Source: Deltaproteobacteria bacterium (GTDB taxonomy: Bacteria > Desulfobacterota > BSN033 > UBA1163). From it: 64,000 nucleotides of DNA. The DNA is taken from assembly GCA_018333535.1 (NCBI GenBank), contig JAGXTA010000071.1:35100-99099 (forward strand). Direction: 5' to 3'. The position numbers were made by a program, and so were the translations under genes. Every line of letters begins with the position of its first letter. The first letter of the stretch is position 1. Positions 1 through 64,000 of this stretch are shown one piece after another. Under the pieces are notes generated by a model. That model was not told where the DNA came from and did not search any database. It worked only from the letters and a program-made list of their open reading frames with translations.

Positions 1-312
1 CCTTGCGAGAAAATAGATCATTGGAATAGAAAGAGTTCCGGCGGTGAGAGGGATAATCCTGAGATCTCGCTCTGGTTTTTCAAAGGGATAAAAGAGATGG
101 GTCAGAACAAAAAAAAGAGGGGGATGAAGAAAGGTTGGATTCTCTTTGTAAAACTTAATCTGATCCCTGAATCCGTCCCGCGAATCGTTATAAGTATGAA
201 CCTCATCCAACCAAAGTGATTTCTGATCCAGATGATAGTACCTTAAGGCAAAGCCTATCAGGAGGCAGAGAATCAGGATAAAAATTTCTTTTCGCTTTGA
301 GTCACCCATAAC
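1..312 (-). CDS. GT-C family membrane glycosyltransferase (ArnT/PMT-like), N-terminal fragment; gene continues beyond the window start
   Basis: The reverse-strand ORF is open from an ATG at 310-312 to position 1. Its translation (MGDSKRKEIFILILCLLIGFALRYYHLDQKSLWLDEVHTYNDS...RIIPL...IPMIYFLAR) is clearly paralogous to the N-termini of ORFs 350-1906 and 2077-3669, including the WxDE motif. Confidence 0.7.
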
Positions 313-349
313 ACTTCATCCTCAGTCCTTCATCCTAAGACCTCAGCCC

Positions 350-1906
350 TTAATCGATCGGCATATCAATGCCCTTTTCGTCAGGTGATTTCGGGTTCCA
401 GAGAAAAAGGTACATCGAGGCATCGCTTGGAAACCTTCTAAAATGGGAAAAGCTTCCATCAAAATATCCTTTCAAGACAACAGGAGAATGTTTTTGAATT
501 TCTTTAGCTGCCTCTTTTCCTACCAGGACCCAAAGCCGTTTCGCATCAGCAGTGTATTGGTCGCAACAATGGTTGGAATTGTAGATCGTAAATCGTCTAT
601 CTTGAAAGGAGAGTGGAATCCTAATTTCAAACACCTTGGAATTGATCCAATAGAGGGGATTCTGATAATGTCTCCCTTCCGGGTAGATGCTGAAATAGTG
701 GAGGATGCCCGGGATGTACGTGTTGGATCTCACAAAGATCCTGTCCCCGTCTTGGAGTTGACCGCGGAGGTAAGAAACTACCCGTCTAAAATCCTGTTTC
801 TCAGATTGATAATAGAGGGGAAGGATCAAAAGGTTTGAGGCAATAAGGACAAGCAGAAAGAGAAGTTTTGGATTCAGAAATCGTTTGAGGGGCTTCCATT
901 TTGCCTCCATGGCATCAATAGACATGAGGAGTGCGATGAAGAAGAGAGGGAGAAAATTGATAAAGTACCTCGATGTGATGAACTGGGTGACATGAAATAA
1001 TCGACAGTAGGCATAGAGCCCTCCAATTGGAGCAATGAACATTGCGAGAAGAATGAACGCGTTTCTTTTTTCGTTAGAAACGAATGGGAAAAAGATGAGA
1101 AGGCTGACTGAGATGATGCCTAATACTGAACTCGAGGCCCAATCGTTCAGGACTGCAGAAAGAAGGGTTAAAAAGGGCCCAATCTCCTGAACCGTTAAGG
1201 GATCCATAATGGGTTGGCCTTTGTAATTTAAAGCAACAAAGAGCAACCAGGGGGCACAGAAAAGACAGATCATTCCATTTAGGATGAGAAGCGAGCGAAA
1301 AGGAGTCAGGAGTCGATTTCCCTCCCTTCGATAAAAGAAAAACAGTTGGGATAGGAGTATGAAGAGGAGTATGCTATAGCTTAAATAAACCAGCAGAGAG
1401 AAAGTCAATCCGGTGAAAAAGAGATATTTCTGCTTTGAGCTCTCCAGGTGCTTCATCAAAAAATAGAGACCTACCATTCCCCAAAAGAGAGTGAGAGAAT
1501 ATACCCGACCCTCTTGAGAATAATGGATATGATAAGTCATCAGGGCCAATGCGAAGGTGCATGGAAGGGCAATTCGGTGAGAGAACGATCGCGCGAGCAA
1601 ATAGATCATTGGCAGGGAGAGCATTCCGAAGATCAAGGGAATGATCCTCAGATCCCTTTCGGGTTTTGGAAAGGGGTAAAAAATATGGGTAAGGATGAAA
1701 AAGAGCGGGAGCTGAAGATGGGTAGGATTCTCCTGGTAGTATCGTAGTTGACCCCCCAGATCGTCCCTTGATTCGTTGAACGTATGGACTTCATCGATCC
1801 AAAGCGATTTTTTGTCGAAGGCATAGAATCTCAGCGCAAAACCGATGAGGAGGCAAAGAGCAAGAATAAGAATTTCTTTTCGTTTTGGGTTACTCATAAG
1901 AGGCAT
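350..1906 (-). CDS. GT-C fold polyprenyl-phosphate-dependent glycosyltransferase (ArnT / protein O-mannosyltransferase-like, GT39/GT83-like), 518 aa
   Basis: About 11 predicted TM helices are followed by a roughly 180-aa soluble C-terminal domain. A WIDEVH (DE) motif lies in the first loop after TM1, and RDLRIIPL matches the ArnT/PMT pattern. It is a tandem paralogue of 2077-3669. Confidence 0.7.
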   Translation of the reverse strand: MPLMSNPKRKEILILALCLLIGFALRFYAFDKKSLWIDEVHTFNESRDDLGGQLRYYQENPTHLQLPLFFILTHIFYPFPKPERDLRIIPLIFGMLSLPMIYLLARSFSHRIALPCTFALALMTYHIHYSQEGRVYSLTLFWGMVGLYFLMKHLESSKQKYLFFTGLTFSLLVYLSYSILLFILLSQLFFFYRREGNRLLTPFRSLLILNGMICLFCAPWLLFVALNYKGQPIMDPLTVQEIGPFLTLLSAVLNDWASSSVLGIISVSLLIFFPFVSNEKRNAFILLAMFIAPIGGLYAYCRLFHVTQFITSRYFINFLPLFFIALLMSIDAMEAKWKPLKRFLNPKLLFLLVLIASNLLILPLYYQSEKQDFRRVVSYLRGQLQDGDRIFVRSNTYIPGILHYFSIYPEGRHYQNPLYWINSKVFEIRIPLSFQDRRFTIYNSNHCCDQYTADAKRLWVLVGKEAAKEIQKHSPVVLKGYFDGSFSHFRRFPSDASMYLFLWNPKSPDEKGIDMPID

Positions 1907-2076
1907 ATCCTGTAAACCATATAAGACAGAAAAATAACTATTTGAGGCAATGGGTATCGTAATCTTGAAAACTTGGCACTTAAGTCTGGATCTTAATGAT
2001 CAGTCCTCGGTTCTCAAGATACTCTTCGAGACACGTGACAAGCCTGCATGCGGTAGGCAGTTGACACGGTCACGCA

Positions 2077-3621
2077 CTATTCAATGGGCATATCAATCCC
2101 CTTCTCCTCGGGTGATTTTGGGTCCCAGAGGAAAAGATAGATGGAAGCATCTGTTGGAAACCTGTTAAAATTCAGAAAGCTTCCATCAAAATAGCCCTTC
2201 AAAACACAGGGTAAAGTCTTCTTGATTGTTTTTGCGGTATTCTTGCCAGCAACAATCCACAACCGGCTTCCGTCCGCAACATATTCTTGACAGCAGGTGT
2301 AAGAGGAATAGATCGTATAATTTTTGTTTTTGTAAACGAAGGACTTTTTGAATTCAATTTCTTTTCCCGAAAATTTTTGAAAGGGAATGATATAATGTCT
2401 CCCTTCCGGATATACCCGAAAATAATGAAGTATTCCAGGCACGTATGTCATATTAAAATCAAAAATCTTATCCCCCTCCCTGAGTTGGCCCTTCAAATAA
2501 TTAACCAGCCCCCTCAAGTCCTGTTTTTCAGCGTTGTAGTAAAAGGGCAGGATGACAAGGTTGGAAGCCGTAAACAGGATAACAAATAATACCCTCAGGC
2601 GCATAACCCCTTTTAGTCTTTTAAATCTATCTTCTATGGCACTAAGCGAAAGATATAACGCAATAAAAAAGAGAGGCAAAAAATTGATGAAATATCTGGA
2701 GGTAACAAAATGATTTACATTCCACAACTTACAAAATAGATAAAGCGCTACAATTGGAAATATGAAAACTGCCAAAAGAATGAGGGCGTTTCTCTTGTTT
2801 TTTGAGAAAAATGGAAAAAGTATGAGAAGGGTTATCGAAGTTATGATCAAAGGTAAATGGGGTACCCAATCGTGGAATATCCCATATAGGAAATCTCCCA
2901 AGGAGATAGGAAACCTGAGTTGATAGGGGTCCATCAAGGGTTGCCCCTTATAATTGACTGCTGCGAAAAGCACCCAAGGAAGGCAGAGGAGAAAGACTAA
3001 ACCATTTAAAATTAAGAAAGAAGAGAGCTTTTTATGATTCTCCTCATTTGCCCGATAGAACCAGAGAATCTGAGATAGAGCAATGAAGGGAATTGAACTG
3101 TAACTTGTATAAAATGAACTGGCAAAAAAGAGCGCAACAGGAATCAAATATCTATTCTTTAACGTTTCAAGGTGTTTTAAAAAAAAGTAGAGGCCAGCCA
3201 TTCCGAAAAACAGGAGCAATGAATAGGAGCGACCATCTTGGGAGAGATAGATATGATAGGTCATGAGGGATAAAGAAAGGGTACATGAAATGGCAATATT
3301 AGGAGAGAACGATCTTGCAAGAAAATAGAACATGGGAATGGATAGAGTTCCAAAGATTAATGGAATAATACGAAGATCTCTTTCTGGTTTTGTAAAGGGA
3401 TAGAATAAATGAGTGAGGATAAAGAAGAGGGGGGGGTGAAGGAAAGTTGGATTCTCTTCGTAATATTTTAATTGCTCTTGGATGCCATATCTTGAATCAT
3501 TAAATGTATAAATTTCATCCAGCCATAAAGATTTTTGATCGTAGGTATAAAATCTTAGAGCAAAACCCATGAGAAGGCAGAGGAGAACAAGAAGTATCTC
3601 TTTTTTAAAAGGTTTATTCAT
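2077..3621 (-). CDS. GT-C fold glycosyltransferase (ArnT/PMT-like), paralogue; start likely MNKPFKKE at 3621, although the ORF is open to 3669
   Basis: The protein is collinear with the 350-1906 product over its whole length and carries the same WLDEIY and RDLRIIPL motifs. It has many TM helices and a C-terminal soluble domain. Confidence 0.7.
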   Translation of the reverse strand: MNKPFKKEILLVLLCLLMGFALRFYTYDQKSLWLDEIYTFNDSRYGIQEQLKYYEENPTFLHPPLFFILTHLFYPFTKPERDLRIIPLIFGTLSIPMFYFLARSFSPNIAISCTLSLSLMTYHIYLSQDGRSYSLLLFFGMAGLYFFLKHLETLKNRYLIPVALFFASSFYTSYSSIPFIALSQILWFYRANEENHKKLSSFLILNGLVFLLCLPWVLFAAVNYKGQPLMDPYQLRFPISLGDFLYGIFHDWVPHLPLIITSITLLILFPFFSKNKRNALILLAVFIFPIVALYLFCKLWNVNHFVTSRYFINFLPLFFIALYLSLSAIEDRFKRLKGVMRLRVLFVILFTASNLVILPFYYNAEKQDLRGLVNYLKGQLREGDKIFDFNMTYVPGILHYFRVYPEGRHYIIPFQKFSGKEIEFKKSFVYKNKNYTIYSSYTCCQEYVADGSRLWIVAGKNTAKTIKKTLPCVLKGYFDGSFLNFNRFPTDASIYLFLWDPKSPEEKGIDMPIE

Positions 3622-3631
3622 CAGGGAAACC

Positions 3632-4408
3632 TTAATTTTTTCTTGCCACACATAAGATCGAGACCCCAAAGGGGAACGAAATATATCTCAAGAGATAAGG
3701 CTCAAGGGAAAATATGGTTTTAAGGAAAATATTGATTAAGGGATGATTAATCTTATTTTCCGATTCAATCAGAAGCCCCAGAAGATCAATGATGCGTCTA
3801 GTAATAAGGATGGGAAAGAATAAGAAAAAATTAAAATAAGATGATCTTAAGATATCGAACCCTTCTTGTCTTAATTTATTCGTAATTTCTTTTATTGTAT
3901 ATCGCCTCTTATGCCCTGTCACTACATCCTGAATTCCCCAGAGAGACTTGAAGGCTGGAACAGTTAAAATCAGATCACCTCCTTTTTTTAAAACCCGATA
4001 AAGTTCACTTATCCCGTTAACGTCGTTATCAAGATGTTCGAGGACATCCATCGCAACAATTAGGCCTATAGAGTTGGATCGGAGGGGTAATTTATTTAAA
4101 TTTCCATTTATTAAAGGCAATTTTAATCTTCTTTTGACAAGGGTAAGGGCATAGAGTGAATGGTCCAAGCCGATTGTATGAATTCCTTTTGAACTTAATA
4201 CGTTGAGGTTTGATCCTACACCACAACCAATATCGATCGCCAATTCTTTCGATGAAATATTAATAGAAGATAAGAGGTATTCAAGTATTTTTCTTCTAAC
4301 AGTGAACCACCAGTGCAAGCTTTCAACCTGCCATTCGATGTCGTAATTCGTCTCCCTAAGTTTGGAGTCAGTCATTAATTTATGGATTGTAAATTGTGAG
4401 ATTATCAA
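3632..4408 (-). CDS. class I SAM-dependent methyltransferase
   Basis: It has a glycine-rich SAM-binding motif (IDIGCGVGSNLNVL), a VAMDVLEHLD motif, and a small MTase-11-like architecture. Confidence 0.8.
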   Translation of the reverse strand: MIISQFTIHKLMTDSKLRETNYDIEWQVESLHWWFTVRRKILEYLLSSINISSKELAIDIGCGVGSNLNVLSSKGIHTIGLDHSLYALTLVKRRLKLPLINGNLNKLPLRSNSIGLIVAMDVLEHLDNDVNGISELYRVLKKGGDLILTVPAFKSLWGIQDVVTGHKRRYTIKEITNKLRQEGFDILRSSYFNFFLFFPILITRRIIDLLGLLIESENKINHPLINIFLKTIFSLEPYLLRYISFPFGVSILCVARKN

Positions 4409-4503
4409 TTAAAATTGTTTACATTATTTCACAAACTTACTTTGATTGCAAATTTCAATCCAACTTCTTATTTAAACTACTTCATAGAAATCGGATTTTG
4501 GGT

Positions 4504-5298
4504 ATGCCTTATAAAGATAGAACCATAAAAGATTTTGGAAAACAATGGCTTCGATACCCCGACAATGAGGGATATTACGGTTCCCTTGAATTGCTTGCAG
4601 ATATCCTCTCTCCATTTTTAAAAATAGACGAATTGAAGAATTCCAGGGTTGCAGAAATCGGAAGCGGGACTGGCAGGATCATTAATATGTTGCTTCAGTC
4701 CGATGTTAAGCATGTTGTCGCTGTGGAGCCCTCTGATTCATTTGAGGTTTTGGCTCGTAATATTCGAAATTCTGAAAGGGTGACCTGCCTTAAAACGACT
4801 GGGGATCAATTACCCCCCTACGGAGATCTGGATTATGTTTTTTCTATAGGTGTTTTACACCACATTCCTGATCCAAAGCCAGTGGTTGGAGCGGCATTTA
4901 GGGCCTTACGGCCAGGGGGACAATTTTTATTATGGCTATATGGAAAAGAAGGAAATGAACCCTATCTTGCACTGATCAAGCCACTGAGAGTCCTGACAAG
5001 ACCATTGCCCCATCTGGCTCTTGCATCACTTGTTTGGCTTATTTACCACTCCCTCAATCTTTATATTCGTCTTTGTCACAGGTTTCAATTACCTCTTAGA
5101 GAGTATCTTTTATCTATCTTCGATAAGATGTCCCCGGAGAAACGGAGACTCATTATTTACGACCAGCTTAATCCTGCTTATGCAAAATATTACACAAGGC
5201 AGGAAGCCATTAAATTATTGGAAGATAAAGGATTTGTGAATGTCAGAATCCACCACCGCCATGAATATAGCTGGACCGTCATTGGCACGAAACCTTAA
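4504..5298 (+). CDS. class I SAM-dependent methyltransferase
   Basis: It has a VAEIGSGTGRI SAM motif and LRPGGQFLLW. The start was chosen at MPYKDRT; the ORF is open from 4396. Confidence 0.75.
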   Translation: MPYKDRTIKDFGKQWLRYPDNEGYYGSLELLADILSPFLKIDELKNSRVAEIGSGTGRIINMLLQSDVKHVVAVEPSDSFEVLARNIRNSERVTCLKTTGDQLPPYGDLDYVFSIGVLHHIPDPKPVVGAAFRALRPGGQFLLWLYGKEGNEPYLALIKPLRVLTRPLPHLALASLVWLIYHSLNLYIRLCHRFQLPLREYLLSIFDKMSPEKRRLIIYDQLNPAYAKYYTRQEAIKLLEDKGFVNVRIHHRHEYSWTVIGTKP

Positions 5299-5651
5299 CT
5301 TAAGGTTTTTATTCCTGCATTCCTGGCCTCCTTATCAGGAATCTTCTCATTAGGAACCCAGGAATCCAGGAACAAATGACTCTTGACTTGGCAAGGTGAA
5401 GTGGTGAGGGCTATGAAGCCGGTTTGGTGAAAGGTCAACGGGTTAGGGCTGATAATTTTAAAACGATGCCTTTACCCCGTTAGAAATAATACCCAATTGA
5501 GTTTCAATTTTGCTTGAATTTAATTTCTAACGGGGTTTACCCTTGGACCAAACTGGCATCCCCACATTTGCTCAGTGACTTCTTACTTTCCTGCATTCCC
5601 CCGCAGCGCAAGCGCTTGCGCTGCGTGTGGCTTCCTTATGGGGGGCCTTTG

Positions 5652-6125
5652 TTAAATCCTTTCCAAAAGGCACTTCTTTAAACCCTCCCAGTCCTTGTAA
5701 AATAGATCAAAGGATTTTAGGGCTGTTTCTGTCAGACGGACAACTTTTTCAGGTGCAATTAAATAGGTATAGATCCTTCGGAGTTTGTGCCGGTAGGCCC
5801 TCAGTATATTAAGTGAAGAATAGGTCTCTTCCGAAATGATCTCCGGCCTGACATGAGGGATGGCGTAGCTTGCCCTCTTGAGCAAGGCGGTATGGTAATC
5901 CAATGCCGTTGGGATATCCCCATCGATTCCTTTGATGATCATTTCCAATATCTTTTCATATCCCGTATAAATCGAATGCAATGTCAGGGCAATGGCCTTA
6001 ATATGGGAGTCGATGTTCTCAGGATCCCTTTCGGCATGAAGTTTCTCCTTTTTTCTTTTCAGGGCATCGATTTCTTTTGAAATGAATCGAATCTCATTTT
6101 CTACATCGACCATGAGGGCTTCCAC
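5652..6125 (-). CDS. HEPN-domain nucleotidyltransferase substrate-binding protein (HI0074-like), toxin-like partner of the upstream MNT
   Basis: It is helical and about 150 aa, with R-x4-H-like motifs (RAYRHKLRRIY). It overlaps the preceding nucleotidyltransferase gene by about 25 nt, the typical MNT/HEPN operon layout. Confidence 0.6.
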   Translation of the reverse strand: MEALMVDVENEIRFISKEIDALKRKKEKLHAERDPENIDSHIKAIALTLHSIYTGYEKILEMIIKGIDGDIPTALDYHTALLKRASYAIPHVRPEIISEETYSSLNILRAYRHKLRRIYTYLIAPEKVVRLTETALKSFDLFYKDWEGLKKCLLERI

Positions 6126-6454
6126 AGAACGGCCTCCTTTATAATCCGGTCTAAAATCTCTTTCCGAATCTCTTTCTCTTCTTCACAAAACAGGATGTCA
6201 TATTCCACATTTCTCAAAATGTCTTCGAGTTTCCCTTCAATTTCAAGATGTCTTTCCTCATCAATCCCTTTCACAAAAAAATCGACATCCGAATTCTCCG
6301 TAAATTTATCAGGGGTTGTAACGGACCCAAATAGATAAACCTCTTTGGCTCCTTCTCGGTATAAAAAATCAACCGCCGCTTTTACCTCAGGCAAAATCGA
6401 TTTATGCCTTTTAAGTCGAAGTTCCTGCCTTCTCCTCTTTAAAATGGTTTCCAT
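6101..6454 (-). CDS. minimal nucleotidyltransferase (MNT) antitoxin-like protein
   Basis: It has the polymerase-beta-type GS-x(9-13)-D-x-D motif (LFGSVTTPDKFTENSDVDFFV). The start is probably METILKRRRQ. Confidence 0.7.
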   Translation of the reverse strand: METILKRRRQELRLKRHKSILPEVKAAVDFLYREGAKEVYLFGSVTTPDKFTENSDVDFFVKGIDEERHLEIEGKLEDILRNVEYDILFCEEEKEIRKEILDRIIKEAVLWKPSWSM

Positions 6455-6966
6455 ACAATCATATTTACCATATCTTAAAATAATGGTCAATTTTATCGTT
6501 ATGCTCGGAAGCATTGATCAACGCTGAGCTAAACGCAGGCCTTTAGATCGGAGAATTGAAAGGTTGACTTTTGGTATGGAAAGATTTAATAATTCCAACT
6601 ATATTAATCATTTCGGGCAGTTTCATTCTTTCTCCTGTATTCCTGGCTTCCTTATAAGGAATTCATGAAGGCAGGAATTGAAATGGAATAAAGGATTTTT
6701 ATGAATTCTCATGTATTCCTGGCTTCCTTATCATAAGGAAACCATGAAGCCATGAAAGAAACCAAAATATGGGCATTTGAATCTTTCCTGTATTCCTGGC
6801 TTCCTTATAACAAAAATTGTCACTTCCTGGACAAAAAGCGTAAATGAAAAGAGAGTTTTATTATTGGATTGAATCTTGAAATAAGCCCTCACAAACGATT
6901 TAGAAAAATTGTCCAATAATATCAATCAAATATGCAGTCATTTAATTTTTGTTTTAATTTTTAAAA

Positions 6967-6986
6967 TCTGGCATAGATTATGCTTT
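6967..6986 (+). promoter_or_regulatory. sigma-54 (-24/-12) type promoter upstream of the pilin gene
   Basis: The sequence CTGGCATAGATTATGCTT has GG and GC separated by exactly 10 nt and sits about 135 nt upstream of pilA1. The same TGGCATA-N-TATTTGCT motif recurs at 37340 and 43627. Confidence 0.5.
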
Positions 6987-7121
6987 ATTATCCTCAAAAA
7001 TTAAAAAAAGGAGGTGATCGTAAAAAGGTTTCGTTGATGGGTTAGGGTGAGGATGCCCGATGAAGGCTTCATGATAAAGAAACAAAAAACAATTTACAAA
7101 AAACAATAAAGGAGGTTCATT

Positions 7122-7574
7122 ATGTTAAGGAAACAGACAGGTTTTACATTGATTGAGTTGTTGATCGTTATTGCCATCATCGGTATTCTGGCTGCAATCG
7201 CCATCCCGATGTATAAGACACAGACGGTCAAGGCGAAGTTGACGGAAGTGACCAATACGATGAGTAACGTTTCAAGCGCTGTTGCTGCTTACATTCAAGA
7301 AGGCAACGGATGGCCGACTGCTCCCACCTTCACTGAGATTGCAAGTAGCTTGGGTGTCTCCGTTCGTTCCGTTGTTCATAGTGCTACACCAGGTGGACGG
7401 ATTAGCGCTATCGACGTAACCAATGGAGTCATTACTGCATCGGTTACAAATATTGATGTTGTAGTGAATAATTCGAATATAATTTTGACTCCGGCTTCTA
7501 ACGCGACCGATGGATCAATTACATGGGGGTGGAGTACCACGAATATGCCAGCGGCATATATGCCTAAAAGGTAA
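7122..7574 (+). CDS. pilA: type IVa major pilin
   Basis: It has a 7-aa leader (MLRKQTG) followed by FTLIELLIVIAIIGILAAIAIP with E at +5, the class III signal peptide. The protein is 150 aa, has no Cys, and has a Ser/Thr-rich C-terminal half. A strong RBS (AAAGGAGG) precedes it. Confidence 0.9.
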   Translation: MLRKQTGFTLIELLIVIAIIGILAAIAIPMYKTQTVKAKLTEVTNTMSNVSSAVAAYIQEGNGWPTAPTFTEIASSLGVSVRSVVHSATPGGRISAIDVTNGVITASVTNIDVVVNNSNIILTPASNATDGSITWGWSTTNMPAAYMPKR

Positions 7575-7608
7575 TCAAAGGATCTAACAACCAATCATAA
7601 TGTTGGAT

Positions 7609-7672
7609 TAATGTTGGTGCCCGAAGAAGGATGCGGGTGAGTATCTTCGGGCACTAACATTATTATTTAATC
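7609..7672 (+). terminator. rho-independent terminator-like hairpin after pilA1
   Basis: An 11-bp perfect stem (GTGCCCGAAGA ... TCTTCGGGCAC) is extended by the imperfect stem AATGTTGG/TAACATT, with an A/T-rich tail. Confidence 0.5.
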
Positions 7673-7715
7673 TGAAAGAAAAGAAACCCTTAATTCGATG
7701 TAGTAAGGGTTTTAA

Positions 7716-8159
7716 ATGATAAAGATGAAATCAGGTTTCACCCTGATCGAGTTATTGGTGGTGATTGCAATCATAGGCATTTTGGCCGCGGTGGCCCTTC
7801 CCCTTTATATGGGCCATACGATCATGGCCAAATTGTCTGAAGTAGAGAATGCGATGTCCACTGTTGCAAGTGGCGCTACAGCATTTTATTATGATCAAAA
7901 TTCATGGCCTAATTGTCCTTCGATAAATGAGGTTATAAACAGTTTGGGAGTAGGATTGGGGGCTATTTCAAGGATTAACGCATTATCTGTTTCAAATGCG
8001 AACGGAATGATTACTGCGACAATACAAAATATTAATCCATTAGTGGATAACAAGACATTGACATTAACACCCGGTACAAGTAGTGATGGTTCAATAACCT
8101 GGAATTGGGGATGGTCTGCGGATTTTCCTCCTCAATTTAGGCCAAAAAGCGGTAGATAA
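7716..8159 (+). CDS. type IVa pilin paralogue 2
   Basis: It begins MIKMKSG|FTLIELLVVIAIIGILAAVALP. It shares the C-terminal motif SDGSITWNWGWS with pilA1 (DGSITWGWS). Confidence 0.85.
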   Translation: MIKMKSGFTLIELLVVIAIIGILAAVALPLYMGHTIMAKLSEVENAMSTVASGATAFYYDQNSWPNCPSINEVINSLGVGLGAISRINALSVSNANGMITATIQNINPLVDNKTLTLTPGTSSDGSITWNWGWSADFPPQFRPKSGR

Positions 8160-8161
8160 GA

Positions 8162-8557
8162 ATGAAATCGAATAAAGGAATTACCCTGATTGAATTATTA
8201 ATAGTGATAATCATTGTAGGAATTTTGGCGGCCATAGCCATCCCCACCTACACCGGATATATGGTTAGGGCACGCAGGGCAGATGCCAAAACTGCGTTAG
8301 AGCAATTCAGAGCTGCACAGGAGATGCGAAGGGCTGAAAGGGGTGGATATTCAACCGATATCACAGAACTTCGAACTACCTGGGGTGTTCCAGCAGTGGC
8401 CGGAGATTATAATGTGGATTTTCTAGCTGCGGCTGTTTTAACACCTAATTCTTTTACGGCAGAAGCACTGCCCTGGAATGCGAGGCAAGCAGGAGATGGA
8501 AGTTTATTGATCGATTATCGAGGAAATAAAACCCCGGCTGATAAATGGGCCAAATGA
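8162..8557 (+). CDS. type IV pilin paralogue 3 (short, 131 aa)
   Basis: It begins MKSNKG|ITLIELLIVIIIVGILAAIAIP. Its C-terminal domain is divergent, and it starts 3 nt after the pilin-2 stop. Confidence 0.8.
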   Translation: MKSNKGITLIELLIVIIIVGILAAIAIPTYTGYMVRARRADAKTALEQFRAAQEMRRAERGGYSTDITELRTTWGVPAVAGDYNVDFLAAAVLTPNSFTAEALPWNARQAGDGSLLIDYRGNKTPADKWAK

Positions 8558-8650
8558 AACCTTGATGTTGGAATATTGGAATCATGGAATAATGGAATGA
8601 TGTCAATACTGAAAGGATAGGCGCTGGACAGAAAGCAAATACAGGAAAGC

Positions 8651-8742
8651 CAAAGCGAGACCCAAAGCGAGACCCAAAGCGAGACCCAAAGCGAGACCCA
8701 AAGCGAGACCCAAAGCGAGACCCAAAGCGAGACCCAAAGCAA
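8651..8742. repeat. 12-bp perfect tandem repeat (AGCGAGACCCAA), about 7.5 copies
   Basis: The repeat is read directly at 8651-8742, immediately 3' of pilin 3. The minus-strand ORFs across it encode only GSRF/LALG repeats and are artefacts. Confidence 0.9.
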
Positions 8743-8822
8743 GATAATGATTTATCTTGCTTTTTTTGTTTAATCCATATAATAAGGAAGCCAGGAATAC
8801 AGGAAGTGGTGGAGACTTTAAA

Positions 8823-9116
8823 ATGAAAACCATTGCAGAGATAAGAACACTTCTTGCTGAGCATAAAAATGAACTCATAGAAAAATATGGGATAAAGGAA
8901 ATAGGTGTCTTCGGATCATACTTAAGGGAAGAGCAGAAAGAAACAAGTGACATTGATATTTTGGTTGGATTTAAAAGACCTGTTGGAATGCTAACGTTCA
9001 TTAACCTAAAAAATTATCTATCGGATCTCTTTGGAATCAATGTGGATCTTGTGACAAAAAAGGCCCTTAAACCAAGAATAGGTCAGAGAATTCTCAGCGA
9101 AGTTGTCTATGTATAA
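8823..9116 (+). CDS. nucleotidyltransferase (MntA-like antitoxin)
   Basis: It has the motifs [21 protein letters not shown] and VDLV. It is followed by a HepT gene with a 14-nt overlap. Confidence 0.75.
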
Positions 9117-9453
9117 AAACCGGGAAGTGATAGACTTTCTTGAAGATACCTTGAATGCAATGGTGAAGGCTGAACTTTTTATTGCTGATATGACGTATGA
9201 AGAATTCCTTAAAGATGAAAAAACTATTTTTGCTGTAATAAGGGCAATTGAGGTAATTGGAGAAGCTCTAAAGCATGTTCCTCCAGAGCTTCGTCAGAGA
9301 TTCAGTGATATTCCGTGGCGTGATATTACAGGCATGAGAGATATTCTTATTCATGAATACTTTGGGGTTGATCTTGAAACGGTATGGGAGACGGTAAAAA
9401 CAGATATACCCTCAATAAAACCGCTGATTGTTGAACTTTTGAACAATATATAA
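9103..9453 (+). CDS. HepT-like HEPN toxin (DUF86)
   Basis: It has the R-x4-H-x-Y HEPN motif (RDILIHEY) near the C-terminus and is 116 aa, the typical HepT size. Confidence 0.75.
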
Positions 9454-9557
9454 ACGAAGCATGGTGAGCAATCATAGACAAGAGCATTGATCCGAGTTTC
9501 GACATTTGTTTAATCCATATAATAAGGAAGCCATGAAGGCAGGAAAGTAAGAAGTCA

Positions 9558-9812
9558 TTGGGCAAAGGCGAGGAGGCAGGCCATACCGTTCCTGATGATT
9601 ATTACGAAAGTTTTATAAGAGCGGGGGAATTAAAAATCATTTCATTAGACCTTGCGCAGAAACTTGCACCCTCATCAGGTCTCAGAAACAGACTGGTCCA
9701 TGAATATGATCGCCTTGACCATTCAATGGTGCTCAAGGCTGTGAATATGGCCGAAGAACTATTTCCACAATATATCAAAGCGATTAATGACTACCTTTCA
9801 AAGGAAATGTGA
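9558..9812 (+). pseudogene. orphan or truncated HepT-like HEPN fragment
   Basis: The RNRLVHEY motif is present, but only 84 aa remain and no MNT partner is present. An interspersed 24-mer repeat copy lies immediately upstream at 9516-9545, suggesting an N-terminal truncation. Confidence 0.45.
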
Positions 9813-9839
9813 TCTTAAAAGTCATTTGTTAATCGGTGA

Positions 9840-9960
9840 GGATGCTCGTATCGTTTATGGACAATGAACTTTGAACGATAAACGATGAACAATGATTAAT
9901 TATTTTTGTTCATTGTTCGTTGTCCATCGTTCATTGTACGTCACGGGCCTCGTAACCGTA
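9840..9960. repeat. MITE-like palindromic element (AACGATGAACAATGA...TCATTGTTCGTT core, ending ACGGGCCTCGTAACCGTAACC)
   Basis: It contains a long internal inverted repeat. Its terminal motif is shared with the elements at 30361-30460, 34270-34500, 50390-50510 and 51720-51860. Confidence 0.6.
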
Positions 9961-9973
9961 ACCTTTAAAAACA

Positions 9974-10942
9974 ATGGACCTCTCAATCATCATCCCGATG
10001 TTTAATGAAGCCGAAAATGCGGAGCATACTCTTGCCCGGGTTGAGGAATCGCTGGCTTCTTTCCAGGGAGATTACGAAATCATTGCGGTCAATGATGGTA
10101 GCACTGACAATACTCTTGAGGTTTTGCAGGGGATTGCCAGCCTGAATAAAAGAATAAAGGCTGTTTCCTATTTGAAGAATATTGGCAGGGGGATGGCATT
10201 AAGGAGAGGATTTCAGGAATCAGACGGGAAACTTGTTGTATCAATCGATGCCGACCTCAGTTACGATCCCCATTATATATTGGAGATTATCAAAGCACTT
10301 GAAGTTGATCCGGATCTGGATTTTGTCCTTGCGTCTCCCTATATGCCAGGAGGAGGGGTTAAAAATGTTCCATTTCATCGATTATGGATCAGCAGATTAG
10401 GAAACAAAATCCTTCGATTAGCCATGCCAAACCGGATCTATACCTCTACGGGGATATTCCGAGCTTACCGAAGGAACGTCCTCGATTCCCTCGAACTGGA
10501 GTCGGATGGGAAGGAGATTCATCTTGAAATTCTGTCAAAAGCGATTGCACTCGGGTTCAGGGTGAAAGAGGTTCCTGCTCTTTTGACTGGCAGAAAAAAG
10601 GGGAGGTCAAAATTTAAATTCAGAAAGACAGCTCTCTCCCACCTTATCTTTTCTGCCTTTGAAAAACCGATGATGATATTCGGTTTGATTGGCTTTTTGA
10701 CTCTTGGAATAGGTCTGCTTATCGGAGCCTATGTTGTCTACTTAAGATTTTCAGGAGACTTAACCCCAGGACGACCTTTAATTACCTTTTCTATTTTACT
10801 TATTCTGGGCGGGATTCAAATACTATCCTTCGGATTTATTGCTCTTCAAATCGTTTCTATTCGAAAAGAGATCCTCCGTGTCCAAAAAGAGAATCTCGAT
10901 TTAAGAAAAGAGATTTCATCGTCACAGGTAAAGAGGGAATAA
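9974..10942 (+). CDS. GT2 polyprenyl-phosphate glycosyltransferase (Dpm1/ArnC/GtrB-like) with two C-terminal TM helices
   Basis: It has IIIPMFNE, AVNDGSTDNT and DADLS (DXD) motifs plus a C-terminal membrane anchor. It would provide the lipid-P-sugar donor used by GT-C enzymes. Confidence 0.8.
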   Translation: MDLSIIIPMFNEAENAEHTLARVEESLASFQGDYEIIAVNDGSTDNTLEVLQGIASLNKRIKAVSYLKNIGRGMALRRGFQESDGKLVVSIDADLSYDPHYILEIIKALEVDPDLDFVLASPYMPGGGVKNVPFHRLWISRLGNKILRLAMPNRIYTSTGIFRAYRRNVLDSLELESDGKEIHLEILSKAIALGFRVKEVPALLTGRKKGRSKFKFRKTALSHLIFSAFEKPMMIFGLIGFLTLGIGLLIGAYVVYLRFSGDLTPGRPLITFSILLILGGIQILSFGFIALQIVSIRKEILRVQKENLDLRKEISSSQVKRE

Positions 10943-10969
10943 GGGGAACAGGACTGTAGCACATAAACA

Positions 10970-11953
10970 TTGTGCCCAGAAGGGGATGTCACGGAAATGT
11001 GGAATCATACCATGGCGGAAGCTGAATGTATCTTCTGTAACAAAAAGAGCTCACAGATTGTTATTGAAGAGGAGGGTTACCAATGCAGAAAATGCCCGAG
11101 CTGCGATCTAATCTATATTTCTAATAGGCCTTCATTGGAAGAAATTGAGAAACTCTATAATAATAACGTTCGAGCAAATCGATCAGCTGATGCAAGCATC
11201 TCGGGGTTTTTTACCCGAAGGCTCCATGCCAGACATCATCTCAGAATTATTAAGAAATTTATAAAAAATGGTTCTCTGCTTGAGATTGGACCCGCAGAGG
11301 GAGCATTTCTATATGAAGCGAGAAAAGAAGGGTTTGAAGTAGAGGGAATCGAATTGAACACTATCCAGGCCAATTTCATAAAAAATAGGTTGGGTATATC
11401 TTGTGAAGAATCTCCTTTGAACGCCTTTTCCTTTGACGGTAAGAAATTTGATATCATATACCATCGTGACGTCATCAGTCACTTTTACGACCCGATTGCG
11501 GAATTTCAGAAGATGAATGATAGATTGAAAGACAACGGTTTTCTAATATTTGAAACGGGCAATTTGGGCAATGTGGAACTAAAGTACTTTAAGTTATTCA
11601 CCAACTTCCAGTTACCGGATCATTTGTTCTTTTTTAGTGATAAAAATTTGAAAGAGTTATTCCGACGGACAGGTTTCGAATTTGTGAAGGTATATAGATA
11701 CTCAAAGGTTCCGCTTTTGTGGATCATGAGGGGTTTAAAAACGAAGACAGACCAGTTTACTGTTCGAGAGGGGAAAAAGCACTTGCTCGACCCGAACCTA
11801 TCCTTTGAGAAAATAAATATGTTTACCTTCCAATATTTGTTGAGAAACGCCTTTAATTATTTTTCATATCTGATTCTCTATAAAATAGGATATGTGATAC
11901 CCAAGAAAGGACGACCACAATCCCTTTTTGTTATTGCTCAGAAAAAAAAGTAA
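10970..11953 (+). CDS. Zn-ribbon plus class I SAM methyltransferase fusion
   Basis: The N-terminus has CIFCN...CRKCPSC (a 4-Cys ribbon), followed by LLEIGPAEGAF and a downstream MTase fold. The start is uncertain: 10970, 10997 or 11012. Confidence 0.7.
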   Translation: MCPEGDVTEMWNHTMAEAECIFCNKKSSQIVIEEEGYQCRKCPSCDLIYISNRPSLEEIEKLYNNNVRANRSADASISGFFTRRLHARHHLRIIKKFIKNGSLLEIGPAEGAFLYEARKEGFEVEGIELNTIQANFIKNRLGISCEESPLNAFSFDGKKFDIIYHRDVISHFYDPIAEFQKMNDRLKDNGFLIFETGNLGNVELKYFKLFTNFQLPDHLFFFSDKNLKELFRRTGFEFVKVYRYSKVPLLWIMRGLKTKTDQFTVREGKKHLLDPNLSFEKINMFTFQYLLRNAFNYFSYLILYKIGYVIPKKGRPQSLFVIAQKKK

Positions 11954-12006
11954 TCCATCGCTGATTGGTTTAGAAAGGATACCGACATCTAAAAGCAACG
12001 AGCCGA

Positions 12007-13197
12007 ATGGAAATCATGAAGAAGAATTCAATTCTATTCCTTACAAATACTTATCCTGATTTTGAATCTTCGTATCGGGGTATTTTTATAAAAAAGATGG
12101 CAATTTTATTAAAGGACGAAGGATATGACATCTCTGTTGTTACTCCAAAGATTTATGGAAGAAGTCATTATTTTGAAGAGCAGAATAGGATAAAAGTTTA
12201 TCGGTTTTCCTTCTTTGCCAGAGATAAACTCTTGATCGAACATAAAAAGATTCCTTATTTGAGAATGATTCTGTATTACATCACCGGGTTCTTTCTTACC
12301 ATTTATGCCATGTTCAAAAACAGATGTAATTTGATACATGTTCACTGGGCCATTCCAACCGGATTGATTGGAGTTCTGGTTGGGTCGCTGTTGAAAAAAC
12401 CTGTAATTGTGACAATTCACGGGTCTGACTTTAGAATGGCCATGGCAACCTCCGGGTTTCTCAAAAAAGTTTTTGTCTACATATGCAATAAGGCATCCCA
12501 TCTCAACTGCGTCTCTGAAGTTCAAAAGAATGAGCTTGAACAACTGGGGATTTCAAATAAAAAAATAACGATCCTTCCCATGGGGGTCGATGGTACCTTT
12601 TTGGAGAAAGGAAAGTATAGAAAAATTGAATCAAATTACCGACCGTTCACAATTCTTAGCAATCGAAACCTTCTCCCAATCTATAATGTCTCTTTGCTCA
12701 TTCGAGCAATTCCAATGGTTCTGAAAGAAGAACCCGACACAAAATTCCTCATCGCTGGAGAAGGTTCTGAGAAAGAAGTTTTAGAAAGAGAGGCAAAAGA
12801 CTTAAATATCCATTCCCATATAAAGTTCTTAGGGCGAGTTCCACATGAGGAGATGCCTAATCTTTTAGCCAGGGCAAATATTTATGTCTCCACTTCACTA
12901 CACGATGGGACTTCAGTCTCTTTACTCGAGGCTATGGCCGCAGGCGCCTTCCCTATTGTTACCGATATCACTTCTAACAGAGAATGGATCAAGGATGGGG
13001 GAAATGGATTTTTAGTCCCTGTTAACGATGAGCAGTATCTCGCCAATAAAATTATTGACGCTATTCGAGATAAAGGATTGTTAGAGAAAGCCCGTAAGGA
13101 GAATCAATCTATATCGGAAGAAAAAACTCTATGGCCCGTATGCATAAAAAAAATAAAGAAGATTTATGAAGATCAAAAGGTGGGGTCTGAAATATAG
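12007..13197 (+). CDS. GT4 (GT-B) glycosyltransferase
   Basis: The C-terminal domain has the EX7E-type motif (EGSEKEV...SLLEAMAAGAFPIVTD). Confidence 0.8.
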   Translation: MEIMKKNSILFLTNTYPDFESSYRGIFIKKMAILLKDEGYDISVVTPKIYGRSHYFEEQNRIKVYRFSFFARDKLLIEHKKIPYLRMILYYITGFFLTIYAMFKNRCNLIHVHWAIPTGLIGVLVGSLLKKPVIVTIHGSDFRMAMATSGFLKKVFVYICNKASHLNCVSEVQKNELEQLGISNKKITILPMGVDGTFLEKGKYRKIESNYRPFTILSNRNLLPIYNVSLLIRAIPMVLKEEPDTKFLIAGEGSEKEVLEREAKDLNIHSHIKFLGRVPHEEMPNLLARANIYVSTSLHDGTSVSLLEAMAAGAFPIVTDITSNREWIKDGGNGFLVPVNDEQYLANKIIDAIRDKGLLEKARKENQSISEEKTLWPVCIKKIKKIYEDQKVGSEI

Positions 13198-13337
13198 CCT
13201 CAGTTTCCTAATAAGGAACCCAGGAAAGCAGGAAAAAAGAAAAGATTTTATGAACCTTCCTGGTTTCCTGGCTTCTTAATAATGGATTCCTAATCTCCTG
13301 GATTCCTGGCTTCCTTATTTCCTTATAATGATGACTA

Positions 13338-14441
13338 ATGCGAATCCTTTACATCACGCTTGAAGATTTGTCACTACATAAAGGGTCGGTCACCCATGTC
13401 AAAGAAATTGTTGATGGCCTGCGACATCGAGGCCATCAGGTCGGGTTGATCGGACGTCCATGGAATTCTATTGCTTTCTCATCTTTATTTCTCTTGATTT
13501 CCCTTTTCGGAAAACTCCCACAATATGATGTTATTTATGCCAGGGATTATCATACCGCGATTATTGCTCTCTTGCCACGACTCCTCTTCCATAAAAAATT
13601 AATTTACGAGATTAATGGATTAGCCAGTGAAGAACAGAAATTGAAGAGCCAATCTGTATTCAATCAAGTAATCTCTTTTTTTATCCGGAAGGCAGAAAAC
13701 ATGGCAACCCAATTCTCTGATCAGATCATTTGCGTAACCCCTCAAATAGCAAACTACCTCGTTCAACATTTTCATTGTCAGCCGGATAAGGTGAAGGTCA
13801 TCAGCAATGGGGTAAATACGAAAAAGTTTTTTCCGATCACTGATAAACACCTGCTTAAACAATTTAGGGATAGATTGAACATCGGAGAAGGGGAGATTTT
13901 AATTGTATTCATCGGGAACTTGGCCCCATGGCAAGGAATCGAATATCTCATACGGGTTGCCCCTTTGCTCCTCAAGGAGAAAAAAAATGTAAGATTTTTA
14001 ATTGTTGGCGAGGGAATATGGAAAGATAAACTTGAGATGAGTGTAAAAAAAATAGGATTATCTGATCACTTTACCTTTACAGGGATGGTCGATCATGAGC
14101 AGATTCCACTCTACATCAATATTGCTGACATCTGTGTCCTGCCAAAGCGAAAACTGAAATCTGGTTATTCTCCAATAAAGCTTTATGAATATATGGCATG
14201 TGGGAAACCCATTGTTTCTTCGCAAGCAGAAGGTCTAGAATTTATTGAAGAAGAGGGAATAGGGCGAGTCATCGATCCAGAAGATACAGCCTGCTTTAAG
14301 GACGCATTGGAAGATCTCATTGAAGATCAGAAGAAAAGAGACGCAATGAGTGAAAGGGCTCTTTTTACTGCGCGCGATAGGTTCGATTGGGAGATAAAGG
14401 TCATCGAGATTGAAAAAATTTTGAAAGATTTATTGGCATAA
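13338..14441 (+). CDS. GT4 (GT-B) glycosyltransferase
   Basis: It starts MRILYIT and has the C-terminal motifs GEGIWKDKL...EYMACGKPIVSS. Confidence 0.8.
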   Translation: MRILYITLEDLSLHKGSVTHVKEIVDGLRHRGHQVGLIGRPWNSIAFSSLFLLISLFGKLPQYDVIYARDYHTAIIALLPRLLFHKKLIYEINGLASEEQKLKSQSVFNQVISFFIRKAENMATQFSDQIICVTPQIANYLVQHFHCQPDKVKVISNGVNTKKFFPITDKHLLKQFRDRLNIGEGEILIVFIGNLAPWQGIEYLIRVAPLLLKEKKNVRFLIVGEGIWKDKLEMSVKKIGLSDHFTFTGMVDHEQIPLYINIADICVLPKRKLKSGYSPIKLYEYMACGKPIVSSQAEGLEFIEEEGIGRVIDPEDTACFKDALEDLIEDQKKRDAMSERALFTARDRFDWEIKVIEIEKILKDLLA

Positions 14442-14595
14442 AGTTTGCTATTTATGGAATTTATGAATCAAATAATAAACTTTCTAAGAGCGTTATTTAG
14501 AATCAATATCAAACAAATTCGATAAGTTAGGAGGCAATTTTTTTTAGACGAACTGTTCATGGGATGAACAATTTCGGGCGTCAAATGGGCAGGAT

Positions 14596-15222
14596 TTGAC
14601 CATTATGGGAAACCTTGAACTTTTTAAGCCTCCGCAAGAGATTAGAGAGTTAAATCTACTCCAGGAATTGGAGAAGAATCCGGTCATTTCGCAACGTGAA
14701 TTGTCCCATAAGTTTGGTATTGCCCTCGGTGTAACGAATGCCTGTTTAAAAAGGATGGCCCGGAGGGGTTGGATACGAATCATGAACCTGAATCATCACA
14801 AGATCGGATATTACCTGACCCCAAAAGGCTTTGCCGAGAAAGCCAACCTCACCCTTGCTCTCATCTCCTGGACCGTTCAACATTACTCCACATTGAAAGA
14901 GATCATCGGTAGAAAGCTCTTAGAGATGGAGAATTCTGGAGCGAAACGCATCGTATTTTATGGCATCAGCGATGAGATGGAAATCGCTTACGTGACCCTC
15001 CAGGGGGTCAATCTGAAACTGATAGGCATTGTCGAAGATCAGGAAAAAATAAATCGGTGGGAGATATTAGGTTTTGAGGTGAAGGACCTTCGTCAGATTG
15101 AAGCTTTAAGACCCGACGCCATCTTAATTACTTCCCTGACAGGCATGGATGAGAGGAAAGAACGGTTGAAGCAGATGGCCGATGTTACCAGGGGACGCAT
15201 ATGGGACATTTCAAATCCTTAA
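14596..15222 (+). CDS. winged-helix DNA-binding regulator with a C-terminal Rossmann-like domain
   Basis: The N-terminus has a wHTH (ISQRELSHKFGIALGVTNACLKRMARRGWI) and the C-terminus has an alpha/beta domain (RIVFYGISDE...LIGIVED). The family is not resolved. Confidence 0.45.
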   Translation: MTIMGNLELFKPPQEIRELNLLQELEKNPVISQRELSHKFGIALGVTNACLKRMARRGWIRIMNLNHHKIGYYLTPKGFAEKANLTLALISWTVQHYSTLKEIIGRKLLEMENSGAKRIVFYGISDEMEIAYVTLQGVNLKLIGIVEDQEKINRWEILGFEVKDLRQIEALRPDAILITSLTGMDERKERLKQMADVTRGRIWDISNP

Positions 15223-15246
15223 GGAAAGGTAGGAATTGAGGCGACT

Positions 15247-16248
15247 ATGGAGATAAGGGGAAGCCGAGTTTTAGTCATCGGTGGCGCAGGATTTATTGGT
15301 TCTCATGTTGTGGATGAATTAAGAAAAGAGGATGTGGGGGAAATTCTCATTTATGACAATTTCTGCCGGGGGACCCTGAGTAATTTAGAAGAGGCCCAAA
15401 ATGACCCCCGGGTAAGAATCTATGAAGTCGGAGGAGACATCTGTCAGACAGACCTATTGGACTCTGCTATGAAAGGGGTTGATTATGTCATCCACCTCGC
15501 AGCCTTATGGTTGCTTCAATGCTATGAATATCCCCGGGCTGCTTTTGACGTCAATATTAGAGGGACGTTTAATGTGCTTGAGGCTTGTGTGAATAATAAA
15601 ATTAAAAAATTGATCTATTCCTCTTCTGCATCGGTTTACGGAGATGCTGTCGAAATCCCCATGACGGAGAATCACCCATTTAATAATAAAACCTTTTACG
15701 GAGCCACCAAGATTGCCGGAGAGCAGATGTGTCGGGCCTTCTATCACCGCTACGGTCTTAATTATATCGGATTGAGGTATATGAATGTTTATGGCGCCAG
15801 ACAAGATTATCGAGGGGCCTATATCGCTGTCATCATGAAGATTCTGGACAGACTCGATCAGGGGTTGCCACCCATTGTCTACGGAGATGGATCTCAGGCT
15901 TATGATTTCATCTATGTATCCGATTGTGCGAAGGCGAACCTATGTGCCTTGAAAGCGGATATAGTGGATAACTTCTACAATGTCGGTCGGGGCATCCAGA
16001 CGACCATTAAAGAGCTCACAGAGGTGATTGTAGAGATTATTCAATCAGATCTTAAGATTCAGTATGAACCAGAAGGGACGACATTTGTTAAAAACCGAGT
16101 GGGTTGTCCAAAGAAAGCGGAGACCGAGATTGGTTTTAAAGCTAACTTAGAGCTAAAGGAAGGATTAGAAAAATTGATTGAATGGCGAAAAAACCATAAA
16201 GAAGAAGTAATGAGCCGGCGACTTCAAGCCAGGATCCACGATGATTAG
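15247..16248 (+). CDS. NAD-dependent nucleotide-sugar epimerase/dehydratase (extended SDR; GalE/WbpP-like)
   Basis: It has VLVIGGAGFIGSH, the catalytic SSS/YGATK pair and is 333 aa. Confidence 0.8.
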   Translation: MEIRGSRVLVIGGAGFIGSHVVDELRKEDVGEILIYDNFCRGTLSNLEEAQNDPRVRIYEVGGDICQTDLLDSAMKGVDYVIHLAALWLLQCYEYPRAAFDVNIRGTFNVLEACVNNKIKKLIYSSSASVYGDAVEIPMTENHPFNNKTFYGATKIAGEQMCRAFYHRYGLNYIGLRYMNVYGARQDYRGAYIAVIMKILDRLDQGLPPIVYGDGSQAYDFIYVSDCAKANLCALKADIVDNFYNVGRGIQTTIKELTEVIVEIIQSDLKIQYEPEGTTFVKNRVGCPKKAETEIGFKANLELKEGLEKLIEWRKNHKEEVMSRRLQARIHDD

Positions 16249-16337
16249 CAGTACCTTTAGGTATCGATTTAAAAACAATGGGGGAGGAGATTTTTACCAA
16301 AGGATTGGATAGATTCTGACGGGGAGAAAGATAGTCT

Positions 16338-18218
16338 ATGTGTGGAATTGTAGGAATTTTCAATCTCAATGGAGAACCTGTTTCCCCTGTCTTGCTCCGG
16401 AAAATGACAGATGCAATTAAACATAGAGGCCCTGATTCAGAGGGATTCTATGTTGACAGTTTTGTTGGATTGGGACATCGCCGGCTTGCGATCATTGACC
16501 TCTCCCGTACTGGTCACCAACCTATGATTACTGAGGACAAGCAATTTGCAATCACCTACAATGGTGAAGTTTATAACTTTCAAGAATTGAGAAAAGAATT
16601 GGAAAACCTTGGATATAAGTTTAGATCTAGAACGGACACTGAGGTAATTCTTAAGGCTTATGTTCAATGGGGGGTCAATTGCGTACAAAAGTTTAATGGA
16701 ATGTTTGCCTTTGCAATATGGGATAAAACAAGGCAGGAGCTTTTCCTTGCTCGTGACCGTTACGGGATTAAGCCACTATACTATACTTTTATAGGGCCGA
16801 CATTGATATTTGCTTCGGAGCAGAAAGCTATTCTTGAACATCCAGATGTCCGCCGAGAGATCGACCTGGAGGCACTGATTGAATACTTTACTTTTCAGAA
16901 TATTTTTACGCAAAAAACCCTTTTGAAAGGGATATGGACCTTTCCCGCTGGGTGCTCTGCCCAGATTCCCCTCGGCAAAGCAATTGACTCCCTTAGGCCG
17001 ATTCGATATTGGGATTTCGATTTTCAAGAACCTGGACATCCGGCCCCCGATCAGGACTATGTGGAAGAACTTGACCGTCTTTTCAAACAGGCGGTCAACC
17101 GTCAACTGGTAAGTGACGTTGAGGTGGGTTCCTACCTCAGTGGTGGCATGGATTCCGGTTCGATCACCGCAACTGCCGCAACCCAATTACCTTATATCAA
17201 AACCTTTACTTGCGGTTTCGATCTCCACTCTGCATCCGGTTTGGAAATGGGATTCGACGAGAGAGAGAAGGCAGAACTGATGTCTTATCTCTTTAAAACG
17301 GAGCATTATGAGATGGTTCTCAAAGCAGGGGATATGGAGCGTGCCCTCCCCAGCCTAGCATGGCATTTAGAGGAGCCCCGGGTGGGGCAGAGCTACCCGA
17401 ACTACTATGTGGCCCAACTTGCCTCCAAGTTTGTTAAAGTGGTGCTTTCTGGCACCGGTGGCGATGAACTCTTCGGTGGTTATCCATGGCGCTATTATCG
17501 AGCCGTAGTGAACGACGATTTTGAACAATATGTCGATAAGTATTATGCCTACTGGCAGCGGCTTATCGACCATAGCGACATTCAAGAGGTTTTTCGTCCT
17601 GTATGGGATGAAGTCAAGAATGTTTCCACTCGAGATATCTTCAGGGATGTATTTCATAAACACACCGATGAATTAACAAGGCCTGAAGACTATATTAACT
17701 ATTCCCTCTATTTAGAGGCGAAGACTTTCCTGCATGGACTTCTCATCGTTGAGGACAAACTTAGCATGGCCCACAGTCTGGAAACAAGAGTTCCGTTTCT
17801 TGACAACGATCTGGTGGACTTTGCGATACAAATTCCTGTCCGGTTGAAATTAAAAAATTTAGGAGAAGTCCTTCGCTTGAATGAAAATGAACCCGCTCTT
17901 AAGACACTCAAATATTTCCAACAAGTTAAAGATGGGAAACTGATCCTTCGCAAGGTGATGCAGCGATACGTTCCATCTGAGATCACCGATGGTGAAAAAC
18001 AAGGATTTTCTGCCCCGGATGCTAGCTGGTTCAAAGGGGAGAGCATGGAATACGTGAACCGCAAGGTCCTTGACAAACGAGCGAGGCTGTACAAATACCT
18101 GGACCAGAAAGCAGTCCATAGACTGGTGAATGAGCACCTCGAGGGTAAACAAAACAGGCGTCTCTTCATATGGTCCTTGCTCAATTTTGAGAAATGGTGT
18201 GAGGTATTTTTAGAATAA
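16338..18218 (+). CDS. asnB: asparagine synthase (glutamine-hydrolysing) family amidotransferase
   Basis: It has the N-terminal Ntn nucleophile (MCGIVGIF), an SGGMDS PP-loop and is 626 aa. Confidence 0.85.
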   Translation: MCGIVGIFNLNGEPVSPVLLRKMTDAIKHRGPDSEGFYVDSFVGLGHRRLAIIDLSRTGHQPMITEDKQFAITYNGEVYNFQELRKELENLGYKFRSRTDTEVILKAYVQWGVNCVQKFNGMFAFAIWDKTRQELFLARDRYGIKPLYYTFIGPTLIFASEQKAILEHPDVRREIDLEALIEYFTFQNIFTQKTLLKGIWTFPAGCSAQIPLGKAIDSLRPIRYWDFDFQEPGHPAPDQDYVEELDRLFKQAVNRQLVSDVEVGSYLSGGMDSGSITATAATQLPYIKTFTCGFDLHSASGLEMGFDEREKAELMSYLFKTEHYEMVLKAGDMERALPSLAWHLEEPRVGQSYPNYYVAQLASKFVKVVLSGTGGDELFGGYPWRYYRAVVNDDFEQYVDKYYAYWQRLIDHSDIQEVFRPVWDEVKNVSTRDIFRDVFHKHTDELTRPEDYINYSLYLEAKTFLHGLLIVEDKLSMAHSLETRVPFLDNDLVDFAIQIPVRLKLKNLGEVLRLNENEPALKTLKYFQQVKDGKLILRKVMQRYVPSEITDGEKQGFSAPDASWFKGESMEYVNRKVLDKRARLYKYLDQKAVHRLVNEHLEGKQNRRLFIWSLLNFEKWCEVFLE

Positions 18219-18258
18219 TCAAGAGCTAAGGCTAAAACGAACCAAAGCGATATCACCA

Positions 18259-19137
18259 ATGAGGGTTTTGGTGTGGAGGACATCATTGCAATATCGATGT
18301 GTTTCATGCAGTAGATCCATTGACGTGCCAACAACGGGGTCAGGAATCATAACTTGTCGCTCCTGCAATTCCCGCTATAACTATGCACCCAATTATCTAA
18401 GCTACGATTTCGATACGTTGCTATTTAAAGAATTTCGAAGACAGTATCTTCTAAATAAGGTCCTAAATAATAATGCGTACCTAAGCTACCTTTTTCTCAA
18501 GGAAGGTTCCGTTTCATTACCAGAAAGACAGGATGTCATCCATTTTAGGAGATTTATTTTGTCTCACATTAATTCTGGAAGATTGTTAGATGTGGGTTGC
18601 GGATTATTGGAAATTCCAGGATACCTAGATTTTGAAGATAAGAGCAAATTTGAATTTTTTGGAATTGATCCTATAGAGGATCGATCTTTTAGAGGCATAA
18701 GGATTGTCGGTTGTAGTGAATTTATGCCTTTTGAAGGCAAACAGTTTGATGCTTTGATATTCGCTACTAGCCTGGACCATGTATGTTCTTTAGAATATAC
18801 GATAAGAGAATCTTACAGAATTTTGGTGGAGGGTGGCAAGGTGATAATATGGATGAGTGATCATCGTCACTCCTTTCGTAGCAAGGGTCGTTCTTGGTTG
18901 CGATCGAAAATAATGAACCTAAGAGAAGGTTACAGGGCGGATAAATTTGTTACTTATCCGAACTGGATTGTATTGTATCGACCTCATGGTGCGGTCGATC
19001 CATTCCACGCCTTCCTGGAAACTCCCCAAGATGTAATTTCTTTAATGAGAAATAAATTTAGGCTCATGGACAGTGTTTACAATAATAAGGATGAAGTATT
19101 TCTTTGTTTTTCAAAAATGAGGTCGAATGGAAATTAA
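18259..19137 (+). CDS. Zn-ribbon plus class I SAM methyltransferase
   Basis: It has the ribbon CVSCS...CRSCNS, then LLDVGCGLLE and VEGGKVIIWM. Confidence 0.65.
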   Translation: MRVLVWRTSLQYRCVSCSRSIDVPTTGSGIITCRSCNSRYNYAPNYLSYDFDTLLFKEFRRQYLLNKVLNNNAYLSYLFLKEGSVSLPERQDVIHFRRFILSHINSGRLLDVGCGLLEIPGYLDFEDKSKFEFFGIDPIEDRSFRGIRIVGCSEFMPFEGKQFDALIFATSLDHVCSLEYTIRESYRILVEGGKVIIWMSDHRHSFRSKGRSWLRSKIMNLREGYRADKFVTYPNWIVLYRPHGAVDPFHAFLETPQDVISLMRNKFRLMDSVYNNKDEVFLCFSKMRSNGN

Positions 19138-29154: not shown

Positions 29155-29510
29155 CAAAGGATGTGTTTCCGCGAAGGGGTGACATATGGTTAGTTAATTT
29201 CAACCCAGCCAAGGGGAGTGAACAGAAAGGAATGAGACCTGCCTTAATCATCCAGAATGACATCGGGAATGAAGTTTCGCCCGTCACGATTGTTGCTGCG
29301 ATTTCGAGTGTGACCAAGGCCTATCCCATCAATGTAGAAATCAAACCCGCTGAAAGTGGTCTTACAAAGGATTCCGTCGTTAAGCTGAATCAGATTCGTA
29401 CGATTGACAAGGAAAGACTGATAAGAAGGCTTGGGAGGCTGGATTCCCAAAAGATGAAAGAGGTGAACTCAGCGCTTATGTTGAGTTTGGGATTACAGGT
29501 ATTGAAGTAA
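29151..29510 (+). CDS. mazF: MazF/PemK family endoribonuclease toxin
   Basis: It has the motif RGDIWLVNFNPAKGSEQKGMRPALII and is 119 aa. Confidence 0.8.
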   Translation: MTKDVFPRRGDIWLVNFNPAKGSEQKGMRPALIIQNDIGNEVSPVTIVAAISSVTKAYPINVEIKPAESGLTKDSVVKLNQIRTIDKERLIRRLGRLDSQKMKEVNSALMLSLGLQVLK

Positions 29511-29578
29511 CCCGATTAAAAACCGGAATAATGAAGTATTGGATCATTGGAATCATTGCAAAAGAAAAAGGGGCTTAA

Positions 29579-30340
29579 ATGCTGACATTGATATCGATCA
29601 TATTCGGATTAATGATAGGTAGTTTTTTAAATGTCTGTATTCACAGGCTTCCAAAAGAAGAGTCCATTGTGAAGCCGGGGTCGCACTGCCCGAAATGCCA
29701 GACGCCGATTCGATATTATGATAATATTCCTGTGTTAAGCTATCTCATACTGGGAGGAAAATGCAGATATTGTCAGGTATCTATTTCAATTCAATATCCG
29801 ATTGTGGAGGCCATCACCGCCTTGAGTTCTTTCTTTTTGTTTATAACATTTGGTGTCTCCCTGAGCTTTATTTACTATTTCTCGTTTGTAGCAGCTCTCA
29901 TCGCCATCACGGTCATTGATCTGTACCACCAGATCATTCCTGATGTGATCAGCCTCCCGGGCATCGTTATAGGACTTCTGGGGTCTTTGGTTATCCCCCA
30001 GATCACCTTTTGGTCATCTTTGATCGGAGTGCTTTCAGGAGGGGGAAGTCTCTTTCTGGTAGCGACGGTCTACCAGTGGCTATTTAAAAGAGAGGGAATG
30101 GGGGGCGGAGATGTGAAACTGCTGGCTATGATCGGGGCCTTTCTTGGCTGGAAAGCAGTGATTTTAACCATTCTCCTGAGTTCATTCATAGGGTCGATCA
30201 TCGGTATCACGGTCATGTTAATCAAAGGGAAAGATTTTAAATACGCCATCCCCTTTGGCCCGTTCCTCGCTCTGGGGGCTGTGATTTCACTTTTTTTTGG
30301 GGAGAATTTAATAAGCTGGTATCTTTATATTAACAGGTAA
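29579..30340 (+). CDS. pilD: prepilin peptidase (A24 family)
   Basis: It has the N-terminal Zn-binding tetracysteine (CPKCQ...CRYCQ), a multi-TM architecture and a GGGDVKL catalytic-region motif. Confidence 0.85.
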   Translation: MLTLISIIFGLMIGSFLNVCIHRLPKEESIVKPGSHCPKCQTPIRYYDNIPVLSYLILGGKCRYCQVSISIQYPIVEAITALSSFFLFITFGVSLSFIYYFSFVAALIAITVIDLYHQIIPDVISLPGIVIGLLGSLVIPQITFWSSLIGVLSGGGSLFLVATVYQWLFKREGMGGGDVKLLAMIGAFLGWKAVILTILLSSFIGSIIGITVMLIKGKDFKYAIPFGPFLALGAVISLFFGENLISWYLYINR

Positions 30341-30360
30341 GGTACTAAGAGGTTAAGGTA

Positions 30361-30460
30361 ACGAAGCCCGTTTCGTGAGGCGTCAAGCGGTTACGTAAAA
30401 AGAATTGAGAGACGATAGACGTTACCTTTTACTTACGATACGGGCCCTGAACCTATCATG
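30361..30460. repeat. MITE-like palindromic element copy
   Basis: It reads GGTAACGAAGCCCGTTTCG ... GGTTACGT-hairpin-ACGTTACC ... CGATACGGGCC. It is the reverse orientation of the copy at 50390-50510. Confidence 0.6.
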
Positions 30461-30503
30461 GTACAGGGCGGGCATCGTTACCATTACCTTTACCGTAACC
30501 TTT

Positions 30504-32180
30504 ATGCAAAAACCTTCCTGGCTATTTAAACGATTAAATCTCACCCTCAGGACGGAGGTCGTCATTAACATCTCCCTTCTGATGCTGGCTGCTATATTCC
30601 TGATCGGATTTACCACCTCAAGAGCCAATGAGAGAAATATCATTCAGGCGAAGATCAGGAATTGCGAAATCATGGTTCAGGATTTTCAAACGATTGTCGA
30701 CTTCATCCTTCGGGAAAAGGGGGAATTGAGTTTGAATCCTTCCTCCATAAGAAAGGAGATTCAGGATTTTATCCAGATATACGGGAAAGATCGAAGTTTA
30801 TACCAATTAGTTGTGACCGATCAAGAACGAAAGGTTATTGCCAGCCAGCGTACGGAATGGATCGATAAGAATGATGATCATTCTCTGTTGAAACATTCCA
30901 TGGAGACAGGGAGCATTCTTACAGAGATTGAAAAAGAGGGGGGTCTTTTGTCATCGGAATACAAGAAGCTGGCGGTGGCTTCACCCTTATGGATACGAGG
31001 AAAGATGGTCGGTGGCATCTTGATGGAAGTGTCCACCGGAGATGTGATGAGACGTTTATTAGACTATCAAAAGATGTTTTTAATTTTAATCATCATCGAC
31101 TCTATCGTCCTGATCGTGTTCGGAAGCTTCTTGCTTTCGAGAGTGCTTGTCAGACCCTTGAAAGATCTGGTCCGATTGACACAGAAAATCAGTGATGGGG
31201 ATTTCAATCAGACCATTGAGGTGACCTCAACGAATGAGATCGGGCAACTCATTACTTCATTTAACAGGATGATCGAACGTTTAAAAGAAAAACAGGAAAA
31301 TATCGAAATGCATCTCGAATCTCTCGAGTTAGCCAACGTCAAATTGAAACAGGCCCAGGAGGAGTTAATCAGGACGGAAAAACTGGCATCGATTGGAAGG
31401 TTTGCCGCAGGGGTCGCTCACGAGGTCGGAAATCCATTGGGATCCATTCTGGGCTACACCAGCATTCTGGCCCGTGAGGAGGCGACCCGGGAGGAGACCC
31501 AGGATTATTTAAAAAGGATTGAGAAGGAAATCGAAAGGATTAATCGGATTGTTAAGGAACTGCTCAATTTTGCAAGGCCCTCCAGATTAGAAATTCAAGA
31601 GGTCGAAATCAACAGGGTGATTGAAGATACCCTTTCTCTGCTCTCCTACCAGAAAAGCTTCAAAAATATCGAAACCCGCCTAAATCTTCAACCGGACCTA
31701 CCCATGATCAAAGCCAATGAATCTCAGCTTTCGCAGGTTTTCATCAATATCGTCCTGAATGCGGTCGATGCCATGCCTGATGGCGGGGTATTAAGTATTG
31801 AGACGGAGAATTATGTCGTTGGAAGAAGCGTGACAGGTGATTTAGAACACCCCTATTTTCCAAGGCGAAGGGATGATCCTCTGGAGACCGATTATTTCCA
31901 CCTGCGAAGCCCAAATCCTTTCTCTGTTCTCTTTACAAAATTTATTAGAGACGATCGATTGATAAAGGTCAAAATATCCGATACAGGAATGGGAATTAAA
32001 AAAGAAGATTTGGAAAAGGTCTTTGATCCTTTTTTTACGACGAAAGACCCCGATAAAGGCACGGGTCTGGGATTATCGATCTCACTCCGCATTATTGAAT
32101 CCTTAGGGGGGGAGGTGAAGGTGAGGAGCGAAGAAAGGAAGGGGTCGGCCTTTGAGATATACTTCCCTGCAGCCCAATAA
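30504..32180 (+). CDS. membrane sensor histidine kinase (HAMP-HisKA-HATPase), PilS/NtrB-like
   Basis: It has two TM segments, a HAMP domain, a HisKA H-box (AAGVAHEVGNPLGSI) and G1/G2 boxes (DTGMGI, GTGLGL). The start is probably MQKPSWLF, since the longer ORF from 30405 overlaps a repeat element. Confidence 0.8.
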   Translation: MQKPSWLFKRLNLTLRTEVVINISLLMLAAIFLIGFTTSRANERNIIQAKIRNCEIMVQDFQTIVDFILREKGELSLNPSSIRKEIQDFIQIYGKDRSLYQLVVTDQERKVIASQRTEWIDKNDDHSLLKHSMETGSILTEIEKEGGLLSSEYKKLAVASPLWIRGKMVGGILMEVSTGDVMRRLLDYQKMFLILIIIDSIVLIVFGSFLLSRVLVRPLKDLVRLTQKISDGDFNQTIEVTSTNEIGQLITSFNRMIERLKEKQENIEMHLESLELANVKLKQAQEELIRTEKLASIGRFAAGVAHEVGNPLGSILGYTSILAREEATREETQDYLKRIEKEIERINRIVKELLNFARPSRLEIQEVEINRVIEDTLSLLSYQKSFKNIETRLNLQPDLPMIKANESQLSQVFINIVLNAVDAMPDGGVLSIETENYVVGRSVTGDLEHPYFPRRRDDPLETDYFHLRSPNPFSVLFTKFIRDDRLIKVKISDTGMGIKKEDLEKVFDPFFTTKDPDKGTGLGLSISLRIIESLGGEVKVRSEERKGSAFEIYFPAAQ

Positions 32181-32214
32181 AAATGGAATAATGGAATAGT
32201 GGAATAATGGAAAA

Positions 32215-32636
32215 TTGGGTATGAAAACTGAAAGGAAGAACGTCAACCGGGGCTTCAAGAAACTTCTTGTGTGGCAAGATGCAGTGTCTCTATATGTTCT
32301 GGCTTTTGAGATATTCGGAAAATTTCCGTTTGAACTCAAGAAGATTGCAGCAAATAGCATCGATGCTGCTCACAGCATATCAAGAAATATTTGGAAGGTT
32401 ACTGCCGAAGGAGCTTGAAGGAGTATCTGAACCATCTGAATATTGCCCTTGGTTCATGTGGAGAATTTCACTCCTGTTACGAAAGCTGCATGCAAGCAGG
32501 CCAAATATCGAAGGAAGAATATGAAGAATTAGACGAGCTCCATTATAAGGTCGAAAACCAATTGTTGAAATTGATTGAATCACTTCAAAAAAAACAAAAA
32601 GATGGCCAATGGAAGGAAAGTTTTCTACCCGAATAA
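32215..32636 (+). pseudogene. four-helix-bundle protein gene (TIGR02436-like) interrupted by a -1 frameshift near 32390
   Basis: The N-terminal part (32215-32418: KKLLVWQDAVSLYV...SISRNI) and the C-terminal part (32391-32636, next frame: EGYCRRSLKEYLNHLNIALGSCGEF...) together match the family consensus (...SIPSNIAEGYGRRS..FL.IA.GS..E). One T is missing in the run at 32388-32391. Confidence 0.6.
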
Positions 32637-32872
32637 AACAAAGGGACGCTGAAAAAAGATGGAATGGCGGGGTAAGAACGATGGAATAATGGAGCTGTGG
32701 AGTAATGAGAAAAGATGGCGAATAGAATGATGAAGTGGTTGGAAATCGGAGTTTTGGGTTCGTTGATTTTACTCAATATTCCAATATTCCAATTTTATTA
32801 GTTGTCTTTGGGGTTACCCATTATTCCAGCATTCCAGCATTCCAATATTCCGGCATTCTATAGGAGGGTAAA

Positions 32873-34246
32873 ATGATTCCCAGGCGAATTCTCATCGTGG
32901 ATGATGAGGAGAGTTTTCGAAATGTATTGACCGTTATTTTAAGAAAAGAGGGATATGAAGTAGAGGGCGCAGTCAATGGAGAAGATGGGTTGAATAAAAT
33001 CTCCGGTGCGGCGTTTGATCACATCCTTTGCGATATCCGGATGCCGCAGATGGACGGCCTTGAATTCTTACAGGAATCGAAGAAAACGGGGGTTAAGGCT
33101 CCGATTATTATGATGTCCGCTTTTGGGACCATTGATACGGCTATCGAAGCCATGAAATCGGGCGCCTATGATTATATCTCAAAACCATTCAAACCAGATG
33201 AAATTATTCTAACTCTGAAAAAGGCGGAGGAGAGGGAAAGGCTTAGAAAAGAGAATGAACTTCTCCGAAAAGAGGTTAAGAGGGAATACAGCTTTGAAAA
33301 TATCGTCAGCAAAAACGATAAAATGAACAAGATATTCGAGATCATCAAGAAGGTGGCGCCTTACAAATCGACCATCCTCATCACAGGAGAAAGCGGAACA
33401 GGCAAGGAGTTGGTCGCCAGAGCGATCCACTATAACAGCGACCGGTCAAAAATGTTCTTCGTCCCGGTTAATTGCGGAGCCATCCCAGAGAATCTCCTCG
33501 AAAGCGAACTTTTCGGCCATGTGAAAGGCGCGTTTACCGATGCCATCCGAACCAAAAAGGGACTCTTTGAGGAGGCCGACGGAGGAACGATCTTTCTGGA
33601 CGAGATCGGGGAGTTGCCGCCTCAACTTCAGGTCAAACTCCTGCGGGTGCTTCAGGATGGAGAAATCAGGAGGGTAGGGGAATCGAAATCCATTCAAATT
33701 GATGTGAGAATCATTGCGGCAACGGTTAAAGATCTCACGAGAGAAGTCAATGAAGGACGATTCAGAGACGACCTGTTCTACCGTTTAAATGTTCTTCACC
33801 TTTCCATCCCGCCGCTTCGCGAAAGAAAAGAAGATATTCCCATTCTCATCCAGCATTTTATCAATAAGCACAACCAGGGTTTGAACAAGAATATAAAAGA
33901 TATGGACACAAAGGCCCTCGAACTATTGATGAACTATAAATGGTCCGGGAATGTGCGGGAGCTGGAAAATACGATCGAAAGGGCTGTGGTATTGACGGAT
34001 GGAGAAAGAATTGAATTGGATAATCTCCCTTTCGAGATTCAGAATTTTCAGAACGAAGTTCCAATGGTCTCCATGGCTGAAGAGGAATATTCGGTTAAAA
34101 AAGCCTCAAGAATGTTGGAGATAGGGTTAATCCGGAAGGCTTTAAAAAAGACCAAAGGAAACCATACCCATGCAGCAAAGCTGCTTGAAATCAGCCACCG
34201 CGCCCTCCTGTATAAGATCAAGGATTATGGAATTGTGGAGAGTTGA
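32873..34246 (+). CDS. sigma-54-dependent NtrC-family response regulator (REC-AAA+-HTH), PilR-like
   Basis: It has a REC domain (ILIVDDEE, D54-like), Walker A (GESGTGKE), a GAFTGA-type motif (GAFTDA) and a C-terminal Fis-type HTH. Confidence 0.9.
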
Positions 34247-34269
34247 TTTTTAAGAAAATAAGTCGTTGA

Positions 34270-34500
34270 AAGGCTACGGTCACGAAGCCCGTTTCGGCAC
34301 TCGGTTACGGTTACGTGTAAAGACTACCTCTAAAAATGTCCTTCCGGCGAAAGCCGGAATCCAGTCCCGCCTTTAGCGGGATTGATATGACTGGACTCCC
34401 GCCTTCGCGGGAGTGACGAATTTTGAATTATTAGAGGTTCCCTAAAAAATTAAACACGACAGACGTAGCCTTTTAAAAACGATACGGGCCTCGTTGCCCT
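34270..34500. repeat. composite repeat: MITE-like element carrying a nested palindromic unit of the GTCATTCCCGCGAAAGCGGGAATCCAG type
   Basis: It has the terminal motifs ACGAAGCCCGTTTCG and CGATACGGGCCTCGTTGCCCTAACC. The inner hairpins are CCGGCGAAAGCCGG, CCCGCCTTTAGCGGG and CCCGCCTTCGCGGG. Confidence 0.55.
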
Positions 34501-34524
34501 AACCTTTACCCTTTTGTTTTTATT

Positions 34525-34553
34525 TTGACATTTTACCCATTTTGGAGTATAAA
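34525..34553 (+). promoter_or_regulatory. sigma-70-type promoter (TTGACA-17-TATAAA)
   Basis: The match is near-consensus. It is followed by the AGGAGG RBS at 34561-34566 and the ATG at 34573. Confidence 0.55.
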
Positions 34554-34572
34554 AATCGATAGGAGGAAACGA

Positions 34573-35502
34573 ATGGCAATCCAAATATTTTCCCTCCTTA
34601 TCATACTGCCTCTCCTTCTTGGAATCTTCTCTTGCGGACGCTCTGATCAGCTAGAGCCTAAATCAAAAACCAATTCGCCGCCTGTAATCAGGTCGGCTAC
34701 GATTTTACCGGAGAATCCCACGCGGGAAAAAGACCTTGCCGTGACTGTTCAGGGGGAGGACCCGGACCAGGACCCCATCACCTACATCTACCAATGGGTT
34801 AAAAACGATGAAGAGATGGTAGGAGAGAAGATGAATATCCTAAGAAGCGGAACTTTTAAAAAAGGGGATATCCTACAAGTTAAGGTGGTGCCCTCCGATG
34901 GCAAGGTGGAAGGAAAGCCTTTTTTGTCAAATCCGGTAAAAGTCCTTAATTCTCCACCGATTGTTCAGGAAGTGAGAATCGAACCGAAAGTTGCTTCTGC
35001 AAACGAGGATTTAAAGGCGGTCGTCAAAGGGTTTGATCAGGATGGGGATTTTATCTATTACGCCTACAAATGGGAAAAGAGCGGGATGCTCATACCGGAA
35101 GAAGGTAAGGAGATATTGGAACAAAATCGATTCAAAAAAGGAGACTCCATTACTGTCATTGTGACTTCGGATGATCGGGATGTAACAGGCGCTCCCAAAA
35201 AATCGGATGCAGTCATCATATCCAACAGCCCTCCCATCATTGTTTCATCCCCACCAACTGCTGTAGAGAAATCGACCTATCTCTATCAGGTCAAAGCAAA
35301 TGACCCTGACAATGATCCCGTGACCTTCGTTTTAAAATCAGGGCCAAAGGGAATGGAGATTGATAAAAATACTGGACTCATCCGCTGGGAGATTCGGAAG
35401 GAAGACAAAGGAACCCACCAGATAGAGATTGAAGCTTCTGATAACGAAGGAGCAAGAAGCGCTCAACGATACCTTTTGAATGTTGAATTCAGACCACAAT
35501 AG
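34573..35502 (+). CDS. lipoprotein with three tandem roughly 95-aa Ig/cadherin-like repeats
   Basis: It has a signal peptide with the lipobox LGIFSC. There are three internal repeats, each starting SPP(V/I)(I/V), and the last resembles a cadherin-like/dystroglycan-type domain (NDPDNDPVTF). Confidence 0.6.
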   Translation: MAIQIFSLLIILPLLLGIFSCGRSDQLEPKSKTNSPPVIRSATILPENPTREKDLAVTVQGEDPDQDPITYIYQWVKNDEEMVGEKMNILRSGTFKKGDILQVKVVPSDGKVEGKPFLSNPVKVLNSPPIVQEVRIEPKVASANEDLKAVVKGFDQDGDFIYYAYKWEKSGMLIPEEGKEILEQNRFKKGDSITVIVTSDDRDVTGAPKKSDAVIISNSPPIIVSSPPTAVEKSTYLYQVKANDPDNDPVTFVLKSGPKGMEIDKNTGLIRWEIRKEDKGTHQIEIEASDNEGARSAQRYLLNVEFRPQ

Positions 35503-35585
35503 TAAACCTGCACTTCTGAATAGGCCTTCAAAAACATGTTATTTTTTTGGTAAATAGAACGCCTCCAATGTTTGATGGTTTTGCC

Positions 35586-36053
35586 TTATTTTTTCCTTAC
35601 CATTCCCACAAATTCTTTCACATCGATGATCTTGATTCCATGGAACTGTTTGAGGTTTCTCAGGTGGGGATCTCTGGAGACGATGAAGTCGGCTTTGGCC
35701 TCCATGGCACATGCAAGGAATATGTTGTCCGTTGGGTCCTCCTTGATCTTATGAAGGCTGTAGCGGCCTTCGGTGAAAAAAGCCTTCTCAATACCCAAAC
35801 CGATAAACTCATCGATATCCTCTTTTGAAGGTTTAAACTGTTCCAGGATCCGGGGATAATGCAGCACCCGATAGAGCTCTGCCATAATCTCCTTCGATGT
35901 TGCCAGCGTGAACGCCCCATCTGCAATCATTTCCCTGAGCTCTCTGGCCAATTCCCCTCTTGGAAACGCCACACTGACCATCACGCTGGTATCGATGACC
36001 GCCTTAAGCACGGGCACGCCCTTTTGCCCTGACCGTTGTAACTGCCTCATCAA
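35586..36053 (-). CDS. PIN-domain toxin (VapC-like)
   Basis: It has the motifs VIDTSV and DNIFLACAMEAKADFIVSRD. It overlaps the upstream HTH gene. Confidence 0.65.
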   Translation of the reverse strand: MMRQLQRSGQKGVPVLKAVIDTSVMVSVAFPRGELARELREMIADGAFTLATSKEIMAELYRVLHYPRILEQFKPSKEDIDEFIGLGIEKAFFTEGRYSLHKIKEDPTDNIFLACAMEAKADFIVSRDPHLRNLKQFHGIKIIDVKEFVGMVRKK

Positions 36054-36498
36054 TCACCTTGTCGATTTCATCCTGGGGATAGTCCTTAACCCCCTTTGCC
36101 AGCTTGTCCGTTATGTCTCTGAATCTTTGAGACCAGGACTTTTCGGTTTTCGGTCTCATCACCTTCTCCACTTGATGTTTCACAATAATTCCCTCCAGCA
36201 TTTTTTTAACGGCCTGTCTTTCCCCTTCGTCCAGAGCAGAGATCATCTCGAACTGTTCTAAAAGCTCTCGGTCCATGAGCCTGTTAGCTGCGATCCCCGT
36301 GGTTTTGTCAAAAAACATCTCGTCTATGGAAACTCCAAGAGCCTTGGCCAGTCGAGCGCTTACCTCAAGAGTAGGGGAGGACTTATCCGCTTCATATCGC
36401 CTGATTTGAGAGATTGCTACCCCGCTTTGTTTAACCAGTTCTTCCTGTGTTAAGCCTTTTTCTTTTCTGAATCTCGATAGATTCCTTCCAAATGACAT
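36004..36498 (-). CDS. XRE-family HTH antitoxin-like regulator
   Basis: It has a Cro/C1-type HTH (LTQEELVKQSGVAISQIRRYE) and a C-terminal extension. The start is probably MSFGRNL. Confidence 0.6.
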   Translation of the reverse strand: MSFGRNLSRFRKEKGLTQEELVKQSGVAISQIRRYEADKSSPTLEVSARLAKALGVSIDEMFFDKTTGIAANRLMDRELLEQFEMISALDEGERQAVKKMLEGIIVKHQVEKVMRPKTEKSWSQRFRDITDKLAKGVKDYPQDEIDKVIDEAVTTVRAKGRARA

Positions 36499-36661
36499 CG
36501 AAAGTGCCTCCTTTGGTATGCTTGTCTTGGGATCGAATTTCAACACAGGGTTTTGAGAACCCTTCTCAGAGCATGAAGATACCTTTTATGATATTAAACA
36601 TACCTAATTGAGTATTATAAATATTTTAGGTTTAAAGTCAAGGTTTTTCTCTTGACCGGAG

Positions 36662-36878
36662 ACCCCCCTCAGTTAAGGGTGTCATTCCATAAGTCGATAG
36701 GCGGGGCCTGCTGCAGGTCTAACCCCGCCTCCAACATAGTCGGGACAGGCCTCTGGCTCAGGCTCCGCCCCAGAGGGACTCCTGGCCCGGAGGGAAGAGC
36801 CTCTGGCTCGGAGAGAATGTCCCGCCTATCGGTACAGTTAAATTTTATCAGGCATGTTGTGACTCCCCTTAACTGAGG
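36662..36878. repeat. GC-rich (about 65%) 215-bp element with 20-bp terminal inverted repeats and nested inner inverted and direct repeats; either a MITE or a structured ncRNA
   Basis: The terminal inverted repeat is CCCCCTCAGTTAAGGG(T)GTCA versus TGACTCCCCTTAACTGAGGGGG. The inner inverted repeat is CGATAGGCGGG/CCCGCCTATCG, and the direct repeat is GCCTCTGGCTC(A/G)G. Confidence 0.5.
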
Positions 36879-37339
36879 GGGTTAAAACCCTCTCTTTAAA
36901 ATGTTTGACTTTTGTTCTTATTCTATGATTAAATGAGACAAATTTTCACATACGCTCTTTGAAAATCAGGCCCAAAATCGGGAGATTTGAATGAGAAAGG
37001 AGTCCGGTGGGGACGAATGAAAATGGGGGTTGAAAATAGCCAATTCTTACATCAGATTCAATCGTCCCGATGGGACTGTTGTTTTATATTTTCTTCCCAG
37101 CGATGAATCGCTGGGCTATTGTCATGCAGGCCCCCCTGGGGCATTAGAACAATTAAGTTACCGTCCATGTACATAATACCTGTAAATTTTCATACTTCGA
37201 GAGTGACAAACCCATCGTGAAAGTCTTACTATGAAATAAATTCATACCCCATGAGACAATTTTCAGGGTTTTTGGGGGTTTTTAAAAGGAAGGCCCAAGA
37301 CAATCTATTGATTTGATAGGGTTATTTATATTTTTAAAA

Positions 37340-37356
37340 TGGCATATTATTTGCTG
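37340..37356 (+). promoter_or_regulatory. sigma-54 -24/-12 motif (TGGCATATTATTTGCT)
   Basis: GG and GC are separated by 10 nt. It lies only about 16 nt upstream of the fimT-like ATG at 37372. Confidence 0.4.
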
Positions 37357-37371
37357 CAAAATAGGGCTAAA

Positions 37372-37815
37372 ATGAATAGAAGGGGTGTAACCTTACTTGA
37401 GCTGATCATCGTTATGGTGATCATTGGCATTGGAGCGACATTGCTTGCCCCGGGCATCGGTACTTGGATTCCGATTTATCGCTTAAAGGGGGCAACACGA
37501 GATGTGGTTTCGACCTTAAGAACCGCCCAGATGAAGGCAATTTCAATCAATACGGATTATCAGGTAAATTTCTCGAATGCGACGACCTATGTGCTTGAAT
37601 ATAGGAATACACTTGGTGTCTTTGTCACCGAAGGATCACCGCAGACACTCCCTTCGGGAATTCAGTTTACGACCTTTCCAAGGATTTTTCAATTTAATCC
37701 TAATTCTACTGCAAGCCTAACAGGAGCTTTAACATTAACCAACACCAAGGGGAGTACAAGAACCATTACTTTAACCACAGCCACTGGACGGATAAGGGTT
37801 GATCCGCCCTTATAG
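37372..37815 (+). CDS. minor pilin, FimT/GspH-like
   Basis: It begins MNRRG|VTLLELIIVMVIIGIGATLLAPGI, with AQMKAIS following. It is paralogous to 43820-44254. Confidence 0.75.
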   Translation: MNRRGVTLLELIIVMVIIGIGATLLAPGIGTWIPIYRLKGATRDVVSTLRTAQMKAISINTDYQVNFSNATTYVLEYRNTLGVFVTEGSPQTLPSGIQFTTFPRIFQFNPNSTASLTGALTLTNTKGSTRTITLTTATGRIRVDPPL

Positions 37816-38059
37816 GAGCCTATTGAACAAAGGCTAATACACTCTTCGACCGTTCGACAGGCTCAAGGCTCAGAGTGAACGGAGTTTATAAATTGAAATC
37901 ATTTATTTTTTCCTTTCAGCTGAGCTTGTCAAAGCATGAGCTCTTCCTTCGACTTTACTCAGGACATTCGGAAAATAAACCGTTCGTCCTGAGGCTCTCG
38001 AAGGGTGAATGGTACGATCAGAACATGCTTGTTGAGGCATGGAAAGTGGCAGGAGAGAA

Positions 38060-38419
38060 ATGCATTTGAATCAAAAGGGGTTTTCACTTCTCGAAGTTCT
38101 CATCGGCCTGGTTATTTTAGCCATTGGCATCCTTGCCATTACCGGAATGCAGATCACTTCGATCCGGGGGACTTCTTTTAGCAACCGTTTATCCCAGGCA
38201 TCTGTCATTGCACAGGAGGGATTGGAATCTTTAAAAAGTTTGCCCATCAATGATGTCAGATTGAATACGAACGATTACAATGAGCCTGATTCAGGAATTT
38301 TTCAAAGAAGATACCGTTCAGATAGAAATCCCGAATTTGTTACTCTGCGATATACAGTTTCCTGGGTAGAGGATGGATCGACCCGTGAAGTCTCTTTCTC
38401 AACAGTAAAGTCACGGTAG
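38060..38419 (+). CDS. pilV: minor pilin PilV-like
   Basis: It begins MHLNQKG|FSLLEVLIGLVILAIGILAITGMQ. It is paralogous to 44247-44609. Confidence 0.75.
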   Translation: MHLNQKGFSLLEVLIGLVILAIGILAITGMQITSIRGTSFSNRLSQASVIAQEGLESLKSLPINDVRLNTNDYNEPDSGIFQRRYRSDRNPEFVTLRYTVSWVEDGSTREVSFSTVKSR

Positions 38420-38423
38420 TATT

Positions 38424-39317
38424 ATGAATAAAAGACTTTTTAAATCCACAGCAGGCGTTACGCTTATTGAACTTCTCATTGCGCTCGTGGTCAGCGCGAT
38501 TCTTGTTGCAGGAATCTACCGAGTCTTCATTCACCAGCAGAGAACCTATCGCACGCAGGAAGATGTCGCTGACATGCAGCAAAATGTTAGGGTGGCCATA
38601 AACCGGATGATCAGAGAAATCCGCATGGCAGGTTTTGGAGGAAAGAACGAAAATACAAATGGCAATAATGACATCATTAATGTTTTCGGAAATGTAAACA
38701 CTTTTACAAGTATTATCAATCCCGCAAATGATGTGACAGTCGATGGAATCATACACGATCAAATCACTCTGCTGGCGGCTTATGATCAAATTGCAACATT
38801 AGAAGAAGATGTCGTAGCCGGAAGTAATTCCTTTAAGGTTAATTTTACGGGAAACACCAGATTCGATCAACCCTGGAGAAAATATGTATGTATCAACGGC
38901 CGCAATAGCTACGCGATTATTCCCGCTGGTGGAGACACTTTAACTCTGGAGGGAGGAGGAACCCTTAATGAAAACCATTCTGCCGGGGAGCCTGTATTTT
39001 TAGTCAGAGCCATTAGATATGGGTTAAGAATGGATAATGGGACTTCTGTTTTATTTAGAGATCTATACCCTGCGACAGGGGGGAGTCAACGAGTAACTGT
39101 CGCTGAGAATATTGAGGCGCTCCAATTTCGATATGTCCTTGCAGATTCATCAGAAGTAGATACACCTGGAGATCCAAGACAGGTTCGGGGAGTAAGGGTT
39201 ACCCTTACTGCAAGAACCCAGATGAGCGATCCTGAATTAAAGACAGGAGGAGGGTTTCGGAGAAGGACTTTAGTAACCTACATTGATCTGAGAAATCTTA
39301 GAGACGAAACTCCATAA
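38424..39317 (+). CDS. pilW: minor pilin PilW-like
   Basis: It begins with a pilin N-terminus (TAGVTLIELLIALVVSAILVAGIYRVF), then QQNVRVAINRMIREIRMAGFGG. It is paralogous to 44752-45573. Confidence 0.75.
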   Translation: MNKRLFKSTAGVTLIELLIALVVSAILVAGIYRVFIHQQRTYRTQEDVADMQQNVRVAINRMIREIRMAGFGGKNENTNGNNDIINVFGNVNTFTSIINPANDVTVDGIIHDQITLLAAYDQIATLEEDVVAGSNSFKVNFTGNTRFDQPWRKYVCINGRNSYAIIPAGGDTLTLEGGGTLNENHSAGEPVFLVRAIRYGLRMDNGTSVLFRDLYPATGGSQRVTVAENIEALQFRYVLADSSEVDTPGDPRQVRGVRVTLTARTQMSDPELKTGGGFRRRTLVTYIDLRNLRDETP

Positions 39318-39493
39318 AGTCATTAATCAGTCCATAATTATTTGGACACTTCAGATATAATCCCTCCTAACCTCCCTTTGCCAAAGGGAGGAATTCCCCT
39401 CTTTGGAAAAGAGGGGGGAGGGGAGATTTTCAGAAGAGTATATCTGCTTAATTATTGACCCCTTAGTATTTAGGGGAAGGAGGGAGAACAGGA

Positions 39494-39961
39494 ATGTTTT
39501 TAAAAAAATCGCACCGTTTTTTGGCAGATCAGCAAGGAGCCTCATTTATTATTGCTCTTTTAATATTGTTGGTTCTCACATTGATCGGGATCAACGCTAT
39601 CAACACCTCTGTTTTTGAAACGAACATAGCCGGAAATGAAAGGCTTTATAATAATGCCTTTTTTGTGGGCGATGCAGGGGTCGATTATTTTTTTGGAACG
39701 TGTAAAGCATTCATTCCTATACCACAGACCTCGGGAACCATCCAAAGTAATGTGGTGGGATTAAATTTGGGTGGAAGCCGTTTTAATGTAAACTGGAGAA
39801 AGATAAGGGAAGAGACGGGTCCGCCTAAAAAGGTTGAATTTTTAGTGATCTCAGAAGGGGTTGCACCAAACTTTCCGATTGCTGGCAGAGTGACGATAGA
39901 GGCTATTATCGAAGGTGTGGACGCAGAACCACTTCCTGAATATCCTGGGGGGTCAACATGA
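39494..39961 (+). CDS. pilX: minor pilin PilX-like
   Basis: It has the PilX N-terminal domain (QQGASFIIALLILLVLTLIGINAINTSVFETNIAGN). It is paralogous to 45586-46017. Confidence 0.7.
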   Translation: MFLKKSHRFLADQQGASFIIALLILLVLTLIGINAINTSVFETNIAGNERLYNNAFFVGDAGVDYFFGTCKAFIPIPQTSGTIQSNVVGLNLGGSRFNVNWRKIREETGPPKKVEFLVISEGVAPNFPIAGRVTIEAIIEGVDAEPLPEYPGGST

Positions 39962-42900
39962 AAAAACAATTATTTTTCTTCTTAATTTTCATTTTTTTAG
40001 CTCCGGTCATTACCTACGGACAATCCGACCTCTTTGAGATCAGAACGCCGAATGTAATGATCATCTTCGACACATCCAGTTCAATGAATATGGATGTAAA
40101 TGGGGTTTTGGTTCCATCGGGAAAGGCCAAAGGAGTGGATGGTGATCCCAACAAAGATTACCAGGGAGGAGGAGATCACCCCAACAGCAAACTCTTCATT
40201 GCCAAACAGGCACTCGGAAACGCTCTCAAAGGTCTTGAAAATATAAACCTGGGCTTGGCAACCTACGGACAGAGAAAACAGGAAAAGTGGAGGGGTTATT
40301 TTAAAAAATGCAAACCTGCCCAAGTATCAAGAAACTGGTGCGAGAAAAGATATTGGAGATGGAGACAGATCGTCAATGCTGTTGATGGCCCAAGATATGC
40401 CAATGATTTTTCCAAAGACAGCTTTAAAGATGCCTGGGGGGTTCCTCGTTCAAATGTAAGCGAAGGATCCCGATTCTTTAGGACGATCAGTCTTTACGAT
40501 AAACCCGTAAGTTCAATTCCCCCACATAGTAATTTAAAGACAAAATCATATGATTGGTGGTATACGGTCACGGAGATAAAATATAACGCCGAATATAACT
40601 GGTATACCTATAAATATGTTTCAGATCCACTGACTTATGACACTTATGAAGAGACAACCAAAACGCTCGACCCCTGCGGCTCTTGTAGTGCGGACAAAGA
40701 GAATGATCCGTTTCCAATAATATGGCCTGACGGAGCCAACCCTCAATGGGAAACTTACTTTAAGAATGATAGCAGAGGTGTCGCATATAAGGATGAATAT
40801 GATAAACCTTTCGGGAACAATCCTGGTAAAAAAAATTGGTGGGATTGCAATGCCAAAACTCAGTCTGCAAAACCAGTATGTTGGGATCCAATTGTACCTG
40901 TATATGATTATGGATGGAGAACCTATACAGGGATAAAGTCAAGTGTTTGTGATGATACTAAGGACCAATCTGACGGATGGAGGTATGTAAGTGGTTGTTA
41001 TGATTCTTCCGAATATTATTATCCAATCGGAACATCGCCTGCCTTATCTTTTCATTCAGTCGATCGGCCGCATACGTGGAGTTATTTTAAGATTACTTTA
41101 GGTTCCCCAGACACATGGAAGGAATCAAATCAACAGAATCCTTTCTACCCTGGTCCTGCTGGAGGCCCTGGAGTAAATCCCAATAACTTCCTTTTCATCA
41201 ACTTCCCGGAGACCGATGATGCATCAAATGATTACAAGGTGAAAAAGGAGATTCTAAAATGGCTCGATTTAATGCCTGTTCAGAATCCAGAACCACCTAA
41301 TCGATGGCATACAAAGTTGCCCCTAAAAGCAGATAGTATTACGTCAAACACCATCGAATCTCTTTTTACTCCTTTAGCCGATACCCTTGTTCAAGCTAAA
41401 AAGTATTTCGAAGATTACATCTTTAAGTATAACGGAGGAGATGACGCAAGCAAATCTAACTGCAGAGGTAATTACGTCATCCTTATGACGGATGGCCTGG
41501 AGAGCGCCAGATTTAAAGGGCCAAATGACCCGGATTATGATGCGGCCGCGAATGCGGCCAAAGAGTTGATTGATTTGGTCAAAGATAAAGATGGCAAGTC
41601 TTGTGGAGTTAAAACGTTTGTGATTGGATTCGGCGTTGGTTTGGGTGATAAGCCTGAAGTATTAGGAAATATTGCAAATAAAGGAGGCACGGGAAGCGCC
41701 TATTTTGCAAAGGATTTGTCACAGTTAACAGAGGCTTTTAAAAAGATTTTCCAACAAATTGGCCCCGGGTATAGCCGATCTAATCCAGTTGTGGCCAGTG
41801 CGAGAGACAGGATTTACAGAGGTTATTTTAACCTCCCAGGCTGGGAAGGCCATTTAATTGCTTTCGCTTTGAGTACGGATGGAAGCATAATAGACCAAAA
41901 TAATGACAAAAAGATCGATGAAAAAGATACACTATGGGATGCGGGGTATTCTAAAGATATTGACAAGAGCGCGAGGGCTACGGTTTACACCTGGGATAAG
42001 GACAAGAATCCAAATTTATTTGAATTTAATGAATCGAAAGCAGGGGCACTAAAAGATTTAATCAACTCACCTGAAGAGGACATCAATGAGGATGGGAAGA
42101 AAGATATCGAAGATGTTAAAGCCATCATTCGATTCATACTGAATCCCGGGTCAGATGGAGGAAAGTATAAGGGAAGCAGATCCACCACTTGGAGCCTCGG
42201 AGATATTTACCATTCAACGCCATTGATTGTGGGGAAACCTCCTTTTAATATTCCAGATGATCTGTTTCCTAAAAAGTACTCACAGTTTAAAGAAGATCAG
42301 AAGAACAGACTAACTACAATTTATGTAGGCGTCAATGATGGAATGCTCCATGCCTTTGATGCAAAGGATGGTAAAGAGAAGTTTTCAATCATCCCCAAAA
42401 ACCTTCTTGGAAAATTAAAAGAAATTAGAAAAGCATATCAATTCTATCTGGACTCAAGTCCGAGGGCTTATGATGTCTACTTTTCAAAGGGAAAAAATAA
42501 ATGGATGACTGTTCTCCTCAGCGGCCTAAGGGGTGGTGGAAATTATTATTTCGCACTCGATGTTACTGATCCGGATAAACCGGAAGTGCTATGGGAAATG
42601 ACCGATCCTGGCATAGGATATACCTGGTCCAGACCTGAAGTTGGAAGGGTGAAAATCGGGGGGCAAGAGAAGTTTGTAGCCTTTGTTGGAGGAGGATACT
42701 CTGATCCGAAGGAATCGAAGTATGATAATATTGGAAACTCCTTTTATGTCATCGACGTTGAAGACGAAGGGAAGATTCTGAAGAAATTCGATGTCGGAAA
42801 TAAATCGAATAAAGTCCCTGCCGGCGCCTCTGCTTTCGATAAAGATGGCGATGGTCGAATCGACAGAGTCTATTTTGGGGATATTCAGGGAACCTTATGG

Positions 42901-43503
42901 AAAATAAAAATCGACGGTGAAGAGGATGTTAATAAGTGGGGGCTGGTAAAACTATTTGAACCTGCCGTAAAAAATGCAATATTCTATCCCCCAGCAGTAA
43001 CCAAAAATAATCAGGGAAAAGTTTTGGTCTATTTTGGGCAGGGGGATGAGTTAGATCTGTTTGAGAAAACGAGAACATACTTTTTCTATGAAATCTGGGA
43101 TAAGGGTGATTCAGGAGAAAAGATTTGGGAAAAAGAGTTTACGAACAAAGGTGAAAAGGTATTGGCCAGCCCTGCTGTGGGGAATAATATAGTGTATTTC
43201 ACCACCTGGCAATATACAGGAATCGAGGCGGATTGTGGGGCAGGTACAGGGAGGTTATACGGATTAACTACTACCAAGGAAGGGATTGAAGGAGGAATGG
43301 CAGGATTGTTTTACGATATAAGCGGAACCAAATTAGACAAACCAGTTGAATCCATTGATCTTGGTAAAGGAATTCCGTCTGCTCCAGTAGTCATTCCCGG
43401 GAGAGTTTATATCTCTACCAGTCTGAATGCTAATAATATCATAAGCATCCCAATTCCTCCTTGGGGAAGAGGCAAGCTAAAATCCTGGAGAGAGGTTTTT
43501 TAA
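39958..43503 (+). CDS. pilY1: PilY1-like pilus tip adhesin (N-terminal vWA/MIDAS domain plus C-terminal PilY1 beta-propeller), 1181 aa
   Basis: It has a signal peptide and a MIDAS-like IIFDTSSSM. The C-terminal third is collinear with the second copy (GDIYHSTP, YFGDIQGTLWK, SAPVV) and has a Cys-rich middle region. Confidence 0.8.
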   Translation: MKKQLFFFLIFIFLAPVITYGQSDLFEIRTPNVMIIFDTSSSMNMDVNGVLVPSGKAKGVDGDPNKDYQGGGDHPNSKLFIAKQALGNALKGLENINLGLATYGQRKQEKWRGYFKKCKPAQVSRNWCEKRYWRWRQIVNAVDGPRYANDFSKDSFKDAWGVPRSNVSEGSRFFRTISLYDKPVSSIPPHSNLKTKSYDWWYTVTEIKYNAEYNWYTYKYVSDPLTYDTYEETTKTLDPCGSCSADKENDPFPIIWPDGANPQWETYFKNDSRGVAYKDEYDKPFGNNPGKKNWWDCNAKTQSAKPVCWDPIVPVYDYGWRTYTGIKSSVCDDTKDQSDGWRYVSGCYDSSEYYYPIGTSPALSFHSVDRPHTWSYFKITLGSPDTWKESNQQNPFYPGPAGGPGVNPNNFLFINFPETDDASNDYKVKKEILKWLDLMPVQNPEPPNRWHTKLPLKADSITSNTIESLFTPLADTLVQAKKYFEDYIFKYNGGDDASKSNCRGNYVILMTDGLESARFKGPNDPDYDAAANAAKELIDLVKDKDGKSCGVKTFVIGFGVGLGDKPEVLGNIANKGGTGSAYFAKDLSQLTEAFKKIFQQIGPGYSRSNPVVASARDRIYRGYFNLPGWEGHLIAFALSTDGSIIDQNNDKKIDEKDTLWDAGYSKDIDKSARATVYTWDKDKNPNLFEFNESKAGALKDLINSPEEDINEDGKKDIEDVKAIIRFILNPGSDGGKYKGSRSTTWSLGDIYHSTPLIVGKPPFNIPDDLFPKKYSQFKEDQKNRLTTIYVGVNDGMLHAFDAKDGKEKFSIIPKNLLGKLKEIRKAYQFYLDSSPRAYDVYFSKGKNKWMTVLLSGLRGGGNYYFALDVTDPDKPEVLWEMTDPGIGYTWSRPEVGRVKIGGQEKFVAFVGGGYSDPKESKYDNIGNSFYVIDVEDEGKILKKFDVGNKSNKVPAGASAFDKDGDGRIDRVYFGDIQGTLWKIKIDGEEDVNKWGLVKLFEPAVKNAIFYPPAVTKNNQGKVLVYFGQGDELDLFEKTRTYFFYEIWDKGDSGEKIWEKEFTNKGEKVLASPAVGNNIVYFTTWQYTGIEADCGAGTGRLYGLTTTKEGIEGGMAGLFYDISGTKLDKPVESIDLGKGIPSAPVVIPGRVYISTSLNANNIISIPIPPWGRGKLKSWREVF

Positions 43504-43624
43504 GCTTTTTAGCTTAGAAAAATTTTCATACCCCGTAGAAGCAATTTTTGTGAAGAACCACTCTCATAAGGGGGGTGATATTGAAAATAGCCCAATAAAT
43601 CAATGGGTTAAAGAAATTTTGCCG

Positions 43625-43643
43625 AATGGCATAGTATTTGCTA
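43625..43643 (+). promoter_or_regulatory. sigma-54 -24/-12 promoter (TGGCATAGTATTTGCT)
   Basis: GG at 43628-29 and GC at 43640-41 are separated by 10 nt. It lies about 180 nt upstream of the second minor-pilin operon. Confidence 0.5.
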
Positions 43644-43758
43644 TATAAATAATCAAAGAATATAGACCGAAAAAGCCAAACCACGAGCGATTGTGGGGCG
43701 GAAAGCCACGGATCCCAGGAATGGCGGGATGGCCGGGTTGCCGAAGTCGAAACTTAGG

Positions 43759-43800
43759 AAACCGGGTTACCGTGGCTGAAAAGGTAATCCGGTTTTTGCT
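43759..43800 (+). terminator. terminator-like hairpin within the 5' leader (possible attenuator or riboswitch expression platform)
   Basis: The stem AAACCGGGTTACC pairs with GGTAATCCGGTTT and is followed by TTTTT. An upstream GCCACGG (43705-11) can alternatively pair with CCGTGGC (43770-76). Confidence 0.4.
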
Positions 43801-43819
43801 TTAAGAGAAGGAGTTAAAT

Positions 43820-44254
43820 ATGAAGAACCAAAAAGGAGTGACATTGATCGAATTGATTATCGTAATAGTAATCATTGCCATCGGAGCAACTTTGATGGCT
43901 CCTGGAATCGGTGCCTGGATGCCTCATTACCGGTTGCGAAGCGCCACAAGGGATATCGCTTCAACAATGAGAATTGCACAGATGAAAGCCATTTCAAACA
44001 ATCTGACCTATCAGATCGCTTTCGATCCTCCCAACAGAAGTTACATCCTTCAGTATGATACGGGCGGCATCATTGTCAATGATGGAGGTACCCAGGTATT
44101 GAACAACGGAGTGCAATTCAATACGACATTTGCAGGAAATATTGCAGCTTTTCGCCCGGACTCAACCGTGACCGGTGGAAATGTGAGTTTGATTAATACG
44201 AAAGGCTCTCAGAAGACGATCTGGTTAGCCGGAAGGAGGATCAGGATTGAATAA
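43820..44254 (+). CDS. minor pilin FimT/GspH-like, copy 2
   Basis: It begins MKNQKG|VTLIELIIVIVIIAIGATLMAPGI. Confidence 0.75.
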   Translation: MKNQKGVTLIELIIVIVIIAIGATLMAPGIGAWMPHYRLRSATRDIASTMRIAQMKAISNNLTYQIAFDPPNRSYILQYDTGGIIVNDGGTQVLNNGVQFNTTFAGNIAAFRPDSTVTGGNVSLINTKGSQKTIWLAGRRIRIE

Positions 44255-44609
44255 AAAAGGGTTCACACTTATTGAAGTTCTGGTTGGCCTGGTTATCCTG
44301 GCTATTGGCCTTTTAGCCATTGCAGGAATGCAACTCACCTCTGTGAAAGGGAACTTCTTTTCGAGCAATTTGACCCAGGCCTCTGTTCTGGCCCAGGACC
44401 GTCTCGAAGTTTTGAGAAGTCTGGCATGGGGTCATGACGATTTAACAGGGGGAACACATAATGAGGGGACGATCCCGAACACGATCTTTACAAGGGAGTA
44501 TACTGTCGCTGTCATTGTGGGGACAACGATGCTCGATATTACCGTGACCGTGCGATGGAGGGATGATACCGATCATTCCGTATCATTCTCCACGGTCCGA
44601 TCTCAATAA
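44247..44609 (+). CDS. pilV: minor pilin PilV-like, copy 2
   Basis: It begins MNKKG|FTLIEVLVGLVILAIGLLAIAGMQ. Confidence 0.75.
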   Translation: MNKKGFTLIEVLVGLVILAIGLLAIAGMQLTSVKGNFFSSNLTQASVLAQDRLEVLRSLAWGHDDLTGGTHNEGTIPNTIFTREYTVAVIVGTTMLDITVTVRWRDDTDHSVSFSTVRSQ

Positions 44610-44751
44610 GGAGGTTGTGCCTTAGACATTTGCCCTTCGACAGGCTCAGGACGAATGGCTAAGCGATTTATTTTAAACATCCCGTAGTCCGTTCGTGGTG
44701 AGGCTCTCGAACCATGAACGGAATTACAACCAAGTCTCAAAGGAGAAGAGG

Positions 44752-45573
44752 ATGAACAAAAGAGGACTGACGCTTATCGAACTTCTCGTTGTTCTGGTCA
44801 TTAGCACTATCCTGATTGCAGGAATCTATCGGACCTTCATCCATCAACAGCATACCTATACGGTCCAGGAACAGGTCGTCGATATGCAGCAGAATGTGAG
44901 GATGGCCATCAATCAGATGGTCAGGGAGATCCGGATGGCAGGTCTCGGAGGACGGGATGCAACAAAATGGGGCGCAAGTGGAATGCACGGGGTCTATAAG
45001 AATATAGTCACCCCTTCGGACGATGGGCAATCGATAACCATCGTGGGCGCCTTTCAAGAGATGACCTTCCTTACAGCCAATGCTGAAGCAGGAGTGACGA
45101 TCAAGATCAATGTCAACGATGCTTCGGGTTTTAATACAGGAGGGCTTCAATATCTATGCATGAATGGAACTGAAACCGTCAGGATTAAAAATATTGTAGG
45201 CAATGAGATCGAACTCTTCGACCCCCCGACGGAGAACCATTTTGCAAATGAGCCAGTATTTCGAGTAATGGCTATCACTTATTCAATTGGAGATTTTGAA
45301 GGAAAACGCTCCCTGATGCGAAATGACAATATAGACCCCGCCCAGCCTTTGGCTGAGAATATCGAACTTCTTCAGTTTACCTATACGCTCGCTGATGGAA
45401 CAGTCTTCGTGGGCACCGTGCCCGGAAATCGGCGAGACGAGATACGGATGGTTCAGGTGAACATTACGGCGATGACCGATCGAAACGACCCTGAATTAGG
45501 AGGGGGAGGAGACGGTTTCAGAAGGAGGACGCTTACCTCCAACATCCAGTTGAGGAATTTATCGTCAATATGA
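44752..45573 (+). CDS. pilW: minor pilin PilW-like, copy 2
   Basis: It begins MNKRG|LTLIELLVVLVISTILIAGIYRTF, then QQNVRMAINQMVREIRMAGLGG. Confidence 0.75.
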   Translation: MNKRGLTLIELLVVLVISTILIAGIYRTFIHQQHTYTVQEQVVDMQQNVRMAINQMVREIRMAGLGGRDATKWGASGMHGVYKNIVTPSDDGQSITIVGAFQEMTFLTANAEAGVTIKINVNDASGFNTGGLQYLCMNGTETVRIKNIVGNEIELFDPPTENHFANEPVFRVMAITYSIGDFEGKRSLMRNDNIDPAQPLAENIELLQFTYTLADGTVFVGTVPGNRRDEIRMVQVNITAMTDRNDPELGGGGDGFRRRTLTSNIQLRNLSSI

Positions 45574-45585
45574 GAAGGAGTTGAT

Positions 45586-46017
45586 ATGGAGTCAAAAAGG
45601 ATAATGGATAATCAAAAAGGAATTGCGCTGGTGATCGCCCTGGTCATGCTGCTGGTATTGACCCTGGTGGGGTTGAGTGCAGTCAGTATGACCAACTTTG
45701 AGACGAACATTTCAGGCAACCAGAGGGTTTATAATCTGGCCTTTTATACAGCGGACGGAGGAACCGAAAACTTCCGCGGAAGAGTCTCCGGAGGCGAGTT
45801 TATCTATTCCGCAGTCACTACCGGTTCATATCAGGTCACCATTGGGGGAAATGCCTGCAATGTCTCGTATAACAAATGGAATCGGAAAGATGCAGAAGGG
45901 GATTTCGTCGTATTTAAGATAAATTCCGAGGGGAGAGCCCCTTTTCCTTCGACAGGAAGGGTGACGATCGAATCGGTTATCGAAGTGCTGACGACCATAC
46001 AGCCGGGATATAACTAA
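45586..46017 (+). CDS. pilX: minor pilin PilX-like, copy 2
   Basis: It has the motif QKGIALVIALVMLLVLTLVGLSAVSMTNFETNISGN. Confidence 0.7.
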   Translation: MESKRIMDNQKGIALVIALVMLLVLTLVGLSAVSMTNFETNISGNQRVYNLAFYTADGGTENFRGRVSGGEFIYSAVTTGSYQVTIGGNACNVSYNKWNRKDAEGDFVVFKINSEGRAPFPSTGRVTIESVIEVLTTIQPGYN

Positions 46018-46046
46018 GGCATACTATGAAGAGGAGGTATGGAGGT

Positions 46047-46733
46047 ATGAAAAAGATGGTACTTATTAAATCAATGATATATGCATGTTTGTATTTTATT
46101 TTTGTTGGCGCTGTCTTTGCCCAGGAAGAACTAAAAACACTGTCTGACGACCCTTTTTACCAAGCAAAGCGGCAGACGGAGACAGCCAAATTAAACGCCA
46201 GCTTTGACCCGTTAGAGAGGGCAACCCTTCATACAGGGTATGCCGAAGAGAGATTGGCAGAGGTGAAGGCGGTGGTGTCTAAGGGTAGGCATGAGTTTGC
46301 AGGTGACCTATTAAAGAATTACGAAACATCTATAAACGGAGCCGTGGATGAAATTAACAGGGCTCAGGCACAGGGAAGAGATGTAAGTGAAGCTCTATCG
46401 GCTGTTGAAAGATCCACCACGAAACATACCGAGGTCTTGACCGATTTGCTTGGTAAAGTGCCCGAAGAAGCCAGACCTGCTATCAAACGCGCCATAGAGG
46501 TCTCCAAACGCGGAAGGAACACCGCCCTTGATAGGCTGGAAAGGATTCAAAGAGGCGAAATCCCTGCTGGCAAACCAGAAGGAGTTGGACCACCAGGGAA
46601 ACCCGAAAGGCCAGAAAGGGTGGAGAGGCCGGGGAGATCAGGTATACCAGGAGGTATTGATAGGCCGGGAGGATTTGGTGGTCCTGGCGGTGGAAGACCG
46701 GGTGGAGGTCCACCTGGTGGTAGAGGAAGATAG
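46047..46733 (+). CDS. secreted hypothetical protein with a helical N-domain and a Gly/Pro/Arg-rich collagen-like tail
   Basis: It has a signal peptide (MKKMVLIKSMIYACLYFIFVGAVFA|QEE) and a C-terminal low-complexity tail (PGKPERPERVERPGRSGIPGGIDRPGGFGGPGGGRPGGGPPGGRGR). It has no counterpart in operon copy 1. Confidence 0.55.
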   Translation: MKKMVLIKSMIYACLYFIFVGAVFAQEELKTLSDDPFYQAKRQTETAKLNASFDPLERATLHTGYAEERLAEVKAVVSKGRHEFAGDLLKNYETSINGAVDEINRAQAQGRDVSEALSAVERSTTKHTEVLTDLLGKVPEEARPAIKRAIEVSKRGRNTALDRLERIQRGEIPAGKPEGVGPPGKPERPERVERPGRSGIPGGIDRPGGFGGPGGGRPGGGPPGGRGR

Positions 46734-46832
46734 CATAGCAATAACCGCCACAGCACATAACAAATCGCTCAAGGGGATCCGATCTTGCGACCGCACCCCT
46801 TAGCTTTTACGAAGGCCCTAAGGAGGAATAAA

Positions 46833-49800
46833 ATGAAAAAGTTTTTCTTAATGATCTTATCACTTGTCTTATTCATTCCATTTCAGGTCTCTGCCCAGGA
46901 TGACCTCTTCCAAATCAAAACTCCAAATGTGATGATCATCTTCGACACTTCCAACTCGATGGACCAAAAGCCTGATGGATGGTCACAGGGCTCTGGTAAT
47001 GTGAGGGTTGATAGCGAGGGCAAAATTGTTAGCGCTCCGAATGGGACAGTATATAATTTCGAAGGAGGGGGTAATCATCCGAATAGCAAACTTTATCAAG
47101 CAAAGTTGGCCTTAAAGGAGATCATTGATACGGTCGTGAAAGACAGGGTCAATTTAGGTTTTTCCACTTATGCTCAATTGAAAACAGAAAATAGACGTGG
47201 TTATTATAAAAGAGACAAGCGTAATTACAAGGCAGATGAGTGGAGGTGGGATAAACTTTACTGGAGATTCAATAATTATAAGCATACCTATACGGCGACG
47301 AGTTTTTCATCGAACAGTTTTAAAGATTTTACTGGGTATACCCATACGGGTGTGAGCAAAAATTATACTTTCTCCTATTCCCATACTTTCCATAATTCGA
47401 AAAAAAACAATAACAAGAATGAACCCCCACCCCATCCCCCCGGAACTTACACCGCTAATTTAAAATATACTGTTACCAATATTGTCTATAATGCGGAATA
47501 TAACTGGTATACCTATTCTTACGAATCGGATGCGCACGATCATTATGAGGGGCAAAATCTATCCAAGTTTAAGACCAGCGATGCTCTGATCGATTGCAAA
47601 TCCGAGTTCCCAAAAGATTGGCCATCAGGAGGTTGGAAGACCTACCACCCAGGAGATAGCGAATATGATGCCAACCCAACAAAATGGGAGTGCAAAGGTC
47701 CAACAAAGATAGCTGGTTATGATTACTGGACAGTCCAGTGGACGTGGTTACCATTTAATAACTCTACAAGTTGCCCATCCACCTCTGGTTCAGATAATTT
47801 GACAGATCCCGATCCAAATAATCAATACACGAAATGGTATCTGGTGGATCCAAACGACCCTGCCCTCTCATCGACGCATACGGTGAAGGTGACTCAGAAG
47901 AATTGTTACGATTGGTCAACCTACTATTATCCTGCGGATGGGTCGACCAATAAACCCCATACCTGGAGCTATTTTAAGATTAGCGGTGGAACCTGGCAAG
48001 TAAACAATCAAACCCCCAATTACTACCCTTCAAAGGATGGTTCCGGAAAGTTTAATAACACCCCGGGTGCATTCGATAACCACTTTTTCTTCGTCAACTT
48101 CCCTGACGATAAGGACTCAAATTTTAAGGATTCTGACAGAACCGTCAATAAAAATTTGATTAACTCATTCTTAGATTTAAACCCCGTTCAGAGCCCTGAG
48201 ACCGGAAGATATTGGACAAAATTGCCAATTCATGAGAGTTATGGAAAAAAGGGTTTGACATCAAATACACAGGCCTCCACATCAACTCCACTTGCAGACT
48301 CCCTGGCATGGTCTTTTTTATACTTCAATGACTACATCTTTAATTATAACGGGGGCGATTCATCCAGTCAGGAAAAGTTTGGTGAGACACTATGTCGTGG
48401 GAATTACGTCATTCTTCTCACCGATGGCCTGGAGAGTTGCAGGCTCAAAGGGGGTCTTCCGGACTACGATGCAGCTCCCCAGGAGGCTGCCAACCTGCTG
48501 GGTATTAATGTCAAAACATTTGTCATCGGCTTCGGAGAGGATATCGTCGGGAATCAGGCCCTCAAAAACATCGCAGTGGCTGGCGGAACCGAAAAGGCTT
48601 ACTTCGCCGCTAATATTAATGAGTTAAAAGCGGCCCTCGCTTCTATTTTTCAAGCCATTACCGGTCAGTATTATGGGAGGTCCAATCCCGTCATCACCCG
48701 GGCAAGGGACCGCCTCTACAGAGGCAATTTCGATATTCGGGATGGAGACTATCTGGGCCATCTGATGGCATGGGATGCGGACAAGCAGACCGGCGTTCTT
48801 GCCCCTGATTTTGCGTGGGATTCCGGCGAAGAGATCACGAAAGCCGGAAGGGGAGTGGTTTATACCTGGACCGATGAAGGGCTAAACCCCACCAGAAAAG
48901 AATTTAAAGTGAGTGAATCCTCCCTTTACCCATTTGTCAACCCGTTGAATGAGGATATCGACGGAGACCTGGATGTTGACAGCGACGATGCTAAAACAGT
49001 GATAAATTTTACCCTGCTTCCGGAATATGACAGCGGAAAGTATAAAGGGAAGAGGGCGCTCAATGTGGATATAAAGGGGACGGCTTACCCCTCCTGGAAA
49101 TTAGGCGACATTTACCACTCCACGCCTGTGGTCATAGGAGAGCCCGCCTTCTTATTCAAAGATAATGATTACACCGCATTCTACAATACGAATAAGAACC
49201 GCGAGATGATGATTTATGTGGGCGCCAATGATGGGATGCTCCATGGATTCAAAAATAGCGATGGGAGAGAGCTTTTTTCCATCATTCCTAAAAATCTCCT
49301 TGGAAAGTTGAAAGATTTGAGATCGACCCATGATTTCTATGTCGATTCAAGCCCCAAAGCTTATGATGTCTATTTTACGAGCGAATCAAAATGGAAGACC
49401 GTTCTCATCTCAGGACAAAGAGGCGGGGGAGCCTACTATTTTGCCGCCGATGTCACCAAGCCGAATGATCCCAAGATCCTCTGGGAATTGACCCACGGCA
49501 ATATGGGCGATACATGGGCCAAGCCTGATATCGGAAAGATCAAGGACGGAGGGGATACAAAATTTGCGGCCTTCTTGGCAGGCGGTTACTCCACCACAGA
49601 CAACAAAGGAAACAGCTTCTACATTGTCGATATCGAAACAGGAACAATCCTCAAAAGTTTTACAGTAGGAAACGCTACAAATAAGATCCCTTCAAACGTG
49701 ACCGCCTATGACGCCGACGAAGACGGATATATTGACTATATCTACTTCGGGGATATCCAGGGGACCCTCTGGAAGGTGGATGTCCGGAGCTCTAATAAAA

Positions 49801-50378
49801 ATGACTGGACTCTCTATGAGTTTTTCAAACCGGTCAACCCGAAATTGAGGCCCATCTTTTACTCCCCGGCGGTAGTGAAAAACAACGAAGGAAAGATCCT
49901 TGTCTTCTTCGGGAGCGGCAATGAATTGGGATTGACCACATTGACCACAAATTATTTCTATGAGATTGAAGATGAGGGAGCAACGGGAAAGGAGAGCTGG
50001 AGCAAGACCCTGGAGGACGGAGAGAAGGTCCTTGCCTCTCCTGCGGTGCTCAATAATGTCGTCTACTTTACCACATGGGTCTATAAGTCAAGCGGAGAAT
50101 TCTGTGGCGCAGGCGAGGGAAGACTCTGGGGATTGAAGGTTTCGAAATTAGGTGAAAAGGGCGGAGGCGCCGGTCTGGTCACCCTGGACACGGACACTGG
50201 GAAGTGGAAGGCTCCACAGGAGTATATTTCACTTGGAGCAGGGATCCCTTCGGCCCCGGTCGTCACAAACGGAATGGTCTATATCGGCACAAGCTTGAAT
50301 GCCAACAGGGTCATTCAGGTTCCCATTCCGCCACAGGCTGTGGCAAGGATCAAATCCTGGAGAGAAGTGGTGAGATAA
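46833..50378 (+). CDS. pilY1: PilY1-like pilus tip adhesin, copy 2 (1180+ aa)
   Basis: An AGGAGG RBS precedes it. It has a signal peptide, IIFDTSNSM, and C-terminal propeller motifs shared with copy 1. Confidence 0.8.
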   Translation: MKKFFLMILSLVLFIPFQVSAQDDLFQIKTPNVMIIFDTSNSMDQKPDGWSQGSGNVRVDSEGKIVSAPNGTVYNFEGGGNHPNSKLYQAKLALKEIIDTVVKDRVNLGFSTYAQLKTENRRGYYKRDKRNYKADEWRWDKLYWRFNNYKHTYTATSFSSNSFKDFTGYTHTGVSKNYTFSYSHTFHNSKKNNNKNEPPPHPPGTYTANLKYTVTNIVYNAEYNWYTYSYESDAHDHYEGQNLSKFKTSDALIDCKSEFPKDWPSGGWKTYHPGDSEYDANPTKWECKGPTKIAGYDYWTVQWTWLPFNNSTSCPSTSGSDNLTDPDPNNQYTKWYLVDPNDPALSSTHTVKVTQKNCYDWSTYYYPADGSTNKPHTWSYFKISGGTWQVNNQTPNYYPSKDGSGKFNNTPGAFDNHFFFVNFPDDKDSNFKDSDRTVNKNLINSFLDLNPVQSPETGRYWTKLPIHESYGKKGLTSNTQASTSTPLADSLAWSFLYFNDYIFNYNGGDSSSQEKFGETLCRGNYVILLTDGLESCRLKGGLPDYDAAPQEAANLLGINVKTFVIGFGEDIVGNQALKNIAVAGGTEKAYFAANINELKAALASIFQAITGQYYGRSNPVITRARDRLYRGNFDIRDGDYLGHLMAWDADKQTGVLAPDFAWDSGEEITKAGRGVVYTWTDEGLNPTRKEFKVSESSLYPFVNPLNEDIDGDLDVDSDDAKTVINFTLLPEYDSGKYKGKRALNVDIKGTAYPSWKLGDIYHSTPVVIGEPAFLFKDNDYTAFYNTNKNREMMIYVGANDGMLHGFKNSDGRELFSIIPKNLLGKLKDLRSTHDFYVDSSPKAYDVYFTSESKWKTVLISGQRGGGAYYFAADVTKPNDPKILWELTHGNMGDTWAKPDIGKIKDGGDTKFAAFLAGGYSTTDNKGNSFYIVDIETGTILKSFTVGNATNKIPSNVTAYDADEDGYIDYIYFGDIQGTLWKVDVRSSNKNDWTLYEFFKPVNPKLRPIFYSPAVVKNNEGKILVFFGSGNELGLTTLTTNYFYEIEDEGATGKESWSKTLEDGEKVLASPAVLNNVVYFTTWVYKSSGEFCGAGEGRLWGLKVSKLGEKGGGAGLVTLDTDTGKWKAPQEYISLGAGIPSAPVVTNGMVYIGTSLNANRVIQVPIPPQAVARIKSWREVVR

Positions 50379-50389
50379 AACAGATTGTG

Positions 50390-50510
50390 TAAAACGGTAA
50401 CGGTTAAGATGCCCGTATCGTTAATAAAAGGTTACGTCTGTCGTCTTCTAATTTCTTAGACGTAACCTTAACCGATCACCGAAACGGGCTTCGTAGCCGT
50501 AACCTTTTTA
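50390..50510. repeat. MITE-like palindromic element copy
   Basis: It reads GGTTAAGATGCCCGTATCG ... AGGTTACGTCT-loop-AGACGTAACCT ... CGAAACGGGCTTCGTAGCCGTAACC. Confidence 0.6.
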
Positions 50511-50516
50511 AGACTC

Positions 50517-51506
50517 TTATTTCTGGAGTTGTTGCAGTCTTCTGATTCTCTCCTGAGCCTCAGAAAAAGATTGGTCCAGCTTTAAAGCTTGATTAAAGGT
50601 TTCGATGGCCTGAGAAAACATTCCGCTGGCTTCATAGGCGAGCCCTAAGTTGAAGTGAAGCCTCGCCAGTTTTTCTCGGGTCAACCCTTGAATCTGAGAG
50701 GCTTCTTTAAAGCATTGAATCGCCTGGGCGCTGTCCCCCTTCTCAAGAAAACAACTTCCAAGCATGAGGTAGCAGTCAAATTTGATCGCAGGATTCGAGG
50801 CGGCTAATTCAAACTCTGAGATGGCATAGTCAAAGAGCTCCATCTCCTTATAAGCGATCCCCAGATGATAGTGCATTTCCGAATCCTTGTCAGAGGGGGG
50901 AACTTCAGCCCCGCTATAAAGGGGTAAATTCTGAGATTCGAGGACTGAAGAGGGAAAAAGATCGGATTTATCATCGAAGGGTTTTATCTCTTCAGGTGAT
51001 GGAAAAGCCGCAGGAGAAGGAACCTCAACCGCCGGCATTGTTTTAGGGATATCCTTGGAGATATTTCTGAGGATATCTCTGGATTGCGGCGGTGCATCAG
51101 AGCCCCTCAGTGCTTTTTTCGCCTCCGGGTCATCGGGTTTTAACTCCAGGACGCTCAGGTAATAGTTTTTGGCATCTCCCGATAACCCTTCCTTGAGATA
51201 TAACCCTGCAATTTTATGAAGAGCATCAATGTGTTTTGGATTGATGGCGAGAACTTTTTTATAGATGGAGATTGCTCGCGAATTAAGATCTTCTTCCTCA
51301 TAAAGCTCTGCCAATGTCAAATATTCTGCGATCGCTTTCTCATTTTCCCCATTCCTATAATAGAGATCGCCCAGTTTTAAATAGAGGCGCGTATCTTTGG
51401 GGTCGGCCTCGATCAGTTTAATATATTCCACGATCGCCTTCTTGGGCTGGCCCTTCATGATTAATTTCTGAGCAAGGTCTAAAGTCTTCTCTTTATCGAA
51501 TGCCAA
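50517..51506 (-). CDS. TPR-repeat protein (PilF/Tgl-like candidate)
   Basis: It has at least six TPR units across 329 aa and lies between the pilY1 and mgl modules. Confidence 0.6.
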   Translation of the reverse strand: MAFDKEKTLDLAQKLIMKGQPKKAIVEYIKLIEADPKDTRLYLKLGDLYYRNGENEKAIAEYLTLAELYEEEDLNSRAISIYKKVLAINPKHIDALHKIAGLYLKEGLSGDAKNYYLSVLELKPDDPEAKKALRGSDAPPQSRDILRNISKDIPKTMPAVEVPSPAAFPSPEEIKPFDDKSDLFPSSVLESQNLPLYSGAEVPPSDKDSEMHYHLGIAYKEMELFDYAISEFELAASNPAIKFDCYLMLGSCFLEKGDSAQAIQCFKEASQIQGLTREKLARLHFNLGLAYEASGMFSQAIETFNQALKLDQSFSEAQERIRRLQQLQK

Positions 51507-51719
51507 AAGGGTCCCTCTTCTTTAAAGCATTTATTATCCAGAGCATGAAACGATTCGCATTTTGTAGCGCAAAATTTCAGTCCCGCCAATGGCGGGACGC
51601 TACGTCCTCCCTTAGATTCAAATAATACCACGCTCTCCTTAATAATTCAAAACTTAATCAAAGAACCCAAAAAAGTCAAGTTTTTAGAAAATTCCATAGA
51701 AGTCTTTGGGTTAATGGTA

Positions 51720-51860
51720 AGGGCAATGAGGCCTGTTTTAAACGATGAACGATGGACAATGAACCATGAAAAAATAGGCTGATAAACAGTTCATCGTTTA
51801 ACGTTTAACGTTCATTGTTCCTGACGGGCTTCGTCACCATAACCGTAACCCCAGAACCAT
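51720..51860. repeat. MITE-like palindromic element copy (AACGATGAACGATGGACAATGAACC ... ending GACGGGCTTCGTCACCATAACCGTAACC)
   Basis: It has the same core and terminus as the copy at 9840-9960. Confidence 0.55.
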
Positions 51861-52147
51861 ATCTATCTTCATTGTTGAGGAGAACCCCAATTAGGGAAAA
51901 GTGCCTACAATAATATCGAACATGAGACGAGAAGTAAATGATTCATTTTCGTAAGTCTTCGTAGAAATTTCTTTCCAGGTGGATAAATATTGACCAATTT
52001 TCAACCATTCATTATAATAGAGGCAATCGTATTTCGTGAAATTCATGAGACATTCTAATAGATTAAGTGATTAAGATATTTAATGCTTTTGGCACTTATT
52101 TTGCTTATTAACTTTCCGATAGGTGACGGACTCGCAAAAAGTAAAAA

Positions 52148-52250
52148 TTTCCTCATCTTGTCATTCCCGCGAAAGCGGGAATCCAGTAAAATAAAGAAGT
52201 TCTGGACTCCTGCTGGAGTTTATCCCGATGAAAATCGGGGCAGGAGTGAC
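52148..52250. repeat. palindromic repeat unit GTCATTCCCGCGAAAGCGGGAATCCAG ... CTGGACTCCTGC...GCAGGAGTGACG
   Basis: It has two hairpins with complementary termini. A related copy lies inside 34325-34420. Confidence 0.55.
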
Positions 52251-52312
52251 GGTTTTGTGGGTTTTTACGAGATCATAATAGCTAAAAATATAGCTCATCG
52301 GAAAGATTAATC

Positions 52313-53002
52313 ATGGTTAAGAATTTAAAAAAGGTTTTGATTGTTGATGATGAAGAGACATTGACATGGAGCATGTCGAAAAGCCTTTCCAAAGACAGGG
52401 ATAAATACGAGGTGCTCATTGCCAATAATGGAAAAGAAGCCCTGAACCAATTTAAGAAGAATGATATCGATCTGGTTATTTCTGACATTCGAATGCCCGA
52501 TGTCAATGGGCTGGATCTGCTGGTGAAAGTGAAGAAAGAATATCCGAAGATCAAGTTCATTATCATGACCGCTTATGGGTCCTCGGATGTTCAGAAAGAG
52601 GCGAATCGCCGGGGAGCAATTGTTTATATTGAGAAACCCTTTGAAATAAACGACATCCGGAAGATCATCATCGATCATATCGGAAAAAAGAAGGGGTTTC
52701 GGGGCACGGTGGTGGGTCTTCAATTGACCGATGTGATTCAGATGAATTGCCTTAGCCGCTTGACCACTGCATTGACCGTGACCAAAGATGGAGAAAAGGG
52801 AACGATCTATTTAAATGAGGGAGAAGTCATTCATGCGGAATGTGGGAGTCAGAAAGGGACGGATGCTTTTTACCATATTCTAAGCTGGCAGGAGGGGGAA
52901 TTTACTTTTAACATGGGAGTGACGCCTCCGATGCAGACAATCTATCAGAACTGGGAGCATCTGCTCATGGAAGGCATGCGAAGGAATGATGAAAAGATAT
53001 AA
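52313..53002 (+). CDS. response-regulator receiver fused to a PATAN (DUF4388-like) domain
   Basis: The REC domain has VLIVDDEE and an acceptor Asp in DLVISDIRMP. The C-terminus (GTVVGLQLTDVIQMNC...GTIYLNEGEVIHAE...DAFYHILSWQEGEFTF) is typical of PATAN domains found with MglA GTPases. Confidence 0.6.
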   Translation: MVKNLKKVLIVDDEETLTWSMSKSLSKDRDKYEVLIANNGKEALNQFKKNDIDLVISDIRMPDVNGLDLLVKVKKEYPKIKFIIMTAYGSSDVQKEANRRGAIVYIEKPFEINDIRKIIIDHIGKKKGFRGTVVGLQLTDVIQMNCLSRLTTALTVTKDGEKGTIYLNEGEVIHAECGSQKGTDAFYHILSWQEGEFTFNMGVTPPMQTIYQNWEHLLMEGMRRNDEKI

Positions 53003-53107
53003 AGAGATTTCTGAAAAAGTCCACAAATCTCTGATTACACGGATCAGGTAAGGATTACACAGAAGAGCGGAAGGTTGTTTTTCAGAGCTCTCTTGTAAAG
53101 GAAATCG

Positions 53108-53548
53108 ATGAACATCATCATCACAAGGGAAGATTTGAAAAAGATCACCTTTTTTTTGGACAAGGTGGTTACTTCTTCCCTTGCCCATTCGGTCCTGTTG
53201 ATCGATCGATCCGGACAGCTGATTGCCCAATACGGAGACAATCTGGAGATTGATGTTCTGTCTCTTTCCGCGCTGACCGCAGCAAACTTCGGAGCTACGG
53301 CTGAGATCGCCAAGATTCTTGGTGAAGAGGAATTCACGCTTCTTTTCCATAAAGGGAAGAGCGAAAATGTCTACTTCACCGCCGTTGGCGAACATGTCAT
53401 TATGGTCACCCTTTTCGACGATAAGACCTCTCTGGGCCTGATCAGGCTGCGAATTAATCAGATTGCCGACGAGCTTTCAAATGCCCTCGTCTCGATCTTT
53501 AAGGAGAAAAAGGAAATCCCTATTTTGGAGCCGCAGCAGCTTTTATAG
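53108..53548 (+). CDS. mglB: Roadblock/LC7-domain protein, MglB-like GAP
   Basis: It is 146 aa with the Roadblock pattern (SVLLIDRSGQLIAQYG...ALTAANFGA). It lies immediately upstream of mglA. Confidence 0.75.
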   Translation: MNIIITREDLKKITFFLDKVVTSSLAHSVLLIDRSGQLIAQYGDNLEIDVLSLSALTAANFGATAEIAKILGEEEFTLLFHKGKSENVYFTAVGEHVIMVTLFDDKTSLGLIRLRINQIADELSNALVSIFKEKKEIPILEPQQLL

Positions 53549-53567
53549 AAGAAGGAGAAACGGTTTC

Positions 53568-54194
53568 ATGCCTTTTATTAACTTCAGTAAAGACGAGATC
53601 CAATGCAAAATCGTCTATTACGGCGCCGGATTCTGCGGAAAGACTACGAATCTTCAGTATATTTTTGCGCAGATGGGCGAAGACAGCAAGGGGAAGATGG
53701 TTTCCATCGATACACGGGGAGATCGGACCCTCTTTTTCGATTTCCTATCCCTGAATTTAGGAAAGATTAGAGGGTTTGATGTCAGAGTTCAGCTTTATAC
53801 TGTTCCAGGACAGGTTCATTACGACGCCACCAGAAAATTGGTCCTAAAAGGGGTAGATGGCGTTGTTTTTGTCGCTGATTCGTTAAAGGTTCAGAGGAAG
53901 AAAAACATCGAAAGCCTTATCAATCTCGCAAAAAACCTGGCGGAGAAGGGCATCAGCATCCGAACGATTCCATTGGTCATCCAGTATAATAAACGGGACC
54001 TGGATGGGACGGATTCTGAGCTCCTTCCGGTTGAGACATTAGATAAAGATCTCAATTCCATGTTAAAAGTCCCATCCTTTTCTGCCAGCGCATTGAAAGG
54101 GGCGGGAGTGTTTGAGACCTTAAGGGAAATCAGCAAGTTGGTCGTGAAAGATGTAAGCCGAAAGATTATGCTCGTTGATCAACAAATACGTTGA
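53568..54194 (+). CDS. mglA: MglA-like Ras-family small GTPase
   Basis: It begins MPFINFSKDEIQCKIVYYGAGFCGKTTNLQYIF, which closely matches the MglA N-terminus and P-loop, and it has TVPGQ in switch II. A GAAGGAG RBS precedes it. Confidence 0.85.
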   Translation: MPFINFSKDEIQCKIVYYGAGFCGKTTNLQYIFAQMGEDSKGKMVSIDTRGDRTLFFDFLSLNLGKIRGFDVRVQLYTVPGQVHYDATRKLVLKGVDGVVFVADSLKVQRKKNIESLINLAKNLAEKGISIRTIPLVIQYNKRDLDGTDSELLPVETLDKDLNSMLKVPSFSASALKGAGVFETLREISKLVVKDVSRKIMLVDQQIR

Positions 54195-54211
54195 GCCTAA
54201 AGGGGAGATCG

Positions 54212-55357
54212 ATGACAGAAAAAACCATCGCAGAAGAGGATCTAAAAGGATTAGAAAAGGAGATCGATGCCGCTGTTGACAGGCTTTTTATAGAGAAGGG
54301 AAGAGAGCCAATGAAGAGCGCTCCAGTCAGCCCTCCGCCTCCCGATGTCTTTCAGGAGAGGAGAGAGGTCGAATGGGAAATGGTTCCGCCTGCTCCTTTG
54401 ACTCCTTCAGCTTCCAGCCCTCTTGAAAAATTGGAGACACAGCTCCTTTCACTGGAATGGGAGATCACCAAAGAGAATCTCGGAAGGACAGTGGAGGAAG
54501 TCCTCGCCCTGTGGAAGGGCTTTAAGGAGTCACCGGACATCTCCAGCGTATTAAATCGAATGGTCAGGGTATTAAATTATATGATCCAGAATGAAGAAGG
54601 AATTCAACCCCACCTCATTCGGTTTTTGCTCGATTCAAAGGAAACGCTTAAGCTTTTAATGAGATTGGAGGCAGAAGACAACCTCAACGTTTATAAGAAA
54701 TTGGCCCATGCCGGCATCGAGGCAAGATTTTCATGCCTGGAAGAGTTCCAGGAGGTCAAATCCAAACCCCCTTCTGTTAAAGTGGAAGCGCCTGAGGGGA
54801 AAGCAGAGCCTTCTCTGATGAAACCAGAATTGGTAGAAAAGATCATCCAGAGAATGGAGTCCTTCTCAGAAAGACTGAACGAAATGATAAAAACAATGAA
54901 TCAGCATCTATCCGCTCACGAAAGGCCGGCAGAAAGCCCTGGACCACGAATCGGGGATGGGAGTCCTTTGAAGACGAGAGTAACCGTCTTCAAAACAGGG
55001 GAGAAATTGTTCGGAGTTGAGAGCGATAAGGTCTTTAAACTATTCAAAGTTTCCAGTCCACATACTAAAAAAATGATTCAATCGGGGAATGTCCGACTAA
55101 AAGGGCTTGAGGTGAGGATGATCGATTTAGGGAATTTGTTTTCCATCTCCGGAATGGATCAGGAGGAAGAGCGGCAGGTGTTGATCCTTAAAGGGGACGG
55201 AGAATATAAAGGTCTGATGATGGATAGGGTTTTGAATCGGCTATACGGTTTTTTGGAGCAGGGAGGGGATTCCAGCGCCCATCTTCTGGGGATGATCCGC
55301 TGGACTTATGAAGATCTTCCTATGAAAATTCCCATTTTGGACTTTGAGAAACTTTAA
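54212..55357 (+). CDS. hypothetical protein with a C-terminal CheW-like domain
   Basis: The last roughly 130 aa (RVTVFKTGEKLFGVESDKV...VRLKGLEVRMIDLGNLF...RQVLILKGDGEYKGLMMDRVLN) follow the CheW-like pattern. The N-terminal half is Pro-rich and shows no recognisable motif. Confidence 0.45.
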   Translation: MTEKTIAEEDLKGLEKEIDAAVDRLFIEKGREPMKSAPVSPPPPDVFQERREVEWEMVPPAPLTPSASSPLEKLETQLLSLEWEITKENLGRTVEEVLALWKGFKESPDISSVLNRMVRVLNYMIQNEEGIQPHLIRFLLDSKETLKLLMRLEAEDNLNVYKKLAHAGIEARFSCLEEFQEVKSKPPSVKVEAPEGKAEPSLMKPELVEKIIQRMESFSERLNEMIKTMNQHLSAHERPAESPGPRIGDGSPLKTRVTVFKTGEKLFGVESDKVFKLFKVSSPHTKKMIQSGNVRLKGLEVRMIDLGNLFSISGMDQEEERQVLILKGDGEYKGLMMDRVLNRLYGFLEQGGDSSAHLLGMIRWTYEDLPMKIPILDFEKL

Positions 55358-55390
55358 GAGCTGGATCACCGGATAAGTCGGGATCGTTCG

Positions 55391-56533
55391 ATGACAGGAA
55401 GTATGGGCCAGGCAGAGAAGAGAGAGAGTGAAGGCGTACGGTTGAATCAGGCATTGGAAAGCAGCACAAATATCACCGAGAGCCTCATTGAAAGCATTGG
55501 GAGTGGAATTATTATTACCGAAATGAATGACACGATTACCTATATTAACCAGGCCGGGGAGAAGATATTGGGCTATTCGAAAGGGGAGGTCATCGGAAAA
55601 CCTTTTGGCCTTTTCGGATTAAATGAGAAGCTGAATGTTTCACACTCCTTTCTTGATCAATCCGATAACCTCGATACGAGAAGAGAAGGCCGGATGAATA
55701 GAAAGGAGGGGAACGAAATCCCTGTCGGATTTACGATCAATTACCACCTGAGCTTAAGCGGCGAAGCCATCGGGAAAATTATCATTTTTCGTGATCTGAC
55801 AAAGGTCTATCGAATTCAGGAAGAGATATTAAAGATGGATCGACTGGTCTCTCTTGGAAAACTGGCTTCCGGTATTGCGCATGAGATCCGCAACCCCCTC
55901 GCGGGGATAAAGACCACAGCCCAGGCGCTCGGTGAGGAGATGGGAAAGGAGGATCCGAAAAGGGAATATTTAAATCGCATCACGAAAGAGATCGATCGCT
56001 TAAATGAACTTCTCAAGACCTTCTTCTCTTTTGCTAAACCGCAGACGCTTCTTCTCGTTCCCTGTCATATCAAGGAGATCATCAATGCCATTATTCCGTT
56101 TCTCATCAAAGAGATTGCCGATAAAGGAATTCGGTTTGTGGAAACCTATCATCCGAAGCTTCCGAGGATAAGGGTTGATAAGATACAGATGCACCAGGCC
56201 TTTTTAAATCTCTTTTTGAACGCCATTCAGGCCATGCCTGGCGGAGGTGAGCTTAAAATTGAAGCGAACCCTGTGGTCATCCCTTCGTTGGATGGTTCCA
56301 TGCAGAATTATGTGAGGGTGGTTGTCTCGGATACAGGAAAAGGCATTCCTCCCCACATTCTTCCAAAGATTTTCGACCCTTTTTTTACGACCAAGCCCAA
56401 AGGGATTGGATTAGGTCTTTCCATCACCTATCAAATCATTAAGAAGCACGGAGGCACCATTAAAGTCGATAGCCAATGGGAAAAAGGAACTTCTTTTATC
56501 ATTAATTTGCCGGAGACATTTGAAAATTTATGA
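55391..56533 (+). CDS. cytoplasmic PAS-domain sensor histidine kinase (PilS2/NtrB-like)
   Basis: It has a PAS domain (ITYINQAGEKILGYSKGEVIGKPF), a HisKA box (ASGIAHEIRNPLAGI), N, G1 and G2 boxes, and no TM segment. Confidence 0.8.
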   Translation: MTGSMGQAEKRESEGVRLNQALESSTNITESLIESIGSGIIITEMNDTITYINQAGEKILGYSKGEVIGKPFGLFGLNEKLNVSHSFLDQSDNLDTRREGRMNRKEGNEIPVGFTINYHLSLSGEAIGKIIIFRDLTKVYRIQEEILKMDRLVSLGKLASGIAHEIRNPLAGIKTTAQALGEEMGKEDPKREYLNRITKEIDRLNELLKTFFSFAKPQTLLLVPCHIKEIINAIIPFLIKEIADKGIRFVETYHPKLPRIRVDKIQMHQAFLNLFLNAIQAMPGGGELKIEANPVVIPSLDGSMQNYVRVVVSDTGKGIPPHILPKIFDPFFTTKPKGIGLGLSITYQIIKKHGGTIKVDSQWEKGTSFIINLPETFENL

Positions 56534-57906
56534 AACCATCCATTCTCATAGTCGATGACGATGAAGTGATGCAAGAGTCACTCTATGATGTTTTAAAGAA
56601 GGGAGAATATGAAGTCTATTCAGTGGGTTCCGGGAGCGAAACCCTTTCGGTCATCAAAAAAAATATCATAGATCTCATTCTTCTTGACATGAGGCTGCCC
56701 GATTGGGATGGCCTGGAACTTCTTAAAAAGGTTAAAGAATTCGATACTGAAATATTAGTGATTATTATGACTGCCTATTCGGATGTGCAGACCGCAGTTT
56801 CAGCAATGAAATCAGGAGCTTACCATTATATCAATAAGCCTTTTGATTTGGAAGAGCTAAAACTTCTGATTGAAAAAGGGTTGGAAAGAAAGAGCCTTAT
56901 TAATGAAGTGAGAAGACTTCATCGGCAGCAGAATGAAGGAAATCAAAAAAGCCAGATATTTGGCACAACTTCCCAGATTCATTATATTAAAGAGTTGATC
57001 GGAATGGTTAGTAAGACGAACAAGACATCTGTCCTGATCCAGGGAGAGAGTGGGACGGGTAAGGAACTGGCCGCCAATGCGATTCATTACAACAGTAAGA
57101 GGGCAAATAAACCCCTGATGAAGATTAACTGTAGCGCCATACCGGATTCACTTTTAGAATCAGAGCTTTTCGGTTATGAGAAGGGAGCCTTTACAGACGC
57201 CAAAGCGACGAAAAAAGGGCTCTTCGAATTGGCAGATGGAGGAACGGTATTTCTGGATGAAATCGGAGATATGAAGCCCTTTCTTCAATCAAAAATTTTA
57301 AGAGTGATTGAAAATCAATCCTTTATGCGAGTGGGGGGAGAAAGGGAAATTAAGGTTGATGTCCGAATTGTTGCGGCAACCAATAAGGACCTGGAATCGC
57401 TTGTGAGGGAAGGGCTTTTCCGAAAGGACCTCTATTACCGGCTTAAAGTGATGGTGGTTGAGATGCCTTCCCTTCGCGAGAGGGGAGAGGATATTTTACT
57501 TCTTTCCAATTTGTTTATAGAAGAGATCAATCGAGAATACGGGAAAAATATCAATGGGTTAACAGATGATGCCAAAAAGATAATGGTCCAATATCCATGG
57601 CCCGGGAATGTGCGGGAATTGAAGAATGTCATCGAGAGAGCCATGATTCTTACCGAACAGCCCTATATCACACCCAAACAACTTCCGTTTGAATTAAGAC
57701 AGAAAGAAGGATATGACCTTAAGGCTGTAGAATTAAATCCGTTTGAGATTTCTGAAATGATGCCATTAGAAGCATTGGAAAAAATCCACCTTTCAAATGT
57801 ATTAAAAAAATTGGAATGGAATAAGTCTAAGGCTTCAAAAATACTTGGGATTTCGAGAGCGACCCTGAGGGCAAAAGTTAAGAAATATCATCTGTCGGAT
57901 AATTAA
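56530..57906 (+). CDS. sigma-54-dependent NtrC-family response regulator (PilR2-like)
   Basis: It has a REC domain, [14 protein letters not shown] and a C-terminal HTH. It overlaps the kinase stop by 4 nt. Confidence 0.9.
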   Translation: MKPSILIVDDDEVMQESLYDVLKKGEYEVYSVGSGSETLSVIKKNIIDLILLDMRLPDWDGLELLKKVKEFDTEILVIIMTAYSDVQTAVSAMKSGAYHYINKPFDLEELKLLIEKGLERKSLINEVRRLHRQQNEGNQKSQIFGTTSQIHYIKELIGMVSKTNKTSVLIQGESGTGKELAANAIHYNSKRANKPLMKINCSAIPDSLLESELFGYEKGAFTDAKATKKGLFELADGGTVFLDEIGDMKPFLQSKILRVIENQSFMRVGGEREIKVDVRIVAATNKDLESLVREGLFRKDLYYRLKVMVVEMPSLRERGEDILLLSNLFIEEINREYGKNINGLTDDAKKIMVQYPWPGNVRELKNVIERAMILTEQPYITPKQLPFELRQKEGYDLKAVELNPFEISEMMPLEALEKIHLSNVLKKLEWNKSKASKILGISRATLRAKVKKYHLSDN

Positions 57907-58000
57907 TGTGAAATATTAAATGGTTATTCATTAATGTTAATATAAATTATTAAATATTTAAGGCACCTTATTAAAATTGATGGAGTTAATAAATTTTTCC

Positions 58001-58030
58001 TTGACTTTTTACAAAATATAATAATAATTT
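58001..58030 (+). promoter_or_regulatory. putative sigma-70-type promoter in the AT-rich region upstream of pilM
   Basis: A TTGACT -35-like hexamer is followed by AT-rich -10 candidates (TATAAT/AATAAT). The spacing is ambiguous. Confidence 0.3.
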
Positions 58031-58073
58031 ATTAGACAACCTGTCTAAAATTGAACGACTTGAGGTAACTCAT

Positions 58074-59132
58074 ATGATTTTGGGAAGAAAAAAGGGAGTC
58101 ATTGGGTTGGATATAGGGTCCAGTTCGATCAAACTGGTTGAATTGGGGGAGAGTAAAAACACTTACAAATTGGTGAATTTGGGGATCTCTCCATTACCCC
58201 CGGAAGCGATCGTGGATGGAGCCTTGATGGACTCGGTAACCATTATCGATGCCATCCGCGAATTGATCAGCAATACAAAGACAAAGACAAAAGATGTGAT
58301 CACCTCTGTCTCCGGTCATTCGGTGATTGTCAAGAAGATCAGCCTCCCATTGATGTCAGATGCCGAATTGGAAGAATCAATCCAGTGGGAGGCCGAACGG
58401 TATATCCCATTCGACATCAACGATGTGAATATCGATTTTCAGATCTTTGGCTCCAGCGCTGAAAACCCGGAGGTCATGGATGTGGTTTTGGTGGCTGCCA
58501 AAAAAGACATCATCAATGACTATGTCTCCGTGATCATCGAATCAGGATTAAACCCGGTCACCATCGATGTCGATGCTTTCGCCATCGAGAATATGCTTTC
58601 GGTGAATTATGAGATTGGAAAAGATGAAACCGTAGCGATGGCGAATGTCGGGGCCAGCATCACCAACATTAATATCCTGAAGAACAACATGACCGCTTTT
58701 ACGAGAGATATTTTTAAGGGAGGAAATCAAATTACCGAGGAGATTCAGAGGCAACTCCACATCGATTACGAAGAGGCCGAAAAAATTAAGGTGGGGAGCA
58801 AGATCGATGCCGCTGCACAGCCGGTCATTCAGGATGTTTTAAAGTCGGCTTCGGAATCTTTATCCATGGAAATAGGAAACTCCATAGAATTTTTCCAATC
58901 GACATCGACTTATGAAAAAATCAGCAAACTTTATTTAAGCGGAGGGGGATCGAAAATTAAAGACTTCGATATCCTCTTGCAGCAGCAGATCGGCATACCC
59001 GTTGAAATCGTCAACCCTTTTAAAAAGATCGAGTATAGCGAAAAGCACTTCGATCTCGAATATTTAAGGGAAATCGGCCCGATGATGGCGGTGGGGGTCG
59101 GACTCGCCACCCGAAAGGTAGGAGATAGATGA
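58074..59132 (+). CDS. pilM: type IV pilus assembly protein PilM (actin-like ATPase fold)
   Basis: It has GLDIGSSSIKLVEL and is 352 aa. It is the first gene of the pilMNOPQ order. Confidence 0.9.
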   Translation: MILGRKKGVIGLDIGSSSIKLVELGESKNTYKLVNLGISPLPPEAIVDGALMDSVTIIDAIRELISNTKTKTKDVITSVSGHSVIVKKISLPLMSDAELEESIQWEAERYIPFDINDVNIDFQIFGSSAENPEVMDVVLVAAKKDIINDYVSVIIESGLNPVTIDVDAFAIENMLSVNYEIGKDETVAMANVGASITNINILKNNMTAFTRDIFKGGNQITEEIQRQLHIDYEEAEKIKVGSKIDAAAQPVIQDVLKSASESLSMEIGNSIEFFQSTSTYEKISKLYLSGGGSKIKDFDILLQQQIGIPVEIVNPFKKIEYSEKHFDLEYLREIGPMMAVGVGLATRKVGDR

Positions 59133-59671
59133 TAAAGATCAATCTACTTCTGACGAGAAAAGAAAAGAAGAAGGTCGGAGTCAAGAAGGAGTTTGTGATC
59201 CTCATCGTTTCGGTGGGGCTCCTGGCGATCCTGTTGGCCGGCCTTCATTGGAAAATCGGGAAAGAAAAAGAGGATATGGTGACCCAGATCTCAGAGACGA
59301 AAAAAGAGATTGCGCGCTATAAGTCTTTGGCGGCTGAAGTGACGAAAGCCAAGGAGGCCCAAAAAACCTTACAGGACAAGTTGAACATCATCAACTCATT
59401 AAGGAAGGGTAAAGAAACGTCTGTCCGGGTTCTGGACGGGATCAGTGTCGATAAACCGGAGAAACTCCAGTTGGAACTGATGAAGAAAGAGGGATTGAAA
59501 CTCGGAATTGAAGGGATCGCTCTGGATGATGAGACCATCGTCCAGTTTATGACCAATCTGAAAAAGTCAAAACTTTTTAAAAATGTTGATCTGGTTGTGA
59601 GCGAACAGATTGAGCAGAACAAAATCAAGTTTAAAAAGTTTATTCTTTCATGTGAAATCATCTCGGAGTAA
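59129..59671 (+). CDS. pilN: PilN
   Basis: It starts MIKINLLL, has a single TM helix and a coiled coil, is 180 aa, and overlaps the pilM stop. Confidence 0.7.
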   Translation: MIKINLLLTRKEKKKVGVKKEFVILIVSVGLLAILLAGLHWKIGKEKEDMVTQISETKKEIARYKSLAAEVTKAKEAQKTLQDKLNIINSLRKGKETSVRVLDGISVDKPEKLQLELMKKEGLKLGIEGIALDDETIVQFMTNLKKSKLFKNVDLVVSEQIEQNKIKFKKFILSCEIISE

Positions 59672-59683
59672 AAGGGGGAGGAG

Positions 59684-60298
59684 ATGGCCATTACGGTAAA
59701 TACAATTTTAGAGCTCCCGTCATCCAAAAAAATCTTAATTTTGATCGGGATATTATGCGTTATTGCGGGAATGTATTTCTACCTTTTTTTCATTCCGGTG
59801 CAGAATGATTTAAAAGTATTAAGGGTGGAATTGGATAAGCTAATCAAGGAATTGAATGAAGGGAAGATGATCACAAGAGATCTGGAAAAATTTAAGGGTC
59901 AGATTGAGAAGTTGAATGCGGAATTGACGAATGCGTTGACTCAACTCCCCAATGAGAAGGAGATTCCTGAAATCCTGAAAAGCATCTCACGCCTTGGCAA
60001 AGAGTCGAACCTGGAATTCACCCTCTTCAAACCCAAACCTGAAGAGCCTCAGCAGTTTTATGCAAGAGTCCCCATCGATCTGGTGATGGTGGGAAGCTAT
60101 CATAACACGGGGCTTTTCTTTGATAAGATCGGGAAGCTCCCGAGAATTATAAATGTCGTTGACTTCAATATGTCACGAGCCAAGGAAGTTAAGGGGAGGG
60201 AGGCGGATGTTGTCATTCGAACATCCTGCCTCATCACCACCTACCGGTTCTTGGAAAAGAAAGCCGAAGAAAAGAAAGGTGACGGAAAAACTCCGTGA
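59684..60298 (+). CDS. pilO: PilO
   Basis: It has an N-terminal TM helix, a coiled coil and a C-terminal alpha/beta domain. Its position in the operon supports the call. Confidence 0.65.
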   Translation: MAITVNTILELPSSKKILILIGILCVIAGMYFYLFFIPVQNDLKVLRVELDKLIKELNEGKMITRDLEKFKGQIEKLNAELTNALTQLPNEKEIPEILKSISRLGKESNLEFTLFKPKPEEPQQFYARVPIDLVMVGSYHNTGLFFDKIGKLPRIINVVDFNMSRAKEVKGREADVVIRTSCLITTYRFLEKKAEEKKGDGKTP

Positions 60299-60332
60299 AA
60301 AACAGAGACAAAGGAAAAGGGAGACGACGTCG

Positions 60333-60881
60333 ATGTTCCAAAAAAGCAATAAATTTCATTTCGTCTGGGGGATATTGAGCTTACTCTTTTTTGTGGCAAG
60401 CTGTGGAGGAGAATCCGTTCCTCCTCCTCAAAAAGGAGCGATTCCAAAGGCCGTGGTTAAAAAAGAGGAGCCGGTTAAGGTGGCAGATCAAAAAGAACCC
60501 CTCAAAAAGGAAGAACCGGAATATCAATACACCCCTGCCGGTAAACCGGATCCATTTAAGCCTTTTATTGAATTGACGCCCGTGCGGGAAAGAGTGAGGA
60601 CCACTCCGCTTACACCTTTGCAGAAATATGATATCAGCCAGCTAAAATTGGTTGCTATCATTTCAACTCCTGATGGGAATGTCGCTTTAGTCGAAGATTC
60701 AGCGGGAAGAGGATATTTTATAAAAAGAGGAACCGAAATCGGAAAGAACGAAGGGAAGGTTACAAAAATTTTAAAAGATCGAGTTATCATCGAGGAACTC
60801 TATGAGGATGTTTTAGGCAAGGTGAAAAAGAGCGAAATTCCATTATTTCTTCACAAAATCGAAGAAGGGGGAGAATCATGA
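60333..60881 (+). CDS. pilP: PilP lipoprotein
   Basis: It has the lipobox FFVASCGG, a Pro/Lys-rich linker and a C-terminal beta domain. The start is MFQKSNKF; the ORF is open from 60153. Confidence 0.6.
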   Translation: MFQKSNKFHFVWGILSLLFFVASCGGESVPPPQKGAIPKAVVKKEEPVKVADQKEPLKKEEPEYQYTPAGKPDPFKPFIELTPVRERVRTTPLTPLQKYDISQLKLVAIISTPDGNVALVEDSAGRGYFIKRGTEIGKNEGKVTKILKDRVIIEELYEDVLGKVKKSEIPLFLHKIEEGGES

Positions 60882-63787
60882 AAGCTTTTTTGATGGTTAG
60901 AGTGGTGTTTATCACCTTAATCTCATTGATCATCAGCGGTTGTGCCACCGGGGGGGATGTGGCAAAGCCTCCGAGCGAGGCTTCGCCTCCTGTTGTCTCG
61001 GTGGCGAAGGCCAATCCTTCCATCATCCAAAAGATCGCTTTCACAGAAGAAGAAAAATTTACAAGAATTCATATCGAAGGATCGGAAACCCTTCCGCCCC
61101 CTTTGTATAAACTCTCCCATGAACCGTTGAAAATCGTGGTGGATCTTACCCATATCGACCTTAAACAGGTGAGGAGCACTTTGAAGGTGGACAATGGGAC
61201 AATCTCCGAAGTTTTAACCACTCAATATGACGACAAAGGCCGGATCGAAATCGGCCTCCTTCAGATGACCCCTTTCAACATCTCCAGGGAAGATAAAAAC
61301 GTCTTCATTGACATTGAAAAAGTAAAGAAGATCATAGAGACAAAGGAAGTCAAAAAAGAGGAAGTGATTGAAAAGGCAAAAGAGGGGGACCTTTCGACCC
61401 CTGAGACGAAAAAAGAGGCCGCCGTTTCTTCATCTCCTGCTGTAATGGTTTCAACCCAGGAAAAGACGAACAAGGCAAAAGAGATTATCAATTTTTCCCT
61501 GGAAGATAAAAAAGATCACATCGATTTTAATATTTTAGCAGACGGAAAAGTTGAAAATTATAATTTATTTAAACTGGACGGTCCTCCGCGCCTGGTTTTG
61601 GACATCTGGGAAGTGGGGACTCAATACCCGAAAAAGTCAATTCGGGTTTCAAATCCGTTCATTAAGGAAGTCCGAATCGGACAACATCAGGACAAATTAA
61701 GACTGGTCTTCGACTCATCGAAACCTCAACTCCCAGCCTACCAGATCAATCGAATTGACGATAAACTGGTCGTATCGGTTGGAAATGTACCTCAGCCCTC
61801 TGAACCTCAAATCTTGCTGCAGGAGAAGGGGTCTGAAAAGTTAGCCGTTCCTAAATTGCAGTTGGCCTCTTCGACTTCTCCTGCTGTCAAGGAGAAGGTG
61901 TCGCCGCCATCCCCGGAAGTATCCTCAAAGCCGGTAAAAGCAAAGATTGCCCTGAAAGAGACCGATTTTAAACAAATAAACGATAAATCACGAATCGTCT
62001 TGAGCCTTAGCGGAGATCCACAATTTGAAACCTATCGTGTTTCGGAAAAGGTGATCGCCATTGATATCAAGAACGCTTTTGCCCCGAAACATCTCCAGAG
62101 GGGAATGAATACGAGCGAGTTTGATAGCGCTGTCAATCATATTGACATTAAGAACGTAAAGAATGACATCAGGATATTGTTTAAATTGAGGGAAGAGACA
62201 CCCTATGAAACCACCAAGGAAGGCAATACCCTCTTTTTTGATATTGAAAAGCCGAAGAAGGTTGTGACGAAATTAGAGGCTCCCACGCCTCCTCCCGAAC
62301 TCCCTAAGGTAACTCCACCACCTCCTCCTAAAGAAGAAGTGAAAGAAGAGGTAAAAGCAGACGTAACGAAAGTGGAGGAGAAACCTGCCGTTGAAGCCAA
62401 GAAAGAGGAGATGGCGCCTCCTAAAGTTGAAGAAAAACCCGCTCCTCCGCCTGCGGTTGCAAAACCTGCGGAAGAGGTCGGGCCGGAAAAGATGTATACG
62501 GGGAGAAAAGTCTCTCTTGATTTTAAGGATGCAGACATTAAAAATATTTTACGGCTGATTGCAGAGGTGAGCAATTTCAATATCATCACAGCAGATGATG
62601 TGTCAGGGAAGATCACGATGAGATTGGTCGATGTGCCCTGGGATCAGGCATTAGATGTGATTCTTCAATCCCGGAATCTCGGAATGGTTCAGGTTGGAAA
62701 TGTAATAAGGATTGCTCCTATTGAAACCCTGAACAGAGAGAGCCATGCCAAATTGGAGGCGAAACGGGCAAAGGAAAGATTGGAAGACATGGTGACCGAG
62801 CTCATTCCGATCAACTATGCCACCGCGAAGGATATCATTCCTCAGATTAAAGGGATTTTAAGCGAACGGGGCGATGTCAAGGTGGACGATCGGACTAACA
62901 TCCTTATCATTAAGGATATTCCGAAAAACATCCCTGCGGTAAAAAATTTAGTTAAATCGCTTGATACAAAGACCCCTCAAGTCGTGATTGAAGCAAGAAT
63001 CGTCGAAGCCAATGTTGGGTTCCAGAGAGAGCTGGGCGTATCATGGGGATTTGAAACCTATGCGAAGTCTAAGAAGGATGGAGCTATCTCGAAAGAGATT
63101 ATCGTCGGGGGCGGCTTATCTACCCCAGGCACAACACCCGGAGCGTCGATCGGGTCAACCCTGGGCTCCACTGCGAGCAAGGTCGTTGATCTTGCTGCGG
63201 TTGCCCAAGGAGGTGTCGCCGGCGCCACCGGGCAGGCAGGTGTGATCGAGTTTCTGCTCACATCGATTTACGGGCTGAGGCAGTTGGATGTCGCTATTTC
63301 CGCCCACGAAAATAAAGGAGACGCAAAGGTTATCTCCAGTCCCAAGATCGCGACACTTCACAACAAGGAGGCTTCAATCGAGCAGGGCTTGAGAATCCCT
63401 TACCGGAAATTGACCACGGAGGGAATCATCACCACCGATTTCATCGACGCAAACCTTAAATTGACGGTGACTCCTCTTGTGACGAATGACGGAAATGTCA
63501 AGCTAACAATTAAAGCCAAAAAAGATGCACCGGAGTGGGCCCGAACGGTCGATGGCGTCCCAAGCATTGACAAGAAAGAGGCTATTACTGAGGTGCTCGT
63601 CAAAGATAATGGAGTGGTTGTCATTGCCGGAGTTTATTCCATTGAGAAGAGCGAAGGAGAAGAAGGCGTTCCTCTCTTAAGCAAAATTCCTTTGTTAGGC
63701 TGGTTATTTAAGAGAGAGGCAAAGGAGGATAGAAGGAGAGATCTGCTGATATTTATTTCACCTAAGGTCGTTAAAGATCAGGTCTGA
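60878..63787 (+). CDS. pilQ: PilQ secretin (969 aa) with N-terminal AMIN-like domains and a Pro/Glu/Lys-rich linker
   Basis: The C-terminal secretin domain has GVPLLSKIPLLGWLFK and NLLIFISPKVV. The lipobox-like N-terminus reads LIISGCATGG. Confidence 0.85.
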   Translation: MKAFLMVRVVFITLISLIISGCATGGDVAKPPSEASPPVVSVAKANPSIIQKIAFTEEEKFTRIHIEGSETLPPPLYKLSHEPLKIVVDLTHIDLKQVRSTLKVDNGTISEVLTTQYDDKGRIEIGLLQMTPFNISREDKNVFIDIEKVKKIIETKEVKKEEVIEKAKEGDLSTPETKKEAAVSSSPAVMVSTQEKTNKAKEIINFSLEDKKDHIDFNILADGKVENYNLFKLDGPPRLVLDIWEVGTQYPKKSIRVSNPFIKEVRIGQHQDKLRLVFDSSKPQLPAYQINRIDDKLVVSVGNVPQPSEPQILLQEKGSEKLAVPKLQLASSTSPAVKEKVSPPSPEVSSKPVKAKIALKETDFKQINDKSRIVLSLSGDPQFETYRVSEKVIAIDIKNAFAPKHLQRGMNTSEFDSAVNHIDIKNVKNDIRILFKLREETPYETTKEGNTLFFDIEKPKKVVTKLEAPTPPPELPKVTPPPPPKEEVKEEVKADVTKVEEKPAVEAKKEEMAPPKVEEKPAPPPAVAKPAEEVGPEKMYTGRKVSLDFKDADIKNILRLIAEVSNFNIITADDVSGKITMRLVDVPWDQALDVILQSRNLGMVQVGNVIRIAPIETLNRESHAKLEAKRAKERLEDMVTELIPINYATAKDIIPQIKGILSERGDVKVDDRTNILIIKDIPKNIPAVKNLVKSLDTKTPQVVIEARIVEANVGFQRELGVSWGFETYAKSKKDGAISKEIIVGGGLSTPGTTPGASIGSTLGSTASKVVDLAAVAQGGVAGATGQAGVIEFLLTSIYGLRQLDVAISAHENKGDAKVISSPKIATLHNKEASIEQGLRIPYRKLTTEGIITTDFIDANLKLTVTPLVTNDGNVKLTIKAKKDAPEWARTVDGVPSIDKKEAITEVLVKDNGVVVIAGVYSIEKSEGEEGVPLLSKIPLLGWLFKREAKEDRRRDLLIFISPKVVKDQV

Positions 63788-63794
63788 TCGAAGA

Positions 63795-64000
63795 TCAAGC
63801 TTTGAAAAAGCCGATTAAACTCTGAATTTGGTCCATTTTGGTTTGGATAAGATATTTCTTTATTCCATTAATCACTTCGATTCCTGTCATTGGCCTGATA
63901 AGATTTGCGGTTCCGATTTGGATGGCGGAGGCTCCGGCGAGCATAAATTCGATCGCATCCTCCGCCTTCATAATTCCCCCCATCCCGATGACAGGAATTT
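63795..64000 (-). CDS. C-terminal fragment of a flavin (TIM-barrel) oxidoreductase, dihydroorotate-dehydrogenase-like; gene runs off the window end
   Basis: The minus-strand ORF is open to the window end. Its C-terminus (GGIMKAEDAIEFMLAGASAIQIGTAN) is typical of the PyrD/DHOD family. Confidence 0.45.
   Translation of the reverse strand, partial: IPVIGMGGIMKAEDAIEFMLAGASAIQIGTANLIRPMTGIEVINGIKKYLIQTKMDQIQSLIGFFKA

Follow-up and report, generated by a model that had tools for sequence, protein, structure and literature searches.

Two complete sets of type IVa pilus priming and tip genes lie next to each other in the window (the whole stretch of 64,000 nucleotides analysed here), and the second set is preceded by a c-di-GMP-I-type riboswitch. 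Our preferred reading, to which we give a probability of roughly 60%, is that these are two alternative priming/tip sets, with set 2 gated OFF by the c-di-GMP riboswitch and set 1 free of this control. Each set would comprise four minor pilins (GspH/FimU-, PilV-, PilW- and PilX-like) and a PilY1 adhesin, and both would probably serve the single PilMNOPQ machine encoded nearby; a second machine could be present elsewhere in the genome. Set 2 would be transcribed from a classical sigma-54 promoter, with an upstream activator site, an IHF site and the -24/-12 elements. At low c-di-GMP, the GCCACGG segment of the aptamer would pair with the downstream CCGUGGC and permit read-through, while binding of c-di-GMP would lock the aptamer, allow the terminator to form and turn set 2 off. 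With this combination of riboswitch and sigma-54 promoter, set 2 would thus be expressed only when an activator signal coincides with low c-di-GMP. Set 1 would not depend on c-di-GMP at the RNA level, and its promoter region would be one in which sigma-54 and sigma-70 elements overlap. As the two sets would be controlled differently, the composition of the pilus tip would change with the c-di-GMP state.

Alternative priming or adhesin complexes for one pilus were also the proposal of the original prediction, made from the same DNA. This proposal fits, because both sets have been kept in relatives and the difference between them is greatest in the N-terminal (adhesin) half of PilY1; experiments have shown such alternative complexes for clusters 1 and 3 of Myxococcus xanthus (PMC7541494, PMC9109919). 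The paralogous sets are also complete, apparently functional and located by a single pilMNOPQ cluster. The asymmetry in their regulation was overlooked. The predicted riboswitch control of one tip set is what is new here, as side-by-side sets are already known in kind.

The two clusters (37372–43503 and 43820–50378) are collinear on the + strand, and the predicted order fimT-pilV-pilW-pilX-pilY1 is borne out by the ORFs, their coordinates, their families and the 42–55% identity between paralogues. All ten pilus ORFs and one extra ORF are intact, on the + strand and at the coordinates given originally. The likely start codons are revised to 38060 (V1), 44752 (W2) and 46833 (Y2). Each cluster encodes one GspH/FimU-like, one PilV, one PilW-like and one PilX minor pilin, and one PilY1 of ~1181 residues. 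The minor pilins of the first are H1 (37372–37815, leader MNRRG/VTLLE), PilV1 (38060–38419), PilW1 (GspJ-like, 38424–39317) and PilX1 (39494–39961), and those of the second are H2 (43820–44254, leader MKNQKG/VTLIE), PilV2 (44247–44609), PilW2 (44752–45573) and PilX2 (45586–46017). In Pfam, the N_methyl prepilin motif is found in H1, V1, W1, H2, V2 and W2, the GspH match is weak in both H1 and H2, and PilX_N is found in X1 (E 4.8e-13) and X2 (E 2.2e-13). PilV1 and PilV2 score 50.6 and 51.8 bits with the NCBIfam PilV model (TIGR02523), both just below its cutoff of 52.2. The identity between copies is 55% for H, 48% for V, 43% for W, 42% for X and 44% for PilY1, each over nearly the full length. 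The surrounding type IVa pilus locus contains pilD, two pairs of histidine kinase and sigma-54 response regulator, and pilMNOPQ. The host is an uncultured, sulfate-reducer-like bacterium.

The region upstream of copy 2 has a conserved promoter architecture. A conserved upstream element (43525–43548, a candidate enhancer) is followed by an IHF-consensus site, AATCAATGGGTTA (43598–43610), in the interval before the promoter, the sigma-54 -24/-12 promoter itself, TGGCATAGTATTTGCT (43627–43642), the riboswitch and a terminator, all on the + strand. The sigma-54 promoter is present in 9/9 relatives with the upstream DNA read. The riboswitch aptamer (43666–43746, + strand), a member of the c-di-GMP-I clan (GEMM-I), is located between this promoter and the first gene of copy 2, and matches RF03167 with 65.3 bits (gathering score 59, E 3.7e-13). 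It was not mentioned in the original prediction. An orthologous riboswitch stands above the Rfam gathering score before the first gene of copy 2 in eight of the nine related loci. The asymmetry between the two sets is not universal, because a second c-di-GMP-I riboswitch precedes cluster 1 in one relative (L035), and neither the riboswitch nor H2 is present in another (L007).

The expression platform is an intrinsic terminator, ACCGGGTTACC...GGTAATCCGG-T5 (43761–43797, + strand), found in 8/8 orthologous leaders with compensatory and wobble changes. Its loop carries an invariant CCGTGGC (43770–43776), complementary to the P2 strand GCCACGG of the aptamer (43705–43711). When transcripts ending before the 3' arm of the terminator are folded, the antiterminator is obtained in all six leaders, and is more stable than the aptamer fold by 1.2–10 kcal/mol. 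The terminator has just one conserved competitor, and this makes use of the aptamer's own P2 strands, an OFF-switch arrangement. Copy 2 is probably shut off at high c-di-GMP, a polarity judged from thermodynamic folding only.

With the opposite polarity, the same two tip sets would be present but bound c-di-GMP would favour read-through, and set 2 would be the adhesin set for high c-di-GMP (surface or biofilm). The terminated and antiterminated folds of the full-length leader are nearly isoenergetic (0–3.5 kcal/mol apart), so that thermodynamics alone cannot decide the polarity. Riboswitches that activate type IV pilus genes with c-di-GMP are also known. The pilA1 gene of the Gram-positive Clostridioides difficile, which encodes the major pilin, is controlled by a class II c-di-GMP riboswitch (c-di-GMP-II) that is an ON switch, and it is not known to involve a choice between paralogous sets; the direct control of transcription of a type IV pilus structural gene by a c-di-GMP riboswitch is the feature that it shares with the arrangement predicted here. 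Nonetheless, the terminator does not overlap the aptamer, the two can coexist in the full leader and are found together in the minimum-energy fold of 4/6 leaders, and the P2 competitor has the layout of an OFF switch. An ON switch is thus considered unlikely.

PilY1-1 (39958–43503) and PilY1-2 (46833–50378), both on the + strand, have the same architecture: a signal peptide, a vWA domain with a MIDAS that is split by a β-rich insert, and a C-terminal β-propeller with a Ca-binding loop. The propellers match T4P_PilY1 of Pfam with E values of 4e-31 and 5e-29, and DUF4114 has no Pfam match in either protein. The MIDAS motif IIFDTSxSM is common to both, and the MIDAS residues (D38, S40, S42, T485 and D531) are invariant among 101 homologues. 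The propeller matches that of P. aeruginosa PilY1 (3HX6) by sequence (E 2e-38) and by fold, and the Ca loops DKDGDGRID and DADEDGYID align with DNNSDGVAD of 3HX6. The predicted sharing of the MIDAS motif and the propeller holds, but the divergence ascribed to the central region is strongest in the β-rich insert of the N-terminal vWA domain (residues ~250–350, 9–20% identity) and in a linker (residues 651–750). An AlphaFold2 (AF2) model (pLDDT 86.9) likewise has a vWA fold broken by the β-rich insert and no separate middle domain. This insert is the likely determinant of the binding target of the pilus tip. The propeller, which docks on the minor pilins, is common to the two sets, as are the MIDAS-bearing vWA core and the Ca-binding loop.

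The pair of operons is also kept in six contigs of related Thermodesulfobacteriota (L004–L007, L034 and L035). In a neighbor-joining tree of PilY1, the copy-2 proteins of the window and five relatives form one clade, a tight orthologue group, and those of copy 1 from the window, L005 and L007 form a separate one, so the split between the copies predates these genomes. The original description of a tandem duplication, in the sense of a recent event, is contradicted by these clades and by the conserved pair; from the tree, the two sets appear to be old paralogues retained adjacent to each other. This history bears on whether the sets could simply be redundant back-ups for one pilus, with no distinct adhesive roles and with regulatory differences due to neutral drift. 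The MIDAS, the Ca loop, the propeller and all four pilins are kept in both sets, the cluster-1 promoter is labile in evolution, and clusters 1 and 3 of M. xanthus can each support pilus formation (PMC7541494, PMC9109919). Yet the pair is older than the divergence of these genomes and shares only 42–55% identity in separate orthologue clades, the divergence is concentrated in the vWA insert, and the riboswitch is retained specifically on set 2 (8/9 loci), which makes simple redundancy improbable.

The best Rfam model for the aptamer is RF03167, the GGC variant of c-di-GMP-I, and not RF01051, and Geobacter variants of GEMM-I upstream of pilus assembly genes sense cGAMP (PMC6456294). The ligand could in principle be the one sensed by the GGC variant class, or a dinucleotide resembling cGAMP, and set 2 would then come under another signalling pathway. 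In the RF03167 alignment, however, the aptamer has a G at the G20 position, where cGAMP-type aptamers have an A, and an A at model position 37 instead of the G of the GGC variant, and the standard c-di-GMP-I model gives the highest score for two orthologues (L008 and L034). A different ligand is therefore rather improbable, and c-di-GMP is taken as the probable one.

The same sigma-54 motif had been reported before each copy, and TGGCAT-N5-TTGCT is indeed found at two sites, 37340 and 43627; the looser TGGCA-N6-TTGC occurs four times in the window against 0.34 expected, a count reached in 0/100 shuffles. Equal regulation does not follow, as the copy-1 motif TGGCATATTATTTGCT (37340–37355, + strand) abuts the gene, ending 17 nt before the ATG at 37372, and overlaps a sigma-70-like promoter, TTGATA-N16-TAAAAT (37313–37340, + strand, 10/12 matches), whereas copy 2 adds the IHF-like site, the riboswitch and the terminator. 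No riboswitch precedes copy 1 in this genome. About 100 bp before the copy-1 motif is an upstream element, TTCATACCCC-N7-CAATTTT (37241–37263, + strand), a candidate enhancer (activator-binding) site, which at this spacing also precedes copy 2 in the window and five relatives (L004, L005, L007, L034 and L035) and copy 1 in L006. If used, the sigma-54 motif implies a leader of only ~7 nt, and the sigma-70-like promoter one of ~25 nt. In seven relatives, TTGACA-N17-TAnAAT replaces the sigma-54 motif at the equivalent site.

Structured insertions are found between the genes of both copies: a highly structured, REP/MITE-like inverted repeat between H1 and PilV1 (37816–38059, z = -4.5), where the H and V genes overlap in relatives (read in L004), a palindromic one between PilW1 and PilX1 (39318–39493, z = -3.4), and an inverted repeat between PilV2 and PilW2 (44610–44751) of the same family as that at 37853, all on the + strand. 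The two insertions in copy 1, at junctions where the genes of relatives overlap or are closely spaced, and the 17-nt distance from TTGC to ATG, compared to ~35 nt with an AAGGAG ribosome-binding site before the cluster-1 start in L010 and L013, could indicate decay or silencing of copy 1 in this strain, with only riboswitch-controlled copy 2 being used, but this is very unlikely, given five intact ORFs, preserved family-invariant residues in PilY1-1, a workable ~25-nt leader from the sigma-70-like promoter, a repeat insertion in copy 2 as well, and a promoter geometry that is conserved because L006 has the same one.

The gene order (GspH-like, PilV, PilW, PilX, PilY1) follows the logic of P. 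aeruginosa fimU-pilVWXY1E, and PilY1 of that organism has a homologous propeller, a conserved Ca-binding loop and an N-terminal vWA domain with a MIDAS. In comparison, P. aeruginosa has a single set together with PilE, and there is no PilE in the clusters here. The P. aeruginosa operon is regulated by FimS-AlgR and is not known to be under sigma-54 plus a riboswitch, and its link to c-di-GMP is through PilY1 signalling, with no RNA control of pilY1 known.

The closest arrangement is that of M. xanthus, where clusters 1–3 (FimU-PilV-PilW-PilX-PilY1) provide several sets for one T4aP machine (Treuner-Lange 2020, PMC7541494; Xue 2022, PMC9109919; Mahanta 2026, PMC13190605), and interchangeable pilus tips are already stated in these papers. 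Both the PilY1.1 set and the PilY1.3 set are functional, and the NtrC-like HsfA regulates them oppositely (PMC9109919, PMC7541494). As in M. xanthus, there are several paralogous sets of four pilins and PilY1, the PilY1 proteins share conserved C-terminal propellers and diverge in their N-terminal halves, and the sets are expected to be expressed differently, there through an NtrC-type (sigma-54) activator. Unlike in M. xanthus, where the loci are separate, the sets here are directly adjacent, both PilY1 proteins have a vWA/MIDAS domain with a large insert, and one set is additionally gated by a predicted c-di-GMP riboswitch, a control that the M. xanthus papers do not report; the word "riboswitch" is not found in PMC13190605.

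In Geobacter and other delta-proteobacteria, GEMM (c-di-GMP-I) riboswitches are known to precede pilus assembly genes (Weinberg 2007, PMC1950547; Hallberg 2019, PMC6456294). The targets reported for them are genes of the machine (pilM, pilO, pilQ), cytochromes and others, and many of the Geobacter examples sense cGAMP (PMC1950547, PMC6456294). The RNA clan, the position in a type IV pilus 5' leader, the related bacterial group and the terminator-type expression platform are the same here. What differs is that the riboswitch would act on one of two paralogous operons for the tip complex, that its aptamer carries the c-di-GMP-type G, and that it is transcribed from a sigma-54-dependent promoter.

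The extra gene predicted between pilX and pilY1 of copy 2 (46047–46733, + strand) is real, and its product matches DUF5667 (Pfam, E 2.8e-18). Its role as a gained or conserved pilus component is rejected, with the gene missing from copy 2 in 7/7 relatives with the PilX2–PilY1-2 junction read, and with the three homologues that were checked lying in unrelated neighbourhoods, of which two abound in toxin-antitoxin or transposase genes. From this distribution, it appears to be a lineage-specific passenger insertion. The Gly/Pro/Arg-rich tail is not collagen-like as had been supposed, because it has no Gly-X-Y periodicity. The suggested structure prediction gives an N-terminal signal or transmembrane helix, a five-helix DUF5667 bundle and a disordered tail.

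Eleven intact open reading frames are located on the + strand between positions 37339 and 50378 of the window, and they are arranged as two collinear series, set 1 (37372-43503) and set 2 (43820-50378). Each series encodes a GspH/FimU-like protein (H), PilV (V), a PilW-like protein (W), PilX (X) and a PilY1 protein, and set 2 contains one extra gene. The likely start codons, inferred by reading the leader peptides, are at 37372 (H1), 38060 (V1), 38424 (W1), 39494 (X1) and 39958 (PilY1-1) for set 1, and at 43820 (H2), 44247 (V2), 44752 (W2), 45586 (X2), 46047 (the extra gene) and 46833 (PilY1-2) for set 2, all on the + strand. In Pfam, N_methyl (PF07963) matches H, V and W of both copies, GspH weakly matches the first gene of each series, and PilX_N (PF14341) is found in X of each set (E values of 5e-13 and 2e-13). 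The NCBIfam PilV model gives 50.6 and 51.8 bits for V1 and V2, slightly below its cutoff of 52.2. All four prepilin-type proteins of each set have a class III prepilin signal, with a short basic leader, Gly-1, a hydrophobic N-terminus and Glu+5, the last of these except in the PilX/GspK-like member; the PilX proteins of both copies lack Glu+5. The paralogues share 55% (H), 48% (V), 43% (W), 42% (X) and 44% (PilY1) identity over essentially their full lengths. The families and the pairwise identities agree with the original prediction of two collinear, paralogous minor-pilin/PilY1 series. Sub-threshold matches to XpsH, XpsI, GspH and GspJ could suggest pseudopilins of type II secretion. PilX_N, the PilY1 propeller and the pilMNOPQ context all speak against this reading, and it is rejected.

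Both clusters are embedded in a large type IVa pilus locus. The prepilin peptidase PilD is encoded at 29579-30340. Positions 30405-34246 contain genes for a HAMP histidine kinase and for the first sigma-54 response regulator (32873-34246). A TPR protein gene on the minus strand follows the two clusters, and beyond it lie genes for receiver-PatA_N (FrzS-like), MglB-like, MglA-like and CheW-like proteins. Genes for a PAS kinase and for another sigma-54 regulator (56530-57906) precede pilM, N, O, P and Q (58074-63787). The linkage of the tip clusters to pilD and pilMNOPQ is also present in relatives; those that carry names are Thermodesulfobacteriota MAGs, and the window DNA itself is matched in the metagenome contigs JGI 3300001813 and ENA ERZ27300255.

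The two sets differ in their control regions. A sigma-54 type motif, TGGCAT-N5-TTGCT, occurs twice, as TGGCATATTATTTGCT at 37340 and TGGCATAGTATTTGCT at 43627, and both copies fit the -24 GG and -12 GC elements with canonical spacing (TGGCAC-N5-TTGCW). The looser pattern TGGCA-N6-TTGC has four occurrences in the window, where 0.34 would be expected. About 100 bp upstream of both motifs is a conserved element, TTCAYACCC-N6-8-CAATTTT. No such element was found at the two remaining sigma-54 motifs (14434 and 52090), which suggests that the pilin promoters have a dedicated activator; two candidate sigma-54 response regulators are encoded in the window. For copy 2, and only there, a site with the IHF consensus (AATCAATGGGTTA, 43598-43610) is located between the upstream element and the -24/-12 motif. 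This arrangement is kept across the relatives, and as judged from sequence it is the classical architecture of a sigma-54 promoter. The predicted leader of copy 2 is about 165-170 nt long and has an AAGGAG ribosome-binding site.

The promoter of copy 1 is built differently. In the window and in one relative (contig L006) it has the same upstream element and motif, with TTGC ending 17-18 nt before the ATG, and the expected leader is therefore about 7 nt. In the window, a sigma-70-like sequence, TTGATA-N16-TAAAAT, overlaps the sigma-54 motif. Set 1 in two other relatives (L010 and L013) has the sigma-54 motif with a normal gap of about 35 nt and an AAGGAG site, and in seven more (L004, L005, L007, L011, L012, L034 and L035) a near-consensus sigma-70 promoter, TTGACA-N17-TAnAAT, replaces the sigma-54 motif. 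This comparison indicates that the control of set 2 is conserved whereas that of set 1 is labile. The original prediction held that both copies are preceded by the same sigma-54 motif. The letters are indeed alike, but the regulatory design is not, as the IHF site and a riboswitch are found for copy 2 only and the motif of copy 1 lies close to the ATG.

In a search of the whole window with Rfam, only one family scores above its gathering score, an aptamer of the c-di-GMP-I clan (CL00126) at 43666-43746 (+). The model RF03167, the GGC variant of c-di-GMP-I (GEMM-I), gives 65.3 bits against a gathering score of 59 (E value of 4e-13). The aptamer is on the same strand as set 2, beginning 24 nt past the end of the sigma-54 motif and ending 74 nt ahead of the ATG of H2. 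No aptamer was found by Rfam ahead of set 1 in the window. Orthologous aptamers precede set 2 in eight of the nine relatives in which the upstream DNA was read (including L004, L005, L006, L008, L009, L034 and L035), with scores of 35.6-74.2 bits, all over the cutoff of their own model. The ninth, L007, has neither the aptamer nor the first pilin gene of set 2. Two other Rfam matches in the window, to Acido-Lenti-1 RNA (37096-37145; 29.2 bits, with a gathering score of 37) and to mir-3059 (39370-39420; weak), are regarded as chance or as repeat hairpins.

The aptamers show some variation among the relatives. In the set-2 aptamers of L008 (122-256) and L034 (7596-7727), an extra GC-rich hairpin of about 55 nt is located just before the GAAAGCC segment, and both RNAs still exceed the cutoff of the standard model. 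In L035, set 1 is itself preceded by an aptamer (1536-1615), the second of this contig; it is of the standard c-di-GMP-I type and is accompanied by a terminator.

The leader of set 2 also contains an expression platform. A GC-rich hairpin followed by T4-6 is present in all eight orthologous leaders; in the window it is at 43761-43797 (+), with the arrangement ACCGGGTTACC-N11-GGTAATCCGG-TTTTT. The stems of this terminator show wobble and compensatory changes across the leaders, for example T-A to C-G in L005. Its loop contains CCGTGGC, which is invariant in the six aligned leaders, as is CGTGGC in all eight. This segment is complementary at every base to GCCACGG, which forms the 5' strand of aptamer helix P2. 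When the aptamer helix is enforced in folding, the terminator forms alongside it, and this is also the unconstrained minimum-energy fold in four of the six leaders. When the transcript is cut just 5' of the terminator 3' arm, an antiterminator is the minimum-energy fold in all six, better than the aptamer fold by 1.2-10 kcal/mol. In this fold, GCCACGG is bound to CCGUGGC, and the terminator 5' arm is taken up by the 3' strand of the aptamer. The layout is that of a transcriptional OFF switch, a polarity predicted from folding: the antiterminator would form when the ligand is absent, and bound ligand would lock the aptamer and allow the terminator to form.

The ligand of the aptamer is likely to be c-di-GMP, as suggested by its sequence. 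In the alignment to RF03167, model position 10 is occupied by G and position 37 by A, where the GGC variant has a consensus G, and a C precedes CGGG in the 3' strand. These may correspond to the contact nucleotides of the c-di-GMP type (G20, A47 and C92 in Vc2 numbering). By this assignment, the aptamer presumably differs from the GEMM-I RNAs that sense cGAMP in having G in place of their A. Two of the orthologous aptamers score best with the standard c-di-GMP-I model. The choice of c-di-GMP rests on this G, on the A in place of the G of the GGC variant, and on the two standard-model orthologues. The GGC variant was reportedly defined in a PNAS paper of 2017. It is not described in a NAR paper of the same year or in a review of 2020.

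The two sets are old. The layout of lipoprotein gene, set 1, set 2 and TPR gene is shared by six contigs of relatives (L004-L007, L034 and L035), in which PilY1-2 is 57-78% identical to that of the window. Among the best 120 PilY1 homologues, 101 are nearer to copy 2 (nearly all at least 52% identical) and 19 to copy 1. In a neighbor-joining tree, PilY1-2 of the window and of five relatives form one clade, and PilY1-1 of the window, L005 and L007 form another, and the split between the copies is therefore older than these genomes. The tandem duplication of the original prediction is for this reason better described as a pair of ancient adjacent paralogues. A third, more distant minor-pilin/PilY1 cluster (PilY1 about 27% identical) is present between pilR and the lipoprotein gene in several relatives (L004 1-477, L005 1-102, L011 3639-8520, L012 3829-8509, L034 1-329 and L035 1-454); the window has no such cluster. 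A third type of PilY1 occupies the first position in L006.

Both PilY1 proteins (about 1180 residues each) have a signal peptide followed by IIFDTSxSM. The β-propeller (PF05567) is recognized by Pfam in both copies, with E values of 4e-31 and 5e-29, and it matches that of P. aeruginosa PilY1 (3HX6) with E values of 2e-38 by sequence and 4e-18 by Foldseek. An EF-hand-like Ca-binding loop is kept, DKDGDGRID in copy 1 and DADEDGYID in copy 2, aligned with DNNSDGVAD of 3HX6. Pfam gives only 21 bits for VWA (cutoff 23.8), and the MIDAS (DxSxS...T...D) is complete, with D38, S40, S42, T485 and D531 invariant in 101 of 101 sequences. An AlphaFold model of PilY1-2, with these 101 sequences as input, has a mean pLDDT of 86.9. 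The first strand and helix of the vWA fold come after the signal peptide, a β-rich insert of about 320 residues (about 115-430) interrupts the fold, and the remaining alternating helices and strands follow at 433-610, before a linker and the propeller. The Foldseek search with the whole model was dominated by propellers, and the insert itself was not identified among the matches.

The two PilY1 copies are most similar in the propeller and least similar at residues 250-350 (9-20% identity, gap-rich) and 651-750. Conservation is thus found in the part that docks on the minor pilins, and divergence in the exposed N-terminal half. The shared MIDAS and C-terminal propeller of the original prediction are borne out, and the divergence it had placed in the central region is greatest in the insert of the N-terminal half and at 651-750.

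We assign a probability of about 0.6 to the reading that the sets encode alternative priming/tip complexes of a single pilus and that set 2 needs both an activator signal and low c-di-GMP. That alternative sets exist under asymmetric riboswitch control is more probable than this, and the OFF polarity and the ligand are less so. The original interpretation is borne out in part: the two alternative sets are retained, and the tandem duplication, the sameness of the promoters and the collagen-like tail are not. We consider more tentatively that a second-messenger riboswitch selects which paralogous priming/adhesin complex caps the type IVa pilus, an RNA-level 'tip swap'. Set 2 would prime and tip the pili as long as the sigma-54 activator is on and c-di-GMP is low; upon a rise in c-di-GMP, transcription of set 2 would terminate in the leader and set 1 would take over. 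If true, the swap would be conserved across a clade of uncultured Thermodesulfobacteriota and would be the first case of c-di-GMP setting the identity of the pilus tip, not pilus abundance or motor activity. The main motile-to-sessile signal would then be tied to what the pilus adheres to, and not to how much pilus is made.

To our knowledge, the choice among several PilY1/minor-pilin sets has so far been addressed in Myxococcus only, via a protein phosphorelay. Genomes of Myxococcota have several minor-pilin/PilY1 sets, with two PilY1 proteins on average, and the vWA/MIDAS domains and Ca loop of PilY1 are already known (PMC13190605). Clusters 1 and 3 of M. xanthus are both functional and are regulated oppositely by the NtrC-like HsfA (PMC9109919, PMC7541494). 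GEMM RNAs were linked to pilus assembly genes of Geobacter in 2007 (PMC1950547), and many of these pilus-linked RNAs sense cGAMP (PMC6456294). A full-text search with riboswitch, c-di-GMP, minor pilin and PilY1 found no riboswitch on a minor-pilin/PilY1 operon in the titles and abstract openings. Given these precedents and the outcome of the search in those titles and abstract openings, the gene sets are already known in kind, and what is new is that one of the paralogous sets is coupled, in a conserved manner, to a c-di-GMP riboswitch located behind a sigma-54 promoter. The locus would seem plausible rather than startling to a pilus specialist. With aptamer, terminator and sigma-54 promoter within less than 200 nt, it offers a compact, conserved and testable mechanism for tip choice; the c-di-GMP-I regulon gains targets, and the promoter type at the sister operon turns over fast. 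Even with another polarity or ligand, the locus would still be a clean case from nature in which control at the RNA level sets paralogous operons apart.

The extra gene of set 2 (46047-46733), located between pilX2 and pilY1-2, encodes a protein with a hydrophobic N-terminal helix, a confidently predicted five-helix bundle (DUF5667) and a disordered tail rich in Gly, Pro and Arg. The original prediction had proposed a secreted protein with a collagen-like tail. The gene and its tail are present, but the tail, GEIPAGKPEGVGPPGKPERPERVERPGRSGIPGGIDRPGGFGGPGGGRPGGGPPGGRGR, has no sustained Gly-X-Y register and is predicted to be disordered, with pLDDT below 50 at residues 195-217. The protein has no NCBIfam match, and Foldseek with its good model finds only generic helical bundles, none with an E value of 0.001 or lower. 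The gene is absent from this position in L004-L009, L034 and L035, and three homologues (61-79% identical) occur in non-pilus contexts, among toxin-antitoxin genes, near an AbiEii gene and beside a transposase. The gene is thus an insertion specific to this lineage and is probably transcribed together with its neighbours, and nothing in the families, fold, relatives or homologue contexts points to its product as a pilus component.

Three structured inverted-repeat insertions of REP/MITE-like character separate genes within the sets, in the H1/V1 (37816-38059; folding z score of -4.5), W1/X1 (39318-39493; -3.4) and V2/W2 (44610-44751; -2.1) gaps. The repeats at 37853/37986 and 44636 have a common core, TTCGACAGGCTCAGGAC. 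The genes split by them overlap or almost touch in the relatives. None of the three has a clear terminator tail, and they could affect polarity or mRNA stability.

Several other features of the locus were observed. The pilin-family genes at 7122-8557 (+) comprise two neighbouring Pilin-family (PF00114) genes (7122-7574 and 7716-8159; 150 and 147 residues) and a ComP_DUS-like minor pilin (8162-8557), so that the major pilin, too, may be present as a tandem pair of paralogues. Between the histidine kinase and the sigma-54 regulator, a broken reading frame with stops in all three frames (32181-32872) has the look of an insertion that has degraded; short repeats of the GGAATA/ATTCC type border it at either end. 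Upstream of set 1 is a conserved lipoprotein with He_PIG/Big_9 Ig-like domains (34573-35502, +), which adjoins set 1 invariantly in every relative examined. It sits after pilR and was considered as the major pilin, but it has a lipoprotein signal (...LLGIFSC) and no prepilin leader. A PIN toxin/HTH antitoxin pair (35586-36546, minus strand) and about 700 bp of repeat-rich non-coding DNA (36547-37240) separate the lipoprotein gene from set 1 as an insertion in the window, compared to a gap of only about 170-300 bp in the relatives.

The third sigma-54 motif of the window, TGGCACTTATTTTGCT at 52090-52105 (+), is located upstream of the receiver-PatA_N/MglB-like/MglA-like/CheW-like block. It is conserved in relatives (L004 14864, L005 14776, L006 15037 and L007 14489), without the upstream element of the pilin promoters. 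The fourth, TGGCATAAAGTTTGCT at 14434-14449 (+), is at the 3' end of a glycosyltransferase gene in a polysaccharide-synthesis cluster, where it precedes a gene for a winged-helix (HTH_24) protein of 208 residues.

Follow-up and report, generated by a model that had tools for sequence, protein, structure and literature searches.

Gene content and conservation of the locus

The locus lies in a 64-kb window (the whole stretch of DNA that was analysed) and is built around four genes, which encode a response regulator joining a receiver (REC) to a PATAN domain (229 aa), MglB, MglA and a protein of 381 aa, hereafter protein X (Table 1). Minor-pilin, PilX and PilY1 genes are found on one side of the set and pilMNOPQ on the other, with a PAS histidine kinase and a sigma-54 response regulator encoded between X and pilMNOPQ. 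Upstream of the operon lie PilD and, in two sets, minor pilins, PilX and PilY1. The initial annotation had drawn the same four open reading frames at the same positions and placed the module inside type IV pilus genes, and both observations are borne out.

Table 1. Features of the locus, numbered by position in the window
Feature	Position	Strand	Supporting evidence
Short TPR protein (329 aa), similar to the N-terminus of SgmX	50517..51506	-	NCBIfam SgmX, E 8.6e-39
Sigma-70-like promoter, TTGACC-N17-TATAAT	51990..52018	+	11/12 consensus matches
Predicted sigma-54 -24/-12 promoter, TGGCACttattTTGC	52090..52104	+	Sole exact match in the 64-kb window
Response regulator, N-terminal NtrC-type receiver and C-terminal PATAN (DUF4388/PatA_N)	52313..53002	+	Pfam, E 5.5e-26 and 3.7e-24
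MglB, Roadblock/LC7 GTPase-activating partner of MglA	53108..53548	+	Pfam Robl_LC7, E 4e-11
MglA, group-1 Ras-like GTPase	53568..54194	+	M. xanthus MglA structures 6hjh/5ymx, E 5e-67, residues 1-197
Protein X, 381 aa	54212..55357	+	Acidic helix motif, five-helix bundle, long helix, CheW/P5-like domain
Conserved N-terminal motif of X, EEDLKGLEKEIDAAVDRLFIEK, then variable Pro-rich linker	54224..54298	+	Best-conserved segment of X
Five-helix bundle of X	54422..54748	+	Motifs LSLEWEI, LDSKET, YKKLAxxGIEARF; bundle pLDDT 84-93
Divergent CheW/CheA-P5-like domain of X	54971..55354	+	Pfam CheW, 25.7 bits (cut-off 23.5)
PAS histidine kinase, NtrB/AtoS-like	55391..56533	+	PAS, HisKA, HATPase_c domains
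Sigma-54-dependent response regulator, NtrC/AtoC/PilR-like	56530..57906	+	REC, Sigma54_activat, HTH_8
pilM, pilN, pilO, pilP, pilQ	58074..63787	+	Pfam PilM_2 (E 3.6e-81), PilN, PilO, PilP, Secretin+AMIN

Comparison with M. xanthus structures upholds the earlier assignment of both Mgl proteins, MglB matching 6h5b/6izw with E 1.5e-29. For MglA, the alignment shows the P-loop GAGFCGKTT and the segments GDRTLFFDF and YTVPGQ, and residues R53, T54, T78 and Q82 are kept, R53 being the intrinsic Arg finger and TxxGQ replacing DxxGQ. The protein begins MPFINFS and not MFINFS as first spelled, a trivial slip. Homology at the sequence level identifies MglA as a GTP-dependent polarity switch and MglB as its Roadblock-type GTPase-activating partner. 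The proposed fusion of a receiver to a PATAN domain also stands, with REC at residues 8-119 followed by PATAN at 131-228. The canonical receiver residues D12/D13, D58, T86 and K108 can be read from the translation, and the phospho-acceptor site is, as judged by homology, complete.

Pfam detects no HAMP or membrane domain in the PAS kinase, which matches the AtoS model with E 4e-87, below the cut-off of the model. The domain composition of the kinase and the sigma-54 regulator fits a PilS/PilR-type pair; among NCBIfam models the highest-ranking are AtoS/AtoC and NtrC, none of which reaches its cut-off. Another pair of a kinase and a sigma-54 regulator is encoded at 30405-34246, nearer to pilin genes.

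Divergent from the operon, the TPR protein matches positions 2-117 of the 1065 positions of the SgmX model with its residues 4-119, scoring 133.6 bits against an equivalog cut-off of 1800; the next TPR family reaches 1e-22. A full-length SgmX was rejected, as the protein is 329 aa long, whereas SgmX has ~1060 aa and 14 TPRs. Nearly all related loci also carry this gene in the opposite orientation, at 51-79% identity.

The operon is tightly spaced: mglB is directly upstream of mglA, and the successive intergenic gaps starting from the REC-PATAN gene measure 105, 19, 17 and 33 nt, followed by a 4-nt overlap between the kinase and sigma-54 regulator genes. Terminator-like matches on the + strand occur only inside the coding sequence of the regulator. 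The sigma-70-like promoter is preceded by a CCAnTGG..AAATA block that is at least 80% conserved over 24 aligned upstream regions, and in 28 related loci, which lie on 27 distinct contigs, the REC-PATAN gene is preceded by the motif GG[CT]A[CT]-N5-TTGC, usually ~77 nt ahead of its start codon. These motifs predict transcription of the operon from the conserved sigma-70-like and sigma-54 promoters. The operon would probably be controlled by its own sigma-54 regulator and PAS kinase, sigma-54 control being suggested at the level of the motif.

All 32 informative loci, taken from species-representative MAGs of Thermodesulfobacteriota (Syntrophorhabdus, Syntrophaceae), share one gene order: the TPR gene on the opposite strand, then REC-PATAN, MglB, MglA, X, kinase, sigma-54 regulator and pilMNOPQ. 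The arrangement is therefore no chance juxtaposition, and the synteny extends to both the kinase and the sigma-54 regulator genes. Sequence conservation differs between the members: among close loci MglA is 86-96% identical and REC-PATAN 76-90%, X only 35-58%.

The two halves of protein X

The open reading frame of X opens at 54191; its start was set to the ATG at 54212, which lies behind a GGGGAG ribosome-binding site and is in line with the homologues, which begin MTEK. We found 635 homologues of X. The AF2 model of the whole protein is of low quality overall (pLDDT 60), and conservation is uneven along the protein, with mean identity of 78% in the N-terminal motif, 69% in the bundle, 58% in the CheW-like domain and 28-34% in the linkers.

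The initial annotation had described a '380-aa' protein with a CheW-like C-terminus and made its fold a matter for HMM and structure prediction; both support it. The Pfam match of X exceeds the cut-off while spanning only model positions 2-90 of 138, CheW is matched by 29/30 members of the family, and the family profile matches CheW 2qdl with E 8.8e-6. The AF2 model of residues 250-388 has a pLDDT of 83, and its top 18 Foldseek matches are without exception CheW or CheA-P5, led by E. coli CheW 6s1k_C (E 9.7e-9, TM 0.69); after these 18, E exceeds 0.6. Homology and the predicted model together place the C-terminus of X in the CheW/CheA-P5 fold. We rejected X as an ordinary coupling CheW, since it is a 381-aa multidomain protein and not a single-domain protein of ~150-170 aa beside CheA/MCP genes. 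The E38/R62 pair (E. coli numbering) is functionally important in CheW. In the HMM alignment this pair of E. coli CheW (2ho9) corresponds to K/K in the X family, and the R62-equivalent column holds K, Q or N over the family.

The helical N-terminal half, overlooked in the initial annotation, is the more informative part of X. Its N-terminal motif is redetected in many distant relatives and is present twice in one of them (P0194). The five-helix bundle has no Pfam model and matched no PDB chain by sequence profile; among PDB folds it comes closest to CheA P1 domains (probability 0.98-1.0, target-normalised TM 0.53-0.62, E 0.01-0.25), and X thus resembles a kinase-less CheA. This likeness is weak and could be that of a generic up-down helical bundle. 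In outline, the modelled X looks like a CheA without the P2-P4 kinase core and the phospho-accepting His, a resemblance of fold only. The family alignment contains no conserved His in the bundle, and neither X nor the family members match the Hpt, HATPase_c or H-kinase_dim HMMs, on which grounds X was rejected as a CheA. The invariant polar residues on the bundle are E82, E89, W90, D148, T152, K169 and R179.

A profile of X residues 1-250, used to search for distant relatives, recovered 448 cluster representatives carrying the helical region. Ten distant members that were checked have no Pfam matches or sub-threshold ones. Architectures vary: some proteins have a CheW-like end, others repeat the helical domain two or three times and carry long acidic tails, and still others end differently, and proteins from cable bacteria are among the relatives that have no CheW-like domain. 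We examined the neighbourhoods of eight distant relatives, one of which is cut by a contig end and was left out; the remaining seven come from unrelated neighbourhoods and all directly follow Robl_LC7 and/or GTPase genes, and three translated GTPases adjoining distant relatives are true MglA. Since relatives with no detectable CheW-like domain still directly follow MglB and/or MglA genes, the Mgl-linked part of X is its helical N-terminal half.

Protein X appears undescribed. Literature searches returned no description of a conserved gene after mglA with this helical domain, of its CheW-like fusion, of the fixed position in the pilus cluster or of the sigma-54 promoter. The accessible portions of Makarova 2006 and Wuichet & Sogaard-Andersen 2014 likewise contain no helical-domain gene after mglA, no CheW-like fusion, no fixed pilY1-pilMNOPQ position and no sigma-54 promoter. 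PATAN beside mglBA, on the other hand, is already known from those two surveys (Makarova 2006; PMC4316618), so that, for PATAN, the contiguous encoding that had been presented as unusual is not new.

Signal input and the role of protein X

A tightly spaced unit within a type IV pilus supercluster, together with its strong conservation, makes a role in pilus polarity the natural reading. We propose that the locus encodes a type IV pilus polarity module that is compact and self-contained and is shared by the Syntrophorhabdus/Syntrophaceae clade of Thermodesulfobacteriota, and give this explanation as a whole, the adaptor role of X included, a probability of about one half. Protein X is read here, on the basis of gene adjacency and analogy, as an adaptor of the Mgl proteins whose function would be similar to that of RomX. 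RomX, a bundle of helices, sits between MglA-GTP and RomR-REC (bioRxiv 10.1101/2024.02.20.581209); by analogy, the acidic N-terminal helix and the bundle of X may bind MglA-GTP and/or MglB, and a receiver domain opposite. The CheW/P5-like domain is a candidate lineage-specific docking module that would tether the complex to a further partner. The analogy has a point against it in that the bundle of X has five helices and RomX three, with no sequence similarity. RomR is encoded in only 26/60 genomes that have MglA and MglB (PMC3441718), and other partners are therefore expected.

The best NCBIfam matches of the REC-PATAN receiver are NosR, NtrC and AtoC rather than CheY, and it shares 43% identity with the receiver of the sigma-54 regulator in the same operon. 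A receiver of the NtrC type points to an NtrB-type kinase, not CheA, as its partner. Judging by receiver family and adjacency, the NtrB-type PAS kinase, or a similar one, would phosphorylate it, and the PATAN domain may then act on the pilus motor; cyanobacterial PATAN is an output domain that binds PilB1-NTD and PilC-NTD (bioRxiv 10.1101/2021.06.11.447907). The SgmX-N-like TPR protein may help to license PilB at the pole marked by MglA, by analogy with SgmX, whose N-terminal TPRs activate pilus formation (PMC11580455). The same source lists two PATAN proteins, MXAN_3211 and MXAN_4965, among candidates beside SopA.

The initial annotation had wired a Frz-like chemosensory input to MglA. Genes for CheA, MCP, CheB and CheR are found neither in the 64-kb window nor among the Pfam-annotated genes flanking three close relatives, a coarse scan for MCP-tip motifs over 48 loci (744 kb) returned nothing, and FrzE (CheA-REC), FrzCD (MCP), FrzA/B, FrzF/G and FrzZ genes are absent from the window and related loci. 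These results, the K/K pair, the NtrC-type receiver, the lack of a conserved His for phosphotransfer and the members that keep their place after MglB and/or MglA genes without a CheW-like domain all speak against this wiring, and in our reading X does not function as a Frz-type coupling protein. Were it one after all, its CheW/P5-like domain would sit in an array of MCP and CheA encoded elsewhere in the genome, and Frz-like signalling would pass to MglA/MglB and REC-PATAN and produce pilus-pole reversals. We consider this unlikely, even though the CheW fold is complete, moderately conserved, under purifying selection (58% identity) and compatible with array binding, and the best fold matches of the bundle are to CheA P1. 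In R. sphaeroides, CheA3 consists of P1 and P5 and functions inside an array. Also in favour of such coupling are a PatA_N-REC-CheB gene ~6 kb off at a distant locus (L042), the derivation of cyanobacterial PatA-type PATAN regulators from chemosensory systems (bioRxiv 10.1101/2021.06.11.447907) and the action of Frz on the Mgl module of M. xanthus (PMC4316618; PMC3441718).

Protein X might instead regulate the MglA cycle catalytically, as a GEF or co-GAP replacing RomR/RomX or RomY where lineages lack them. Its placement directly after mglB-mglA is invariable, the bundle carries the invariant polar residues listed above, and RomR is missing from many MglAB genomes (PMC3441718), all of which speak for a catalytic regulator. 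The protein, however, resembles no known GEF or GAP fold, its long disordered linkers and repeated motifs are more scaffold-like, and the GEF role of RomR/RomX is itself disputed in recent work (PMC13408092); we hold a catalytic role to be quite improbable.

The adjacency to mglA would be incidental if X served the downstream two-component system, as a kinase accessory or a pseudo-phosphotransfer protein. The kinase does follow X directly in almost all close relatives, 33 nt separating the two genes, and the bundle is P1-like. Yet a conserved His and an Hpt HMM match are both lacking, the distant relatives keep their position after MglB and/or MglA genes without a kinase/regulator pair downstream, and one related locus (L011) retains mglB-mglA-X with no kinase/regulator match between X and pilM. 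This makes a function confined to the two-component system very improbable, and the Mgl-associated adaptor remains our preferred reading.

Comparison with known polarity and chemosensory systems

The locus resembles the M. xanthus polarity module in its MglA and MglB homologues, SgmX-N-like TPR protein, response regulator and type IVa pili. In M. xanthus, mglBA lies apart from the genes of its partners (PMC4316618), whereas the candidate partners here are contiguous and inside the pilus cluster. No homologues of RomR, RomX, FrzS or SopA were detected in the cluster. In place of RomR, which consists of REC, a Pro-rich region and RomR-C, the regulator is REC-PATAN, and in contrast to M. xanthus SgmX the TPR protein lacks the C-terminal MglA-binding repeats. 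The proposed functional analogue of the bundle is RomX (PDB 8ZNA), which is also small, all-helical and linked to MglA and to a receiver-domain protein; RomX, at 11 kDa, is a protein on its own, whereas X has several domains and a CheW-like end. The fold of 8ZNA is absent among the 50 fold matches listed for the bundle, and we rejected a RomX fold given this absence among the matches listed, the five helices of the AF2 model and the lack of a PDB sequence match.

With CheW, X shares the predicted double beta-barrel of its C-terminal CheW/P5 domain (two intertwined SH3-like barrels). Its general layout, in which a linker joins a P1-like bundle to a P5-like domain and the kinase core is missing, matches that of R. 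sphaeroides CheA3. Like FrzB, a divergent CheW (PMC6952110), X departs from the canonical CheA-binding design. It differs from CheW and from a kinase-less CheA in having no phospho-accepting His, Hpt match, E38/R62 pair or neighbouring chemosensory genes, and in that its helical domain forms a family of its own linked to MglB and MglA genes.

The cyanobacterial PixG, PixE and LsiR (Tax/Pix) likewise combine PATAN with a phosphorylatable receiver and act in the control of type IV pilus polarity, PATAN being the likely output to PilB/PilC, and Tax/Pix operons also encode a CheW-domain protein together with the PATAN regulator. The domain order is reversed relative to these PatA-type proteins, the receiver here being N-terminal and NtrC-type, and the operon, which contains no CheA or MCP gene, combines the regulator with MglA/MglB. 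In this pairing the locus agrees with the PATAN-MglB/MglA neighbourhoods reported by Makarova et al. 2006 and Wuichet & Sogaard-Andersen 2014, where, as here, a PATAN gene stands beside mglB/mglA.

The mgl operon among pilus genes

Six closely spaced genes on the + strand, spanning 52313-57906, encode a response regulator with a PATAN domain (REC-PATAN), MglB, MglA, a protein directly after MglA that we call X, a PAS kinase and a sigma-54 regulator. Pilus genes lie on both sides, and the first 28 kb of the window hold polysaccharide biosynthesis genes. The open reading frames, Pfam domains and structure matches confirm the coordinates and domain calls of the initial annotation. In REC-PATAN the receiver is N-terminal and the PATAN domain C-terminal; the DUF4388/PATAN match spans the whole Pfam model, and the translation contains the complete phospho-acceptor set (D12, D13, D58, T86 and K108). 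MglA keeps the P-loop, R53/T54 and the YTVPGQ switch-2 motif. The listed ORF of X opens with TTG at 54191, but the ATG at 54212 has a GGGGAG ribosome-binding site in front of it and homologues begin with MTEK, so we adopt the shorter product. Pfam finds no HAMP or membrane domain in the PAS kinase. The HAMP kinase and sigma-54 regulator encoded after PilD may be the actual pilin-regulating PilS/PilR pair. When the TPR protein is compared with the SgmX model, the N-terminal 117 positions are matched (E 8.6e-39). The PilY1-like proteins of the two adjacent minor-pilin sets have 1181 and 1197 aa, and sigma-54-like sites with one mismatch, at 37340 and 43627, directly precede each set.

Features of the operon and its surroundings (window positions)
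Feature	Position	Strand	Details
PilD prepilin peptidase	29579		upstream of operon
HAMP histidine kinase and second sigma-54 response regulator	30405-34246		upstream, after PilD
Minor pilins, PilX and PilY1, first set	37339-43503		upstream
Minor pilins, PilX and PilY1, successive set	43820-50378		upstream
TPR protein	50517-51506	-	329 aa
Sigma-70-like promoter	51990-52018		TTGACC-N17-TATAAT
Sigma-54 -24/-12 element	52090-52104		TGGCACttattTTGC, TGGCAC-N5-TTGC; exact match; 72 nt downstream of sigma-70-like site
REC-PATAN response regulator	52313-53002	+	229 aa; Response_reg E 5.5e-26 (8-119), DUF4388/PATAN E 3.7e-24 (131-228), Pfam
MglB	53108-53548	+	Robl_LC7 E 4e-11; M. xanthus MglB structures E 1.5e-29
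MglA	53568-54194	+	M. xanthus structures E 5e-67 over residues 1-197
X	54212-55357	+	ATG start with ribosome-binding site; 381 aa
PAS-HisKA-HATPase kinase	55391-56533	+	Pfam domains
REC-sigma54-HTH regulator	56530-57906	+	4-nt overlap with kinase gene
pilM, pilN, pilO, pilP, pilQ	58074-63787		downstream of operon

The region between the divergent TPR gene and the operon measures 806 nt and contains two promoter-like sites. The sigma-54 element is the only exact match of its kind within the window. In 28 related loci, on 27 distinct contigs, it recurs before the REC-PATAN gene, most often 77 nt from the start codon. In an alignment of 24 upstream regions, both promoters and a CCAnTGG..AAATA block just upstream of them show conservation of at least 80%. 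We infer that the six genes form an operon with dual sigma-70/sigma-54 control, plausibly autoregulated by its own sigma-54 regulator. Terminator-like matches on the + strand fall only inside the regulator coding sequence, and no Rfam family is found in 50000-58500 at E <= 0.1. Insertion of a hairpin repeat element makes the operon leader about 145 nt longer than that of most relatives. This element (52150-52250) comprises the hairpin TCATTCCCGCGAAAGCGGGAATCC and a second hairpin, CCCCGATGAAAATCGGGG; two related copies lie in opposite orientation at 34339-34416. A 75-aa ORF at 52083-52310 overlies the element and was discarded as spurious. A perfect 13-nt inverted repeat (TTAAACGATGAAC / GTTCATCGTTTAA, arms 38 nt apart, 51738-51801) is situated in the same 806-nt region, on the TPR-gene side of the promoters.

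Architecture of X

The layout of X was derived from a family alignment and a full-length AF2 model, with residues numbered on the 388-codon ORF. The C-terminus had been annotated as a CheW domain, and this fold is borne out. The Pfam match itself barely exceeds its threshold (25.7 bits, cut-off 23.5) and covers positions 2-90 of the 138 in the model, but 29 of 30 family members match CheW, the best at E 7e-9, and the family profile matches the CheW structure 2qdl at E 8.8e-6. The domain was also modelled separately, with a deeper alignment than that of the full-length model (residues 250-388, 112 sequences, pLDDT 83). All of the best 18 PDB matches of this model are CheW or CheA-P5, the next match having E > 0.6, and E. 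coli CheW (6s1k_C) is matched at E 9.7e-9 and TM 0.69. The C-terminus of X is thus CheW-like as judged by profile and predicted fold. It is also divergent: E38 and R62 of E. coli CheW both align with lysine in the HMM alignment, and the R62-equivalent column reads K, Q or N across the family.

The N-terminal half is helical. Residues 15-36 form a nearly invariant acidic helix, EEDLKGLEKEIDAAVDRLFIEK (the N motif), followed by a variable Pro-rich linker; residues 79-181 form a five-helix bundle (pLDDT 84-93) with invariant LSLEWEI, LDSKET and YKKLAxxGIEARF motifs. After the bundle come a second linker, a long helix (residues 212-242) and the CheW-like domain. The full-length model has a pLDDT of 60 and was used for the confident helical bundle only. 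The bundle has no Pfam model, and its closest PDB folds are CheA P1 domains (1i5n, 3kyj and 8c5v_C; probability 0.98-1.0, target-normalised TM 0.53-0.62, E 0.01-0.25). On this modelled fold, X resembles in outline a CheA lacking the P2-P4 core, a likeness of shape only. Some JGI pipelines name family members 'CheA'. CheA3 of R. sphaeroides, a P1+P5 protein, has a similar outline, a comparison that draws on the titles of 3kyj and 3kyi among the fold matches. The N motif LEKEIDAAVDRLF resembles the CheY-P-binding N-terminus of FliM (LSQAEIDALL), which is at most a tentative lead.

A phosphorelay role of the bundle was considered and rejected: neither X nor its family members match an Hpt HMM, a profile search finds no PDB chain similar in sequence to residues 1-250, and family conservation reveals no conserved histidine in the bundle. 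At the end of the long helix, QHLSAHERP (54902-54922, residues 238-244) superficially resembles a HisKA H-box. At least half of the family has its histidines H239 and H243, but the distant half has lost them, which makes a phospho-acceptor role unlikely. Homology of the bundle to RomX finds no support among the 50 PDB fold matches listed or in the PDB sequence search.

Close and distant relatives

We found at least 635 homologues of X. A scan of species-representative genomes yielded 33 loci, all from MAGs labelled Thermodesulfobacteriota, Deltaproteobacteria, Syntrophorhabdus or Syntrophaceae, and the window proteins were placed on them by tblastn. Wherever a locus is long enough, the order is kept: the TPR gene on the opposite strand, then REC-PATAN, MglB, MglA, X, kinase, sigma-54 regulator and pilMNOPQ. 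MglA stands immediately upstream of X in 32 of 32 informative loci. Identity across the close loci is 35-58% for X, 86-96% for MglA, 76-90% for REC-PATAN and 67-90% for the kinase; by this measure X is by far the fastest-evolving member of the operon. Within X, mean identity to the window falls from 78% in the N motif to 69% in the bundle, 58% in the CheW-like domain and 28-34% in the linkers. In the most distant relative, Deltaproteobacteria bacterium RBG_16_54_11 (L038, 3784-11154), the interval from the TPR gene to mglB is expanded: it contains an additional Roadblock-like gene and codes for a protein of PATAN alone, a REC-PATAN of 371 aa extended at its C-terminus, and a protein of 340 aa in which two stretches are PATAN-like. 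The X homologue there has 428 aa and 23% identity, and retains the CheW-like end.

With a profile built on residues 1-250 of X, a search of 1.84 billion cluster representatives yielded 448 proteins at E <= 1e-3, whose architectures we mapped with HMMs built from the X family. About 70 representatives combine the N motif, bundle and CheW-like domain; in others, two or three bundles precede very long acidic repeat tails (800-1400 aa), or the N motif and bundle are joined to other C-termini. Nine of ten distant members scanned (700-1400 aa) have no Pfam match at E <= 0.001 and the tenth has sub-threshold matches only, so these large relatives supply no functional label. The double-bundle acidic proteins occur in cable bacteria (Candidatus Electronema, Electrothrix), where they are annotated 'hypothetical protein'. 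In Candidatus Electronema sp. JM (L039, 6876-11960), and likewise for P0199 and P0207, proteins of 1100-1400 aa right after mglB-mglA have two bundles and a long acidic tail of LDSFFxFDDE-type repeats, and lack a CheW-like domain.

The genomic context was examined for eight distant members, one of which (L046) is uninformative, as its contig ends 177 nt upstream. The other seven all lie directly after a Roadblock and/or small-GTPase gene. Roadblock and GTPase genes precede P0198 (L039, amid rplI-dnaB-leuS-lptE housekeeping genes) and P0229 (L047); a Roadblock gene precedes P0194 (L040, adjoining PilB-like ATPases and a PilZ protein) and P0210 (L042); PatA_N, Roadblock and GTPase precede P0195 (L043) and P0250 (L048). 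In L044, PatA_N and, further on, a GTPase are followed by P0219, which has a CheW-like end, then HTH and pilMNOPQ. Three of the adjacent GTPases were translated and are bona fide MglA, with GDRTLFFDF and YTVPGQ. From these contexts and the varied C-termini it follows that the Mgl-linked part of X, by gene context, is the N-terminal helical half, and that the CheW-like domain is a variable addition. L044 (2276-13491, GCA_015493505.1) represents a second, unrelated lineage with mglA-X directly before pilMNOPQ. An HTH_3 gene stands there in the place of the kinase/sigma-54 regulator pair, and upstream are a PATAN-DUF8082 protein, a Cache-HAMP protein without a signalling domain and a 412-aa protein.

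Input, mechanism and known polarity systems

The initial annotation proposed that this gene arrangement would physically link a Frz-like chemosensory input to MglA. We find no evidence for such an input. Chemosensory genes are seen neither in the window nor among the Pfam-annotated genes around three close relatives, and a coarse MCP-tip motif scan of the window and 48 related loci (744 kb) returned nothing. The distant locus L042 has a PatA_N-REC-CheB gene about 6 kb from its X relative. Against NCBIfam, the REC-PATAN receiver best matches NosR, NtrC and AtoC (E about 1e-24), with CheY at 1e-15; its identity to the receivers of the two sigma-54 regulators is 43% for the co-operonic one and 40% for the second. 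By these matches the receiver is of the NtrC type, which suggests, without proving it, that its phosphorylation would suit a kinase of the NtrB type (the adjacent PAS kinase, for instance) better than a CheA. Three features speak against a canonical coupling role of X: the absence of nearby chemosensory genes, the lysine pair at E38/R62 and an NtrC type of receiver. Its CheW-like fold could still plug into a real chemoreceptor array encoded elsewhere in the genome, which we regard as unlikely. The observation made in the initial annotation is confirmed, and its interpretation holds in part: the polarity module and the CheW fold are real, evidence for the Frz-like input was not found, and the PATAN-mglBA association had already been reported.

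We read X as an Mgl-associated adaptor in a pilus polarity module, at a probability of roughly one half. MglA and MglB, by homology, form the polarity switch; an NtrB-type kinase would phosphorylate REC-PATAN on D58, the PATAN domain would act on PilB/PilC by analogy with cyanobacterial work, and the SgmX-N-like TPR protein would aid PilB licensing. The N motif and bundle of X may bind MglA-GTP and/or MglB, perhaps also the receiver, in a RomX-like manner, as suggested by analogy and by adjacency in 32 + 7 loci, and the CheW/P5-like domain would dock the complex to a further, putative partner. X acting catalytically, as a GEF or co-GAP, we consider slightly less probable than coupling to an array, and a role of X in the service of the two-component system encoded downstream of it highly improbable. 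More broadly, and tentatively, the N motif and LSLEWEI bundle may define an unannotated family, widespread as the third member of mglB-mglA operons of Thermodesulfobacteriota (Syntrophorhabdus/Syntrophaceae MAGs, cable bacteria) and of metagenomic lineages, which could recruit or regulate MglA where RomR/RomX is absent, with a P1-like bundle and, here, a P5-like fusion.

PATAN proteins adjoining mglB/mglA are described by Makarova (2006) and by Wuichet & Sogaard-Andersen (2014; PMC4316618), which also places mglA of Myxococcus and Bdellovibrio away from partner genes. In Synechocystis the output domain is PATAN, with PilB1-NTD and PilC-NTD as its binding partners; PatA-type regulators have their origin in chemosensory systems (bioRxiv 10.1101/2021.06.11.447907). 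MglA of M. xanthus recruits PilB via SgmX, whose activating function lies in the N-terminal TPRs, and two PATAN proteins are among the M. xanthus candidates listed beside SopA (PMC11580455). RomX, a bundle of three helices, sits between MglA-GTP and the receiver of RomR (bioRxiv 10.1101/2024.02.20.581209), and RomR occurs in only 26 of the 60 genomes that encode both MglA and MglB (PMC3441718). In the literature searched, of incomplete coverage, no account was found of a CheW-like or helical protein encoded behind mglA, an absence of evidence. Novelty seems to lie in the conserved helical-domain protein that follows mglA, in its resemblance in outline to CheA, in the fixed place within the pilus supercluster and in the sigma-54 promoter with its conservation.

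Since 2006, PATAN and MglA have been associated in genomes without an explanation, and the operon suggests a path from kinase to receiver and from PATAN to PilB/PilC, gated by MglA. It offers a parts list for a minimal pilus polarity circuit. Since the helical domain follows MglB/MglA genes in every informative case, it is a concrete candidate for MglA recruitment or regulation where RomR/RomX is absent, including in the gliding cable bacteria. If the helical-family reading is true, part of a chemosensory kinase would have been put to new use in a polarity circuit of type IV pili that runs on a small GTPase.

MglA and MglB are the model for switchable front-rear polarity in bacteria, with a mechanism known almost entirely from Myxococcus. 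There, the genes for the partners RomR/RomX, SgmX, FrzS, SopA and Frz are scattered over the genome and were found singly. Here the switch, REC-PATAN, an SgmX-like TPR protein, X and a dedicated two-component system lie in or beside a single conserved operon between pilY1 and pilMNOPQ.
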